Counted from the stretch's first letter, positions 1 to 56,178 are shown. The stretch: DNA of 56,178 nt from Gemmatimonadota bacterium (GCA_003697105.1 RFFQ01000160.1:1-56178); one strand, 5' to 3'. Notes: a model not told the origin generated them from the sequence alone. Numbers and translations are program-made.

Positions 1-120
1 TTCTTGTCGCTTCTGTTCTGCCAGTTGTGCTTGGCGTTGGGCTTCCGCTTCTTGCCGCTTCTGTTCTGCCAGTTGTGCTTGGCGTTGGGCTTCCGCTTCT
101 TGTCGCTTCTGTTCCGCCAA
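1..120. repeat. 48-bp tandem repeat (about 2.5 copies visible) encoding a 16-aa coiled-coil unit
   Basis: ttcttgYcgcttctgttctgccagttgtgcttggcgttgggcttccgc starts at 1 and 49, with a partial copy from 97. Confidence 0.9.
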
Positions 121-378
121 GGCATCTGGAGCCTCTGTAGGAGTTGGTTTAGTTTCTACCGGTGGTGTTTCGGGTGTGGGGTGTTTCCTCACCGGCACTT
201 CCGGAACATCATCAATTTCGATGTAGTTTTCTACATTAGCGGGGGGCTGTTCCAACGCGATGGCATACGGTACGGGTGAAGAGAGCAACACGCCTGCCCG
301 CCACAGCCCGATTCCGACCGCCGAAACAACCAATAAGCCGCATAAGAGCATCAATAAAATTTTCGTTCCGATTTCCAT
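1..378 (-). CDS. TolA/TonB-like single-pass membrane protein, 5' part (continues past window start)
   Basis: Not in the ORF track. ATG at 378 with GGAGG upstream. Reads MEIGTKILLMLLCGLLVVSAVGIGLW (TM), then a Pro-rich linker (PTPETPPVETKPTP), then AEQKRQEAEAQRQAQL repeats, open to position 1. Confidence 0.75.
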   Translation of the reverse strand, partial: MEIGTKILLMLLCGLLVVSAVGIGLWRAGVLLSSPVPYAIALEQPPANVENYIEIDDVPEVPVRKHPTPETPPVETKPTPTEAPDALAEQKRQEAEAQRQAQLAEQKRQEAEAQRQAQLAEQKRQE

Positions 379-395
379 AATATCCTCCCATTGAA

Positions 396-3300
396 TTAAT
401 ACCGTTCCATCAACACTTCCAGACGCACGGCTGCCGCCTGACCCCATTCACTGGCTTCACCTTGATCGGCAATGATTTTACGGTAGATTCGCTTCGCTTC
501 TTCCCATCGCTGCAACTGCTCGTTCGCTAAGCCGGCTTTATACCATGCCGTGATGGGCCAAAGTGGAACATTTGGATATAAATACTTCACTTTTAAGTAT
601 TCTGTAATGGCTTCATCATAATCGCCCATCGCATAATAGCATTCCCCCATCCAATACTGAACTTCGGCGCCGAGTTCAGGATCGTCGGTCTCTAACGCCC
701 GTTGGTAGGCGGCTAATGCTTCGGCATATCGTTCTGCCTCTTGCAGAGCAAACCCGATTTTGTAATGCACTTTGGCAATATCTGGGTGGCGGGGTTGCTT
801 TTCCAACAACATATTATAAGCATCCACTGCCCGATTCCACAAATCCATTTGTTCGTAAGTTAAGCCAAGATTATATCCGGCATCAAACACAAATTCACCG
901 CTCCGGTCATTTTCGACACTATAAGTAAATGCTTTGGCGGCATTCTCATAATCTTGCAACAAAAAGCGGGTAGTTCCCTCATAATAGCTCACTTCCACGG
1001 CTAAGGGTTGTCCGGTGTACTTCGTCATAAACTCGCTGAATTTCTCCACGGCACGTTCGTACTCGTTGCGTTTGTAGTAGTACATCCCCAACCCAAAGAG
1101 GGCATCGTCGGCATATTCACTGGTCGGATAATTTTGAATGACATCCTCAAATGCCCGGCGTGCGGCATCGAGTTCATCATGCTCTAGCAAATAGGCACCT
1201 TGCTCGTAAAATAATCCGGCAATCAGGTTTGTCTCTTTGGGATACTGCTCCCGAAATCGATCCGCCGCTTTACGTGCCGTCTTAATATTGCCCAAGCGGA
1301 AATCACACACAATCTGGCCAAAAATAAAACGGGGTCGCTGCGGGAACTCATGTGCCGCCGCCAAATAGGTATTTTGGGCTTTGGTGATCTCTTCCAATTG
1401 GAGGTATGTTTCAGCCACCGCCTGATATGCTTCGATTTTAAGGGTGCTATCCGGCGTTGTCTCTAGCAATTGTTGGTAACTTTTGAGGGCAGCGCGGTAA
1501 TCCCCGGTTTCGGCGTGTAATTGCCCCACCCGGTAGAGCGACTCTCCGGCGACCTGTGTATTGGGGGATTCCGTTAAACGGGTGAGCGTCTGCACAGCAC
1601 GTTCTTTATCCCCTTGTGCCAAATAGGCGTTTGCCATACCGGAATACGCCTCACCTAAAAAGCGAGATTCCGGGTAGGTTGCGATTAAGCGTTGGTAAGC
1701 ATCCAGCGCTGGTGAAAATTGCCGTAGTTGCAAATAACAATTGCCGATTTCCAGCAAGGCTTGTTCCCCGACTTCACTGTACGGATAGGTATCATAGACA
1801 TTTTGAAAAGCGGTAATGGCACTCTGATACTGCCCTGCCCGTTGTTGGACTTGCGCAATACCAAACTGTGCCAAATAGGTCGAATTCCGATCCGGGTATC
1901 GCGCAACAGCGGCTTCATATTCGACTAGCGCTTGCGCCCGGTTGCCTTGCAATTCATAGCAATACCCAATGTAATACGCCGCTTCATCCGCCCATTCACT
2001 GTTGGCATAGTTGTCACGTAGAGTCTGATATGCCGCCAACGCTTCCGTATAGTTGCCTAATTCGCGCTGGGCATTACCGATCTGCAAATATGCCCAATCG
2101 GCAAACTCACTTTGGGGATAGGTCGCCAAATACATCTGGTAGCGGCGGAGCACCTGCATACTCCGTTCGTAGCCCGGCTGGCGGTAGGAAAGTGCCAAAT
2201 CACTTTCAATGGCTCGAATCTGTGCCTCTGCCGCAAATGGGCTATCGGGGAAATTTTGGGCAACGGCACGATATGCCTCTCCTGCCCGACTCTGGTAAGA
2301 ACGTACCTGAGCCGGCAGGTCTTCCAAGGCGGCTTTTTTGGCCAGCCAGCGGTACGTTTCCCCTAAACGGAATTGGGCATCATCAGCCAACGGGTCTTGT
2401 GGAAATTGTTGGATAAACTTCTCATACAACTGCGCCGCTTTGGCATAATCTTTCAAGTCCTCCCCATAAATCCGAGCGATTTCAAACCGCTGTTGGGAGG
2501 TAATGTTGCCACTGAGCGCCGCCTCCAGAAGGATAAACAATTGCGCCGTAGCGGTTTCATAATCTTTATCCTGATACAGCCGGATATAATCGATCCGCTG
2601 GCGGGCGGTCTCGGCCCACGTGCTGTTGCGATAGGTACTCTCAACGCGCTGGTATTCCTTCACTGCTTGGGCATAGTTGCCCAAATCTTCATAGCATTTA
2701 CCCAATTCAAACTGGGTCTCATCCGCTAAAGGGCTGGACGGATACTGGATCAGCAAATTCTGATATTCCCGAATTGCCATATCCGGCCGGTCTAGCGGGT
2801 AGTGGAAAATTTTCGCAATTTCGGCTTGCACCTGATCGGCTTGGTCTGCTAATGGATAGTCCGCCAGAAATTTGCGGTACGCACTGATGGCATTCTGAAA
2901 TTGCCCGGCGGTTTGGTAAGCGTACCCAATTTCATACTGGGCTTGTTGCGCTAAGTCCGTTTGGGGATAATCCATGATGAACCGCTCAAATTGGCTGATG
3001 GCGGCACGGGTCTGCCCCATTTCCAGTTGCACTTTTGCCAGATCAAACGTTGCCTGCATCCGGAGCGGGCTATCTGTATAGATCGAGAGGAATTGGCGTA
3101 GCGCATTCACCGCCTCCCCATACCGTTTTGCCGCCCAGTGTGCCTTTGCAATCATATATTGAGCGTTATCTGCCAATGCACTCAACGGTTTATCTTCCAG
3201 GAGTCGTTGCCACTCCACAACAGCAGAATCATAATTGGCGCGAGCAAACTCGATCTCGCCCAAACCGTACATAGCATCTTCCTGAATCTCAGCGTTGGGA

Positions 3301-4049
3301 TAGCGGCGAATCACATCTCGATACGCCTGCCGCGCAAGTTCATACTGTCGCTCTTCCGCTAGGGTCTTACCCCGTTGAAAGAGCGCTTTGGGTGCCCATT
3401 CGCTGGCACTGTAACGGGTTGAAATGGCTTCCAGAGCTTGTACAGAATTATCAAAATCCCCTACGCGACGGTAAGCAATCCCCATCTCGTAGAGGGCACG
3501 GGGGGCAAGCTCATGCGCCGGAAAGGTATCCAGCAAACGTTGGTAGGTTAAAATCGCATGTTGCAGATCATTCAATTCTGCATACGAAAAACCGGTTTTC
3601 AAAATGGCTTCCGGCACAGAGCGGTACTGCGGAAAGTTATTTTCCAATTTTTGGAAAATCCGAATGGCTTCACCGTAATCACCCCGTTGGTAGTACGCGT
3701 CGCCAAGCAAAAACGTGGCTTCGGGCACCTTGGGGCTTTGCGGATGTTCGTACAAAAAACGCTGTAAATCCTGAATTGCTTTTTCATAGTTCTTGCCGGC
3801 GTACAAAGACCGCCCTATCCCAAATTTGGCATCTGGAGCATAGATGCTCATCGGGTACTTTTGCAAAAATTCACGATACTGGTTTTCGGACATGACATAA
3901 AGCCCATCTTCATACAGCTTTTGGGCAAATTTCAGATGGGCTTCTTCCTGAGAATCTTGTGCCAGACTCACCGAATAGAAGCTGATGATTATCAAATAGA
4001 TAAACGCGACAGTACATCGAAATGGCATGTTCATTATGATGATAGTCAA
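396..4049 (-). CDS. Very large exported TPR protein (BamD/CpoB-like repeats)
   Basis: 1217 aa with an N-terminal signal peptide (..SVSLA-Q) and many 'YP.S..A..A.F.LG..Y...G.Y..A...Y..' repeats. The true start may be a few codons downstream. Confidence 0.9.
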   Translation of the reverse strand: MTIIIMNMPFRCTVAFIYLIIISFYSVSLAQDSQEEAHLKFAQKLYEDGLYVMSENQYREFLQKYPMSIYAPDAKFGIGRSLYAGKNYEKAIQDLQRFLYEHPQSPKVPEATFLLGDAYYQRGDYGEAIRIFQKLENNFPQYRSVPEAILKTGFSYAELNDLQHAILTYQRLLDTFPAHELAPRALYEMGIAYRRVGDFDNSVQALEAISTRYSASEWAPKALFQRGKTLAEERQYELARQAYRDVIRRYPNAEIQEDAMYGLGEIEFARANYDSAVVEWQRLLEDKPLSALADNAQYMIAKAHWAAKRYGEAVNALRQFLSIYTDSPLRMQATFDLAKVQLEMGQTRAAISQFERFIMDYPQTDLAQQAQYEIGYAYQTAGQFQNAISAYRKFLADYPLADQADQVQAEIAKIFHYPLDRPDMAIREYQNLLIQYPSSPLADETQFELGKCYEDLGNYAQAVKEYQRVESTYRNSTWAETARQRIDYIRLYQDKDYETATAQLFILLEAALSGNITSQQRFEIARIYGEDLKDYAKAAQLYEKFIQQFPQDPLADDAQFRLGETYRWLAKKAALEDLPAQVRSYQSRAGEAYRAVAQNFPDSPFAAEAQIRAIESDLALSYRQPGYERSMQVLRRYQMYLATYPQSEFADWAYLQIGNAQRELGNYTEALAAYQTLRDNYANSEWADEAAYYIGYCYELQGNRAQALVEYEAAVARYPDRNSTYLAQFGIAQVQQRAGQYQSAITAFQNVYDTYPYSEVGEQALLEIGNCYLQLRQFSPALDAYQRLIATYPESRFLGEAYSGMANAYLAQGDKERAVQTLTRLTESPNTQVAGESLYRVGQLHAETGDYRAALKSYQQLLETTPDSTLKIEAYQAVAETYLQLEEITKAQNTYLAAAHEFPQRPRFIFGQIVCDFRLGNIKTARKAADRFREQYPKETNLIAGLFYEQGAYLLEHDELDAARRAFEDVIQNYPTSEYADDALFGLGMYYYKRNEYERAVEKFSEFMTKYTGQPLAVEVSYYEGTTRFLLQDYENAAKAFTYSVENDRSGEFVFDAGYNLGLTYEQMDLWNRAVDAYNMLLEKQPRHPDIAKVHYKIGFALQEAERYAEALAAYQRALETDDPELGAEVQYWMGECYYAMGDYDEAITEYLKVKYLYPNVPLWPITAWYKAGLANEQLQRWEEAKRIYRKIIADQGEASEWGQAAAVRLEVLMERY

Positions 4050-4104
4050 ACCTCACCTAAAGTCCTTAGAGGTAACAAACCTGATAAAATTTCTCACGAG
4101 ATAA

Positions 4105-4133
4105 AGGATAACATATTTGGCAGACCGCGTCAA
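4105..4133 (-). promoter_or_regulatory. sigma70-type promoter for the TPR gene
   Basis: Minus strand TTGACG-17bp-TATCCT with an extended -10 TG. Confidence 0.55.
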
Positions 4134-4197
4134 CTGTGATTTTAAGGGGGCTACCCCTTCTTTCCAGTTCCATTCACGCACAATCGTGACTTTTTAA

Positions 4198-4226
4198 TTG
4201 ACAAGATGGGTACAATATGTTATCTT
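4198..4226 (+). promoter_or_regulatory. sigma70-type promoter of the left glucan operon
   Basis: TTGACA(4198-4203)-17bp-TATCTT(4221-4226) with an extended -10 TG. Confidence 0.7.
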
Positions 4227-4249
4227 TGTTCGTAAATCGAACAAAGATA
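4221..4249. promoter_or_regulatory. Palindromic operator, probably bound by the ROK repressor
   Basis: TATCTTTGTTCG-taaat-CGAACAAAGATA is a perfect 12-5-12 inverted repeat overlapping the -10. Its 23-bp core is identical to the reverse complement of 30277-30299. Confidence 0.85.
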
Positions 4250-4313
4250 TATTAGTTTCAAATATATCAATAAATTATGATTATTTTCCAGAACGCTTTA
4301 CGAGGAGGTTCTT

Positions 4314-7300
4314 ATGGCTTTCTATCGCGCCGGTCTTGCCACCTATGGGGTGGTATTGGTCTGGCTGATGCTTTTCGGGGGGATCACCACCGCCGCCGCC
4401 CAACCCAACACGGTTACGGTCGTCACAGACAATATGGGGTCTAAGCTTCAAATCGATGGTGCCGATTTTATGGTCATCGGTATGAATTGGGACTATTTCC
4501 CCATCGGCACAAACTATACCTACAGCCTTTGGTCACAACCGGATGATATTATCAGGGATGCCCTCGCCGGGGAAATGTCGCTCCTTAAAGCAATGGGGGT
4601 TAATACCATCCGAATGTATACCGGCGTCCCGCCGCGCTGGGTACAATACATTTATGAGGAATATGGGATTTATACGGTACTCAACCATTCGTTTGGACGG
4701 TATGGTGTCACCATAGATGGCGTCTATACCTACGCCACCAATTATGCCGACCCGCGGACCCGACAATTCCTGTTGGATGAAGTCAAAGCAATGGTCAATG
4801 AGTTCAAGAATACCCCGGGACTATTGATGTGGTTGCTTGGCAATGAAAATAATTACGGTTTGGTGTGGAGTTCTGCCGAAACAGAAGCCCTACCCGAAGG
4901 TGAGCAACAAGCCGCAAAAGCCCGCTATATGTACTCGCTGTTTGGGGAAGCCACCCGCCTGATTCAATCCATAGACACCAACCATCCGGTATCTATGGCA
5001 AACGGCGATATTCAATATCTGGATATTATTGCTGAAGAAGTTCCGACACTGGATATTTTCGGGACGAATGTGTATCGTGGGATTTCGGTAGGGGATCTGT
5101 TTCAAGATGTCAAAGAGAAGATGGGCATACCGGTGATGTTCACCGAATTTGGTTGCGATGCCTATAACGCGAAGGAAATGCGGGAAGATCAGTATCATCA
5201 GGCGCAAATTTTGTTGGGACAATGGCAAGAGATCTACGAGCAATCCTATGGTAAAGGACGGGTGGGCAACGCCATTGGCGGCTTAACCTTTCAATTTAGT
5301 GATGGCTGGTGGAAATATTTACAAGAAGAAAATTTAGATGTACACGATACCCATGCCTCCTGGCCCAACGGGGGGTATCCCTTTGATTATGTGGAAGGTG
5401 AAAATAACATGAACGAGGAATGGTGGGGCATTTGCGCGAAGGGTCCCACCAACGAGCGCGGACTTTACCAACTGTACCCGCGCGCCGCGTATTACGCCTT
5501 AATGCGGGCGTATGAACTTCAGCCGTATGATCCAGAAACAACGCTGGAGACAATCCGGGCTCATTTTGGGGGATTGAACCCGATGGTTGATGTCTTGCGG
5601 GCACGGGGTGATAATGCCGCTTTAACCGCCCAACGCCTCCAAAAGGTGCGGGTCAGCGGGTTGCGGATGGAATTTGAGACCATCAGCAGCGGCGGTAACA
5701 ACGTGAGCACCCCCGATAACCTAATTGCTGGGGAAGAAGGTACTTACCCTGCCTTTAAGGGGTTCGATCATCTGCAATCCTATTACGTGGATGTGGAAGC
5801 GAAGCCCGCAGATAATGTGCGGGCAACCGTTTCCATCAATTATTTGGGGCACGTGCCGGTGAATCCGATAGACGAAATCTTTTACGAAAATCGTGGCCGC
5901 CCGAAAACCGTCTTAACCCCCGATGGACGGAGCGAACTCAGCGACATCGAACGGTTAAAGGTCTATAATGCCAGTGTCTCATGGGAAAGTAAATGGTTTA
6001 ACCTTGATGGATTCTATCGCACCGGACATTATCATTGGGGATATGAAGGTGACTTTTTCGGATTGTACCGGGAAGCGAACTACGGACCCAACATCGATAC
6101 GTACAACGGTGAAGCACCACTTGGTATTGAAGTAACGGGCAAAAAAGCACTTACCGGGCTGAAAATCGCCTACGGGCCCGAACTCTGGTGGGGGGCAAAT
6201 CCGGCAGTATTGATGAAATACCAACGGCGGGTAGGTCCGTTCCAAATGACCGGTATCGTTCAAGAAGATATAGATAATCAGGTGGGTGCGGTTAGTTCCT
6301 TTGCCGTACCGGAACCGACGAATCGCAAGGCAACCCTCCATCTAAAGACGACCCGAGGAATTTTCGGTGTGGAAGTGGGCGGTATTATGTCCGGCCAAAC
6401 CAAAATTGATGAGACATTTCAGGTCATCCGTGGCTCGGAGGGGAATTACACCGTCTATCAAGATCAAATTAAAATGGAAGATACCTTTGGCGGCAAAATT
6501 AAACTCACCGCTACCAAAGGAAAAATAAAATGGTATGCGCAAGGCGCCGCCATGGGTTTGGTTGCCGATGGTGGACCCGATGCGACCCAAACTTACACGG
6601 GCTGGCGGCTCAAAGATAGCGGCAGTGGGAATCAATGGAACATTTTAAGCGGCTTTACGTACAATATCAATAGCGCGTGGCAAGTTGCACCCAATTTCCT
6701 TTGGCAAAAACCGGTTGAAGGACCGATCCCGGCCGGTGTACCGGCGCCCGGCAAACCGCGCAATATTTTGGATGACCCCTTTGCCGTGCGCAGCAACCGT
6801 GAAACGACCGCCGGCGAACTGCTCATCACTTACGACCCCACACCGGGCTCGTGGATGTACGCCTGGGATAGCGATGAAAAAGAAGATGCGAAACTCGCCG
6901 CCAGCGTCGGGTTTGTTTTCCGCCACCAACCTACCACTCAAGATGCCGCTATCGGGATTCTGGGGGATGGTCGTACAACGTTCGCCTTTGATGGCGCACC
7001 GCCGGCGCGGGATGTGTGGGAAGCATACGCTCGGGTCGTCTCTAAATTTCGTCCCGATATGGGTCTGATCGCCAATCTGTATGGCGGAATCGGTGAACCC
7101 AACGGCAATGATGCGCGCGAAATCACGCGATACGGGGTGGATGTCCGGCTCGCACTCCAACACATCAAAATTCAAACCTCCGTGAAGATCGACGATTGGG
7201 GTCCCTATGATTACCACCGCGATTTTAATTTGACGTATCCTTTGCAACTAGAAGCTGATGTCTCGCATGTTCTGGGTAAAATCGATTGGTTTGATGTCCC

Positions 7301-7478
7301 CCAAACCCGCTGGGGAGTCAATGTCAAATGGCGATCACTGGATCGAAACTCTCCCCGCTATTGCCCAGTGGAAGTGGTGAACGATATTGGTGTGCTGGAA
7401 TGCGATCCCACGGCCCCCGGTCAGGATGAGGGCAACGAATGGGAAATCCGAACCTATCTGCATGTGAACGTGCGCTAA
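4314..7478 (+). CDS. Clan GH-A glycoside hydrolase (GH2-TIM/GH158-like) fused to a probable outer-membrane beta-barrel
   Basis: GGAGG RBS and signal peptide (TTAAA-Q). WLLGNENN is the likely acid/base motif and FTEFG the likely nucleophile. The last ~600 aa are alternating hydrophobic/aromatic strands ending EWEIRTYLHVNVR. Confidence 0.7.
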   Translation: MAFYRAGLATYGVVLVWLMLFGGITTAAAQPNTVTVVTDNMGSKLQIDGADFMVIGMNWDYFPIGTNYTYSLWSQPDDIIRDALAGEMSLLKAMGVNTIRMYTGVPPRWVQYIYEEYGIYTVLNHSFGRYGVTIDGVYTYATNYADPRTRQFLLDEVKAMVNEFKNTPGLLMWLLGNENNYGLVWSSAETEALPEGEQQAAKARYMYSLFGEATRLIQSIDTNHPVSMANGDIQYLDIIAEEVPTLDIFGTNVYRGISVGDLFQDVKEKMGIPVMFTEFGCDAYNAKEMREDQYHQAQILLGQWQEIYEQSYGKGRVGNAIGGLTFQFSDGWWKYLQEENLDVHDTHASWPNGGYPFDYVEGENNMNEEWWGICAKGPTNERGLYQLYPRAAYYALMRAYELQPYDPETTLETIRAHFGGLNPMVDVLRARGDNAALTAQRLQKVRVSGLRMEFETISSGGNNVSTPDNLIAGEEGTYPAFKGFDHLQSYYVDVEAKPADNVRATVSINYLGHVPVNPIDEIFYENRGRPKTVLTPDGRSELSDIERLKVYNASVSWESKWFNLDGFYRTGHYHWGYEGDFFGLYREANYGPNIDTYNGEAPLGIEVTGKKALTGLKIAYGPELWWGANPAVLMKYQRRVGPFQMTGIVQEDIDNQVGAVSSFAVPEPTNRKATLHLKTTRGIFGVEVGGIMSGQTKIDETFQVIRGSEGNYTVYQDQIKMEDTFGGKIKLTATKGKIKWYAQGAAMGLVADGGPDATQTYTGWRLKDSGSGNQWNILSGFTYNINSAWQVAPNFLWQKPVEGPIPAGVPAPGKPRNILDDPFAVRSNRETTAGELLITYDPTPGSWMYAWDSDEKEDAKLAASVGFVFRHQPTTQDAAIGILGDGRTTFAFDGAPPARDVWEAYARVVSKFRPDMGLIANLYGGIGEPNGNDAREITRYGVDVRLALQHIKIQTSVKIDDWGPYDYHRDFNLTYPLQLEADVSHVLGKIDWFDVPQTRWGVNVKWRSLDRNSPRYCPVEVVNDIGVLECDPTAPGQDEGNEWEIRTYLHVNVR

Positions 7479-7508
7479 TCCAGACCCCTCAATGGAATAG
7501 AAAGTCCC

Positions 7509-9701
7509 ATGAACCGGTCTCAACACATCGAATCAAAAATACGTGAGTTAATCGATCACATGTCCATTGACGAGAAGGTCGGTCAACTGACCCTGATAAC
7601 GAGTGCAGAGGGGCAGATACCCGATTCCTTGCGCGAGGACATCATCGCGGGTCGAATTGGTGGCATATTGAACGAAACCCAGCGGGAGGTCATCCATGAA
7701 CTTCAACGAATTGCCACTGAAGAGAGCCGCCTCGGCATTCCACTGTTGGTCGGGCGGGATGTGATTCACGGCTTCAAAACAATTTTTCCGATCCCGTTAG
7801 GACAAGCGGCAACGTGGAATCCGACTCTTATTGAACAAGCGGCACGGATTAGTGCGCAGGAAGCCGCATCCACCGGTATCAATTGGACATTTGCCCCTAT
7901 GATGGACATCGCGCGAGACCCGCGTTGGGGGCGCATCGCGGAATCCCTCGGAGAAGACCCCTATTTGACGGGCGTTCTCGCCGCTGCAATGATACGGGGT
8001 TTTCAGGGAACAGACCTTTCCGCACCCGACAGTATTGCCGCCTGTGCCAAACATTTTGCCGGGTACGGCGCAAGCGAAAGCGGGCGGGATTACAACACCA
8101 CTAACATCCCAGAAAATGAGCTCCGAAACGTCTATTTACCCCCATTCAAAGCGGCAGTGAATGCCGGTGTCGCCTCAGTGATGACCTCCTTCAGCGATAT
8201 TGACGGCGTACCCGCCACCGCCAACGAAAAACTGCTCCGGCACATCCTGCGGGACGAATGGCAGTATGATGGACTGGTTGTCAGTGATTGGGATGCCATC
8301 TACCAACTGATTGAGCATGGATTGTGCGCCAATAGTAAAGAAGCCGCTTATGAAGCCGCAAACGCCGGCGTTGATATGGAGATGTTTAGCCAAACGTACC
8401 GCGAACACCTGCCCGAATGGGTTGCCGAGGGTAAACTATCTATGGCACAAATCGATGCTCTGGTTGCAAATGTCCTACGGATGAAATTCCGGTTGGGGCT
8501 ATTTGACCAACCTTATACGCGGGCAGAAGATTTCCCACCGGTTGCCAATGCCAGTTTCCGGCAAGCGGCATATCAGACGGCGTTGGAGAGCATCGTTTTG
8601 TTGAAAAATGAAAACCACGTGTTGCCGCTCTCTAAAACAGAGTTGCCCACACTGGCAGTTATGGGACCCTTGGCGGATGATGGTTACGAACAACTCGGTA
8701 CCTGGATTTTTGATGGTGATACCGCCCTCAGCCAAACCCCGTTACAAGCTTTACGAGCGGCAATGAACGGCGAGAATAGCCTCCGCTATGCCCGCGTGAT
8801 GGAAACAACCCGCCAAAATACACGTGAAGGTTTTGCCGGAGCAATCCAACTGGCAAAGCAATCAGAGAAAATCCTGCTTTTTCTCGGCGAGGAGTCGATC
8901 CTTTCCGGCGAGGCACATTGCCGCGCGGACATCCGCCTGCCGGGCAATCAGGAAGAATTAATCCACGAATTGGCGAAACTCGGCAAACCTTTGATCGTCG
9001 TCATCATGGCGGGCAGACCGCTGGCATTGCAAAACGTGATCGACAAGATTGATGCGCTATTGATGGCATGGCATCCGGGTACCATGGCAGGAACGGCAAT
9101 TGCCGATCTGCTACTGGGAAATGCCGCCCCATCCGGCAAACTACCGGTCACTTTTCCGCGAGTAACCGGTCAAATTCCGATCTATTACAATCAAAAAAAT
9201 ACAGGACGTCCGGCAACACCAGAAACCTACATCCACATTGATGAGATTGAACGCGGCGCACCCCAAGTATCACTGGGCAACACCTCATACCATTTTGATG
9301 TGCATTATACACCGCTTTTTCCGTTTGGGTTTGGCTTGTCGTACACCCAGTTTGAGTACCGTCATCTGCAAGTGAATCCATCGGAAATCAAATTAGGAGA
9401 GTCGATTACCATCCGTGCTAACATCCGAAACACTGGTGAGCGGGAAGCTGCGGAAATCGTGCAACTTTATGTGCGCGACCTCGTGGGCAACGTCACCCGT
9501 CCGGTGAAAGAACTCAAAGGATTTCAGAAAATCCGCTTGCAGCCCGGTGAGCAAACAACTGTAACGTTTAACCTGAGTACAGACGAGTTGGCATTTTATA
9601 ACCGTAACATGGTGCGAGTTACCGAACCGGGGGATTTCCATGTCTGGATTGGCAGCAGTTCTGCTACCGGATTGCGGGGGGAGTTTGCCATCATCCCCTG
9701 A
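7509..9701 (+). CDS. GH3 beta-glucosidase, BglX-like, cytoplasmic (no signal peptide)
   Basis: Motifs DVIHG, RDPRWGR, CAKHF and the nucleophile motif VSDW; C-terminal Fn3-like domain (EIVQLY..RPVKELKGF). Confidence 0.93.
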   Translation: MNRSQHIESKIRELIDHMSIDEKVGQLTLITSAEGQIPDSLREDIIAGRIGGILNETQREVIHELQRIATEESRLGIPLLVGRDVIHGFKTIFPIPLGQAATWNPTLIEQAARISAQEAASTGINWTFAPMMDIARDPRWGRIAESLGEDPYLTGVLAAAMIRGFQGTDLSAPDSIAACAKHFAGYGASESGRDYNTTNIPENELRNVYLPPFKAAVNAGVASVMTSFSDIDGVPATANEKLLRHILRDEWQYDGLVVSDWDAIYQLIEHGLCANSKEAAYEAANAGVDMEMFSQTYREHLPEWVAEGKLSMAQIDALVANVLRMKFRLGLFDQPYTRAEDFPPVANASFRQAAYQTALESIVLLKNENHVLPLSKTELPTLAVMGPLADDGYEQLGTWIFDGDTALSQTPLQALRAAMNGENSLRYARVMETTRQNTREGFAGAIQLAKQSEKILLFLGEESILSGEAHCRADIRLPGNQEELIHELAKLGKPLIVVIMAGRPLALQNVIDKIDALLMAWHPGTMAGTAIADLLLGNAAPSGKLPVTFPRVTGQIPIYYNQKNTGRPATPETYIHIDEIERGAPQVSLGNTSYHFDVHYTPLFPFGFGLSYTQFEYRHLQVNPSEIKLGESITIRANIRNTGEREAAEIVQLYVRDLVGNVTRPVKELKGFQKIRLQPGEQTTVTFNLSTDELAFYNRNMVRVTEPGDFHVWIGSSSATGLRGEFAIIP

Positions 9702-9744
9702 AAACCGTATAAACTTTAAGTATTTTCAGTTAGGAGGTATCACA

Positions 9745-10038
9745 ATGAATATTTTGGAAATGTTACCCAATATTGTGGCGATGATCAGTTCGTTGATAGC
9801 CATTTTTTTACTTTATAAGCTCACCCAAAAAGTGCACGGTGGCAGTCTGGAAAAAATGGTAAAATTACTCAGTATCGGCATCTTTTTTTCGGTGTTTATC
9901 CATGCCGGGTTTGAGCTGGCTGAGGTTTTTGGTTTTTTGAGTATCGCACTCCTGCGGTACGTTATGGGTGGGTTAATATCCATCGGCTCCATTTGTTTTA
10001 TCATTGCCGCGTGGATCGGCTTGAAATCCTTTGAATAG
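9745..10038 (+). CDS. Small membrane protein (3 TM, 97 aa), unknown function
   Basis: GGAGG precedes ATG 9745 (in frame with ORF 9640..10038); three hydrophobic segments. Confidence 0.7.
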   Translation: MNILEMLPNIVAMISSLIAIFLLYKLTQKVHGGSLEKMVKLLSIGIFFSVFIHAGFELAEVFGFLSIALLRYVMGGLISIGSICFIIAAWIGLKSFE

Positions 10039-10057
10039 AAAGAGAAAGAGACAAAAC

Positions 10058-10366
10058 ATGGATGACAAACACGTAATTATGGACTTATTGACCGAACTGG
10101 TAAAGAATAAAATGGCAATTTTTGGGGAGGGGGCAGTCCGTAAAGTTCAACAACTTCCCCATCTCGTGGTAGATAACTCTGGAACGGTCGTATCTATTTC
10201 CGGGGACTTGGAACAAGCGGTTAAAGATGTATTTTTGGTTTACGAAAAATTTTCGGGGCGGACTTCCACCATTTCCGGACGGATATTATTGAAAAAATTG
10301 ATAACATACAAATTTCCCCAACACAACCACCTAAAAAGATTGATCCACGATGCCTCAGAGTTTTGA
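10058..10366 (+). CDS. Small soluble hypothetical protein (102 aa)
   Basis: ATG 10058 after a purine-rich leader, 19 nt after the previous stop; protein-like composition. Confidence 0.65.
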   Translation: MDDKHVIMDLLTELVKNKMAIFGEGAVRKVQQLPHLVVDNSGTVVSISGDLEQAVKDVFLVYEKFSGRTSTISGRILLKKLITYKFPQHNHLKRLIHDASEF

Positions 10367-10389
10367 ACCCCACGCTTTCCGGTAAAAGA

Positions 10390-13300
10390 TTACCGCAATT
10401 CAATTTCGATGCACTTTACCGAGCGATTCCGAATCTGAGTCACAATGTCTCCATCAAGACAATCTCCTTGAAACGTCTGCACCGAATCCTCTTGATCGAC
10501 CACAATCCATTCTGCCGGAGAAACCGCCCCCATTCCAAACGTATCTTTGCGCGCCGGATTGTGGTACACCACCAAAACAGACCCCAGAAACATAAAGCTG
10601 AACGTATTCGCCGACAATTCAACTTCCTGCCATGTGCCACCCACCTTCAACCGGTGGGTGTGGGATGTTGTGGTGAACAGCCATCCCGGTAGTGCCGGGT
10701 TTAACTTTAGTTGCAATGCGCCATCTGGATGAACCTGAAACGGCGTTTGTCCCACCGCCATGATCATCAAGATATTAATAAACTCTGCCGTGGCGCCACT
10801 TAACCGGGCGACAAACCCGTTACCGTGAATCGACGGGTCCGGGTTGGCACTGCTGACAATAAATGAAGAATTTTCCAGAATACTTCTACCGTAAATTTCA
10901 GGGTTAAAAAACGGTACAAAAACATGCCGGAAATCATGATAAAACGCAGTGTAGAAGCCATTTTTCAGGAGTTCCAACATGTACTTATATTCCATGTGCA
11001 ACCAAATCGACTCATTTTCAAACCAACCCGGTGAAAAGGTGCGGGCACGTCCTATTTCCATAGGTTCCCGCGCTAGGGATTCGTTTACTTTGAACATCTT
11101 TAAATGGCGGTCATACAAGCTACTTTTTCGGAGATTTACAATCAACTTGCGGGAGGTTTCCGTTCCGGGATGGCACCGCAAGAAATGGACAGGACCTTCT
11201 AAGAAGAGGGGCAACGCCCGCGATTCAAATCGCTTTGCCCGAAAACAGGGCAACCCGTTTTCATTGTGCTTGACCTGCCCCTGTTCGTTGGTGATGATCT
11301 CATAATCCACCACCGTATTGATAAAATAAGTCGATAAAACCCCATTTTCCGGGTTCCAGGCGTTATCAATACCATCATTTACGATGCGAAGTGCCGTAAT
11401 CAGATACGCTTTAATATCCGAAATGGGAACGGGTGATTCATGACCCCGGATACCGAACCGGGTGGATTGCCGGTAATCTTCTTTTGCCGTGGTGGCGCGA
11501 TCCCAAAAGTCATAAGGGGATAAATCTTGGCGGAAAAGCGTGTACCACCGGGTCATAAATAGTTCCAATTCTTCAAAAATATAGAATAGCGTATCCGGCG
11601 GAAGCGTATCCAGTGCCGCTTGTAAAAATAGAATGTGCCGTTTGATTTCTAACGTCTCGCTAACACTGGAACCAATCAATCCCGGCAGACCATTAAGCGC
11701 ATCATACCAGTTGGGTTTATCGGCTTCCATCTCCACCCCAATACCGGCGGGGTCGAGCGATGCCAGCTTGTTGGTGATCAGGCAAAGCAGTTTAACAAAC
11801 AAAGTGGTCTGGTACACCTCACCGTTGCCCCAATCAGTACGAACCTGATGCCGCCAAGAGGCACGTTTGTTAAGGAGGGCTTCTTTTTCTTCATCCCACA
11901 CCACCGCGTTAAGTTGCATGGGTTTGCCTTCCCATATCACATATTTATCATCACGGGATTGCACCCGGTGCGCGTTATCGTAAAACGTAAAGGTCTTTTT
12001 TTCAAACAGTAGATGCTGTTTCTTTTCAGGATAGAGCGCCAGATAGTTTTCGATCAAATCCAGATTATACGTCCAGTGATCTGTCCAGAAGCCCTCGCCA
12101 TGTTCCGCATCGTGATGTTTTTGGCAAATACCTAACAGGTCACCCAAGAACATTTCCGGGTCGCCGTTAAGGTGAATCTCCCGCTGATTTAGTTCGATCA
12201 TCAACTCGCCGGGGGTAAACGGTTCTTTCAAGAGGGCACGCACTTCTGCCACCGAACCCGCCTCCAGATAATCCGCCAACACAGCCGCTAACCGGTTTGC
12301 ATCCGGGCAGGTAAACCGGGTTTCTTTAATCACCAACGGGTTAAATCCGTCCAATTGGATCAAATTGACAAACTGTTCCACATTTCCATCACCCACATCA
12401 GGGTTGAAAAAGAGGTCACACCGCCGGTTCTGATTCACATCGCGGAAATTACCATTTCCTTGGGAATAGGGAGTGGGGGTCAGGCGGAAGTCGTTATAGT
12501 CGCGTTCCAGATCGCCATGCTTACGGGAGTACAAATGGAGGGTTGACCGCCCTTGTTTTCCTGTCAGGGTATAGGGAAAACCGCCCCGGAGCACATTATC
12601 CAAAAAATTTTGACGGGCATAGAAGTTCAATGCCGGTTCATTACTAAAAATAAAGTTATGTTGGGTTAATTCATCGATCAGTTCCTGATTTTCAACAAGC
12701 TTAGTGTCAATGTAAGCGGGTTTGGTGATCCGCGGAATCCGCTCATTTAAGGCGGCTACGGAATGGGCATGTCCAATGATGGAGGTGAACGTATAGCAGG
12801 AATGGGGGTCAATCGTGGTCTGAAAAAGCCCCATCGCACATGGTAACCGGTTTTCCAGCATTTGCCCGGCGAGCAATTCGTCACCTGCGCCCATCAAAAA
12901 CCGTTCAGGATAATCGTAATTTCCCCGCCGTCCAAAAATATGTTCGGGGTCAACAAGGGTGGGTGCAATCTGCCCATCAACCTCAAATCCGACATAAAAA
13001 TTGCCTTTTTGGATGCGCACCACATCCGGGCGGTCTGCCGGTTCCACTTTGCCCTTAAAAAACGGCACGTGATGGTCTAGGTTGGTAACCTCTACAAATG
13101 CCTCTACCAAGCGCCGCATATTTTTCAACCCGAAATTGTCGATCCCGTACGGGATAATCAAGGGTAACCCATCCAGCCCTTCCACTGCTATTTTGGACGC
13201 TGTGATATTCTCAATCCGGAGCCGGCGCACCAGACCGGCATATTCCGCATTGGGGATGGTGAAATACTCCACGGTCATGTTCAAACCAAGTGTGGGGTTC

Positions 13301-13674
13301 TTTTCTTCTAGGATTACATGAGCCGGTTGGATGGTCAGCCGTTGGGTGCGCTGCATGTGTTTATCTCTAAGATGATCCTGAAACGGCTCATAAAACTGGT
13401 TCTGAACTTTGAGAAAGGTACGAAATCCCTGTGACGGTACCAGTTGATATGCCCAATTTGCCGGCAGAAACTCCATGATGGGGTGGTGTTTGCCTTCAAT
13501 GCCCATACTGCACACACATTGTCCCCGGTTCACATAAAACACCCACATGGGAATACCACTCTTACCCGCCACACCGGGGAAAAAGCTGGCAAATAATTTA
13601 GCGGAATTATAATTTTCGATGACAACGTCACCGGTGCTGGTAAGATGATAGGATGGAGTTTTTGGATACATCAT
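10390..13674 (-). CDS. Beta-1,3-glucan phosphorylase, GH161-like
   Basis: 1094 aa, no signal peptide. Motifs GIPMWVFYVNRGQ, RKHGDLERDYN, QGNGNFRDVNQNRR, WYDALNGLPG and PGWFENESIWLHMEYKY match GH161 as I recall them, rather than GH149 or GH94. Confidence 0.8.
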   Translation of the reverse strand: MMYPKTPSYHLTSTGDVVIENYNSAKLFASFFPGVAGKSGIPMWVFYVNRGQCVCSMGIEGKHHPIMEFLPANWAYQLVPSQGFRTFLKVQNQFYEPFQDHLRDKHMQRTQRLTIQPAHVILEEKNPTLGLNMTVEYFTIPNAEYAGLVRRLRIENITASKIAVEGLDGLPLIIPYGIDNFGLKNMRRLVEAFVEVTNLDHHVPFFKGKVEPADRPDVVRIQKGNFYVGFEVDGQIAPTLVDPEHIFGRRGNYDYPERFLMGAGDELLAGQMLENRLPCAMGLFQTTIDPHSCYTFTSIIGHAHSVAALNERIPRITKPAYIDTKLVENQELIDELTQHNFIFSNEPALNFYARQNFLDNVLRGGFPYTLTGKQGRSTLHLYSRKHGDLERDYNDFRLTPTPYSQGNGNFRDVNQNRRCDLFFNPDVGDGNVEQFVNLIQLDGFNPLVIKETRFTCPDANRLAAVLADYLEAGSVAEVRALLKEPFTPGELMIELNQREIHLNGDPEMFLGDLLGICQKHHDAEHGEGFWTDHWTYNLDLIENYLALYPEKKQHLLFEKKTFTFYDNAHRVQSRDDKYVIWEGKPMQLNAVVWDEEKEALLNKRASWRHQVRTDWGNGEVYQTTLFVKLLCLITNKLASLDPAGIGVEMEADKPNWYDALNGLPGLIGSSVSETLEIKRHILFLQAALDTLPPDTLFYIFEELELFMTRWYTLFRQDLSPYDFWDRATTAKEDYRQSTRFGIRGHESPVPISDIKAYLITALRIVNDGIDNAWNPENGVLSTYFINTVVDYEIITNEQGQVKHNENGLPCFRAKRFESRALPLFLEGPVHFLRCHPGTETSRKLIVNLRKSSLYDRHLKMFKVNESLAREPMEIGRARTFSPGWFENESIWLHMEYKYMLELLKNGFYTAFYHDFRHVFVPFFNPEIYGRSILENSSFIVSSANPDPSIHGNGFVARLSGATAEFINILMIMAVGQTPFQVHPDGALQLKLNPALPGWLFTTTSHTHRLKVGGTWQEVELSANTFSFMFLGSVLVVYHNPARKDTFGMGAVSPAEWIVVDQEDSVQTFQGDCLDGDIVTQIRNRSVKCIEIELR

Positions 13675-13692
13675 AATCGTCCTTTCTGCCGG

Positions 13693-14679
13693 TTAGCCGC
13701 CGTGTAAAAAGCAACGGACAAAGTGGTTATCCGCTAATTTTGTTAGGGGAGGCATCTGCTCCCGGCATTGGGGGGTGGTATGTGGGCAACGACTGGCAAA
13801 GGGACAGCCCCGGCTTTCCGGCCGCCACGTGGGAATCTCTTTTTTTTCGACTTCAGGTAGAGAAATACGCGAACCCCGTTTATGCGGGTCGGGCACTGCC
13901 GAAAGGAGTAATTGCGTATAGGGATGTTGGGGGTTTGAGGTTACATCACGGCTGTCACCGGTTTCTACCATGTGACCCACGTACATCACCGCAATCTCCT
14001 CCGTGAAGTAGCGGGCAGTGGCAATATCATGCGTAATGTACAAAAAGGCGGTATTAAAGTCCTCTTTCATCGCTTCCATCAAATTCAAAATACCCAGCCG
14101 GATGGAAACATCTAGGGCGGAGGTCGGTTCATCCGCCAAAACCACTTCCGTACCGAGCGCCAATGTTTTGCCGATACACACCCGTTGGCGCTGCCCGCCA
14201 CTCAGTTGGTAGGCATATTTTTTTGCCGTTTGCTCTACCGGAATTAGACCGACTTTTTCCAACACAGAATAGACCTTATCCTCCAGTTCGGATTTATTTT
14301 GAACAATCTTGTGGATTTGCAACGGGCGGGCAATATGATGAAAAACCGTATGCACCGGATTCAAAGCGCCGTACGGGTCTTGAAAAATCATTTGCACCTT
14401 CCGGCGGTATGCCATGACGGACGCTTTGTCCGTAAATGTGGCAATATCATTCCCTTGGAACAAAATCTCACCGGCAGTTCGCGGATATTGCAAGGAGATC
14501 ACCCGTGCAGAAGTGCTTTTGCCGCTCCCGGATTCCCCCACGATCCCTAACGCACGCCCCGGATAAAGATTGAATGAGACATCGTTCACCGCCCGCATGT
14601 ACTGCTTCGTAAAAATGCCCTGTTTGGTGGGGAAGTCCTTGACCAAATGGCGAACTTCCATGATCGGCTGAAGGCTCAT
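13693..14679 (-). CDS. Opp/Dpp-family ABC transporter ATPase (OppF-like)
   Basis: Walker A GESGSGKS, signature LSGGQRQR, Walker B LADEP and a C-terminal Cys cluster. The start overlaps the upstream stop. Confidence 0.93.
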   Translation of the reverse strand: MSLQPIMEVRHLVKDFPTKQGIFTKQYMRAVNDVSFNLYPGRALGIVGESGSGKSTSARVISLQYPRTAGEILFQGNDIATFTDKASVMAYRRKVQMIFQDPYGALNPVHTVFHHIARPLQIHKIVQNKSELEDKVYSVLEKVGLIPVEQTAKKYAYQLSGGQRQRVCIGKTLALGTEVVLADEPTSALDVSIRLGILNLMEAMKEDFNTAFLYITHDIATARYFTEEIAVMYVGHMVETGDSRDVTSNPQHPYTQLLLSAVPDPHKRGSRISLPEVEKKEIPTWRPESRGCPFASRCPHTTPQCREQMPPLTKLADNHFVRCFLHGG

Positions 14680-15674
14680 CACTCCGCTCCTCCTTCAGGT
14701 GTGGGGAACAGGTGGCACGCCACCTGCCGTCCGGGTTCAATCTCGATTAAGGGTGGGTTTTCTCGTTTACAAATATCCATACATGCCTCACAGCGAGGGG
14801 CAAAATAGCAACCGGGCGGCGGGTCCCACAGGTTCACCGGAAAACCGGAAATCCCGCTTAGTACCTTTTTCTCCCCGCTTAATAACGGAAACGAGTTGAT
14901 CAGCCCATTTGTGTACGGATGTTTGGGATCAAGGATGACCTGTTCAGATGTCGCCAATTCCACAATTCGCCCCCCATACATGATCGCGATCCGGTCGGAA
15001 ATTTCGCCCAACAGACTCAAATCATGGGTAATCAGGAGAATTGTAAAGCCAAATTGGTGTTTCAGTTCCTCCAGTTTTGCCATGATTTCCCGCTCAACCA
15101 CCACATCGAGCGCGGTCGTCGGCTCATCCATAATAATCATTTGGGGGTCGAGTGCCAACGCAATGGCAATCACGACCCGTTGGCGCATCCCGCCACTAAA
15201 TTGATGGGGATAATCGTTCATCCGATCCGGGCTGATACCGACTCGTTCCAGAAGGTTTGCCGCTTGTGCCACGGCGTCTGCTTTGGAAATATTCCGGTGC
15301 GCTAAAATGACATCGCACATTTGGTCGCGGATGGAGACCACCGGATTGAGGCAGTTCATCGCGCTTTGAAACACCACGCTAATATCGTTCCAGCGGATAC
15401 GACGCAAGCGCTCCTCGTCCATGCAGAGAATATCCTCACCATTAAATATCACCTCGCCCTCCGGAATCAATGCCGGCGGCTTGTGCAGACGCAAAATGGA
15501 AAACGCCAGCGTACTTTTGCCACAGCCGGATTCACCCGCCAGACCCAGGGTTTCCCCCCGCTTGACCGTCAAATTGACCCGGTCAACCGCTCGGACGGGT
15601 TTTTTCTCCGTCAAATAGTCCACGCAAAGATTGCGAATTTCCAAGATAGTACCGGTGGATGATCCTTGATTCAC
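14679..15674 (-). CDS. Opp/Dpp-family ABC transporter ATPase (OppD-like)
   Basis: [26 protein letters not shown] and a C-terminal Cys cluster. Confidence 0.93.
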
Positions 15675-16819
15675 GCCAACTCCTTATCATTTCTTGCTTT
15701 TGCTAACCGTTTTTGTTGAATCTCGTTATACCGTTTTTTCCATAAACCCATATTACCGCCGCCTTTTAATTGCGGGTTGCTGACATAATCCATACCCATG
15801 TTCAGCAGAGCCAACCCCCCGCCAAAGATCGAGATGGTAATGGCAGGTGCTAACATCTCCCACCATGCCCCGACGATCAAAGCGGAGTTGTTTTGTGCCC
15901 ACAGAAGCATTGTACCCCATGTTACGACGCTGGGGTCACCTAAACCGATGAATTCCAAACCGGCTTCCGCCAGTACCGCATATAGCGTTGTCCCCACAAA
16001 CTGACCGGCAATCAGGTTGATAACATTGGGCACCATTTCCACAACAATAATGCGCCATTTGGATTCACCAATTGCTTCGGCGGCGGTAATAAACTCCCGT
16101 TTTCGGATGGATAAGGTTTGAGAACGGAGTACCCGGGCGCCCCACGCCCATGAGGTCACACCAATGATGATGGCAATGGAATGCGGTCCGGCTTCACCTA
16201 AAAATGCCGCCAGCACTAAAATCAGCGGTAAATTCGGGATAACCAACACCACGTTCATCATAAACACCAGCAATTCATCCACTTTACCGCCCATATATGC
16301 CGCCGTCACACCCATTAACACCGCGATCACGGTTCCGATCAGCCCCGCACCAAAGCCAACCAGTAGAGAAATCCGCGCCCCATAAATCAATTGGCTCAAC
16401 ACATCCTGACCGGCGCGAGTTGTACCCAGCCAATGCCGGCGGCTGGGAGGCTCATGCCCCGGATCGTGACGGGAATAGCCCGCAATCCGTTTTTGCAGTG
16501 GTAGCGGTATTTCGGTACCGGTTTGGGTCTCAATGGTGCGGAGGAACTCATGCTTATCTTCAAATCCGTGCCCTTTTAAGGCGGCTAAAGTGGCTTCTAT
16601 TTCGGCAGACATTCCCTCTATTCCGGCTAATTTTTCGAGGGTTTCATCTGTAATTTTGTATTTAATTGGGTCGCGTTCCAGCGCACCGTACGGCGCAATG
16701 AGCGGAGCAAACACCGCCAGCAATACAAACGTGCCGATAATAGTCGCACCGATCACCGCCGGCGAGTTGCCCTTAAAAAAGCGGATTATACTTTCGAGAA
16801 ATCGACTCATTTCAATCAC
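15671..16819 (-). CDS. Opp/Dpp-family ABC permease (OppC-like) with an inserted ~70-aa domain
   Basis: HWLGT..GQDVLSQLIYGARISL and EAA loop EFITAAEAIGES; extra hydrophilic segment after TM1. Confidence 0.9.
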   Translation of the reverse strand: MIEMSRFLESIIRFFKGNSPAVIGATIIGTFVLLAVFAPLIAPYGALERDPIKYKITDETLEKLAGIEGMSAEIEATLAALKGHGFEDKHEFLRTIETQTGTEIPLPLQKRIAGYSRHDPGHEPPSRRHWLGTTRAGQDVLSQLIYGARISLLVGFGAGLIGTVIAVLMGVTAAYMGGKVDELLVFMMNVVLVIPNLPLILVLAAFLGEAGPHSIAIIIGVTSWAWGARVLRSQTLSIRKREFITAAEAIGESKWRIIVVEMVPNVINLIAGQFVGTTLYAVLAEAGLEFIGLGDPSVVTWGTMLLWAQNNSALIVGAWWEMLAPAITISIFGGGLALLNMGMDYVSNPQLKGGGNMGLWKKRYNEIQQKRLAKARNDKELA

Positions 16820-16827
16820 TCATTATT

Positions 16828-17802
16828 TCATTGACGAAGCCGCGGATCCAGCCAGAGATAAAGCAAATCCGCCACAAAATTAGCTACCAGAACACAGATC
16901 ACGATGATCAGCATCAGTGCCTGAATTAATGGGTAATCACGCACCATCACGCCTTTGAGCATCAGGTTGCCTAAACCCGGGTAATTAAAAACAATCTCCA
17001 CAAAAATTGCCCCACCGACGATAAAGGCAATCGCCATGGATACCGCGGTGATAACCGGTAAAATTGCATTGCGAGCGGCATACTGGAACATCACCCGCCG
17101 CCGGCTCAGACCCTTGCCAACCGCCATACGGATGTAATCCTCACTTAACAAATGGATCATGCTGTTCCGCATGTGAAACAGCCAGCCGCCAATGCTGATC
17201 AGCACCATCGATAAAATCGGCAGAATAGCGTGATAGAGTACATTACCGATAAAGGTTAGATTCCAGCCGGGGTCAAGGTCGGGGTCATAGCCATAAGAGA
17301 TGGGAAACCATTCCAGCACCAGCCCGAAGATGTAAAAAAGAATCATCGCCATGACGACTGCCGGAAACGCACCCAGCACTAAAAATGTCGGGGATGCCAG
17401 TTTATCAAACCAACCCCCTTGATGGTAGGCGGCATAAATGCCCATCAAACTCCCAATAAGAATACTGATAAGGGTGGCAGAGCCTGAAATAAACAGCGTC
17501 CATGGGAGGGCATAGCCGATCACCTCCGAAACCGGCGTAGGGAAAAACAGAACACTTGGACCCAAATCCCACGTGAAAACACTCTTTAGATACGCGCCAT
17601 ATTGCACGTACCAGGGTCCCTCCACAAAGCCATATTGCGCCTTCAACGCCGGTAACTGCTCCGGCGTAATCTTGCCCTGTGCGGCGGCAAACATGATCTC
17701 AAACGGGTCACCGGGCATTAGGCGCGGTAGGGCAAAATTCACGGTAATTGCCACTAAAAACGCCGCCAGATAAAACAGAAACCGTCGAACTAAAAAACCC
17801 AT
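16828..17802 (-). CDS. Opp/Dpp-family ABC permease (OppB-like)
   Basis: PRLMPGDP, EDYIRMAVGKGL, EIVFNYPGLG, RDYPLIQ and C-terminal LDPR. Confidence 0.93.
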   Translation of the reverse strand: MGFLVRRFLFYLAAFLVAITVNFALPRLMPGDPFEIMFAAAQGKITPEQLPALKAQYGFVEGPWYVQYGAYLKSVFTWDLGPSVLFFPTPVSEVIGYALPWTLFISGSATLISILIGSLMGIYAAYHQGGWFDKLASPTFLVLGAFPAVVMAMILFYIFGLVLEWFPISYGYDPDLDPGWNLTFIGNVLYHAILPILSMVLISIGGWLFHMRNSMIHLLSEDYIRMAVGKGLSRRRVMFQYAARNAILPVITAVSMAIAFIVGGAIFVEIVFNYPGLGNLMLKGVMVRDYPLIQALMLIIVICVLVANFVADLLYLWLDPRLRQ

Positions 17803-17813
17803 AGCATACCCCT

Positions 17814-19460
17814 TTAGCGCAGATGTAAGTGGTTGATTAAAATAACCCGTTCCCCGGCATCATAAAAATTAGGATTGATGTACGGATTATCTTCGGTGGG
17901 CCAACCGACAAACCGCTTTGTGGTGTACTGGTACCATGTCGGATTGGAGAACACCGGAATAATCATCAAATTTTGGGCGACAACTTCCTGCAACTGACTA
18001 ATGATTCGTCGTTGTTCTGCTTCATCCCGAACGGTGACGTACCGGTCTAGCAGACTATCGACAGCGGCAGCGCTCCAACCATGCTTGGCTTCAAAAACAC
18101 CGGCTTTATCAATGTTTTGAGAGTGCAAAAGCGGGGCGTAAAAGCGATACGGCGTGACACCGGTCATCCCATACAACATCCCCACCTCAAATTCACGATT
18201 ATTCCAATTGCTAACATACTGCCCCCATTCAACCGTCTTGGTTTTCGCATTAACCCCCACGTATTTGAGGTCTTCCGTGATCATCTGCACGCTTTGAATC
18301 CAATCCGTCCACCCACTGACAACCATGATCGAGAACTCAATCGGTGACCCATCTTTATTTTCACGGATGCCGTCGCCATCGGAATCGATATACCCCGCGT
18401 CGTCCAGTATCTGTTTCGCTTTTTCGGGGTTGTATTCATTCAACCAATCATATTTTTGATTAACGTCATCATCATACCACGCCGCAAAAAAATCACCGAT
18501 CCCCGTGATGTGCGGGTTGAGTGAAGCATAGCCGTATGTTGCCAGCTCGACTACGCTTTCCCGATCCAGTGCCAGACTAAATGCCTGCCGGAAGTTCAGG
18601 TCGTCCAGCGGTGGCTTATCCAGATTGAGGTTTAAGAAAATCGGTGATCCCGCCGGATACCAATAGCGATTGTGCTCGGGGTCTTTTGCCACGAACGTTT
18701 TCTCAATATCGGGGATAAAATTAGAACCCCAGTCAATTTCCCCGCGGATCAAAGCGGCTTGTACTTGCGCGTTACTTTGGTATTGGCGCAGCCGGACACA
18801 ATCGATATACGGCTTGCCCTCTTCCCAATAATAGGGGTTACGACAGACGGTGATTTGATACGGGCTGAAACGTTTCACCTCCGTAAAGGGTCCCGATCCC
18901 ACCGGATGTTTATTGGTAAATAATTCGGGATTTTCAACATTCTGCCAGATGTGCTTTGGGACAATGTATTGGCTAGGGATCGACCATTCAACCGTTGTAT
19001 TCACTTGCGTCAGATGAAACCGAACCGTGCGGTGATCCACTTTTTCTACCCATTTGATTTTCGGAGTCTCTCCCACGAACAGTCCCGCCACATCAACTGC
19101 CGGGAATTTTTTCGCCATCTCGAAGGTAAAAATCACGTCATCAGCGGTCAGCGGCGTACCATCCGACCAACGCAGACCCTCCCGTAAATAATAAGTGATA
19201 GAGAGGAGGTCATCCGAATACTCAAAATGTTCGGCTAGGCGGTACTCGATGCGATTTTGGCGGAAATTATAGACGACCAGAGGCTCATAAATAAACCCCG
19301 GCGCCGGACTGCGGTTTACATTTTGGGTATAGGGATTGAAATTTTCAATAAAAGCGATGGTAAGAACGGGACCATCGATGGTTCCACCCCGTTTTTGCGC
19401 AAAGAGAGGTATGGAAAACATCAGTAACACGATGAGGACGGCGATAAGGGTATGTTTCAT
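17814..19460 (-). CDS. ABC solute-binding protein family 5, probably binding oligosaccharides
   Basis: Signal peptide; NFNPY..FIYEPL, LREGLRWSDGTPLTADDVIFTF, PVGSGPF and SGWTDW resemble chitin/cello-oligosaccharide-binding family-5 SBPs; glycosidase context. Confidence 0.88.
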   Translation of the reverse strand: MKHTLIAVLIVLLMFSIPLFAQKRGGTIDGPVLTIAFIENFNPYTQNVNRSPAPGFIYEPLVVYNFRQNRIEYRLAEHFEYSDDLLSITYYLREGLRWSDGTPLTADDVIFTFEMAKKFPAVDVAGLFVGETPKIKWVEKVDHRTVRFHLTQVNTTVEWSIPSQYIVPKHIWQNVENPELFTNKHPVGSGPFTEVKRFSPYQITVCRNPYYWEEGKPYIDCVRLRQYQSNAQVQAALIRGEIDWGSNFIPDIEKTFVAKDPEHNRYWYPAGSPIFLNLNLDKPPLDDLNFRQAFSLALDRESVVELATYGYASLNPHITGIGDFFAAWYDDDVNQKYDWLNEYNPEKAKQILDDAGYIDSDGDGIRENKDGSPIEFSIMVVSGWTDWIQSVQMITEDLKYVGVNAKTKTVEWGQYVSNWNNREFEVGMLYGMTGVTPYRFYAPLLHSQNIDKAGVFEAKHGWSAAAVDSLLDRYVTVRDEAEQRRIISQLQEVVAQNLMIIPVFSNPTWYQYTTKRFVGWPTEDNPYINPNFYDAGERVILINHLHLR

Positions 19461-19477
19461 AATCCAAAAATCCCGGC

Positions 19478-20554
19478 TTATTTCAAAAAATGGACGACGG
19501 AGGGTTTGGGGGTACGGTCAACATAGAAAAGACCCCAATGTTTTTCAACTTCATTGGCGGGGGAGCTATCCCCGCCACCTTTCCACGGTTCATCAAACAC
19601 TTCAAACCAAAATGTGGTGATCTGGTTTCCCTCGATCCATTGGGTTAAGTCCCGTAAAAACTGCTCCTGTCTTGCCAAACTGACTTCACCTTTGATCAAC
19701 GTCCCCTGCTGCCCCTCCCCGATTTTGCTGGCGTTGTAGTCGGTTGCCCAACCGGTTTCGCCGAGGACGATCACCTTATTTGGATGCCGGGCTTGAATAT
19801 CATGGTACACGGAATCCGTCCAACTGATGGCATTTGCCAGCCGCTGACCATTCCACAGGGCGTAGGCGTGCATCACAATAAAATCAATTTCGTCTGCCAC
19901 GGTCTGGCTTTCTGGTTTATTCCAAAAGTTGTAATCATCGGCGGTCGTCACTGGCTGGGATACATACCAACGAACCGCACGGATATATTGGATCAAGGTT
20001 TTTTGCGCGAGTCGGTGTCCCGACCAAAAGACTTGCGTTTCGTTGCCGGCATTCACCGCGATGACAATATCTTTAAACTGATTTGCCAGAGCGATCCCGC
20101 GGGCTACCTGTGCCAGATTCTGTTGCTGGTAAAGGGGATTATCGTTTTCGGTGGTGAGCCAGATACCAAGCATCACTTTTAGGGGGAGGTCATTCTTGCG
20201 GATAACCTCCAAAATGCGCTCCGAGTCATCATCAGCCCCGTAAATCCGGATCAGATTCCAATGCTGGGTGATAATGTTCAAATCTTCGAGGATTTCCGCT
20301 TCAGAGGGTCCCCGGATGCCCGGTGCTTGACCTGCCCGAAAGGGTCCATAGGAGACGGCGTTACCAATCCATTTGCCATCAACGTTGGGTTGAAATTCAC
20401 GAGGATGGAACGGGTCTGCTTTCGGTATTGAGGCGATTGTTTGGCGTAGTTCATCAACCGAAGGGGTCTGCGCCGTAATGGGAGGCACATTTACACAAGC
20501 GATCCATACCCCCCCGTACAACGCCACAATCACCCATAACATGGGACGGTTCAT
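19478..20554 (-). CDS. GH17 beta-1,3-glucanase/transglycosylase, exported (possible lipobox IAC)
   Basis: Motifs VSYGPFR, LIRIYG, AGNE, LGETGWAT, FEVFDEPWK and EKHWGLF. Confidence 0.88.
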   Translation of the reverse strand: MNRPMLWVIVALYGGVWIACVNVPPITAQTPSVDELRQTIASIPKADPFHPREFQPNVDGKWIGNAVSYGPFRAGQAPGIRGPSEAEILEDLNIITQHWNLIRIYGADDDSERILEVIRKNDLPLKVMLGIWLTTENDNPLYQQQNLAQVARGIALANQFKDIVIAVNAGNETQVFWSGHRLAQKTLIQYIRAVRWYVSQPVTTADDYNFWNKPESQTVADEIDFIVMHAYALWNGQRLANAISWTDSVYHDIQARHPNKVIVLGETGWATDYNASKIGEGQQGTLIKGEVSLARQEQFLRDLTQWIEGNQITTFWFEVFDEPWKGGGDSSPANEVEKHWGLFYVDRTPKPSVVHFLK

Positions 20555-20666
20555 TGCTCAACCTTAGCCTTTTTTGTGGTGCATGACTGCCAGCCTTTTG
20601 AAGACCGGCAGCCATACGAATGCGCAAAAAACGTCTTTTTGGTATGTCCGAAGAGGACATTTGTCC

Positions 20667-23054
20667 TTATTTCAGCAAGACCATCTTCTTGCTAGCCGTA
20701 AAATCACCGGTTTGGAGGGTGTAAATGTACGTGCCGGTATCCAATTGATCCGCCTTAAAATGGACGGTGTAAGACCCCGCATCCTGGAACCCATCCACCA
20801 ACGTTGCCACTTCCTGACCGGCAATCGTGTAAACACTGAGGGTGACATAGTCCGCTTGAGCCAGATCGAACCGGATCGTTGTCGTTGGGTTGAAGGGATT
20901 CGGATAATTTTGACCTAGCCGCATCACCGCTGGGGTGGCAACGGCTGTCGTTTCAATCACCATCGTATCATCCGTGTAGAAATAGATATTATCCACATAG
21001 ACGGTGTTTGGGTCACCGGAGATAATCAACTGGGCTAAATGTTCACGAGCTTGCAAACCGGTGAATGCCGAGAGGGGAATATCAAATTGAACCCATTCTC
21101 TGGTCACCAACGCCGGGTCTGAGTTGGCATCGAAGGTGAGTTCATGTTCGGAATCATCACCGCCACCATAGGCGCCATCCGCGCCAAAATCGACCAACTT
21201 GATGCGGAAGACCGCCGGCAAGTCCGTCGGGTCTGGCGTCCAGATGTCCATGTGAAAATAGAGCATGTCAGAAGCATCAATGGGATTGCTGATAAATTCG
21301 ATGCCGGCATACACGAGGTTGGTATAGAGTTTGGTATCGTTCCCTTCAATTTGTACATCCTCGACATCGGCGGCATCCCAATCAGCAGACCACGTATCCA
21401 CGGGCACATCGGGATAGGGGTTACTGAACAAGGAAATCACATTTTCGGCGGCAAGGGTGGGTGTGGGAGCGGGTTCTTCGGGTTCGTCCGGTGGGGGTGG
21501 TAAAACCCCTTCGGGCACGAGGATATTATCCAGATAAATCACGTTATCTTGGTCACGCGGGGCAAAATCTGGGAAAATAACCAGTTTGTTGTAAGTATTG
21601 CCGATGTAAGCAGAAAAATCGTAGGTTAATTCTTCCCACTGGTCTGTGACCGTGTTCGCCACATTAATTTCAACTGGCGGGCTGGCACCTTCAAACTTGA
21701 CCCGAACATCACTGATCACCGGCTTGTGTACCATCAAGGTGATAATGCTGTTATTTTCGTTAAAAGTAAATTCGCCGATGTCGGTGGTTTCAAAACCGGC
21801 CCAATCCATACCGGATTCTCGGGCAATAAATTGGGCAACCATCATCGAAGCATTGGGGTCGGACATATCCGGGTTGGGGATAATTTCCAGCGGGGGATTA
21901 TCCTGATTTTCAAAAACACGCCATTCCCAGTCGGCGCCGAGACCGCCATCTTCAAAATCGATGAGCACACTGCCGGTAAGTTCCATCGCATAAAAATAGA
22001 TGTTATCCACATAGACCGTATTGGGGTCGCCGGAGATAACCAGTTGGGCAAGATGCTCGCGTGTCACCAGACCGGTAAACGCCGAAAGCGGAATATCAAA
22101 CTGAATCCATTCTCCGGTGATTAAGGGCGGGTTGGAATTTGCATCGAAGGTGAGTTCATGCTCGGCGTCATCACCGCCACCGTAGGCACCATCGGCGCCA
22201 AAATCCACCAATTTGATGCGAAATACGGCGGGTAACTCGGTTGGATCGGGTGTCCAGATATCCATGTGAAAATGGGACATCGTCGAAGCGTCAATGGTTT
22301 GGGAGACAAACTCAATGCCGGCATAGTTCAGATGGGTGTAGAGTTTGGTATCGTTGCCTTCAATTTGCACATCCTCCACATCGGCATCATCCCAATCGGC
22401 AGACCACGTATCCACCGGCACATTTTCATAGGCATTGCTAAAAAGCGAAATGACATCTTCTGCCGGTACGGTCGGTGTGGGAGCGGCAACGTCTGGCTCC
22501 GCCGGTGGCGTGATGTTCCCTGCCGGAAGTTGAATGTTATCAAAATAAATCACGTGATCGGCATCGCGCGCGCCAAAGTCAGGAATGATGACGAGCCGGG
22601 AATATTGATTACCAATCGCACCGGAAAAATCGAAGGTTAGCTCCTCCCACTGATTGGTGACCGTGTTTGGCACTTGAATTTCCACAGCCGGACCCACCCC
22701 TTCAAACTTAACGGCAACATTGCTGATAACAGGCTTGTGAACCATAAGGGTGATGGTGCTATTATCGGCAGTAAATTCAAATTCATCTATATCATTGGTA
22801 AAACAGAGCGCCCACGGTTGCCCAGTTTGACGCGCCGTAAATTGGGCGACCGTAGCGGACGTATTGGGGTCGGAAACATCTGGATTGGCAATAAATTCCA
22901 ATGGTGGATTGTCGGCATTTTCACCGACAATCCAAACCCAGTCTGCACCAAGCCCGCCCGGTTCAAAATCTACTTGAACGTATTGCGCCAAGCCCGTCCC
23001 GCCCATGCAGACGAACAATACTATTACCACCAAAGATGTAGTAATGTGTTTCAT
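20667..23054 (-). CDS. Secreted non-catalytic protein with repeated CBM-like modules (B-A-B-A) and a C-terminal T9SS/Por-type sorting domain
   Basis: ATG 23054 after CAGGAGG and a signal peptide. Two copies each of two ~155-170 aa modules; C-terminus LGQNYPNPFNPTTTIRFDL...KKMVLLK. Confidence 0.8.
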   Translation of the reverse strand: MKHITTSLVVIVLFVCMGGTGLAQYVQVDFEPGGLGADWVWIVGENADNPPLEFIANPDVSDPNTSATVAQFTARQTGQPWALCFTNDIDEFEFTADNSTITLMVHKPVISNVAVKFEGVGPAVEIQVPNTVTNQWEELTFDFSGAIGNQYSRLVIIPDFGARDADHVIYFDNIQLPAGNITPPAEPDVAAPTPTVPAEDVISLFSNAYENVPVDTWSADWDDADVEDVQIEGNDTKLYTHLNYAGIEFVSQTIDASTMSHFHMDIWTPDPTELPAVFRIKLVDFGADGAYGGGDDAEHELTFDANSNPPLITGEWIQFDIPLSAFTGLVTREHLAQLVISGDPNTVYVDNIYFYAMELTGSVLIDFEDGGLGADWEWRVFENQDNPPLEIIPNPDMSDPNASMMVAQFIARESGMDWAGFETTDIGEFTFNENNSIITLMVHKPVISDVRVKFEGASPPVEINVANTVTDQWEELTYDFSAYIGNTYNKLVIFPDFAPRDQDNVIYLDNILVPEGVLPPPPDEPEEPAPTPTLAAENVISLFSNPYPDVPVDTWSADWDAADVEDVQIEGNDTKLYTNLVYAGIEFISNPIDASDMLYFHMDIWTPDPTDLPAVFRIKLVDFGADGAYGGGDDSEHELTFDANSDPALVTREWVQFDIPLSAFTGLQAREHLAQLIISGDPNTVYVDNIYFYTDDTMVIETTAVATPAVMRLGQNYPNPFNPTTTIRFDLAQADYVTLSVYTIAGQEVATLVDGFQDAGSYTVHFKADQLDTGTYIYTLQTGDFTASKKMVLLK

Positions 23055-23124
23055 GGTAACCTCCTGACAAGTTATAAGTAAAAAAATTGTGAATGAATTA
23101 GCGTACCGGTAACAGCGGCACAAA

Positions 23125-24582
23125 TTACGTTGGGGTCACCCCTAATTTTCCGCGCCGGCGTTCCAGTTCCATGCGAATCTCATGTGCTTTTTCTTCAGTG
23201 ATGGGAAAGACATACACTGCCCAAATAGCGAGAGCAGAGGTGATAATCGGAATCACCACATCAAAAAAACGGAGTAAAAAGATGGTTTGTTCCGTTTGAT
23301 TGCCATTCAAATTGACATCAAAACCCGTTGCGTTCAGCAGAAACCCCCCTGCCGCCAATGCGAGAGACATCCCCAGTTTAACAACCCACCAAAAGATAGA
23401 ACCAAACATTCCTTCCCGCCGCTCATGGGTTTCCAATTCATCCAAATCCACCACATCCGCCACCATAGAAGGCATCAAGGTAAACAAGCCCCCTAATCCG
23501 AATGCCAGCAATGGCGTAGGCAAAATCACTAACCACGGAACGGCAGGATTGTAACACACCCATTTTAGGGCATACCCCGCAATGGAGAGTCCAGTAGAAA
23601 CAAAAAAGGCAGGGCGTTTCCGGATTTTGGTTGCCATCCACGTGACCAGCACCACCACCACAAACGTCGAAACCGCACCGACAGACCCCGCATATCCCAC
23701 ATATTCCGCACCGCGTGTTTGATCGCCACCAAACACGTAATAGATGATCACATAGGATTGAAAAGAGGAGATCATAATAAATCCGTTGAAAACCAAAAAG
23801 GTGGCAACACACAATAGTAAAAAGGGTTTGGATTTGAGCACCAACGCAAACCCTTTGAAAAAGCTGAGGATGGTCTTCCAGAAGGGCTCCGTTGGCTTAT
23901 CGGCAACAGGGTTTGCCTCTACTCCCGGATTGAAGCGCTCCCGTAGAAAGATTGCCGGTAAAATCCCGATGCCAATGGTGACAATGCCAATAATAATCGC
24001 CAATCCTGCCGCGCCGGCAATTTGATCTTTGAAAAACCCTTCGTAGGTCATGATCCATAAAAACCAGGGTGCAATTACGTAAGCAAGCTGTCCAATAAAA
24101 TTTTGCACGCCCATCAGGCGGGTACGTTCGTGATAATCTGGGGTGAGTTCATAACCGAGGGCAACCCACGGGGTGGCAAAAACGGTGTACGCCAGATAAA
24201 ACAGGATGGAACCAATGAGGAAAAAGACAAAATAGAAGGTTTCGGTTTTACCGCGTGGTAACTGCCACAGCAGGGCAAAAATAATTCCGGCGGCAATCGC
24301 TCCCCCCAAAATATAAGGGCGGCGGCGTCCCCACCGGGTGCGGGTGTGATCCGAAATGTAGCCCATCATCGGATCGGTGAGTGCATCCGTAAACCGGGGC
24401 AACGCGCCCAGCAATCCAACCAGCGCGGGGTTCATTCCCAATCCTAAGTTTAGGACAATCATCATTCCCCCACTCGCCGCCGCCAGTAGATTGTTGACAA
24501 ATGCGCCTAACCCGTAAATAACTTTCTGGATAAATGGTATGCGATCCTCAGGTGCAGTTTCGTAGTGTTGTTGTGAACTCAT
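23125..24582 (-). CDS. MFS sugar:cation symporter, GPH (MelB-like) family
   Basis: ATG 24582 after AAGGA; DALTDPMMGYISDHTRTRWGRRRPY, ELTPDYHERTRL and RREG; about 12 TM segments. Confidence 0.92.
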   Translation of the reverse strand: MSSQQHYETAPEDRIPFIQKVIYGLGAFVNNLLAAASGGMMIVLNLGLGMNPALVGLLGALPRFTDALTDPMMGYISDHTRTRWGRRRPYILGGAIAAGIIFALLWQLPRGKTETFYFVFFLIGSILFYLAYTVFATPWVALGYELTPDYHERTRLMGVQNFIGQLAYVIAPWFLWIMTYEGFFKDQIAGAAGLAIIIGIVTIGIGILPAIFLRERFNPGVEANPVADKPTEPFWKTILSFFKGFALVLKSKPFLLLCVATFLVFNGFIMISSFQSYVIIYYVFGGDQTRGAEYVGYAGSVGAVSTFVVVVLVTWMATKIRKRPAFFVSTGLSIAGYALKWVCYNPAVPWLVILPTPLLAFGLGGLFTLMPSMVADVVDLDELETHERREGMFGSIFWWVVKLGMSLALAAGGFLLNATGFDVNLNGNQTEQTIFLLRFFDVVIPIITSALAIWAVYVFPITEEKAHEIRMELERRRGKLGVTPT

Positions 24583-24619
24583 ATACAATTCCTTGTATTT
24601 TTGATAGAAATCCGACCCT

Positions 24620-25426
24620 TCATTGGGACATTTGATACACCCGAACCCAGTCCACAACCAACGTTTGGGGAAAAACCGTGTTGGCGGTGGGCGCACCTAC
24701 ATAATTACCACCAACTGCCAAATTCAAAATGATATAAAACGGGTGATCATAGACCCATTCGCCGGGGGTATCCTTTGGTGTAACCACTTGATACAGTTGG
24801 TCATCTAAATACCACCGAATCTCATCGGGAGTCCATTCTACCGCAAACAGATGGAAATCCGTATCAAATCGGGCATTGGTTAAGCGGTAAGCGGAAGTGA
24901 CCGCGGCGCCGGCAGAATAGCCGGGACCATGCAGACTGCCATGAACCACCGTTGGTTCCTGCCCGCGATATTCCATGATGTCGATCTCTCCACATTGGGG
25001 CCAGCCTACGGTTTCGATATTTGCGCCGAGCAGCCAAAAAGCGGGCCACAACCCTTGTCCCCACGGCATTTTCATCCGTGCTTCAAAGCGTCCATAAGTG
25101 GTCTCAAATTTATCTCGGGTAACAAGACGGGCAGAGGTGTAATTTCGTCCTTCATAGGATTCTTCCCGTGCCGTAATAACCAAATTGCCATTGCCATCTA
25201 AGGTGGCATTTTCGGGGCGATCCGTGTCATATTCCAGTTGGGCATTGCCCCAATCCGTGCCAATATCATATCCCCAGCGAGTGGGGTCTGGCACTTCACC
25301 AGCCGCACCTTCAAACTCATCTTGCCAAACCAATTGCCACGCGGTGGAATCTCCGGAATCCGTATCACAACCACCGAGGATCAGCACTATCACACCGAAA
25401 CCCAGCCAAAATAGATATGTTTTCAT
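24620..25426 (-). CDS. GH16 endo-beta-1,3-glucanase (laminarinase), lipoprotein
   Basis: Lipobox LGGC; LVWQDEF, GLWPAFW, catalytic EIDIME and LNLAVGG. Confidence 0.93.
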   Translation of the reverse strand: MKTYLFWLGFGVIVLILGGCDTDSGDSTAWQLVWQDEFEGAAGEVPDPTRWGYDIGTDWGNAQLEYDTDRPENATLDGNGNLVITAREESYEGRNYTSARLVTRDKFETTYGRFEARMKMPWGQGLWPAFWLLGANIETVGWPQCGEIDIMEYRGQEPTVVHGSLHGPGYSAGAAVTSAYRLTNARFDTDFHLFAVEWTPDEIRWYLDDQLYQVVTPKDTPGEWVYDHPFYIILNLAVGGNYVGAPTANTVFPQTLVVDWVRVYQMSQ

Positions 25427-26703
25427 GATTTTAATCCGATAATAGAGGGTTCTTGCCGGCTCATTTCCGGCTCTGTTAAAGCTTCTTTCAAGGCGAGGGT
25501 TGCCGCGCCCAAGGCAATCGCTCTTTCACCTAAAGTACTGGCATGAATTTCCGCGGTGGCAATCGAGCTGACTAAGGTCGCGGTTTTCACTTTTTCCCGG
25601 ATGGGTTCTAAAAGCAGGTCTCCCACCCGCACAATACTTCCTCCTAAGATCACCATCGCCGGATTCATCAAATTACACCAGCTAGCGATGGCAATTCCCA
25701 GATAATTCGCAGCATCTTGAATCAATTTTAGGCCCAAGGCATCCCCCGCTAACGCAGCATCTGCAATGGCGGTAATACTGGGCAAGCCGTGATGAAGCAC
25801 ACTATCGGGATAATCGGGTAGGAGTTCCGTAGCACGTTGCTTGAGCGCATCTGTACTCGCAAAGGTGACCAAGCAGCCGTTCATGCCACACACACAGGGT
25901 TTTCCGTCGGGGTCAAGTGGCAAGTGTCCCATTTCCCCCGCGACACCGCGGGCACCCCGGTAAATTTCACCATTAAGGATGTACCCCGCCCCGATTCCAT
26001 AGCCGATTTTGATATACGTCAGGTCAACATAGGTCAGGTCAGTTGCCGTGCGCCCCAAACCCCACCATTTTTCCGCTAACGCCCCCAAATTGGCATCATT
26101 ATCCACCAAGACGGGCACACCAAAATAGTGATGCAACTGTTCCAGTTGGCTACGACCCTCCCACGCCGGAATCACGGTTTCCGGTAGCCATTCTGGGTGT
26201 GCGGGATCAACCGGGCTGGGTACTGCCACACCGATATTCAGCAGTTTTGCCCGGCCATTTGCCACCTCTGCTAAGCAGTCATCACACAACCGGATAACCA
26301 GTGCCCACGTTCCCTGCGGGTCGGTGCGAACCGAAAAGCATTCTTCCCGCCATGCCAACACGTTGCCCCGCAAGTTTATTAGTACCACCGCCACATGCGT
26401 CGCTCCAATATCCACCCCGAGAATCACACGGGCATCATCTTGAAATTCCAACAGAATCGGACGCCGTCCACCGCTGGATTTACCCCGGCCGACCTCTACC
26501 ACAAATCCGGTTTCTAACAGTTCCTTGACAATCTCGGTAACGGTGGATCGGGAAAGATTCATCTGGCGGGCGATCTCCGCTCGGGAGATTTGATGCTCCC
26601 GCCAAATCAAGCGGAGAATACTATCCGGTAGATGCCGGTCTTGCCATAAATCATCATACTGTTCTTCTGGTTTTTGATGCGTCAAAATAACCATATAAGA
26701 CAC
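25423..26703 (-). CDS. ROK-family transcriptional repressor (XylR/NagC-like)
   Basis: N-terminal HTH ISRAEIARQMNLSRSTV, GGRRP, GVDIG, NDAN and the zinc motif GEMGH..CVCG..GC. Confidence 0.92.
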   Translation of the reverse strand: MSYMVILTHQKPEEQYDDLWQDRHLPDSILRLIWREHQISRAEIARQMNLSRSTVTEIVKELLETGFVVEVGRGKSSGGRRPILLEFQDDARVILGVDIGATHVAVVLINLRGNVLAWREECFSVRTDPQGTWALVIRLCDDCLAEVANGRAKLLNIGVAVPSPVDPAHPEWLPETVIPAWEGRSQLEQLHHYFGVPVLVDNDANLGALAEKWWGLGRTATDLTYVDLTYIKIGYGIGAGYILNGEIYRGARGVAGEMGHLPLDPDGKPCVCGMNGCLVTFASTDALKQRATELLPDYPDSVLHHGLPSITAIADAALAGDALGLKLIQDAANYLGIAIASWCNLMNPAMVILGGSIVRVGDLLLEPIREKVKTATLVSSIATAEIHASTLGERAIALGAATLALKEALTEPEMSRQEPSIIGLKS

Positions 26704-26718
26704 CCGCTTACGTAGTAA

Positions 26719-29700
26719 TTAATTGTGAAAAAACACATTATCGACATAAATGGTATTGAGGTAATCCGAGGCAAGAATTAACTGTGCCAGATGCTCGCGT
26801 GTCGTCAAACCGGTAAATTCCGCAAGTGGGATATCGAGACTTAACCATGTTTCGGTCGCTAAACCGGGGGTGGTACTGGCATCCAGAATCAATTCATGCT
26901 CCACATCATCCCCGCCACCATACGCGCCATCTGCCCCAAAATCGACCAGTTTAATACGCAAATTTGCCGGCAGGTCGGTGGCATCTGGTGTCCAGAGGTG
27001 TAAATGGAAATGGGTCATTGCGGTAGCATCAATGGGCTGTGAGGTAAATTCAATACCGGCAAAGACTAGATTGGTGTATTTCTTGGTATCATTACCCTCA
27101 ATTTGGATATCTTCTAGATCAGCGGCATCCCACTCTGCAGACCACGTATCGACGGTCACATTGGGGTAAGCGTTGCTGAAAAGGGAAATCACATTTTCGG
27201 CAGGTACGGTGGGTGTGGGAGCGGCGTCTGCCGGCTCATCCGGAGGAGGTGCAATGGTTCCAGCCGGCACTTGGATATTATCAAAATAAATGATATGATC
27301 CTGATCGCGCGGGGCAAAATCTGGGAAAATCACCAATTTGTTGTAGGTATTGCCAATCGAGGCGGAAAAGTCAAACGTGAGTTCTTCCCACTGGCCGGTG
27401 GTGGTGTTGGTGACTCCCACTTCCACCGGTGGATTAAAACCTTCAAATTTAATGCGCACTTCGCTGATCACCGATTTATAGACCTGAATGGTGATGGTGC
27501 TGTTGGTTTCATCAAACGTAAATTCGCCAATCGAGCGGGTTTCACAACCTGCCCAATCCTGACCGGCATCGCGTGCCGTAAATTGTGCCACACTGGCAGA
27601 TGGATTAAGACCCACCGGCGCCGGATTGGAAACAACCTCAAGGGCAGGATTATCATCATTTTCAAACGTGGTCCAGCTCCAATCCGCACCAAGCCCGGCG
27701 GCTTCAAAATCGACTTGAACGGTACTTCCTGCGGTCTCTGCCCGGTAAAAATAGAGATTATCCACATAAATGGTGTTGAGATCATCCGAAGAGAGAATTA
27801 ACTGTGCCAGATGTTGGCGCGTCGTCAAACCGGTAAATTCCGCCAGTGGAATATCAAGGCTTAACCACGTTCCGGTAGCTAAATGGGGAGAAGTAGTAGC
27901 ATCCAAGATTAATTCATGTTCCACATCATCCCCGCCGCCATACGCTCCATCTGCGCCAAAATCCACCAGTTTAATCCGGAAATTTGCCGGCAGGTCGGTG
28001 GCATCCGGCGTCCACAGGTGCATGTGGTAATGGGTCATCGCGGCGGCATCAATGGGTTGGGAAGTAAATTCAATACCGGCAAAGGTCAAATTGGTGTATT
28101 TTTTAGTGTCATTGCCTTCAATCTGAATATCTTCCAGATCGGCGGCATCCCATTCTGCCGACCACGTATCGACAGGCACATTGGAGTAACTGTTGCTGAA
28201 GAGCGCAATCACATTTTCGGGGGATTCCGCGGGTTCTGGGGCGGGGGTTGCCGGTTCGGTGGCACCCCCTCCACCGGTTTCGGTATAAAAAAGCACATTA
28301 TCGATATAGATGGTGTTCAGGTAATCGGAAGCCAAAATCAGTTGTGCCAAGTGTTCCCGCGTGGTCAATCCGGTAAAATCTGCCAGTGGAATCGCTAAAC
28401 TCAGCCACGTTCCGGTGGCTAAACCGGGAGAAGTGGTCGCATCCAAGATTAATTCATGTTCCACATCATCCCCGCCATCATACGCCCCATCTGCGCCAAA
28501 ATCCACCAGTTTGATGCGAAGGTCTGCCGGGTCTGCCGTGGGGTCGGGAGTCCAGAGGTTCAGGTAAAAATGGGTCATTGCGGTGACATCAAGCGTTTGG
28601 GAGGTAAACTCAATGCCAGCAAAGACCAGATTACGGTATTTTTTGGTCTCATTGCCGTCAATCTGAATATCTTCTAGGTCGGCGGCATCCCATTCTGCCG
28701 ACCACGTATCGATGGGCACATTAGGGTAAGCGTTGCTAAAAAGAGCGATTACATTTTCCGCGGCGAATGCGGGTGTGGGAGCGGCAGTCGCCGGTCCGGT
28801 ATCCCCGCCACCACCGCCGCCATCCCCGGCATAAAAATAGACATTATCCACATAAACGGTTGGTAAATCTCCGGAGAGCACCAGTTGCGCCAGATGCTGC
28901 CTGCCGGTCAGACCGGTAAAATCCGACATCGGAATATCCAAGCTGACCCACGCTTCCGTTGCCAGTGGGGGGCTGGTAAATGAAACTTCGTGGGAAGAAT
29001 CATCCCCCCCACCATAAACGCCATCTGTACCAAAATCCACTAACATGACCTTAAACACGGCTGGGGGTGCGGTGGAATTGGGGGTCCAGATATCCAGATG
29101 AAAATGGGTCATGTCACTGACATTTAGGGGTTGGGAGGCAAATTCAATCCCCACAAAATTGAGATTGGTATATTTCAGGACATCATCCCCAGCGATCTGA
29201 ATTTCTTCCAGCTCCGCTGTAGAATATTGCCAGTAGGTGTTCCACCGGTCTACCGGAACATTGCTGTAGGCATTGCTGAATAAAGAGATCACATCACCGG
29301 CATCGCGGGTGGGTGTAGGAGCGGGGGTTGTGGGTCTGGGGGAGGCGGCAACCACGTGGATCGAGATCGTTTCCGCAAACTGCGTGGTACCTAAGGCGAT
29401 AGTGATTTCGGTTGTACCAAGTGCAACGCCGGTGACACGCCCGTCTGGGCTGATCGTGGCAATATTTTCATCCGCGGAACGGAGTGTAAAATAGGTGGAA
29501 GAGGCATAAACCGTTTGGTCGATACCATCCACATTAAATGTAACACCGGCAACGCCAGCGGGCAGGCTTTCACCCACTTCTACCGTGATTTCAGGCGCAT
29601 CAATGACGACGCGCGGATGGGCAATGGTGCCTAATGTTTCATACCGCACATTATCAATCCAAAGGGTGTATCCGACACCGGCTTCATTTCCATCGGCAAA

Positions 29701-30207
29701 ATAAAAGAGTCCCCGTTCCTGTGTTAGCTTTGCCGCTAACGGAATGGGGACAATGTACTTTTGCCAGCGTGTCGTCAAGGGTAAGTTGCGAACTTCCGCA
29801 ATGTAACGCGACGTACCCGCATTATCATTGCCTAATCCAACATTATTCAGGGTAGCGCTCATGCTGGCACGTGCCCAAAAGGTCAGCGCGTCATACTGGC
29901 TCAAATCGCGTCCGATGCCCGCTACAAATGCCGCCCCCGCATAAGAACCGGTGGGGTCGCCTTCGCTGGGAATCGTGAACTTCATAGAAGCCGTGCCATC
30001 AAACGCATTCATATCATCGATTTCGAGCGCATCCAATTTAGAATCTCCAAATGCCTGATAATCCACCCCGACAAAGGTATCCGTAAAAACAAGCGGTTCC
30101 TTCGGAAATTCAGCGGGTTCTAAATCAGCTTCATCCCGCTCACAGGCGGTGAAGTTGGTTAGCAGGAATAGACTGAGCAACATATACGCTAAATATCTGG
30201 TAATCAT
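26719..30207 (-). CDS. Large surface lipoprotein, probable glycan-binding protein (N-terminal beta-sandwich, Big_2 Ig domain, modules A-A-A-B-A)
   Basis: GGAGG RBS and lipobox FTAC; RDLSQYDALTFWA domain; Big_2-like SADENIATISPDGRVTGVALGTTEIT; Pro/Thr and Gly linkers between the repeated modules; no catalytic motif seen. Confidence 0.8.
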   Translation of the reverse strand: MITRYLAYMLLSLFLLTNFTACERDEADLEPAEFPKEPLVFTDTFVGVDYQAFGDSKLDALEIDDMNAFDGTASMKFTIPSEGDPTGSYAGAAFVAGIGRDLSQYDALTFWARASMSATLNNVGLGNDNAGTSRYIAEVRNLPLTTRWQKYIVPIPLAAKLTQERGLFYFADGNEAGVGYTLWIDNVRYETLGTIAHPRVVIDAPEITVEVGESLPAGVAGVTFNVDGIDQTVYASSTYFTLRSADENIATISPDGRVTGVALGTTEITIALGTTQFAETISIHVVAASPRPTTPAPTPTRDAGDVISLFSNAYSNVPVDRWNTYWQYSTAELEEIQIAGDDVLKYTNLNFVGIEFASQPLNVSDMTHFHLDIWTPNSTAPPAVFKVMLVDFGTDGVYGGGDDSSHEVSFTSPPLATEAWVSLDIPMSDFTGLTGRQHLAQLVLSGDLPTVYVDNVYFYAGDGGGGGGDTGPATAAPTPAFAAENVIALFSNAYPNVPIDTWSAEWDAADLEDIQIDGNETKKYRNLVFAGIEFTSQTLDVTAMTHFYLNLWTPDPTADPADLRIKLVDFGADGAYDGGDDVEHELILDATTSPGLATGTWLSLAIPLADFTGLTTREHLAQLILASDYLNTIYIDNVLFYTETGGGGATEPATPAPEPAESPENVIALFSNSYSNVPVDTWSAEWDAADLEDIQIEGNDTKKYTNLTFAGIEFTSQPIDAAAMTHYHMHLWTPDATDLPANFRIKLVDFGADGAYGGGDDVEHELILDATTSPHLATGTWLSLDIPLAEFTGLTTRQHLAQLILSSDDLNTIYVDNLYFYRAETAGSTVQVDFEAAGLGADWSWTTFENDDNPALEVVSNPAPVGLNPSASVAQFTARDAGQDWAGCETRSIGEFTFDETNSTITIQVYKSVISEVRIKFEGFNPPVEVGVTNTTTGQWEELTFDFSASIGNTYNKLVIFPDFAPRDQDHIIYFDNIQVPAGTIAPPPDEPADAAPTPTVPAENVISLFSNAYPNVTVDTWSAEWDAADLEDIQIEGNDTKKYTNLVFAGIEFTSQPIDATAMTHFHLHLWTPDATDLPANLRIKLVDFGADGAYGGGDDVEHELILDASTTPGLATETWLSLDIPLAEFTGLTTREHLAQLILASDYLNTIYVDNVFFHN

Positions 30208-30274
30208 AATAATTCCTCCATAGAAGGCGATAGGGGGTTATCGTCAAAAGCTGGTAAATCGCGGTGGTGAATGT

Positions 30275-30301
30275 TACTTTGTTCGATTTACGAACAAAGT
30301 A
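30275..30301. promoter_or_regulatory. Palindromic operator, second copy
   Basis: TACTTTGTTCG-attta-CGAACAAAGTA is a perfect 11-5-11 inverted repeat. Confidence 0.85.
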
Positions 30302-30324
30302 TGTTATTCCATTGTATCTGTCAA
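30296..30324 (-). promoter_or_regulatory. sigma70-type promoter of the right glucan operon
   Basis: Minus strand TTGACA(30324-30319)-17bp-TACTTT(30301-30296), overlapping the operator. Confidence 0.7.
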
Positions 30325-30355
30325 GTAAAAAAATACCACCAATCTCAAAAAAGCA

Positions 30356-30384
30356 TTGACGGAGACTAACGAATCCAATAGATT
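30356..30384 (+). promoter_or_regulatory. sigma70-type promoter for the MFS gene
   Basis: TTGACG-17bp-TAGATT. Confidence 0.45.
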
Positions 30385-30435
30385 CTGGGCTTCATTTCCG
30401 TTTTTCCAGAACGTACCACACAGGCAGGTTAGTCC

Positions 30436-31635
30436 ATGTCAGGCAAAACAGGCAGTAATCGCACCCAATTGGTGATCATCTTTTTGACAATTTTTATCGA
30501 TCTACTGGGATTTGGGATTATCATTCCGGTTTTTCCGATTTATGTGCAAGGGTTTGTTACGGGTACGCAGGATATTGGAAAGATCGTGGCGTTGATGGTC
30601 ACCGCGTATGCCTTAATGCAATTTATTTTTTCCCCAATTTGGGGACGGTTATCGGATCGGATTGGTCGGCGCCCGGTTATTTTGGGGAGTCTTTGCGCCA
30701 CGGGTATCACGCACCTGCTGTTTGCCCTTGCTCCCAATTTAGGATTGTTATTTGTAGCTCGGATTTTAACCGGTATTGCCGCCGCGACGATTCCCACGGC
30801 GATGGCATTTATTTCGGATATCACCAGTGAGAAAGATCGTGCCAAAGGGATGGGATTAATTGGGGCGGCGTTTGGACTGGGGTTAATTTTAGGACCGGCA
30901 ATGGGGGGCATCCTTAGCCATTTGGGGGGGATGAAGGTCGCTTTGCTCTCCACAGCGCTGTTTTCATTTTCCGCGTTTTTGCTGGCATTCTTCAAATTGA
31001 TTGAAAGTGTTGATGTTGCCGGAGCTTCAGAACGGGATTACCGGCGGTACAACATTTGGTATGTGTTAAAGACCGTCGCTCACCCGCGATTGGGCTTGCT
31101 GTTTATCATCTTTTTACTCGTTTCGATTTCCTTCGCTAATTTTACCACAATTTTCGTGCTCTTCACGGAACGGCGTTTTGGTTACTCTCCTACGGAAAAT
31201 GGATATTTACTGGCATTGATGGGAGTGGTCAGCGCCTCCATCCAAGGGCGGTGGATTGGTCCCATCACGGAAAAATTTGGGGAAAAAAAGTTGATCACCT
31301 TTGCCACCCTATTGCTATCCAGTGCGTTTTTGATCAGCCGCTATTTGCTTATGCCCGCGTTTCTCCTAGTGATTGTGATGATTGGCACTGGAATTGCCTT
31401 GCACAATACATCGATAATCAGTTTAATTTCTAAAAATGCGGGCGCAGATGAGCAGGGTGGCATTTTGGGGATTCACCAATCATTTTCCGCACTGGGAAGA
31501 ATGATTGGACCTATTTGGGGTGGTTATTTTTTCGATAATTTTGGAATTTTTTCACCCTTGACCAGCGCCGCGGTTGTGATTCTTGTCAGTTGCGGTTTGT
31601 CATTGGCTTTGTACCGCAAAGATATACTTTCATAA
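30436..31635 (+). CDS. MFS efflux transporter, TetA-like/DHA1 family
   Basis: IDLLGFGIIIPVFP, motif A GRLSDRIGRRPV and motif C GAAFGLGLILGPAMGG. Confidence 0.9.
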   Translation: MSGKTGSNRTQLVIIFLTIFIDLLGFGIIIPVFPIYVQGFVTGTQDIGKIVALMVTAYALMQFIFSPIWGRLSDRIGRRPVILGSLCATGITHLLFALAPNLGLLFVARILTGIAAATIPTAMAFISDITSEKDRAKGMGLIGAAFGLGLILGPAMGGILSHLGGMKVALLSTALFSFSAFLLAFFKLIESVDVAGASERDYRRYNIWYVLKTVAHPRLGLLFIIFLLVSISFANFTTIFVLFTERRFGYSPTENGYLLALMGVVSASIQGRWIGPITEKFGEKKLITFATLLLSSAFLISRYLLMPAFLLVIVMIGTGIALHNTSIISLISKNAGADEQGGILGIHQSFSALGRMIGPIWGGYFFDNFGIFSPLTSAAVVILVSCGLSLALYRKDILS

Positions 31636-31659
31636 TAGTCGGAATAGTGGGGGTTTGCT

Positions 31660-32871
31660 ATGGATGAACGGGAAAAATTTCAAGAGATAATCCGGTTGGG
31701 CGCGGAAATCAACCAATTAAAAGATGTGGACATTTTACTGGAGCGCATTCTGACCGAGACCCGGCGATTGGTCAATGCAGACGCTGGCTCCGTCTATCTG
31801 CGCAAAGGGAATGATCTGGAATTTAGCATCACCCAAAATGATACCCAACAGGCACAGCTTCCCCCCGACAAAAAGTTAATCTACGATATTTTTACCATTC
31901 CGATCAACAACGCGAGTATTGCGGGTTATGTGGCAAATACGGGCGAATCCCTAAATATTCCCGATGTTTACAAACTATCGGAGGATTATCCATTTCGTTT
32001 CAATCCGGGGATTGACAAAGCCTCGAATTACCGGACGCAATCGATGTTGACCGTACCAATGAAGACCCACCGCGGGGATGTGGTGGGGGTATTGCAATTG
32101 ATCAATGCCCAAAAGCGTAGCGGTAAGATTATCGCCTTTGCCAAAACCGATGTTCCCTTAATTGAAGCCATTGCCAACAGTGCCGCCGCCGCATTGGAAC
32201 ATGCGCAAATGACCCGCGACATCATCTTGCGCATGGTCAAAATGGTGGAATTGAACGACCCGCGCGAAACCGGCGGTCATGCCAACCGCGTCGGCGCCTT
32301 TTCCGCGGAATTGTACGAAGCGTGGGCACGAAAAAAAGGTATTCCCCGAGAGGAAATTGAACATAACCGCGACCGCTTACGCACGGCGGCAATGCTCCAC
32401 GATATTGGGAAAATCGGAATTTCCGACCTGATTCTGAAGAAGAACAGCCCGCTGACAGAGAATGAAAAATTGAATTTCCAGCAACATACCTTGATCGGAG
32501 CCCGACTGTTTGGAGACGCTTTGACGCCCTTCGATCAAGCCGCACAGGAAGTCGCGTTAAACCACCATGAACGCTGGGACGGGCAAGGTTATCCGGGGCA
32601 CATCCACCCCGTGACCGGCTATCCGGTATATGGCTTTATCAATGAAGATGGTAGCGCAAAACCCAAGAAAGGTGAGGAAATCCCCATTTTCGGACGTGTG
32701 GTGGCAATCGCCGATACCTACGATACCCTCTATCGAATGCAAAAATCAGATGAGGAGATTTTAGACGTCATTAAATCACAAGCAAATAGGCGTTTTGATC
32801 CCGAATTGGTTGAAATTTTTGTCACCATCCATGACGTGATCAAGTCGATTCGTAAACGATATAAAGATTAG
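31660..32871 (+). CDS. GAF + HD-GYP domain protein (c-di-GMP phosphodiesterase-like)
   Basis: GAF motifs (SIAGYVA, YRTQSMLTVPM, GVLQLIN); ETGGHANRV, LHDIGK, HHERWDGQGYP and IADTYD. Confidence 0.88.
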   Translation: MDEREKFQEIIRLGAEINQLKDVDILLERILTETRRLVNADAGSVYLRKGNDLEFSITQNDTQQAQLPPDKKLIYDIFTIPINNASIAGYVANTGESLNIPDVYKLSEDYPFRFNPGIDKASNYRTQSMLTVPMKTHRGDVVGVLQLINAQKRSGKIIAFAKTDVPLIEAIANSAAAALEHAQMTRDIILRMVKMVELNDPRETGGHANRVGAFSAELYEAWARKKGIPREEIEHNRDRLRTAAMLHDIGKIGISDLILKKNSPLTENEKLNFQQHTLIGARLFGDALTPFDQAAQEVALNHHERWDGQGYPGHIHPVTGYPVYGFINEDGSAKPKKGEEIPIFGRVVAIADTYDTLYRMQKSDEEILDVIKSQANRRFDPELVEIFVTIHDVIKSIRKRYKD

Positions 32872-32975
32872 TTCCGGGGCAACCACCAAAACACATCTGC
32901 TTTCCTCAAACCGTTCAATTGATGCCGCCTATCCCGCGATGCGCGGCATTTTTCATTTTCCGAAGGATGTATCAG

Positions 32976-33728
32976 ATGAAACTCAAAACGATCTTTTTTG
33001 ATGTGGGCGATGTGCTGTTCAATGAGGATCGCCTTCGCTTCCGAATTTTGCAGTCCTTAGTAAAAGCACTGCAAGCACAAGGTCAGGAATGGACCTTGTC
33101 AAAATTAATCCGGGTGCGCGAACGCCGGGCTCGTTACAATGACGAATCATTTTTTCACTATGATTTTGCTCAAGAATTGCTCGGTGAAGAGGCCTTTCAC
33201 GCATGGTTTACGGGCGAACGGTATATCCTGACCCATAAAGAGCGGTATATACACGAAATCCTGATGCCGGGCATGAAAGAGCTGTTGGAAAGATTACATT
33301 GCCGGTACAAATTGGGCATTATTGCCAACCAACCTGTGGAAACGGAAGATGCCTTGGAATACTATGGCATATTGAAGTATTTTGACCCCCAATTGATCGG
33401 GATCAGTGACAAAGTGGGTCTGGCAAAACCGGAGGTGACCTTTTTTGAGTGGGGCTTGAAAAACGCCGGTTGCAAACCGGATGAAGCAGCGATGATTGGC
33501 GACCGGCTGGAAGCTGATATTGCCCCCGCCAATAGGGTTGGCATGACGTCGATTTGGTTCATCCCAGAAGTAGCGGATAAAGGATGGGTGGCACAGGATG
33601 CCGAAGAAGAACAATATTTACAAGTCATCTCCCACCTGCCGAACTGGCGACGAACCCCGATCCGGCAGATGGAGCACCCAGATGTGGTTGTCAAAAGTAG
33701 CCACGAAATAAGCGACTATTTGGCATAA
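32976..33728 (+). CDS. HAD-superfamily hydrolase (subfamily IA)
   Basis: FFDVGDV (motif I), IIAN, KP and MIGDRLEADI; ATG 32976 after AAGGA. Confidence 0.85.
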   Translation: MKLKTIFFDVGDVLFNEDRLRFRILQSLVKALQAQGQEWTLSKLIRVRERRARYNDESFFHYDFAQELLGEEAFHAWFTGERYILTHKERYIHEILMPGMKELLERLHCRYKLGIIANQPVETEDALEYYGILKYFDPQLIGISDKVGLAKPEVTFFEWGLKNAGCKPDEAAMIGDRLEADIAPANRVGMTSIWFIPEVADKGWVAQDAEEEQYLQVISHLPNWRRTPIRQMEHPDVVVKSSHEISDYLA

Positions 33729-33892
33729 GATACGGTCGCCATTTCCAAATGTCCCGTTTTAGTGGAGTGTGCGGGTAACTCGTGCAGACTTAATTTAGAA
33801 AAAGTGGACTCATGTACCCATATTGGCTTGGTAGTTGGTAGCGGATTTTTTCTGCTTACTTGCGTTGATGCCTCCTAGAACCGGACGGTTGG

Positions 33893-34618
33893 TCAGAGCA
33901 TCTCCACCAGTTCCGTAATAGATTCCACTTCAGCATCTGCCACACTATCCGGTCGAGCCTGTGTCGCCGGACGTACCCAAACGGTTTTCCAGCCACATTG
34001 ATGTGCCCCCTGAATATCCGAGGTATAAGAATCCCCCACAAACAATAAATGATCCGGCGGTTGTTCCACCTGATGGGCGGCGGTATCAAAAATACCCCGG
34101 TGGGGCTTCATTACACCGATTTCATCCGAGATCAGAATCACCTGAAAATATGGCTTGAGGTCAAATTGATTGATTTTTTGATGCTGAACATCGGCGAATC
34201 CATTCGTGATCAAACCAAGTGGATACTGAGATCGCAGGTATTCTAATACTTCGGGAACCCCTTCATACAAACGCCAATAGCGGCCGTAAATTCCGAGATA
34301 TTTTTCGCCAAGGGTACGTGCTAAATCCGGCGGTAAACCAAAATGCGCCAGCAGGTTGGCAAACCGTTGGTAGCGGACATATTCGCGGGTTACGGTGCCT
34401 TGTTCCAACTGTTTCCACAACAGGTCATTGTAGTGATTATACACTCGAAACAATTCATCAAATGGAATATGCCCGAACACCGCCTGATATTGCTGGTACA
34501 ATTCCCGTTTTGCCATTTTAGAGGCATAAGTATGGTCCAGAAGGGTATTATCCAAATCGAAAAAAATCGCCGTGATAGAATCCAACCGGTTACACCCGAG
34601 GTTCGCCATCAATGCCAT
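33893..34618 (-). CDS. YjjG-like HAD nucleotidase
   Basis: FFDLDNTLLD, LITNG, KP and FVGDSYTSDIQGA. Confidence 0.85.
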   Translation of the reverse strand: MALMANLGCNRLDSITAIFFDLDNTLLDHTYASKMAKRELYQQYQAVFGHIPFDELFRVYNHYNDLLWKQLEQGTVTREYVRYQRFANLLAHFGLPPDLARTLGEKYLGIYGRYWRLYEGVPEVLEYLRSQYPLGLITNGFADVQHQKINQFDLKPYFQVILISDEIGVMKPHRGIFDTAAHQVEQPPDHLLFVGDSYTSDIQGAHQCGWKTVWVRPATQARPDSVADAEVESITELVEML

Positions 34619-36134
34619 ACTCCTCTAATTTCTTATAAAGGGTTTTTCGCCCGATGCCCAATACTTTTGCCGCCTGTGATTTATTATAATCGACCTTCTT
34701 GAGGGTAGCTTCAATCAGTTTTTTTTCCATATCTTCCAGTGAGTGTCCCACTTCCACCGTGACCTGATTGTCATTTTGTTCGAGTTGCGGCGCAGAGGGA
34801 AGAAATTGTCCCAGATAGGATTGCAAATAAGCAGACATATATTCATGCAAGCCACGCAAGATCATCGTACTGGCATCCTGCAACTGCCGGTTGGTATCCA
34901 ACGGAAACGGATAGCCCGCGGTTTCTTGGCGCCGGGCGCCTTGCCGTACATGATATGGTACATCTTCCAGTTGCAATAATGATCCGCGAGAAAGGACAAC
35001 CATCCCTTCAATACAATTACGCAGTTCCCGGATATTACCGGGCCAATGATACTGGTAAAAACAGGTCATCACATCATTGGTGACCCCCTCAACCTCTTTT
35101 TGATGTTGGGCGGCGAATTCATGGATAAAGTGATCCACTAACAGGGGCAAATCCTCGATTCGCTCGCGCAACGGTGGCAGTTCCAGATGGACAACATTGA
35201 GACGATAAAACAGGTCTTCGCGGTAGCGTCCTTTTTGGACTTCTCCCCACAAGTCCCGATTGGTAGCGGTAATAAGGCGCACATCAGAGGAGACTGTTCG
35301 CATTCCGCCGACGCGTTCAAATTCGCCAGTTTCCAGCACCCGCAACAGTTTTACTTGTACTGCCGGTGAGATTTCCCCCACTTCATCCAAAAAGAGTGTA
35401 CCCGCATCCGCCAATTCAAACCGCCCTTGGCGGCGCGTAACGGCGCCGGTAAATGCGCCTTTTTCATGCCCGAAAAGCTCACTTTCCACCACACCTTCTG
35501 CCAATGCGCCACAATTCAAGCGGATGAAGGGCTGGTCCCGGCGGGGGCTATTATAGTGAATCGCATGCGCCACCAATTCTTTGCCGGTGCCGCTTTCTCC
35601 AGTGATCAAGACGGTTGCTTTGCTATCCGCCACTTGAGCGATTTTTTCAAAGATTTGTACCATTTTACTGGAGTTGCCGATGATATTGGATAAGCCGTAT
35701 TTGGAATCCAACTGGCGGTGCAGTTGGAGGTTTTCCATCTCAACGGCTTGATTTTCTACAACTTTATCAACAATTGCAATGAGTTTATCAATATTAACCG
35801 GTTTTTGTAAAAAGTCAAAAGCGCCGGCTCGCATACAGCGCACGGCGGATTCAACATCACCATAATCGGTAATAAAAATCACACCGATGCGCCGGTCTTT
35901 TGCCCGGGCGACTTCCAACACGCGCGTCCCCGAGACGGGTTTCATCACCAGCGCCGTGATAACGACATCCACTTGACCGGTATCCAATACATTCAGTCCG
36001 TAAGTGCCATCCCCGCTACTCAACACATTGTAACCGGATTCCTGCAACCGGTAGGCAATCCGGTCTCGGTCTGCCGCATTGGGTTCCAGCACTAAAATAG
36101 TTTTTTCATGACGCGGAATCTGTGGATTTTCCAT
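34590..36134 (-). CDS. sigma54-dependent activator (NtrC/AtoC-like) with a degenerate receiver domain
   Basis: GESGTGKE, intact [29 protein letters not shown] and a Fis-type HTH. The receiver reads VLEPN and VITAL where VVDD and ITDL are expected. Confidence 0.92.
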
Positions 36135-37335
36135 TGAGACACATCTCTAACAATTCATCAAGGCGATAGCGTTTCCGCTCGATAGCTTCCAATTGGTCCG
36201 CGATGGCGGTAAGATCACGAGTCACGATATCCTCGAAACCCATAAACGAGGTTAACCGTAGGGTATTTTCGGCAGTGCGGGTTGCATGGTGGCGGGTTTG
36301 GTGGGTCAGTTCGCTGAGGGAGCGGGAGTAGGTTTGGGGGGCATCCGGGCTGCTGGTCATTGTGGTGGTAGCTTGCTCGTAGCATCCCTTAAACGCCTGG
36401 GTCATATCTTGTAATGCTTGGTTCGCTTGTTTTGCCTCTTCAGCATAGGCATCAATAACGGTTACGAGGCTTTCCATTTCATCAATAATTTTAGCAACAG
36501 ATTTATACATTTTGACCACCACATCATTCACTTGTTGAACAGTCCGGGAGGATTCATTCGCAAGTTCTCGCACCTCTTCGGCAACGACGGCAAAGCTTTT
36601 ACCATATTCACCGGCACGAGCGGCCTCGATAGTCGCATTCAATGCCAATAAATCGGTTTGATCGGCAAGTTTCACCAAACTATCAACAACCGTTTCCACA
36701 TCTTCCGTGCTGGTTTTCAGTTGGATAACCGCCTGCATCCCGCGCTGGTTCAAGGTTTGGACACTAAAAAGATGATCAATGGAAGTTCGCACCCGAAGTT
36801 CATTGGCGGAAACCACATTTTGGACATTGCGCACCTGCTGGCGTAGCTGTTGGAACTCGCGAATCACGTCTGACGCGTGTTCCGAGGCGCTTTGAATCAA
36901 TTCACCAATCTGCAAGGTCTGTTCCGCGTATTTTTCCACATCTTCGGTAATGCTGTTCACCGCTTCGGCGGTATCCGGTAGGATATCCAACGCTTGATTG
37001 TGTAGCTTAAAAAGCGTGTCGGATGCCTTTTGGATATAGTCTCCTTCTTCCCGTAAATGCTGTTGCATCAGTTCAAAAATTTCATGCAATTCCGCCAAAG
37101 TGATTTCGGTCTGTTGCCGTTGTTCTTGCCGGATGGAGTGCGTCAACTGTTGCTCCAACCTGACAGCTACCCAGAGCAGCGGCACGATAAGCAATAAAAT
37201 GAGCCACCACAACCCCCAGAGGCTCAAAATTGCGGACACCCCAACCGGAAGTGAGCCAAAAAGGATCAGTATGAATAACGGTTTGGTCTCAAAAAAACGG
37301 GCAAACCAGCGGCGCATATTCATTTGCAATACCAC
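36106..37335 (-). CDS. Methyl-accepting chemotaxis (MCP)-signalling-domain membrane protein
   Basis: Two adjacent N-terminal TM helices, long heptads and the MCP hairpin tip [37 protein letters not shown]. Confidence 0.85.
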
Positions 37336-37373
37336 CCTACCTAAAGTCAGGAAATAGCCGTAATATTATCAAC

Positions 37374-37402
37374 ATCTTATCAGTTTGGGAAACCCGTGTC
37401 AA
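37374..37402 (-). promoter_or_regulatory. sigma70-type promoter of the MCP-activator-HAD operon
   Basis: Minus strand TTGACA-17bp-TAAGAT with an extended TG. Confidence 0.65.
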
Positions 37403-37496
37403 CGGAAAAATGAATGGAGAGATACCAACGGAATCGATTATAATAAGTATATTATGATAGAAGTATTAAATAGTTATGAAGATACTCAAGGGGTTT

Positions 37497-39068
37497 TCAC
37501 GAATGCGGTGATGGAGACGCCTCCTGATGAATAAGCGGGCAAACATCCGGTTTTAAGCGATAAACAGCGGCTTTGCGTGTGCCGATCCGTTCCAAAATAC
37601 CGGCTTGGCACAAAATACGTAGGTGGGCAGTTGCCGTTGACCACGCGACCCCCGTATAGGTAAAATGGACATTTTTAAACCATTCCCCTTGGACAATGGA
37701 GAGCATCCGGGCAACCGCATGAGGCTTAATGCGCCCTTTTTTTGAATGAATATGCTGTAACTTGGCTAATAACTGCCGGTATAGATGATCCGCATACAAT
37801 ACCGGCGTGACGTTTAACCGTTCCGCATGGTATGGCGTGGATTGGTAGGAAATGGGGTGAGAAGATTGTGTAGCCACAGCTATCTGATCCGCTAAGAGCG
37901 CACTTTGCTGAATCAGTGCTTCCCGATCAGCATGATCTTGTTCTGTCTGTAAGTGATTCGGAATCTTTTCCAGTGTGCGTATCGCTTGATGCACCAATTG
38001 CAAAGCTCGAATATAGTGCCCTTGGTCTTGATCGATACGAGCCCGGGTTTGTAAAAATTGGGCGCTCAAACGAAAATCATCCAATGTTGCACAAAGCTCC
38101 AACCCTTGTTCCACGACAGTATTTGCACGAATAAAAATCTTCTGGGCACGGGGTATATCACCGGTTTCCTGACATTGCAAGGCAAGCCGCCGTTCCATTT
38201 GGGCATACTTCAGAAAGCGCACCACCACTTGATGTTGACGGATCACAAACGGGCTTAAATTCAATGCTAACTGCAAGTACCGACGGGCATTATCGTACTG
38301 TTTTAAGCGTAAATAGCTTTCCGAAATATGGTTATATGCTCGTACTAGAGCATCTATATCGCGGAGTTGTGCCGCTTGAAACGCACATTGCTGGAACAGT
38401 TCAATCGCCTTTTCATAATCCTCCCGAAACCGTGCCAATAAACCATAATCATTTAAACAAGATAACTGGTGCTGTTCATCATCTAGTAGGGCATGATGTG
38501 CATCCTGCAGATATGCTTTGGACTCCGCATAGCGCCCAGTACGAGCGTAAACCGCGGCCAATCCCCGGTAAGATTCCGCGGTGAGTTTCGGTGAGGATGA
38601 CGGGGCCGAAGCTGTCTGAACGGCTTGTTGGAAAAAGCCCTCGGCAACAGGGAAGTGTCCCAAAAAAAAATGTGCCCACCCACACGCTATCGCGGCGCGG
38701 GCACGTAATGTTCGTGTATGCCCAGCCAAATTAATCGCTTGTACAAGTACGGGAATAGCCCGTTGGTAAGCCCCCAGTTTATTCCACAGTTGCCCGGTCA
38801 TATAACACGTAAGGGCTTCACCCACTGTGGTTTGCGCGATAACCCTTGCCCGCTGAATCCGTTGAAACGCGCACTCCCATTGGTGATTAATTTCGTACAG
38901 GCGGCTTTGCAAGAGCCAAACAATGAACGGATTTCCGACTCTTTGATCATAATCTGCGCCGAAGTCCACCTCATACGCCGAAACACTGGAAAGATCGTAA
39001 TATGGTTTTAATTGTTCATAAAATTGAATGATCGTATCACTTATAGATAAAAACGGGATTTCGAGCAT
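37497..39068 (-). CDS. TPR-repeat protein with a probable C-terminal winged HTH
   Basis: TPR-like units (SYRGLAAVYARTGRYAES, CLNDYGLLARFREDYEKA, AYNHISESYLRLKQYDNA); C-terminal WSTATAHLRILCQAGILERIGTRKAAVYRL. Confidence 0.7.
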   Translation of the reverse strand: MLEIPFLSISDTIIQFYEQLKPYYDLSSVSAYEVDFGADYDQRVGNPFIVWLLQSRLYEINHQWECAFQRIQRARVIAQTTVGEALTCYMTGQLWNKLGAYQRAIPVLVQAINLAGHTRTLRARAAIACGWAHFFLGHFPVAEGFFQQAVQTASAPSSSPKLTAESYRGLAAVYARTGRYAESKAYLQDAHHALLDDEQHQLSCLNDYGLLARFREDYEKAIELFQQCAFQAAQLRDIDALVRAYNHISESYLRLKQYDNARRYLQLALNLSPFVIRQHQVVVRFLKYAQMERRLALQCQETGDIPRAQKIFIRANTVVEQGLELCATLDDFRLSAQFLQTRARIDQDQGHYIRALQLVHQAIRTLEKIPNHLQTEQDHADREALIQQSALLADQIAVATQSSHPISYQSTPYHAERLNVTPVLYADHLYRQLLAKLQHIHSKKGRIKPHAVARMLSIVQGEWFKNVHFTYTGVAWSTATAHLRILCQAGILERIGTRKAAVYRLKPDVCPLIHQEASPSPHS

Positions 39069-39162
39069 CGGAGTATGCCCACATCACAAAAATGGTCAAA
39101 AATTAACCTCAAACTAACGTATAAAATGCCAAAAAAAGATAAACTTTATGTTAAAATTAGTA

Positions 39163-39190
39163 TTGACAATCTTATAATTCGATTTATACT
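39163..39190 (+). promoter_or_regulatory. sigma70-type promoter
   Basis: TTGACA-16bp-TATACT with an AT-rich upstream element. Confidence 0.55.
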
Positions 39191-39442
39191 AAGAAACTAA
39201 CCTCCTAACACTATTCCTTCTGGCAGGAATGGGTAGAAGCCCTCTTCGATGAGTGCCTTCAGGTCGGAGAGGGCAATCGCCACTGGGGAATATAAATTTA
39301 GAGTCGTTTCTTTGCGGATGTGAATAGCTTCGGTCGGGTTGGGGGGCGAACTTCCGGTAAGATAAACGCATGGATCGTGTGGAATATCGCGATACCTTAG
39401 TGGAAAAACCCCACAACTACAATTCTCGAATCGGTTAGAATA

Positions 39443-40356
39443 ATGCACTTTTCCCACCGCGGGCAAGTTATCTTTATTGGCTGTATTATCATGGGGTCAA
39501 TTTTAATAGCAAATGCCGATCCGGTGGATGAACTTGCCATCAGTGTAGAACATAATGGGATACTGGAAATCGCTGGCAGTTTGCAAATAGGAGCTGAAAT
39601 TCAGCCACAATCGATTCAATTTCCCCGAGAATATCTCTCCGGTGATATTATCATTCATCTAACGTACTATGGAAATAACCGCGCTTACCTAGATGCTATT
39701 TTTTGGAAAACCAACCCCCATCCCATATACCCAACCGTGATAATGAAGAGTATCTTCTAAAAAAAGTTCGCCAACCGGATCATGACCTCATGCTTCTAAC
39801 GCGGGATGTCCTCACATTTGCCTTTCCGCCCATAACGCCATCCAAGGAGATGGTCATCTATGCCCACACGATTCCCTCTACCGCTTCTCGACCTTGTTTT
39901 ATTTACCCCACCCAGAATCAATCACACCGCTTGGCGGAGTTCCACACTTACCAGTTAAATTCCAAACGCGGCACACTGGTTATCGATGGTGAATGGGATA
40001 CTATCGAATTGAACCGGTCTAGTTTTAGTGAATTTACACAACTCGGCGCCAGTTATCCCGAGGCACTGGTTTACGGCTGGATTCTGAATGATGATGCCTT
40101 TTTGTATCTTACCATAGATTTTTTACCCGATAATACACCGGAGCCATACAACCATTTAGGTGTTCTTTATATCCAATCCGGGTCAGAACTCCAGCGCTAC
40201 ATTGTTTCTCAAACAAACAAAACGTGGGGGTGTGTTGGCTTTACATACACTCCCCGAGCAAATTACCAGCATACTATTTATGAATTCAAGATACCGCTCG
40301 CAAATATTCACTCCCAAGATACGATTCAATTGATGGTTCATCTCTGCGATGGCTAA
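39443..40356 (+). pseudogene. Exported hypothetical protein split by a frameshift at a T6 run (or a sequencing error)
   Basis: ORF 39443..39760 (signal peptide ..LIANA-D) and ORF 39703..40356 overlap at T-run 39699-39704. Adding one T joins them (YLDAIF-LENQPP). Confidence 0.55.
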
Positions 40357-40455
40357 AATGGACTCACCGTACCTTTTAGTTGACAATATCATTAAATTGT
40401 ATTAAGTAGCGGATTTAGGGTTATTATTGCTTTCGTCAAGAGAAGGAAAAGGACA

Positions 40456-40824
40456 ATGGGAGTTATCCGCCAAATACTAGGTGCAAAGTCCAAATATGAT
40501 AAAACACTCCCCTATACGTACGAGGGGCGGGTTTACACGATTGAAGGCGATGACGACGTTTTTGAGTCCTATTTCGCCGATACCGTTTGCGGATTAGTTG
40601 AGCAACTTGCCCTCGATGAGGTCGATCCGGACAGTGTCAAAATCCTTGAAATATACCGGGGACAAGAGCGCACCATTGATGTGAAATACTGCACGGATCG
40701 CAACAACCGGTGGTTACCACGCCCAGAGATTTGCGAATCGTTACGCGGTCACTTTAAAGGACATATTGACCCCAGTTGTTGTGCTTTTCGGGATCGAAAC
40801 CGGCAAGCAGAAGGTCCCTATTAA
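40456..40824 (+). CDS. Hypothetical protein, Cys/His-containing (122 aa)
   Basis: AAGGA RBS and a clean ORF followed by a terminator. Confidence 0.8.
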   Translation: MGVIRQILGAKSKYDKTLPYTYEGRVYTIEGDDDVFESYFADTVCGLVEQLALDEVDPDSVKILEIYRGQERTIDVKYCTDRNNRWLPRPEICESLRGHFKGHIDPSCCAFRDRNRQAEGPY

Positions 40825-40827
40825 ACT

Positions 40828-40864
40828 AAAAAAGCGAGCCTATATGAGAATAGGCTCGCTTTTT
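40828..40864. terminator. Bidirectional intrinsic terminator
   Basis: AAAAAA-GCGAGCCTAT-atgaga-ATAGGCTCGC-TTTTT between convergent genes. Confidence 0.9.
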
Positions 40865-40888
40865 GGTTCTCTTCAAAATAAGGTGGGA

Positions 40889-42793
40889 TTAATTGACCAC
40901 CTCATAGTCGGTATCGACAGCACCATCATCTTTCTTCTGAGCCGTCTCTCCACCGCCACCATCACCGGCAAAGCCTTGACCGCCGGGGGTTTCTCCAGCT
41001 TGTTGCTGTTGTTGTTCGTAAAGCGGATAAAATGCTTTTTGTACCTCTTCAATGGCTTTTTCAATGGCGTCTAGGTCACTTCCATCTTTGACGTCCTTCA
41101 GCCGTTGCAAGGCGCTTTCAATACCCGATTTCACCTCGGCACTCATCTGACCACTCAGTTCCTGCAGTTGTTTTTCCGTCTGGTAGATAATTTGGTCAGC
41201 CTTATTCCGGGTTTCAACCTCTTTACGCCGTTTGTCATCTTCGGCGGCGTGTGCTTCGGCATCCTTGACCATCTTTTCAATTTCGGCTTCAGTCAAACCA
41301 CTACTTGCCGTGATCCGGATGCTTTGTTGACGACCGGTTGTCTTATCCTGTGCCATCACATGCAGAATCCCGTTGGCGTCAATATCAAATGTAACTTCGA
41401 TCTGCGGGACACCGCGTGGTGCCGGTGGGATGCCATCCAAGTGGAAACGACCCAACGATTTATTATCTGCCGCCATCTTCCGCTCGCCTTGTAAAACATG
41501 GACTTCTACCGACGGTTGGTTGTCTGCCGCTGTGGAGAAAATCTGGCTCTTTTTGGTAGGGATCGTCGTATTGCGGGGAATCAACGTGGTAAAGACACCG
41601 CCCAGCGTTTCGATTCCCAGCGAAAGTGGGGTCACATCGAGCAAGAGCACATCTTTCACATCTCCGCGCAAAATACCGCCTTGAATCGCGGCACCGATAG
41701 CAACGACTTCGTCCGGGTTGACCCCTTTATGCGGCTCACGTCCAAATAGTTTTTTCACCGTTTCCTGCACTTTCGGGATACGGGTTGAACCCCCAACCAA
41801 AATCACTTCATCGATGTCACTGGCTTGCAAACCGGCATCTTTCAGCGCATTTTTACAGGGTTCAATGGTACGGTCGATCAAGTCATCCACCAATTGTTCA
41901 AATTTGGAACGGCTCAGGGTGTAATTCAAGTGTTTTGGCCCACTGGCATCGGCGGTGATAAACGGTAAATTGATTTCCGTTTGCATGGAGCTTGACAGTT
42001 CCACTTTTGCTTTTTCAGCCGCTTCCTTCAACCGCTGGAGAGCCATCGGGTCTTTCCGCAGGTCGATGCCATAATCTTTATTGAATTCATCCGCGAGCCA
42101 GTCAATGATTCGCTGATCGAAATCATCCCCGCCAAGGTGCGTATCACCGTTGGTGGACTTGACCTCAAACACGCCGTCACCAATCTCAAGGATGGAAATA
42201 TCGAACGTCCCCCCACCGAGGTCGTAAACCGCTATTTTTTCATCACTCTTTTTATCCAAACCATATGCCAGTGATGCTGCCGTAGGTTCGTTGATGATAC
42301 GTTTGACATCTAAACCGGCAATTTTACCGGCATCTTTGGTTGCCTGACGCTGGCTATCGTTGAAATACGCCGGAACCGTGATAACAGCTTCCGTCACAGG
42401 CTCACCGAGATAATCTTCGGCGGTCTGTTTCATTTTTTGCAGAATCATCGCCGAGATTTCCGGCGGGCTGAATTTACCCGCACTGACTTCTGCCCATGCA
42501 TCGCCATTGTCCGCCGGAACTACTTTGTACGGTACTTTTTTCAGTTCTTCGCCTACTTCTGCATAGCGGCGACCCATAAATCGCTTAATCGAAAATATCG
42601 TATTTTGGGGATTTGTTACCGCTTGCCGTTTCGCCGGCTGTCCAACCAATCGTTCACCATTTTTAGTGAACGCTACAATTGACGGTGTCGTCCGACCCCC
42701 TTCGGAATTGGTGATAACTACCGGTTCACCGCCTTCCATCACAGCAACACAACTATTGGTCGTACCCAAGTCAATACCAATGATTTTACCCAT
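40889..42793 (-). CDS. dnaK: Chaperone DnaK (Hsp70)
   Basis: [40 protein letters not shown] and NPDEVVA; ATG 42793 after GGAG. Confidence 0.99.
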
Positions 42794-42851
42794 TCTTTCC
42801 ACTCCTTTTTTAATGCCATCACGGGATCGTCATGGCAGGTTCAAAATTTAG

Positions 42852-43157
42852 TTAATCCGTTGATTTTGATGTTGTCGTTTTGGTGGTTGATGCTGATGAA
42901 TCATTTGAACTGGTTTTAGTGGAATCCGCTGTTGAACCGTTATGTTCCGATTTCGCTTTTTGCTGATAATCTTTGCTGCGATAATCTGTGATATAGAAAC
43001 CAGAGCCTTTGAAAATAAAACCTGCTCCCGGACTAATCAGGCGTTCCACTTTACCATTTTTTCCACACAAACAGTGAGTCAACGGTTCATCTTTCATTGA
43101 TTGGAAATACTCAAACGTTTGTCCACACGATATACAACGGTAGTCATACGTTGGCAT
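42852..43157 (-). CDS. FmdB-family zinc-ribbon protein
   Basis: MPTYDYRCISCG...CLCG...FKGSGFYITDY with a Ser/Thr-rich tail. Confidence 0.9.
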   Translation of the reverse strand: MPTYDYRCISCGQTFEYFQSMKDEPLTHCLCGKNGKVERLISPGAGFIFKGSGFYITDYRSKDYQQKAKSEHNGSTADSTKTSSNDSSASTTKTTTSKSTD

Positions 43158-43174
43158 ACCTAAATCTCCTCTCT

Positions 43175-43283
43175 ACAGTTATCAGTTAGCAGTGAACAGT
43201 TAGTGTGAACAGTTGCTAATGATAAATTTACCGTCAACCCTCCTGCTAACGACTCACTGTTCACTGCTAACGGTTCACTGCTT
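43175..43283. repeat. Intergenic inverted repeat built from 7-mer units (CAGTTAG/CAGTGAA)
   Basis: Left arm GTTAGCAGTGAACAGT pairs with right arm ACTGTTCACTGCTAAC; both arms are internally repetitive. Confidence 0.75.
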
Positions 43284-43288
43284 ATTGA

Positions 43289-44788
43289 TTACCCAACATC
43301 TTTCGGTACTTTAAGCGCTACAAACATTGTATTTTCATCTCGTTGAATAAGAAATAAGACGGCATCTCCGGCTTCCAAGTTTTTCATCTCATTTTGGAAG
43401 TCTTTGATAGATTTAATTTCATGCCGGTTGATTTCCAAAATCACATCACCGGGGCGCAAACCTTCTTTCGCGGCAACACTGCGAGGCGTCACACTTGTGA
43501 TAACTAGACCTTCGACATTTTCATCTAGTCGGTAACGACGGGCACGCTCGCTGGTAATCGTAGCGACCTCAATACCGATCTTTTCCGAGACTTCTGGCTC
43601 TGCATGTTCTGCCACGACAGTTTGCGAGTCTAACTCACCTAGGGTAACCGAAACCGTTTTCTTTTTCCCATCCCGGTAATATTCTAGCTTAATTTTGGTG
43701 CCGGGGTCCATCCCCGCAATTCGATTGCGTAGGGAGGACACATCCGTTACCGGATCACCATTCAGCCCGACAATAACATCACCACGTTCCAAACCGGCTT
43801 CCAAAGCAGGACTATCTTCCATAACATCATTCACAATAACACCTCGGGTGTCTGGATCAAGACCCATAGCTTCCGCCATAGTCGCATCTAAATTTTCGAT
43901 CCAAATACCGAGCCAGCCCCGAGCAACTTTGCCATCCGTAATCAACTTTTCCATGATATTACGTGCCATATTAATCGGAATGGCGAATCCAATCCCGTCA
44001 TAACCTCCACTTCGAGTGGAAATCGCGGTGTTAATCCCGATCAATTCACCACTCATGTTGACCAGCGCACCCCCACTGTTGCCCGGATTGATGGCGGCAT
44101 CCGTTTGAATAAAATCTTCATAACCCCCTTCACGAGCCAGCAAACCGACATTGCGCCCCAATGCACTGACAATGCCTTGTGTCACGGTTGAGGAAAAACC
44201 AAACGGGGAACCAATCGCCAACACCCATTCACCGACTTCCAGTTTATCACTATCGCCCAGCCGGGCAACGGGCAGGTCATGTACTTCTTCTACAATGCGA
44301 ATCACCGCCACATCCGTTTTGGGGTCTGTACCGACGATCTCCGCTTCATAACTTTTGTTATCGTTCAGATGAACTTCTATCTCATCCGCATCTTCCACGA
44401 CGTGATTGTTGGTCAAGATATACCCATCCGAACTCACAATCACCCCAGAACCTAGCCCTTGCTGCAGTTGTTCATCGGGTATATCGGGCATAAAACGACG
44501 GAAAAAAGGGTCATCAAAAAACGGATGAAGATCACCTGTATGAACCACTTTCTCACTGGTAATTGAAACCACTGACGGCGTCACATCCTTCGCAATGGCA
44601 ACAAAAGCACGACTGGTATTTTGCAATGCTAAAATTTCCTCTGCCATCGGTTTATCGGAACCGAGTTTAGGGGTTTCTTCCGCATTCGTCAACGGCGTCA
44701 TATCAAAAGAACCGGTAATAAGCATTCCTGCCACAATTCCAATCATTAATACAAATGAAATTGCCAGTGCTTTTTGGGTAAATTTCAT
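43289..44788 (-). CDS. degP: HtrA/DegP (Do) serine protease with two PDZ domains
   Basis: GLGSGVIV, LTNNHVV, TDVAV, IQTDAAINPGNSGG and two PDZ domains. Confidence 0.93.
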   Translation of the reverse strand: MKFTQKALAISFVLMIGIVAGMLITGSFDMTPLTNAEETPKLGSDKPMAEEILALQNTSRAFVAIAKDVTPSVVSITSEKVVHTGDLHPFFDDPFFRRFMPDIPDEQLQQGLGSGVIVSSDGYILTNNHVVEDADEIEVHLNDNKSYEAEIVGTDPKTDVAVIRIVEEVHDLPVARLGDSDKLEVGEWVLAIGSPFGFSSTVTQGIVSALGRNVGLLAREGGYEDFIQTDAAINPGNSGGALVNMSGELIGINTAISTRSGGYDGIGFAIPINMARNIMEKLITDGKVARGWLGIWIENLDATMAEAMGLDPDTRGVIVNDVMEDSPALEAGLERGDVIVGLNGDPVTDVSSLRNRIAGMDPGTKIKLEYYRDGKKKTVSVTLGELDSQTVVAEHAEPEVSEKIGIEVATITSERARRYRLDENVEGLVITSVTPRSVAAKEGLRPGDVILEINRHEIKSIKDFQNEMKNLEAGDAVLFLIQRDENTMFVALKVPKDVG

Positions 44789-44811
44789 CGTGTAATCACT
44801 CCTTTCTTATC

Positions 44812-45258
44812 TTAACCGACTCTAATTTCAATTTCTTTCGCATTCGACTTTTCCAGTTTGGGCAAAATGATTTCCAACAAACCATCCCGAAACTTCGCAC
44901 TCACATTTTCCGCATCGACTTCCACAGGTAATTCAAAATTACGTACAAATCGACCATACGTGCGCTCAATCCGATGATAATTACGTCCTTTTGTGTCCGT
45001 TTCGGATTGTTTCTCACCCCGGATTGTCAGTTGAGAACCTTGTAACGTCAACTTGATATCGTTTTGATCCAGCCCCGGTAATTCTGCGTGAACGACAATC
45101 TCATTTTCGGTCTCATAAATGTCCACTGGAGGTGCCCAGGTACCTTCGGCAAAGGATTTTTCCGGGCGTAAACCGGTCACAATATCATCCAACAACTTAT
45201 TTACTTCCGTTTTGATCGCAAAAATATCCGGACGTGTACTCAGCTTGACAATTGACAT
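44812..45258 (-). CDS. Small heat-shock protein, Hsp20 family
   Basis: WAPPVDIYET, AELPG, ERTYGRFVRNFELP and DGLLEIILPK; ATG 45258 after GGAG. Confidence 0.95.
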   Translation of the reverse strand: MSIVKLSTRPDIFAIKTEVNKLLDDIVTGLRPEKSFAEGTWAPPVDIYETENEIVVHAELPGLDQNDIKLTLQGSQLTIRGEKQSETDTKGRNYHRIERTYGRFVRNFELPVEVDAENVSAKFRDGLLEIILPKLEKSNAKEIEIRVG

Positions 45259-45311
45259 ACCACTCACTCCTTTCTCTATGAGATTGAAAACTGATGTGTG
45301 ATGTGCCAAGT

Positions 45312-45329
45312 AAGCAAAGATAGAACCAA
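45312..45329 (-). promoter_or_regulatory. Putative sigma54 (-24/-12) promoter of the hsp20-degP-fmdB-dnaK operon
   Basis: Minus strand TTGG-TTCTATCTTT-GCTT has exact GG-N10-GC spacing, with an AT-rich tract upstream. Confidence 0.55.
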
Positions 45330-45490
45330 AAATAAAAAAATTTATAACTAATTGATAAATATGATGTTATAAAATCAAAAACGATGAATAACCGAGAACG
45401 TATTGAGGTTCTGAAGTAGAAATGCGCAATTATGACACAACTTGACAGAGATTTAACACTTAAAAGATACATTTCTGCCAAGATGTCATC

Positions 45491-45665
45491 TTTGAGTTTG
45501 AGGAGTTGGGGAGTTGGGGAGTTTGACGAGTTTGGGAGTTTGACGAGTTTGGGAGTTGGGGAGTTGGGGAGTTTGACGAGTTTGGGAGTTGGGGAGTTTG
45601 ACGAGTTGGGGAGTTTGACGAGTTTGGGAGTTGGGGAGTTTGACGAGTTCGGGAGTTTGATGAGC
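45491..45665. repeat. Short tandem repeat tract A (8-9 nt units GAGTTTGAC / GAGTTGGG / GAGTTTGG)
   Basis: Directly visible; produces spurious ORFs on both strands. Confidence 0.92.
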
Positions 45666-45674
45666 TTGTGATAC

Positions 45675-45925
45675 TTCACCCTTCATCCTTCATCCTTCCG
45701 CCTTCATCCTTCATCCTTCCGCCTTCCGCCTTCATCCTTCATCCTTCCGCCTTCATCCTTCATCCTTCCGCCTTCATCCTTCATCCTTCCGCCTTCACCC
45801 TTCATCCTTCCGCCTTCATCCTTCATCCTTCCGCCTTCCGCCTTCATCCTTCCGCCTTCCGCCTTCATCCTTCCGCCTTCCGCCTTCATCCTTCATCCTT
45901 CCGCCTTCCGCCTTCATCCTTCCAA
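45675..45925. repeat. Heptamer tandem repeat tract B (CTTCATC / CTTCCGC)
   Basis: Directly visible; produces 'FILHPSA' and 'GRMKDEG' spurious translations. Confidence 0.95.
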
Positions 45926-46790
45926 CCCCTTCCATCCAGAGAATTGGGATACCTAAAAGCCCGGGTAGTAGCACATTTAATCCATAGAACAGCAGGGATG
46001 CCATGAGTGCCGAAGCACGAGCCACATCAAACAAACCGAATGCAACTATCGCCCCCGCTTCTCGAATCCCCAAACCACCAATAGTGATGGCAAACGCGTT
46101 TATTCCCATCATTAGGGGAAAAGCAATGAATCCTATCCGCACAGAAACCGGTTCAAAGGCATTAATCAGGAGCAAATATTGGAGCGCATAAACCAGAAAG
46201 GCAAAAATAGAGTAGCATAAGGCAAGAACAAACTGAATGCGAGTTAGGGTTGAAGGAATATTTTGATGATAAATTCTTTGAGAGATTCGATCAAAAATCC
46301 ACTTGACCCATTGAGGGTGATTGAGCAGACTCAGGCAGAGGAGCAAAACTGCCGCAAACAACACCCAATAGTGCGCACCCCACCAAATCGCTAAACTTAA
46401 ACAGAGAAACAGCAATAACGTAAGCGACGCAAAAGCTTTATCAACCACAAACATCACCGCAATCAACCATTTTCGGTCTGATTTGAAAAAAAGAGCCCGT
46501 CCGGCCTCCCCAAAGCGCCCCGGCGTAATTAACATCAAGCTATAGCCTCCTAGCACAGAGCGTACGGATTGCCAAACGGCGGGGCGTACCAACGGCTGAA
46601 CCAGCACATGCCACCGCAAAATTTGGAACCCTAAATTGAACGGTAGTAGCGCCACAGCACCCCAAACAAAACGAGGCTGCATTTGCCGGAATGCCGCTTG
46701 TAGCGCTTCCCCCCGCGTCAAACGAATCAGCATCGTTAAAATGGCAACGGTCAGGAAAACCTTAAATACAAAAAAAAGGTATTTTTTCAT
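45816..46790 (-). CDS. Lysylphosphatidylglycerol-synthase-TM / flippase-like (YbhN-type) membrane protein
   Basis: LRWHVL, ITPGRFGEAGRA, VDK and ITIGGLGIREAG; many TM helices. The C-terminus reads into the heptamer tract. Confidence 0.85.
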   Translation of the reverse strand: MKKYLFFVFKVFLTVAILTMLIRLTRGEALQAAFRQMQPRFVWGAVALLPFNLGFQILRWHVLVQPLVRPAVWQSVRSVLGGYSLMLITPGRFGEAGRALFFKSDRKWLIAVMFVVDKAFASLTLLLFLCLSLAIWWGAHYWVLFAAVLLLCLSLLNHPQWVKWIFDRISQRIYHQNIPSTLTRIQFVLALCYSIFAFLVYALQYLLLINAFEPVSVRIGFIAFPLMMGINAFAITIGGLGIREAGAIVAFGLFDVARASALMASLLFYGLNVLLPGLLGIPILWMEGVGRMKAEGGRMKDEGGRRKDEGGRRKDEGGRRKDEG

Positions 46791-46800
46791 TTGGTTCAAC

Positions 46801-46831
46801 AAAAAACACCGCCTACAAAGAGGCGGTGTTT
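46801..46831 (-). terminator. Intrinsic terminator
   Basis: Minus strand AAACACCGCCT-ctttgt-AGGCGGTGTTTTTT. Confidence 0.8.
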
Positions 46832-46882
46832 ACGACCACTCGCTAAAGACAGACAAAGCATTTTGGGAGAATGGTCAAAAAA

Positions 46883-47131
46883 CTAAAGGCGGTTCACAAA
46901 CAAGTTGGTACCGCGAATTTCTTGGTTATTAAAAAAACAAATCTCAAACCCTTTGGTACAAGGACGGAGCAAAACCATATTGACTTCGTCATCGTCCGAG
47001 ACATAAAGGCAATCATCAAGGTCATTTACCTTGACAGCAATTGACGCCGGCGACAGCCCCAAAAACGATTCGACCTCAGCAGCGGTCGCCTGTCGATGAA
47101 ACGGTAACTGCTTGAGGATCGGTTCGTACAT
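46883..47131 (-). CDS. Small hypothetical protein (82 aa)
   Basis: ATG 47131 after a G-rich SD; flanked by its own promoter and terminator. Confidence 0.65.
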   Translation of the reverse strand: MYEPILKQLPFHRQATAAEVESFLGLSPASIAVKVNDLDDCLYVSDDDEVNMVLLRPCTKGFEICFFNNQEIRGTNLFVNRL

Positions 47132-47199
47132 GGCAACCCCCCATCTCTTGAAAATATTCGGAAAGAACAACGATGTTATGACGGACATCATTAGAAGAG

Positions 47200-47228
47200 A
47201 TAATATCACACTTCGGGTATCTTGTCAA
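47200..47228 (-). promoter_or_regulatory. sigma70-type promoter
   Basis: Minus strand TTGACA-17bp-TATTAT with TG. Confidence 0.65.
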
Positions 47229-47253
47229 ACTAAAAATTGAAAGATGTTTACTG

Positions 47254-47282
47254 TTGACAACACTTTAAGTACACAATAGTAT
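47254..47282 (+). promoter_or_regulatory. sigma70-type promoter for the symporter
   Basis: TTGACA-17bp-TAGTAT. Confidence 0.6.
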
Positions 47283-47322
47283 AGAGCCTAAAATCAGTAT
47301 CTTAACCTCCATTTTAAATGGA

Positions 47323-48732
47323 ATGATGATGAACATAATGACATTCACTCCCCTCGATGTGGCGTTAATTCTTGCCTATTTCACCGGGGTGATACTCATC
47401 GGAACCCTCGGTTCCCGTCGCCAAAAATCAGATTTAGAAGATTATCTGGTTGCCGGACGCCGGGTGACCCTTTTCCCGTTTGTAGCAACCCTCGTCACCA
47501 CCTGGTACGGCGGCATTCTGGGAGTTGGGGAATATTCGTATCAATACGGTATTGCCAACTGGATCGCCTTTGGTTTTTTTTACTACTTTTGGGCAGTGAT
47601 CTACGCCATGCTAATGTCTAAGCGAGTGCACCGTGCCCACCATTACACGATTCCTGACGAACTAACGGCCGCTTATGACCGCAAAACGGGTTTGCTGGGG
47701 GCGATATTCACCTTCGCCATGACAGTACCAGCCGCCTATATCTTGATGATCGGTACAATGATCCAATTAATTTTTGGGTGGTCTTTAGCAACTTCCGTGA
47801 TTGTAGGTACATTCTTTTCCATCGGTTATATCCTGATCGGAGGATTCCGTTCCGTAGTCAGGACGGATATCGTGCAATTTGTATTCATGTTCCTCGGCTT
47901 TGGGCTGATTCTCCCTTTTGCCATCATCAAATTCGGTGGGTTTGATTTTCTACGCTCCAACTTACCCGCGACCCATTGGGACCCCACTGGGGGGATGCAT
48001 TTTCAGGAAATTTTTGTTTGGTTTTTTATTGCCGCCGGTACAATGGTCGATCCCGGATTTTACCAGCGTTGCACAGCCGCTCAAACGGAAAAAACAGCAC
48101 AGAAAGGCATCTTCATCGCCATTGGATTCTGGTTTCTATTCGATTTGATGACTACCAGTGCCGGTCTTTATGCCCGCGCAATCCTGCCGAAACTCGATAA
48201 CCCCGTTATGGCGTATCCCATGTTAGCAGAGCACGTTTTGCCTACCGTTTTCAAAGCGATTTTTTTCATCGGGATGCTCTCTACCATCATGTCCACCATT
48301 GATAGTAACACATTCCTCGCCGCCATGACCCTAGGTAGAGACGTGATCTGGCGCTGGAAGAGTGATCCCGCCGCCGAGCCACAAGTCGGTATATATACCC
48401 AAATGGGACTCATCCTCACCGGTATCGCTTCGGTGATAATGGCGCTTTATTTTGAATCCGTGATTGACATCTGGAAAACCGTAGGAAGCATTGGCACTCC
48501 GGTACTCTTTTTACCCCTGATGACGAGCTTATATACCCGCTGGCGAGTCTCTGCCAATGTCGTCTTCGGGTCAATGGTACTCACGACCATCGTTACCGGT
48601 AGCTGGGTAATCTGGGGCGAAACGCAGGGAGCGTATCCATTCGGCATTGAGCCGATCTATCCGGGATTGCTGACATCAGCAGTGATTTTTGGGATCGGAT
48701 TGTGGCAATTCCGGGAAAAGTCATTCGGATAA
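47323..48732 (+). CDS. Sodium:solute symporter (SSS) family protein
   Basis: EDYLVAGR, GGFRSVVRTDIVQ, YQR and STIMSTIDS; about 13 TM segments. Confidence 0.92.
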   Translation: MMMNIMTFTPLDVALILAYFTGVILIGTLGSRRQKSDLEDYLVAGRRVTLFPFVATLVTTWYGGILGVGEYSYQYGIANWIAFGFFYYFWAVIYAMLMSKRVHRAHHYTIPDELTAAYDRKTGLLGAIFTFAMTVPAAYILMIGTMIQLIFGWSLATSVIVGTFFSIGYILIGGFRSVVRTDIVQFVFMFLGFGLILPFAIIKFGGFDFLRSNLPATHWDPTGGMHFQEIFVWFFIAAGTMVDPGFYQRCTAAQTEKTAQKGIFIAIGFWFLFDLMTTSAGLYARAILPKLDNPVMAYPMLAEHVLPTVFKAIFFIGMLSTIMSTIDSNTFLAAMTLGRDVIWRWKSDPAAEPQVGIYTQMGLILTGIASVIMALYFESVIDIWKTVGSIGTPVLFLPLMTSLYTRWRVSANVVFGSMVLTTIVTGSWVIWGETQGAYPFGIEPIYPGLLTSAVIFGIGLWQFREKSFG

Positions 48733-49875
48733 ATTCGGAATGTTGATAAACTGTACCATTATCAAAGAAATCAGCGCCAGCCCTGCACCCGCAATGAACG
48801 GAATCCGATAATCAACCATCCACAACATACCACCTGCGGCTGGAATCACAACTGCCGCAATATGATTGATAGTAAACCCTACCGCCATCGTAGAGGCCAC
48901 ATCCTGCGGGTCACCGATCTTCTGAAAATAAGTACGGATCGCAAACGAAAAGTTGAAAAAAATATGATCCAGTACATAAAGAACCGCCACAAGCCATTTT
49001 TCAGTTGCCAATGCATATCCGGTAAAGACAAACAACAGCGCAAGATATTCCGTCGAAAGCACCTTGCGTTCCCCAAATTTGATCACCGCCCGCCCAATCT
49101 GAGGACTTAAAAAATAGTTGATCGCATTGTTCACCACAAACAAGATGGTAATTTCCTGCACACTATAACTGAACTTTTTCACCAGCAAAAATACCGCAAA
49201 CGCCACAAAAATCTGCCGGCGCGCCCCTGCCATGAAGGTCAAAAAATAATAAAGCCAGTACGCTTTTTTCAGAAACATTTTTTTCCGTTGGTAGGGGCGA
49301 GTTTCATCTGCCGGATGGCGTGTTAATCCCCAAACACCTAGCGCGGTTACGATCCCTCCAACCAGCACATACATTTGCAAGTAACTCAAAAAGGAGGTAA
49401 ACAGCAAAATCATTACACCCACTACAATGTTAGAAACCGCCCCCAAACTCCGTTGAATACCGAAGACCCACGGCGACGTGGTTTTTTCAAAATATTGTAA
49501 GGTAAGCGATTGGTTGGTGGTTTCATAATAATGAAACCCAAAACTCATGATCACCGTCGTTAGTAAAAGGCCACTATAGGAAGGAAAAAAGCCGGTTGCG
49601 GCAACGCCAATCCCCAAACAGATGATTGATAATGCGGATAAACGATGTTCTTTCACCACGAGTAAGACAAAAATCACCAGCAGCGCCAAAAATCCGGGGA
49701 TTTCCCGCACGGACTGGATCATCCCGATGTGATAGCCTTCCAAATGCGCGATTTCCACAGCAAAATTGTTGAAAAGCGTTCGCCAGCCCTGCAGTCCAAT
49801 GGAGGAGGCAATCGTCAATACGATCAAAAATTGAAACATGGGATTGGTGCGTACATGTTTTATTCCTGTCACCAT
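48721..49875 (-). CDS. MFS transporter
   Basis: About 12 TM segments; SVREIPGFL, GARRQIF and TINHIAAV. Probable start at ATG 49875. Confidence 0.85.
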   Translation of the reverse strand: MVTGIKHVRTNPMFQFLIVLTIASSIGLQGWRTLFNNFAVEIAHLEGYHIGMIQSVREIPGFLALLVIFVLLVVKEHRLSALSIICLGIGVAATGFFPSYSGLLLTTVIMSFGFHYYETTNQSLTLQYFEKTTSPWVFGIQRSLGAVSNIVVGVMILLFTSFLSYLQMYVLVGGIVTALGVWGLTRHPADETRPYQRKKMFLKKAYWLYYFLTFMAGARRQIFVAFAVFLLVKKFSYSVQEITILFVVNNAINYFLSPQIGRAVIKFGERKVLSTEYLALLFVFTGYALATEKWLVAVLYVLDHIFFNFSFAIRTYFQKIGDPQDVASTMAVGFTINHIAAVVIPAAGGMLWMVDYRIPFIAGAGLALISLIMVQFINIPNLSE

Positions 49876-50100
49876 TCTTATACCCCAAAAGGATTCAAAT
49901 AACCTCTCAACAGCTCGTTTTACCAAATCCCCCGATGAACACGGGGCGTTTTCATCACTAACCCGATGGATTGGGTTTCCCCAATCGATAGCTTCTCCCC
50001 CGACCCCCATCCCCGAATTAACCCCAAAAACAAAAACCACTTCGCATTAATTGCGAAATGGCTTTTGAAGTTTATCTGATGATAATTTTGGTCAATCCGG

Positions 50101-50565
50101 TCAACCGTTCAATAAATCCTTGACGATCTGGCTGACAAGCTTCCCATCAGCGACGCCTTTGGTTTGTGGAACAACGATTTTCATCACTTTGCCCATATCA
50201 CGCGGCGATTGCGCCCCACTTTCGGCAATTGCCGCCTGAACCAACTGCGTAATTTCTTCTGTAGAAAGTTGTTTTGGCAGATATTCTTGAACGATCGCTA
50301 ATTCCGCCTCTTCCTGAGCAACATTATCGTCACGTCCCGCGTTCCGGTAGTTCTCAATGGACTCACGGCGCTGTTTGGCGTATTTTGTCAATACGTCCAT
50401 GACTTCTTCGTCATTCAGCGCATAATCACGACCCCTTTCGGCTCGCAAACTTACTTCGGTTTCGAGAATCTTAGCTTTGATCATTCGCAGGACACTTAAT
50501 CGGTCTTTATCTTTCGTTTTCATTGCTGTTTTTAAGTCAGCTAGGATTTTGTCTTTTAGAGACAT
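50101..50565 (-). CDS. yqeY: GatB/YqeY domain protein
   Basis: DLKTAMK, KQRRES, YLPKQLS, DMGKVM and ADGK; follows rpsU. Confidence 0.93.
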   Translation of the reverse strand: MSLKDKILADLKTAMKTKDKDRLSVLRMIKAKILETEVSLRAERGRDYALNDEEVMDVLTKYAKQRRESIENYRNAGRDDNVAQEEAELAIVQEYLPKQLSTEEITQLVQAAIAESGAQSPRDMGKVMKIVVPQTKGVADGKLVSQIVKDLLNG

Positions 50566-50588
50566 TTGTGATTCTCCTCACAACATGA

Positions 50589-50783
50589 TTAATTGTCCAT
50601 CGCCTGTATTTTGCGTTGACGGCGTCGGGCGGCATTCATCCGGCGTTTCCGCCGTTCGCTCGGTTTTTCAAAATAGCGGTTCTTACGAATTTCCGCCATA
50701 TAACCGGAACGCTCGCATTGACGCTTAAACCGTCTCAATGCACTTTCCAACGACTCATTATCATTGACTAATACATGTGGCAT
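50589..50783 (-). CDS. rpsU: 30S ribosomal protein S21
   Basis: [12 protein letters not shown] and [11 protein letters not shown]. Confidence 0.97.
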
Positions 50784-50903
50784 GTGCTACGCCTCCTTCC
50801 TGAAGTGGTGTTGAACGAAGACCTTCGTCCACAAAAATGGCTGAAAACGGAAAAAGACGCAACTAAGTGTCCTGACGTACCTCAAACAACTTCGGTCACA
50901 GAA

Positions 50904-51245
50904 TTATCCTAAACCTTTTAATTGGCGTCCACCTAACAAATGAAAATGCAAATGATGGACTATCTGTCCGCCCTCGGCACCCGTGTTCGTAATAACGCGG
51001 TACCCGGATTCCGCAATGCCTTTCTGCGCCGCAATTTGGGGAATGACGCTCATCATGTATCCCAATAAGTCCGCATTGGCGGCATTCACCTCATTCATGG
51101 AAGCAATGTGATCTTTCGGAATCACTAAAACATGAACTGGTGCTCGAGGATTAATATCTTCAAACACCAGCACTCGATCATCTTCGTAAACAATGGTTGA
51201 CGGAATTTCATTACGGACAATTTTACAAAAAATACAGTCGTTTAT
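50904..51245 (-). CDS. hinT: Histidine-triad nucleotide-binding protein (HinT-like)
   Basis: DCIFCKI, DINPRAPVHVLVIPK and HLHFHLLGGR. Start uncertain: ATA 51245, GTG 51254 or ATG 51281. Confidence 0.92.
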   Translation of the reverse strand: MNDCIFCKIVRNEIPSTIVYEDDRVLVFEDINPRAPVHVLVIPKDHIASMNEVNAANADLLGYMMSVIPQIAAQKGIAESGYRVITNTGAEGGQIVHHLHFHLLGGRQLKGLG

Positions 51246-51373
51246 GATTGTCACCTCCCTTAATTTAGTGGTGAGTAACATAATAAAAATCAGATGACTA
51301 AGCAATACTTTTTCCTACATTTGCTCGAGGTCGCATTCTGACTATTATCCCGCCCAGTTTTGCAAAGATGATA

Positions 51374-51402
51374 TTGACAATTAGCAAATTACACCGTAAG
51401 AT
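51374..51402 (+). promoter_or_regulatory. sigma70-type promoter of pdxST
   Basis: TTGACA-17bp-TAAGAT. Confidence 0.65.
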
Positions 51403-51484
51403 CAAGCCCATAATCAATAGGTTCTTCCACCTTTTGTGAAGGTCAGATAGATTTTTTGAATCCTTTTTAGAGACGAGGTACACT

Positions 51485-52366
51485 ATGGAAAAAGGTACGT
51501 ATGAAGTCAAAGTGGGTTTAGCCGAAATGCTAAAAGGGGGCGTGATCATGGATGTCACCACACCCGACCAAGCTAAAATTGCCGAGGATGCCGGTGCTGC
51601 CGCGGTCATGGCGTTGGAACGTATTCCGGCAGATATTCGGGTGGCGGGAGGTGTCGCTCGTATGTCCGATCCCGCGATCATCCAAAAAATCCAAGAAGCC
51701 GTCTCCATCCCGGTAATGGCAAAATGCCGTATCGGACACTTTGTGGAAGCCCAGATTTTGCAAGAAATGGGCATTGATTTTATCGATGAAAGCGAAGTAC
51801 TCACCCCGGCAGATGAAGCCCATCATATTGATAAACATCCATTTAAAGTACCCTTTGTTTGCGGCTGCCGTAACCTTGGGGAAGCATTACGACGCATCGG
51901 TGAAGGCGCCGCAATGATCCGCACAAAAGGGGAAGCCGGCACCGGAAACGTGGTGGAAGCCGTGCGACACATGCGCGCGGTAATGGGCGAAATTCGCAAA
52001 TTGACCACAATGGACGACGCCGAACTGATGGCAGAAGCCAAACATCTGGGAGCACCCTATGAACTGGTCAAACAAACGGCAAAATTAGGTAAGCTACCGG
52101 TACCAAACTTCGCCGCCGGTGGGGTGGCAACACCCGCAGACGCCGCATTAATGATGCAATTGGGGGCAGAAGCGGTCTTTGTAGGTTCCGGCATCTTTAA
52201 ATCCGAAGACCCTAAACCTCGTGCGGTTGCAATTGTTCAAGCCGTAACACATTACCAAGACCCGGAAGTGCTCCTGCGCGTGTCTACCAATCTGGGTAAA
52301 CCCATGGTCGGGATCAATCTGGATACGCTCAGTGATGAAGAGCGGTTAGCACATCGAGGTTGGTAA
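51485..52366 (+). CDS. pdxS: Pyridoxal 5'-phosphate synthase subunit PdxS
   Basis: [34 protein letters not shown] and [13 protein letters not shown]. Confidence 0.98.
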
Positions 52367-52367
52367 G

Positions 52368-52937
52368 ATGGCACGACATCTCGGAATTTTGGCATTGCAA
52401 GGTGATTTTGCCAAGCATGCCGCCATGCTGAAACAGCTAGACGTCGCATATTCACTGATCAAAAAACCATCAGACTTAGCCCCTTGCGACGGGCTGATCA
52501 TCCCCGGCGGAGAATCAACCACGATGACCATCTTAATGCACAAATATGAGCTATACCCGGCCGTAACGGAATTTGCCCAAAACTACCCGGTGATGGGCAC
52601 ATGTGCCGGTATGATCATGGTTGCGAATCAAGTGGATGATGAACGAGTTGACCCACTACACCTCATTAATATCAAGGTGTTACGAAACGCCTATGGCCGG
52701 CAGATTGACTCCTTCACTACAATGATTGAATTGCCTTTTTTAGATGACCCCTCACCGTTTCAGGCGGTGTTTATCCGGGCACCCCAAATAGAGACTACCG
52801 GGGAGGGCGTGATGATTCTGCTCCACTGGCAAGACCAGCCTATTATGGTACGCAACGAGACCGTGTTAGCGTTGGCATTCCACCCGGAACTAACCCGTGA
52901 CCCACGAATTCACCGTTATTTTTTGGAGAACTTTTAA
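52368..52937 (+). CDS. pdxT: PLP synthase glutaminase subunit PdxT
   Basis: LALQG, IPGGESTT, GTCAG, RNAYGRQ, FIRAP and FHPEL. Confidence 0.97.
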   Translation: MARHLGILALQGDFAKHAAMLKQLDVAYSLIKKPSDLAPCDGLIIPGGESTTMTILMHKYELYPAVTEFAQNYPVMGTCAGMIMVANQVDDERVDPLHLINIKVLRNAYGRQIDSFTTMIELPFLDDPSPFQAVFIRAPQIETTGEGVMILLHWQDQPIMVRNETVLALAFHPELTRDPRIHRYFLENF

Positions 52938-52939
52938 CG

Positions 52940-52980
52940 AAAGAAACCCCCAATTGGATACTCCATTCGGGGTTTCTTTT
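52940..52980 (+). terminator. Intrinsic terminator after pdxT
   Basis: AAAGAAACCCC...GGGGTTTCTTTT stem. Confidence 0.65.
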
Positions 52981-52986
52981 CCTCCT

Positions 52987-53991
52987 ATGCCCGCCGCGTC
53001 AATCATCATTCCAAACTTTAATGGCAAGATGCACCTGCAACGGTTATTACCGTCGCTTTTTACCCAATCCGAAACCGATATTGAAGTAATTGTGGTGGAT
53101 AATGGCTCCTCGGATGGCTCTGTGGAGTGGGTACAACGCCTGTTTCCGCACGTATTTGTCTTACCCCATAGGAGCAACGAAGGCTTTGCCCTCGCGTGCA
53201 ATCGGGGCATTGCCAATGCCCACAGTGAAAATCTGATTATTTTAAACAACGATACTGTAGTGGAACCGGAGTTTGTGCGGAAAATGCTCGAAGCCGCCAC
53301 CGGTACGGCTGTTGGAATGGTAGCAGCAAAAGTGTATCATGGATTTGAAGGAAACATTCTCGATTCGGTGGGATTGCAACTTCACCGCAACGGGATGGGA
53401 ACCCTGATCGGTCACGGCGAACCAGACCAAGGTCAGTGGGATGACGTTATACCGTTTGCTCCTAGCGGTGTGGCAGCACTCTACAAACGACAGATGCTCG
53501 ATCAGGTCGGGCGGTTTGATGCCAATTTTTTTGCCTATTATGAAGACCTTGATCTCGGTTTCCGGGCGCGGCTAGCCGGTTGGCAATGTGTATCTGCCCC
53601 CCAAGCGATTGTCCGGCATGAGCATTCCGCCACAAGCCACTCTTTTGATAATGCCTTCAAAATATACTACTTACACCGCAATAAACTGTGGATGATCATC
53701 AAAAACTATCCAGCACATCTGCTGGTACGGTATCTAGTTAATATTTTGTTTTACGATCTCCTTGCCGCCACCGCCTCGATCTGCCGGGATCACACCCTCG
53801 CCGGAATCCGTGCTCGTTGGGATGCGGTAAAAGCGTTTCCTCAGCGGCTACGCCAACGCCGGCAAATTCAACGGGGGTGCACCCTTCCTCACAAGGAACT
53901 GGAACACTGGTTTCAACCGTCCGGGTCACCTACAGCCTACACGAATCACACATCTGCAGAGACCGAGCGATATTCTTCACGCACCGGATAA
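52987..53991 (+). CDS. Glycosyltransferase family 2 (WbbL-like)
   Basis: SIIIPNFNG, VVDNGSSDGS, NEGFALACN, LNNDT and YYEDLDL; probable start at ATG 52987. Confidence 0.9.
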   Translation: MPAASIIIPNFNGKMHLQRLLPSLFTQSETDIEVIVVDNGSSDGSVEWVQRLFPHVFVLPHRSNEGFALACNRGIANAHSENLIILNNDTVVEPEFVRKMLEAATGTAVGMVAAKVYHGFEGNILDSVGLQLHRNGMGTLIGHGEPDQGQWDDVIPFAPSGVAALYKRQMLDQVGRFDANFFAYYEDLDLGFRARLAGWQCVSAPQAIVRHEHSATSHSFDNAFKIYYLHRNKLWMIIKNYPAHLLVRYLVNILFYDLLAATASICRDHTLAGIRARWDAVKAFPQRLRQRRQIQRGCTLPHKELEHWFQPSGSPTAYTNHTSAETERYSSRTG

Positions 53992-54284
53992 AACACGTCC
54001 AACAATTGGCATGCCGTAAGCGCTCGCCCGGAATGCGGGACATCCCCCGGAATAACCGCCACTTGTCCCGGTTCTAAAATCTGCGTTTCGCCATCGATAG
54101 TCAATTCATACCGTCCAGCGAGCACATGTGCTACTTGCTGGTGGGGGTGTTGGTGTTCCGGCAAGGGTGCCCCGTCCGCCACATCCCAATACGCGAACGT
54201 CATTTGCTCCGTGTGAATGAATTTTGCCGTGTAGCCAGGGATAATTTCGATACCAGTAATACGCGATAAAGTATAAAAATACAT
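53946..54284 (-). CDS. Cupin domain protein
   Basis: PEHQHPHQQ...IPGDVPH...LDVFYPVREEY; GGAG RBS. Confidence 0.9.
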   Translation of the reverse strand: MYFYTLSRITGIEIIPGYTAKFIHTEQMTFAYWDVADGAPLPEHQHPHQQVAHVLAGRYELTIDGETQILEPGQVAVIPGDVPHSGRALTACQLLDVFYPVREEYRSVSADV

Positions 54285-54307
54285 CGTGGAATCTCCTTTA
54301 AATTAAA

Positions 54308-54343
54308 CATGCCTCATCGATGGTTGTATTTCGATGAGGCATG
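54308..54343. terminator. Hairpin downstream of the E2 gene (terminator-like)
   Basis: CATGCCTCATCGA-10nt-TCGATGAGGCATG is a perfect 13-bp stem. Confidence 0.7.
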
Positions 54344-54368
54344 ATTTATGTCCTTCATTATAAACCGG

Positions 54369-55775
54369 TTACAACGGTAAGTTGGGATTAAAATTTTCCA
54401 GATTACGGGCAATTTGTTCCAAAAACATGCCGCCCATTGCCCCATCAATGATGCGATGGTCGAATGAAAGCGTCATATACATCATAGAGCGAATCGCAAT
54501 TGTATCTCCAAATTGAGGATGCTCAATTACCACGGGACGTTTTTTAATCGCTCCGGTTGCCAAAATCGCCACTTGGGGTTGATTGATAATTGGAGTACCG
54601 GTCAAATTACCAAAAACACCGATGTTGGTGATGGTAAATGTCCCGTCCATCACTTCATCGGGGCGAAGTTGTTTGTTGCGCGCGCGATCTGCCAAGTCAT
54701 TGATGGCAATCGCCATACCTCGCATACTGAGTTGATCTGCATTTTTGATAACCGGTACGATCAAACCCGCATTGGGTAAGGCGACGGCAATCCCTAAATT
54801 GATATATTTTTTGATGATAATCTGATCCCCCTCAACCGAGCCATTGACCCACGGGTACTCTTTGAGAGCCTTAATAACCGCATCTGCGATGAACGGAGTC
54901 GGCGTAAGTTTAACACCCTCTTGCTCAAAAAATTGGGCTTTATACTTTTCACGATAGTTGACAATATGAGTCATATCGACTTCCGTTGTAGCCGTAACAT
55001 GCGGCGAGGTCTGGATGCTGTGTACCATGTGTTTGGCAATGAGCTTGCGCATGTTGTCCATTTCCACAATATCGACATTACCCCGCGAGACCGTTTGTGC
55101 CGCCGCTGGTGCTGGGATAGAAGTTGGCACCGCCGGGGGCTTCGGTGCTGCCGGTGCGGCAGCCGGTTGTGGAGGTACTGGAGCGGCTTTACGTCGTTCC
55201 AGATAGTTCAGCAGGTCTTTTTTAGTCACCCGACCGCGATCACCTGTGCCGGGGATTGATTCCAATTCATCCATTGAGATGCCTTCTTCCTTCGCAATAC
55301 GCTGTACCAGCGGCGAGAAGAAGCGAGAACGTTCCTGAGGTACCGGTGTCTCCGGTTGTGGGGCAGGGGCCGCCGGAGCTGGCGGCGCAGGAAGCGGTTC
55401 AGGTTGAGATTCCGGTTGTGGGGTAGGGGCTGGCGGCGCAGGAACCGGTTCGGGTTGAGATTCCGGTTGCGGGACAGGGGCAGAAGAGGACGCTTCACTC
55501 TGTGCCGCCTCAATGGCCGATTTTGCGGCCTCGATATCCGTTTCAATCCAAGCAATAACACTCCCGACTTCGACCGTGTCATCTTCTTTTGCCAACAATT
55601 TGGTAATAACACCGCTCTCTGGGGACGGAATCTCTGAATCAACTTTATCGGTACTAATTTCCAAAATATTTTCATCTTTTTCGACACGGTCCCCCACGTT
55701 CTTGTACCATTGGAGAATAGTTCCTTCCGTAATACTCTCACCCATTTGGGGCATGACCATTTCAATCTTCGCCAT
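54369..55775 (-). CDS. 2-oxoacid dehydrogenase E2, dihydrolipoamide acyltransferase (SucB/BkdB-like)
   Basis: Lipoyl domain MPQMGESITEG..STDKVDSE, E3-binding GTGDRGRVTKKD and catalytic DHRIIDG; ATG 55775 after GGAG. Confidence 0.95.
   Translation of the reverse strand: MAKIEMVMPQMGESITEGTILQWYKNVGDRVEKDENILEISTDKVDSEIPSPESGVITKLLAKEDDTVEVGSVIAWIETDIEAAKSAIEAAQSEASSSAPVPQPESQPEPVPAPPAPTPQPESQPEPLPAPPAPAAPAPQPETPVPQERSRFFSPLVQRIAKEEGISMDELESIPGTGDRGRVTKKDLLNYLERRKAAPVPPQPAAAPAAPKPPAVPTSIPAPAAAQTVSRGNVDIVEMDNMRKLIAKHMVHSIQTSPHVTATTEVDMTHIVNYREKYKAQFFEQEGVKLTPTPFIADAVIKALKEYPWVNGSVEGDQIIIKKYINLGIAVALPNAGLIVPVIKNADQLSMRGMAIAINDLADRARNKQLRPDEVMDGTFTITNIGVFGNLTGTPIINQPQVAILATGAIKKRPVVIEHPQFGDTIAIRSMMYMTLSFDHRIIDGAMGGMFLEQIARNLENFNPNLPL
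55378..55469. repeat. 51-bp-period direct repeat in the E2 Pro-rich linker
   Basis: Two near-identical copies encoding PQPESQPEPxPAPPAP. Confidence 0.8.
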
Positions 55776-55831
55776 AAGACACTCCTTCAAAATGTTATAA
55801 AAATGTTTGATTCCAACCAGAATAACGGGGT

Positions 55832-56178
55832 TTATGCCGATGCTTTCGCCACAGCCTCTTCCGAAATATCCGGTAGCTCGGCAAAGCCGTTCGTCGCTTG
55901 TTGAATCGCGGTGGAAAGAGCTCTCACATACACCCAGAGGAGTTTGGTTTCATTAACATGCCCTTCCAAAGCAGATTTCAAACTCAATAATACTGCCAGC
56001 ATATTGGCAAATTCGTGTTCAAGCCGGGCGGTACGGTTGTTCAAATCTGCCACATTTTCCTTCAAGACGGCGACATCTTCCTTCAAGACGGCAACATCTT
56101 CCTTCAAGACGGCGACATCTTCCTTCAAGACGGCAACATCTTCCTTCAAGACGGCGACATCTTCCTTCAAGACGGCAA
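55832..56178 (-). CDS. Coiled-coil protein, 3' part (start lies beyond the window)
   Basis: Open frame with VAVLKED heptads followed by a unique helical C-terminus. Confidence 0.7.
   Translation of the reverse strand, partial: AVLKEDVAVLKEDVAVLKEDVAVLKEDVAVLKEDVAVLKENVADLNNRTARLEHEFANMLAVLLSLKSALEGHVNETKLLWVYVRALSTAIQQATNGFAELPDISEEAVAKASA
56056..56178. repeat. 21-bp tandem repeat encoding the heptad VAVLKED
   Basis: ttccttcaagacggcRacatc repeated to the window end. Confidence 0.93.

Follow-up and report, generated by a model that had tools for sequence, protein, structure and literature searches.

The window analysed here, a 56,178-nucleotide stretch of DNA from a Gemmatimonadota bacterium (GCA_003697105.1, RFFQ01000160.1:1-56178), carries the genes collected in Table 1. 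The gene at 4314-7478 is predicted from structural models to join an enzyme domain of the beta-1,3-glucan-cutting type to a very large outer-membrane barrel from an unnamed family. A sequence-only reading had proposed a hydrolase with an attached beta-barrel, and this holds: by the AlphaFold model, Foldseek and VIA-align, the C-terminal 610 residues form an outer-membrane-type barrel on a clan GH-A hydrolase. The fusion gene also comes first after a palindromic operator, as that reading had it; the palindrome is genuine and has a second copy elsewhere in the locus. This 25-base operator, common to the fusion gene and the rest of the laminarin regulon, points to co-regulation, with a ROK-family protein as the candidate binder. 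The promoter match stands against a background of 11 sigma-70-like sites in the region where 8.7 are expected.

Table 1. Features of the fusion gene and its neighbours (coordinates of the window)
Feature	Position	Strand	Remarks
Fusion ORF	4314-7478	+	uninterrupted reading frame, 1054 aa
Signal peptide, residues 1-29	4314..4400	+	hydrophobic stretch up to AAA-Q; type I, cleavage after AAA judged by eye
Clan GH-A (alpha/beta)8 catalytic domain, residues 34-400	4413..5513	+	GH158/GH157-like
Linker, residues 401-444	5514..5645	+	helices 411-419 and 423-441 (DSSP, both models)
Outer-membrane beta-barrel, residues 445-1054	5646..7475	+	modelled, about 24-26 strands
Sigma-70-like promoter match (TTGACA, 17 nt, TATCTT)	4198..4226	+	consensus match; second hexamer overlaps operator
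Operator, perfect 12+5+12 palindrome	4221..4249	.	about 65 nt upstream of fusion start codon
Second operator copy, 2 mismatches	30276..30300	.	about 70 nt upstream of minus-strand operon; shuffles give 0
GH3 beta-glucosidase	7509..9701	+	30 nt downstream of fusion; no N-terminal hydrophobic stretch; probably cytoplasmic
GH161 beta-1,3-glucan phosphorylase, cytoplasmic	10390..13674	-	PDB sequence match 9qqk 'GH161A', 4.4e-221
Opp-type ABC importer	13693..19460	-	two ATPases, two permeases, family-5 solute-binding protein
GH17 with N-terminal signal	19478..20554	-	
818-aa protein with T9SS C-terminal sorting domain	20667..23123	-	
MFS_2 sugar transporter	23125..24696	-	
GH16 lipoprotein	24620..25426	-	lipobox Cys, then acidic residues
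ROK-family regulator, winged helix	25423..26703	-	candidate binder of the palindromes, binding inferred
1162-aa lipoprotein	26719..30207	-	lipobox; orthologue of the gene directly behind the fusion gene in other loci

Two of these neighbours are related to the lipoprotein encoded directly behind the fusion gene in other loci: the repeats of the 818-aa T9SS protein share 59-65% identity with it, and the 1162-aa lipoprotein is 52% identical to the whole of one such protein (644 aa, locus L003). No TonB, SusC or SusD domain turned up in the ORFs scanned in the locus, and the fusion protein is, as had been claimed, the sole barrel candidate among those of at least 150 aa. The genome as a whole (96.85% complete) gave no match to SusD, and none to SusC above the cut-off.

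The enzyme domain shows the motif pattern of GH158: a clan GH-A fold, an acid/base glutamate in N-E and a nucleophile in T-E-x-G. The GH-A motifs named beforehand are present (GNEN at 176-179, TEFG at 277-280) and align with the catalytic glutamate motifs of the GH158 structures 6pal and 9oro; both glutamates, E178 and E278, are kept in at least 90% of 41 aligned full-length relatives. A profile search of the PDB returned 6pal (1e-9) and 9oro (1.3e-8) with the catalytic motifs aligned, over a match that covers ∼190 of the 367 residues, and a single-sequence search gave 5.6e-5 and 0.014, respectively. In Foldseek the best match is the GH158 structure 9p26 (E 2e-15), next BuGH158 (6pal) and then GH157, within a range of 2e-15 to 1e-12. 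Pfam matches Glyco_hydro_2_C at E 1e-8 and passes its gathering score (35.2 bits, the cut-off being 21); the sugar-binding and Ig-like domains that precede the TIM barrel in GH2 are absent, the TIM barrel beginning at residue 34, right behind the signal peptide. Sequence and model together suggest that the domain is closest to the GH158 and GH157 beta-1,3-glucanases, and its substrate would be of the corresponding kind. PF26410 is annotated on 2 of 120 relatives. The signal peptide proposed earlier fits the hydrophobic N-terminus, and of 142 relatives of 950-1400 aa that start with Met, 140 lack a lipobox-like match, the matches in the other two appearing spurious.

Behind the enzyme domain, the helical linker is the least conserved segment of the mature protein: its conservation is 0.37, compared with 0.49 in the barrel and 0.63 in the enzyme domain. 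AlphaFold models residues 445-1054 with high confidence (pLDDT 92.1, pTM 0.87) as long antiparallel strands, about 24-26 in number; the full-length model has a pTM of 0.75. The seven amphipathic strands quoted in the sequence-only reading all lie within modelled strands (S2, S3, S4, S16, S17, S22 and S26). Foldseek gave at least 411 matches for the barrel, and all among the matches listed are outer-membrane barrels, as are 49 of 50 VIA-align rows. The best of these is AlgE (Z 17.0, rmsd 4.1, 264 residues aligned), with MOMP at 16.2 and OccD at 15 to 16; PelB, PgaA-type and BcsC barrels are also present, and ushers and TonB-dependent transporters align at Z about 12 across the whole range (residues 30-640). 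In view of the confident model and these barrel matches, a soluble beta-sandwich or propeller is rejected for this region.

The model combines the hallmarks of an outer-membrane barrel: antiparallel strands, hydrophobicity alternation, short turns and long loops on opposite sides, and a signal peptide. Turns of 2 residues all lie on one side and loops of 18-36 residues on the other, the long loops being conserved and aromatic-rich. Across the 26 modelled strands the mean even/odd difference in hydrophobicity is 2.40, against 1.62 +/- 0.23 in 1000 within-strand shuffles, the highest of which reached 2.43. The barrel falls in no family in Pfam, NCBIfam or PDB sequence searches, and Plug, TonB_dep_Rec and CarboxypepD_reg have no Pfam match at E up to 1. 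DUF6029 (PF19494) has an Atlas feature score of 0.94 and no Pfam hit; in hhalign, a barrel-only profile set against the DUF6029 protein of the genome reached a probability of 2%. DUF5916, a CBM9-linked neighbour gene, found no support (hhalign probability 0.7%). The last residue is Arg in the protein described here and Met in 70 of the 114 members of its subfamily, a non-aromatic end; the terminal residue is Phe in all 55 complete metagenome relatives.

The barrel also occurs by itself. Eighteen of the 80 metagenome loci encode a barrel-only protein of 575-624 aa, in each case with Phe as the last residue; among the N-termini listed, most carry a hydrophobic leader. In three of these loci (L083, L087 and L094) the gene is flanked by LacI or glucokinase, by a family-5 solute-binding protein with an Opp-type ABC importer, and by GH16. 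A tblastn survey of the 80 loci counted GH16 in 25, MFS_2 in 18, a solute-binding protein in 13 and GH17 in 11. The company of GH16, LacI and importer genes marks the barrel as an independent module of beta-glucan loci, probably more than a mere anchor. Five connectors (S5-S6, S7-S8, S15-S16, S18-S19 and S23-S24) have the same length in fused and barrel-only forms and are 45-60% identical, with 23% identity in the strands. Where the fused form has the longer loops, these are found chiefly on the long-loop side (S1-S2, S3-S4, S9-S10 and S25-S26). For the barrel-only lineage the Atlas hints at Pseudomonadota, the phylum being known for 4 of 57 members.

Relatives of the fusion protein are encoded in 597 of 601 pattern-matched stretches of species genomes and occur in at least 597 species genomes, from Bacteroidota, Ignavibacteria, Gemmatimonadota, Calditrichota, Krumholzibacteriota and others. 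The sequence-only reading pointed to similar ∼1050-aa proteins in flavobacterial laminarin clusters; relatives of this length are indeed present in Flavobacterium, Algoriphagus, Mangrovimonas and Sediminicola, among many further lineages, annotated only as 'glycosidase' or 'GH2 TIM barrel-domain containing'. No description of a fused enzyme-barrel family was found in the literature searched, and the titles and abstract openings of papers joining GH158 and the outer membrane mention no such fusion.

Across 80 related loci the neighbours include GH16 (53 loci), a lipoprotein (45), MFS_2 (31) and GH17 (28). Seven loci scanned in full contained a TonB, SusC or SusD domain in 0 of 77 ORFs; in the other 73 the scan for SusC covered the first 330 residues of ORFs of at least 650 aa, of which 13 loci had none, and flanks of at least 5 kb on both sides were available for 43 of the 80. 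Such long ORFs carry MFS_2 N-termini in L015, L023, L030 and L039. A SusC-like gene lies within the fetched flanks in three of the 80 loci (L060, L066 and L072, all flavobacterial), and hence the fusion barrel is not always the sole candidate gate. The proposal that the fusion may replace SusC has to be qualified accordingly: the present genome shows neither SusD nor a SusC above the cut-off, and those three loci have a SusC-like gene close by.

The reading preferred here, at a probability of about 0.6, is that the fusion protein acts as a TonB-independent outer-membrane channel for beta-1,3-glucan with an attached endo-glucanase; we infer that it transports, what its substrate is, and in which order cutting and passage occur. 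Once the protein has been exported by Sec, its C-terminal 610 residues would insert as a barrel of about 24-26 strands, whose conserved aromatic-rich loops may make up a passage selective for sugars and independent of both a TonB plug and SusD. Laminarin would be held and nicked by the surface lipoproteins of the regulon, namely the 1162-aa binder, its T9SS-secreted paralogue and GH16. Chains or oligosaccharides would then cross through the barrel, with the tethered GH158-like domain cutting at one channel mouth so that the gradient stays inward, and GH17, the MFS and Opp-type ABC importers, the GH161 phosphorylase and GH3 would complete the pathway. The barrel is probably the laminarin gate of this Gemmatimonadota host and of hundreds of other species.

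The 'cleave-then-import' order put forward earlier would require the enzyme to be outside the cell. By the turn lengths, the modelled first strand begins on the periplasmic side, which would place the enzyme in the periplasm unless a linker helix crosses the lumen. The periplasmic placement is given slightly better than even odds, and a surface position, in which the linker helix would pass through the lumen, slightly less than even. The longer loops of the fused form hint at docking on the long-loop side, contrary to the slight periplasmic preference. Loop pLDDT, compared between the barrel and full-length models, gave nothing clear on the matter. When enzyme and barrel were modelled as separate chains, the docking score was 0.47 against 0.00 for the best control, with contact agreement of at least 85% and a partner pLDDT of at least 83 between runs; this was graded as weak support, on a calibration in which 116 of 157 solved complexes and 2 of 215 mismatches reached the mark, 18 of the solved complexes and both mismatches doing so at 0.60 or below.

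A bolder form of the channel reading, somewhat unlikely on present evidence, describes a third polysaccharide route across the outer membrane, next to small-sugar porins and the TonB transporters of the SusC/D type, with a barrel that would let beta-1,3-glucan chains in. The tethered GH158-like glucanase, perhaps processive, would work as a ratchet at the exit of the TonB-independent 24-26-strand barrel: an incoming chain cut there could not slide back, and uptake would be driven by hydrolysis and not by the proton-motive force.

The sequence-only reading also named an autotransporter-like anchor as the alternative. The barrel would then be an oversized device for self-export and display whose lumen contains the linker helix, the enzyme a surface-tethered laminarinase, and oligosaccharides would enter elsewhere. 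The layout itself fits: signal peptide, globular passenger, a helix of ∼19 residues and a first strand starting from the short-turn side are the order of parts in type Va systems, and the loops lengthened in fused forms sit mostly on the long-loop side. The SusC-like genes of the three flavobacterial loci would supply another entry there, and the characterised GH158 enzymes of Bacteroides are reported to work at the cell surface (PMC7157763). What weakens this alternative is the existence of passenger-free homologues in 18 of the 80 metagenome loci, next to GH16 and importer genes, together with a stronger conservation of loops than of strands that includes the barrel-only forms. Type V barrels have 12-16 strands, and the count here is about twice that of any known one. 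Pfam's Autotransporter family, a 12-strand beta-domain set against ∼26 strands by DSSP, is unmatched at E up to 1, and in most loci the ORFs scanned offer no alternative outer-membrane route. An anchor alone is unlikely.

A barrel of such size could be fully plugged, as in LptD/LptE, a large barrel with a lipoprotein plug. This precedent bears on the idea of a closed scaffold that performs no transport and gathers the enzyme and neighbouring surface lipoproteins on the outer membrane. A lipoprotein gene does lie directly behind the fusion gene in L003, L049, L079, L031, L075 and L080, and a small conserved lipoprotein (209-263 aa) follows the divergent fusions; the latter has no homologue in the window by tblastn at E 1e-3. 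Against a docking platform, the barrel-only genes of L083, L087 and L094 have a regulator, an importer and GH16 as neighbours, with no lipoprotein partner seen, and the loci would be left without an entry route; this reading is distinctly improbable. A pore that secretes a beta-glucan exopolysaccharide in the manner of AlgE, PgaA and BcsC, with the fused hydrolase trimming in the periplasm, draws on AlgE as the top VIA-align match and on the other exporters listed there, but is very improbable: none of the ORFs scanned in the locus encodes a glycosyltransferase or synthase, the partners under the shared sugar-repressor-type operator (GH3, GH16, GH17, GH161 phosphorylase, ABC and MFS) are catabolic or serve import, and the related loci are of the same kind.

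The TonB-independent channel, if correct, would matter for a substrate that is among the most abundant marine glycans. To our knowledge, laminarin uptake is explained by SusC/D in Bacteroidota and poorly elsewhere. Hundreds of species have a laminarin locus headed by a member of the fusion family, in most cases with no neighbouring SusC/D or TonB receptor, and predictors of polysaccharide utilisation loci (PULs) keyed on SusC/D would overlook such loci. Should the barrel prove to be the entry gate, it would offer (i) a testable, energy-independent uptake mechanism, (ii) a genetic marker of laminarin-consuming bacteria beyond Bacteroidota, and (iii) an outer-membrane counterpart to the GH17-MFS fusion of Formosa. 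Were the ratchet true as well, this would be a major unrecognised route for laminarin carbon into bacteria. Cultured carriers (Algoriphagus, Mangrovimonas, Sediminicola and Flavilitoribacter) make such tests practical.

Among known systems, the enzyme domain resembles GH158 (BuGH158 6pal; GH158(Pro) 9oro/9p25/9p26) and GH157 (LaGH157 9fz9/9g5g) in its (alpha/beta)8 fold, its aligned catalytic glutamates and its setting in beta-1,3-glucan loci. It differs from these reference enzymes in that sequence identity is just ∼15-17% and the N-terminus of the fusion protein is not lipidated. Both solved GH158 members have an Ig-like domain behind the TIM barrel, according to PMC13195107; here that position is taken by two helices and the 610-residue membrane barrel.

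The barrel shares its fold with maltoporin LamB (1mpr), ScrY (1a0s), chitoporin (5mdo) and the OprD/Occ channels (3sy9, 3t24), at Z 11-16 over ∼220-285 residues. By analogy with such sugar-specific channels, it may be a TonB-independent, substrate-selective barrel encoded in a catabolic operon, and its barrel-only homologues hold the equivalent operon position. It differs from them in lacking sequence similarity by Pfam, in the fused enzyme and in strand number, about 24-26 here and 16-18 in sugar-specific porins. The order of signal peptide, globular enzyme, helix and C-terminal barrel recalls the type V autotransporters EstA and PlpD, whereas the roughly doubled barrel, the missing family match and the barrel-only relatives set the fusion apart.

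In heading a glycan operon beside surface lipoproteins and a surface GH16, the fusion gene resembles SusC/SusD of Bacteroidota PULs. SusC/D of the F. agariphila laminarin PUL follows BguR (bioRxiv 10.64898/2026.01.10.698779), and the fusion gene occupies the like position behind a Y_Y_Y-type regulator in the flavobacterial loci L079 and L080. Likeness to SusC and TonB-dependent transporters is confined to the barrel wall (Z about 12); in contrast with SusC, the fusion lacks a plug match and a SusD partner and is presumably not coupled to an energy source. A parallel for joining a transporter to a carbohydrate-active enzyme in laminarin use is the GH17-MFS fusion of Formosa (Unfried et al. 2018, PMC6246565; the porin in that paper belongs to a nitrogen cluster and is unrelated). 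That fusion is built on an alpha-helical transporter of the inner membrane, whereas the protein described here would bring enzyme and passage together in the outer membrane.

The fusion protein begins with a hydrophobic leader ending in AAA-Q. Pfam matches residues 83–288 to the Glyco_hydro_2_C TIM barrel (E 1e-8), with GH72 below threshold; NCBIfam gives LacZ TIM-barrel pieces, all sub-threshold, and past residue ~290 neither collection has a match. The sequence-only reading had proposed an enzyme followed by an outer-membrane barrel, and structure prediction bears out this architecture. Folded with a 59-row alignment, residues 415–1054 form one helix of ~20 residues and then 26 strands of 6–19 residues arranged in hairpins (pLDDT 92.1, pTM 0.87). 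Foldseek returns at least 411 matches at E 1e-3 or better, with TM-scores of ~0.3, and all among the matches listed are outer-membrane barrels (BtuB, MOMP, PfeA, FimD, LptD). In VIA-align, run against 48,161 chains, the top match is AlgE (Z 17.0, rmsd 4.1, 264 aligned); MOMP reaches 16.2, Occ/OprD channels 15 to 16 and maltoporin 13.6. Only larger barrels match along the full 30–640 range, namely FimD/PapC ushers, TonB-dependent receptors and MtrB (Z 10.5–12.8).

Outer-membrane barrels customarily have short turns on one side and long loops on the other. In the modelled barrel one side has nine turns of 2–3 residues (all but one of 2) and one of 4, and the opposite side has loops reaching 36 residues; this alternation puts both barrel ends on the short-turn, periplasmic side. 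In the hairpin of strands S18 and S19 the turn-side connection is 21 residues long and highly conserved; as modelled, this hairpin might be an in-folded element instead of barrel strands, so the strand count is stated as about 24–26. Hydrophobicity alternation within strands is 2.40, against 1.62 ± 0.23 in 1000 shuffles (maximum 2.43).

The solved proteins nearest in sequence are 6pal (BuGH158) and LacZ TIM barrels. With a profile built from 41 full-length relatives, the match to 6pal is at 1e-9 and that to 9oro, GH158(Pro), at 1.3e-8; the GH-A catalytic motifs claimed earlier (GNEN, TEFG) hold up, G-N-E and T-E-F/W-G being in register. The acid/base E178 and nucleophile E278 are kept in at least 90% of the 41. 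Fold matches of the full-length AlphaFold model (pLDDT 87.3, pTM 0.75) are, in order, GH158 (9p26, E 2e-15; 6pal), GH157 laminarinase, then GH2, GH35 and GH5. In solved GH158 enzymes the catalytic barrel is followed by an Ig-like domain (PMC13195107); the fusion protein, in contrast, has none in that place, and is therefore termed GH158-like, short of demonstrated membership. The loop behind the acid/base motif (residues 181–200, window ~4854–4913) is conserved among relatives, with the consensus W-x-S-x-E-I-E-D-L-P-x-G-E, despite which it is modelled at low confidence (pLDDT 54–66); contact with a partner surface or movement at the active site may be its role.

The enzyme domain may be periplasmic: the first barrel strand begins on the short-turn side, other large barrels have their N-terminal domains in the periplasm, and an export step would then be unnecessary. 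Alternatively, it may sit on the cell surface, where known GH158 enzymes act; the 19-residue helix right before strand 1 is an autotransporter arrangement, and loops are longer in the fused than in the barrel-only forms, mostly on the long-loop side. Folded as separate chains, the enzyme and barrel halves score 0.47 against 0.00 for the best control, a verdict of 'weak support' at a mark reached by 116 of 157 solved complexes and two of 215 mismatches, and reached at 0.60 or under by 18 of those complexes and both mismatches. Contacts agree between runs to at least 85%, with partner pLDDT of at least 83.

The operator before the fusion gene overlaps the second hexamer of a TTGACA-17-TATCTT match. 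Its palindrome (25-base sequence: core TTTGTTCG, 5 nt, CGAACAAA) has a single further copy within the window, and one copy stands before each of the two beta-glucan operons, which diverge. The ROK regulator (gene at 25423–26703) probably binds there. A GH3 gene, whose protein has no leader, lies 30 nt downstream of the fusion gene. The minus-strand operon encodes, in order, a 1162-aa lipoprotein, the ROK regulator, a GH16 lipoprotein, an MFS_2 transporter, an 818-aa T9SS-sorted protein, GH17, a binding protein with four ABC components, and a GH161 phosphorylase (9qqk match, 4.4e-221). TonB, Plug, SusD and porin domains are absent from the scanned window ORFs of at least 150 aa. The window genome (96.85% complete) encodes T9SS-sorted proteins and has no SusD match, no SusC match above the cut-off, and 22 weaker TonB-receptor-type matches elsewhere.

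Coordinates of features in the window and in related loci (L-numbers)
Feature	Position	Strand	Remark
Fusion gene, single open frame	4314–7478	+	1054 codons
Operator, perfect 12+5+12 palindrome	4221–4249		before fusion gene
Palindrome copy, 2 mismatches	30276–30300		ahead of minus-strand operon; 0 expected
CBM9 gene	L031:1709–3925; L028:7372–; L024:6256–; L032:7285–; L035:6420–		upstream of fusion
MFS_2-start ORF	L015:1409–4729; L023:14882–16948; L030:15023–17086; L039:15008–17098		
Small lipoprotein	L109:11866–12525; L117:11805–12431; L132:7914–8612; L148:11727–12437; L156:11524–12312		behind divergent fusion

The 1162-aa lipoprotein (26719–30207) and its 818-aa T9SS-sorted paralogue (20667–23123) have in common repeated modules of ~170 residues that belong to no Pfam family. 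The former, heading the other operon, is 52% identical to the lipoprotein of species-genome locus L003; orthology to the gene right behind the fusion gene elsewhere makes it, from sequence, a candidate laminarin-binding surface protein. At 10390–19460 an Opp-type 'peptide' ABC importer is paired with the cytoplasmic GH161, which implies that oligosaccharides, not glucose alone, arrive in the cytoplasm. The ~690 bases between the converging GH3 and GH161 genes (9702–10389) hold merely short overlapping ORFs (9640–10038, 10031–10366) with no Pfam match.

Relatives are widespread. Of 8000 candidates scored in a word-indexed search, 5347 proteins reach E 1e-3 or better. Identity over the barrel part is 62–100% for the top 120, which are mostly 1036–1105 aa long and named 'glycosidase', 'hypothetical protein' or 'GH2 TIM barrel-domain containing'. 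An exhaustive search of 50% clusters yielded 477 representatives, of which 144 reach 1e-30 or better; many of the 477 are fragments. With one genome per species, at least 597 stretches (of 601 matched by pattern) encode a relative. Of the three species genomes surveyed from the phylum of the window genome, two carry one. The best 80 loci span Ignavibacteria, Gemmatimonadota, Krumholzibacteriota, Eisenbacteria, Calditrichota, Rhodothermales, Flavobacteriaceae, Cyclobacteriaceae, Saprospiraceae and others, with Algoriphagus, Mangrovimonas, Sediminicola and Flavilitoribacter as cultured carriers.

By tblastn, neighbours in these 80 loci are GH16 (53), the lipoprotein (45), MFS_2 (31), GH17 (28), GH3 (20) and ROK (20). 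In the loci scanned ORF by ORF the genes usually run regulator, fusion, lipoprotein of at least ~640 aa, GH16 lipoprotein, a ~1150-aa protein weakly like GH161, GH17 and GH30. Across seven loci no TonB, SusC or SusD domain occurs in the 77 of 116 ORFs scanned, a set that omits 30 from three high-GC loci (unreliable ORF calling), the seven fusion ORFs and two from L057 (locus edge; opposite strand overlapping the fusion-frame start). In the remaining 73 loci the scan covered residues 1–330 of ORFs of at least 650 aa (146 pieces, 60 loci) and revealed SusC-type N-termini in three flavobacterial loci (L060, L066, L072). Several Gemmatimonadota loci and Flavilitoribacter have a CBM9-domain gene just upstream of the fusion gene, with DUF5916 also present wherever enough of the ORF, or all of it, was scanned; as kin of the barrel this neighbour was rejected, being unrelated by hhalign. 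Four loci have ORFs of at least 650 aa starting with an MFS_2 transporter domain, probably MFS-glycosidase fusions as described in Formosa.

The barrel also occurs alone. Several cluster representatives of ~590 aa have a signal peptide, the first strand at once, and a C-terminal Y-x-F. A metagenome scan with the barrel-only alignment confirmed 205 of 274 stretches; in the 80 loci retained, the barrel frame is 575–624 aa in 18, exceeds 900 aa in 37 (divergent GH-A + barrel fusions), is cut by the contig end in 23 and is intermediate in two, and all 55 complete frames end in Phe. At L083, L087 and L094, three of these loci, the space upstream is too small for an enzyme domain, and the barrel-only gene lies among a LacI regulator or glucokinase, a family-5 binding protein with an Opp-type ABC importer as in the window locus, and GH16 (L094 adds GH1). 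Window proteins find GH16 in 25 of the 80, MFS_2 in 18, the binding protein in 13 and GH17 in 11 (tblastn; many flanks are short). It follows that the barrel is a module in its own right, linked to the use of beta-glucan; this would be expected of a substrate channel but not if the barrel served merely to anchor the enzyme. Five connectors have the same length in the fusion protein and barrel-only forms and are 45–60% identical (strands, 23%); such conserved, aromatic-rich loops would suit a constriction or sugar-binding path. A putative channel function is well motivated. Directly downstream of divergent fusions lies a lipoprotein of 209–263 aa (33–41% mutual identity, no Pfam family), absent from the window, which may be a partner or plug of their barrel.

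The literature found, mostly titles and abstract openings, does not describe any laminarin-utilisation protein that joins a glycoside hydrolase to an outer-membrane barrel. The nearest published idea is a GH17-MFS fusion in Formosa (PMC6246565). For the laminarin PUL of F. agariphila, which has SusC/D, a 2026 preprint (bioRxiv 10.64898/2026.01.10.698779) counts GH158 among the enzymes.
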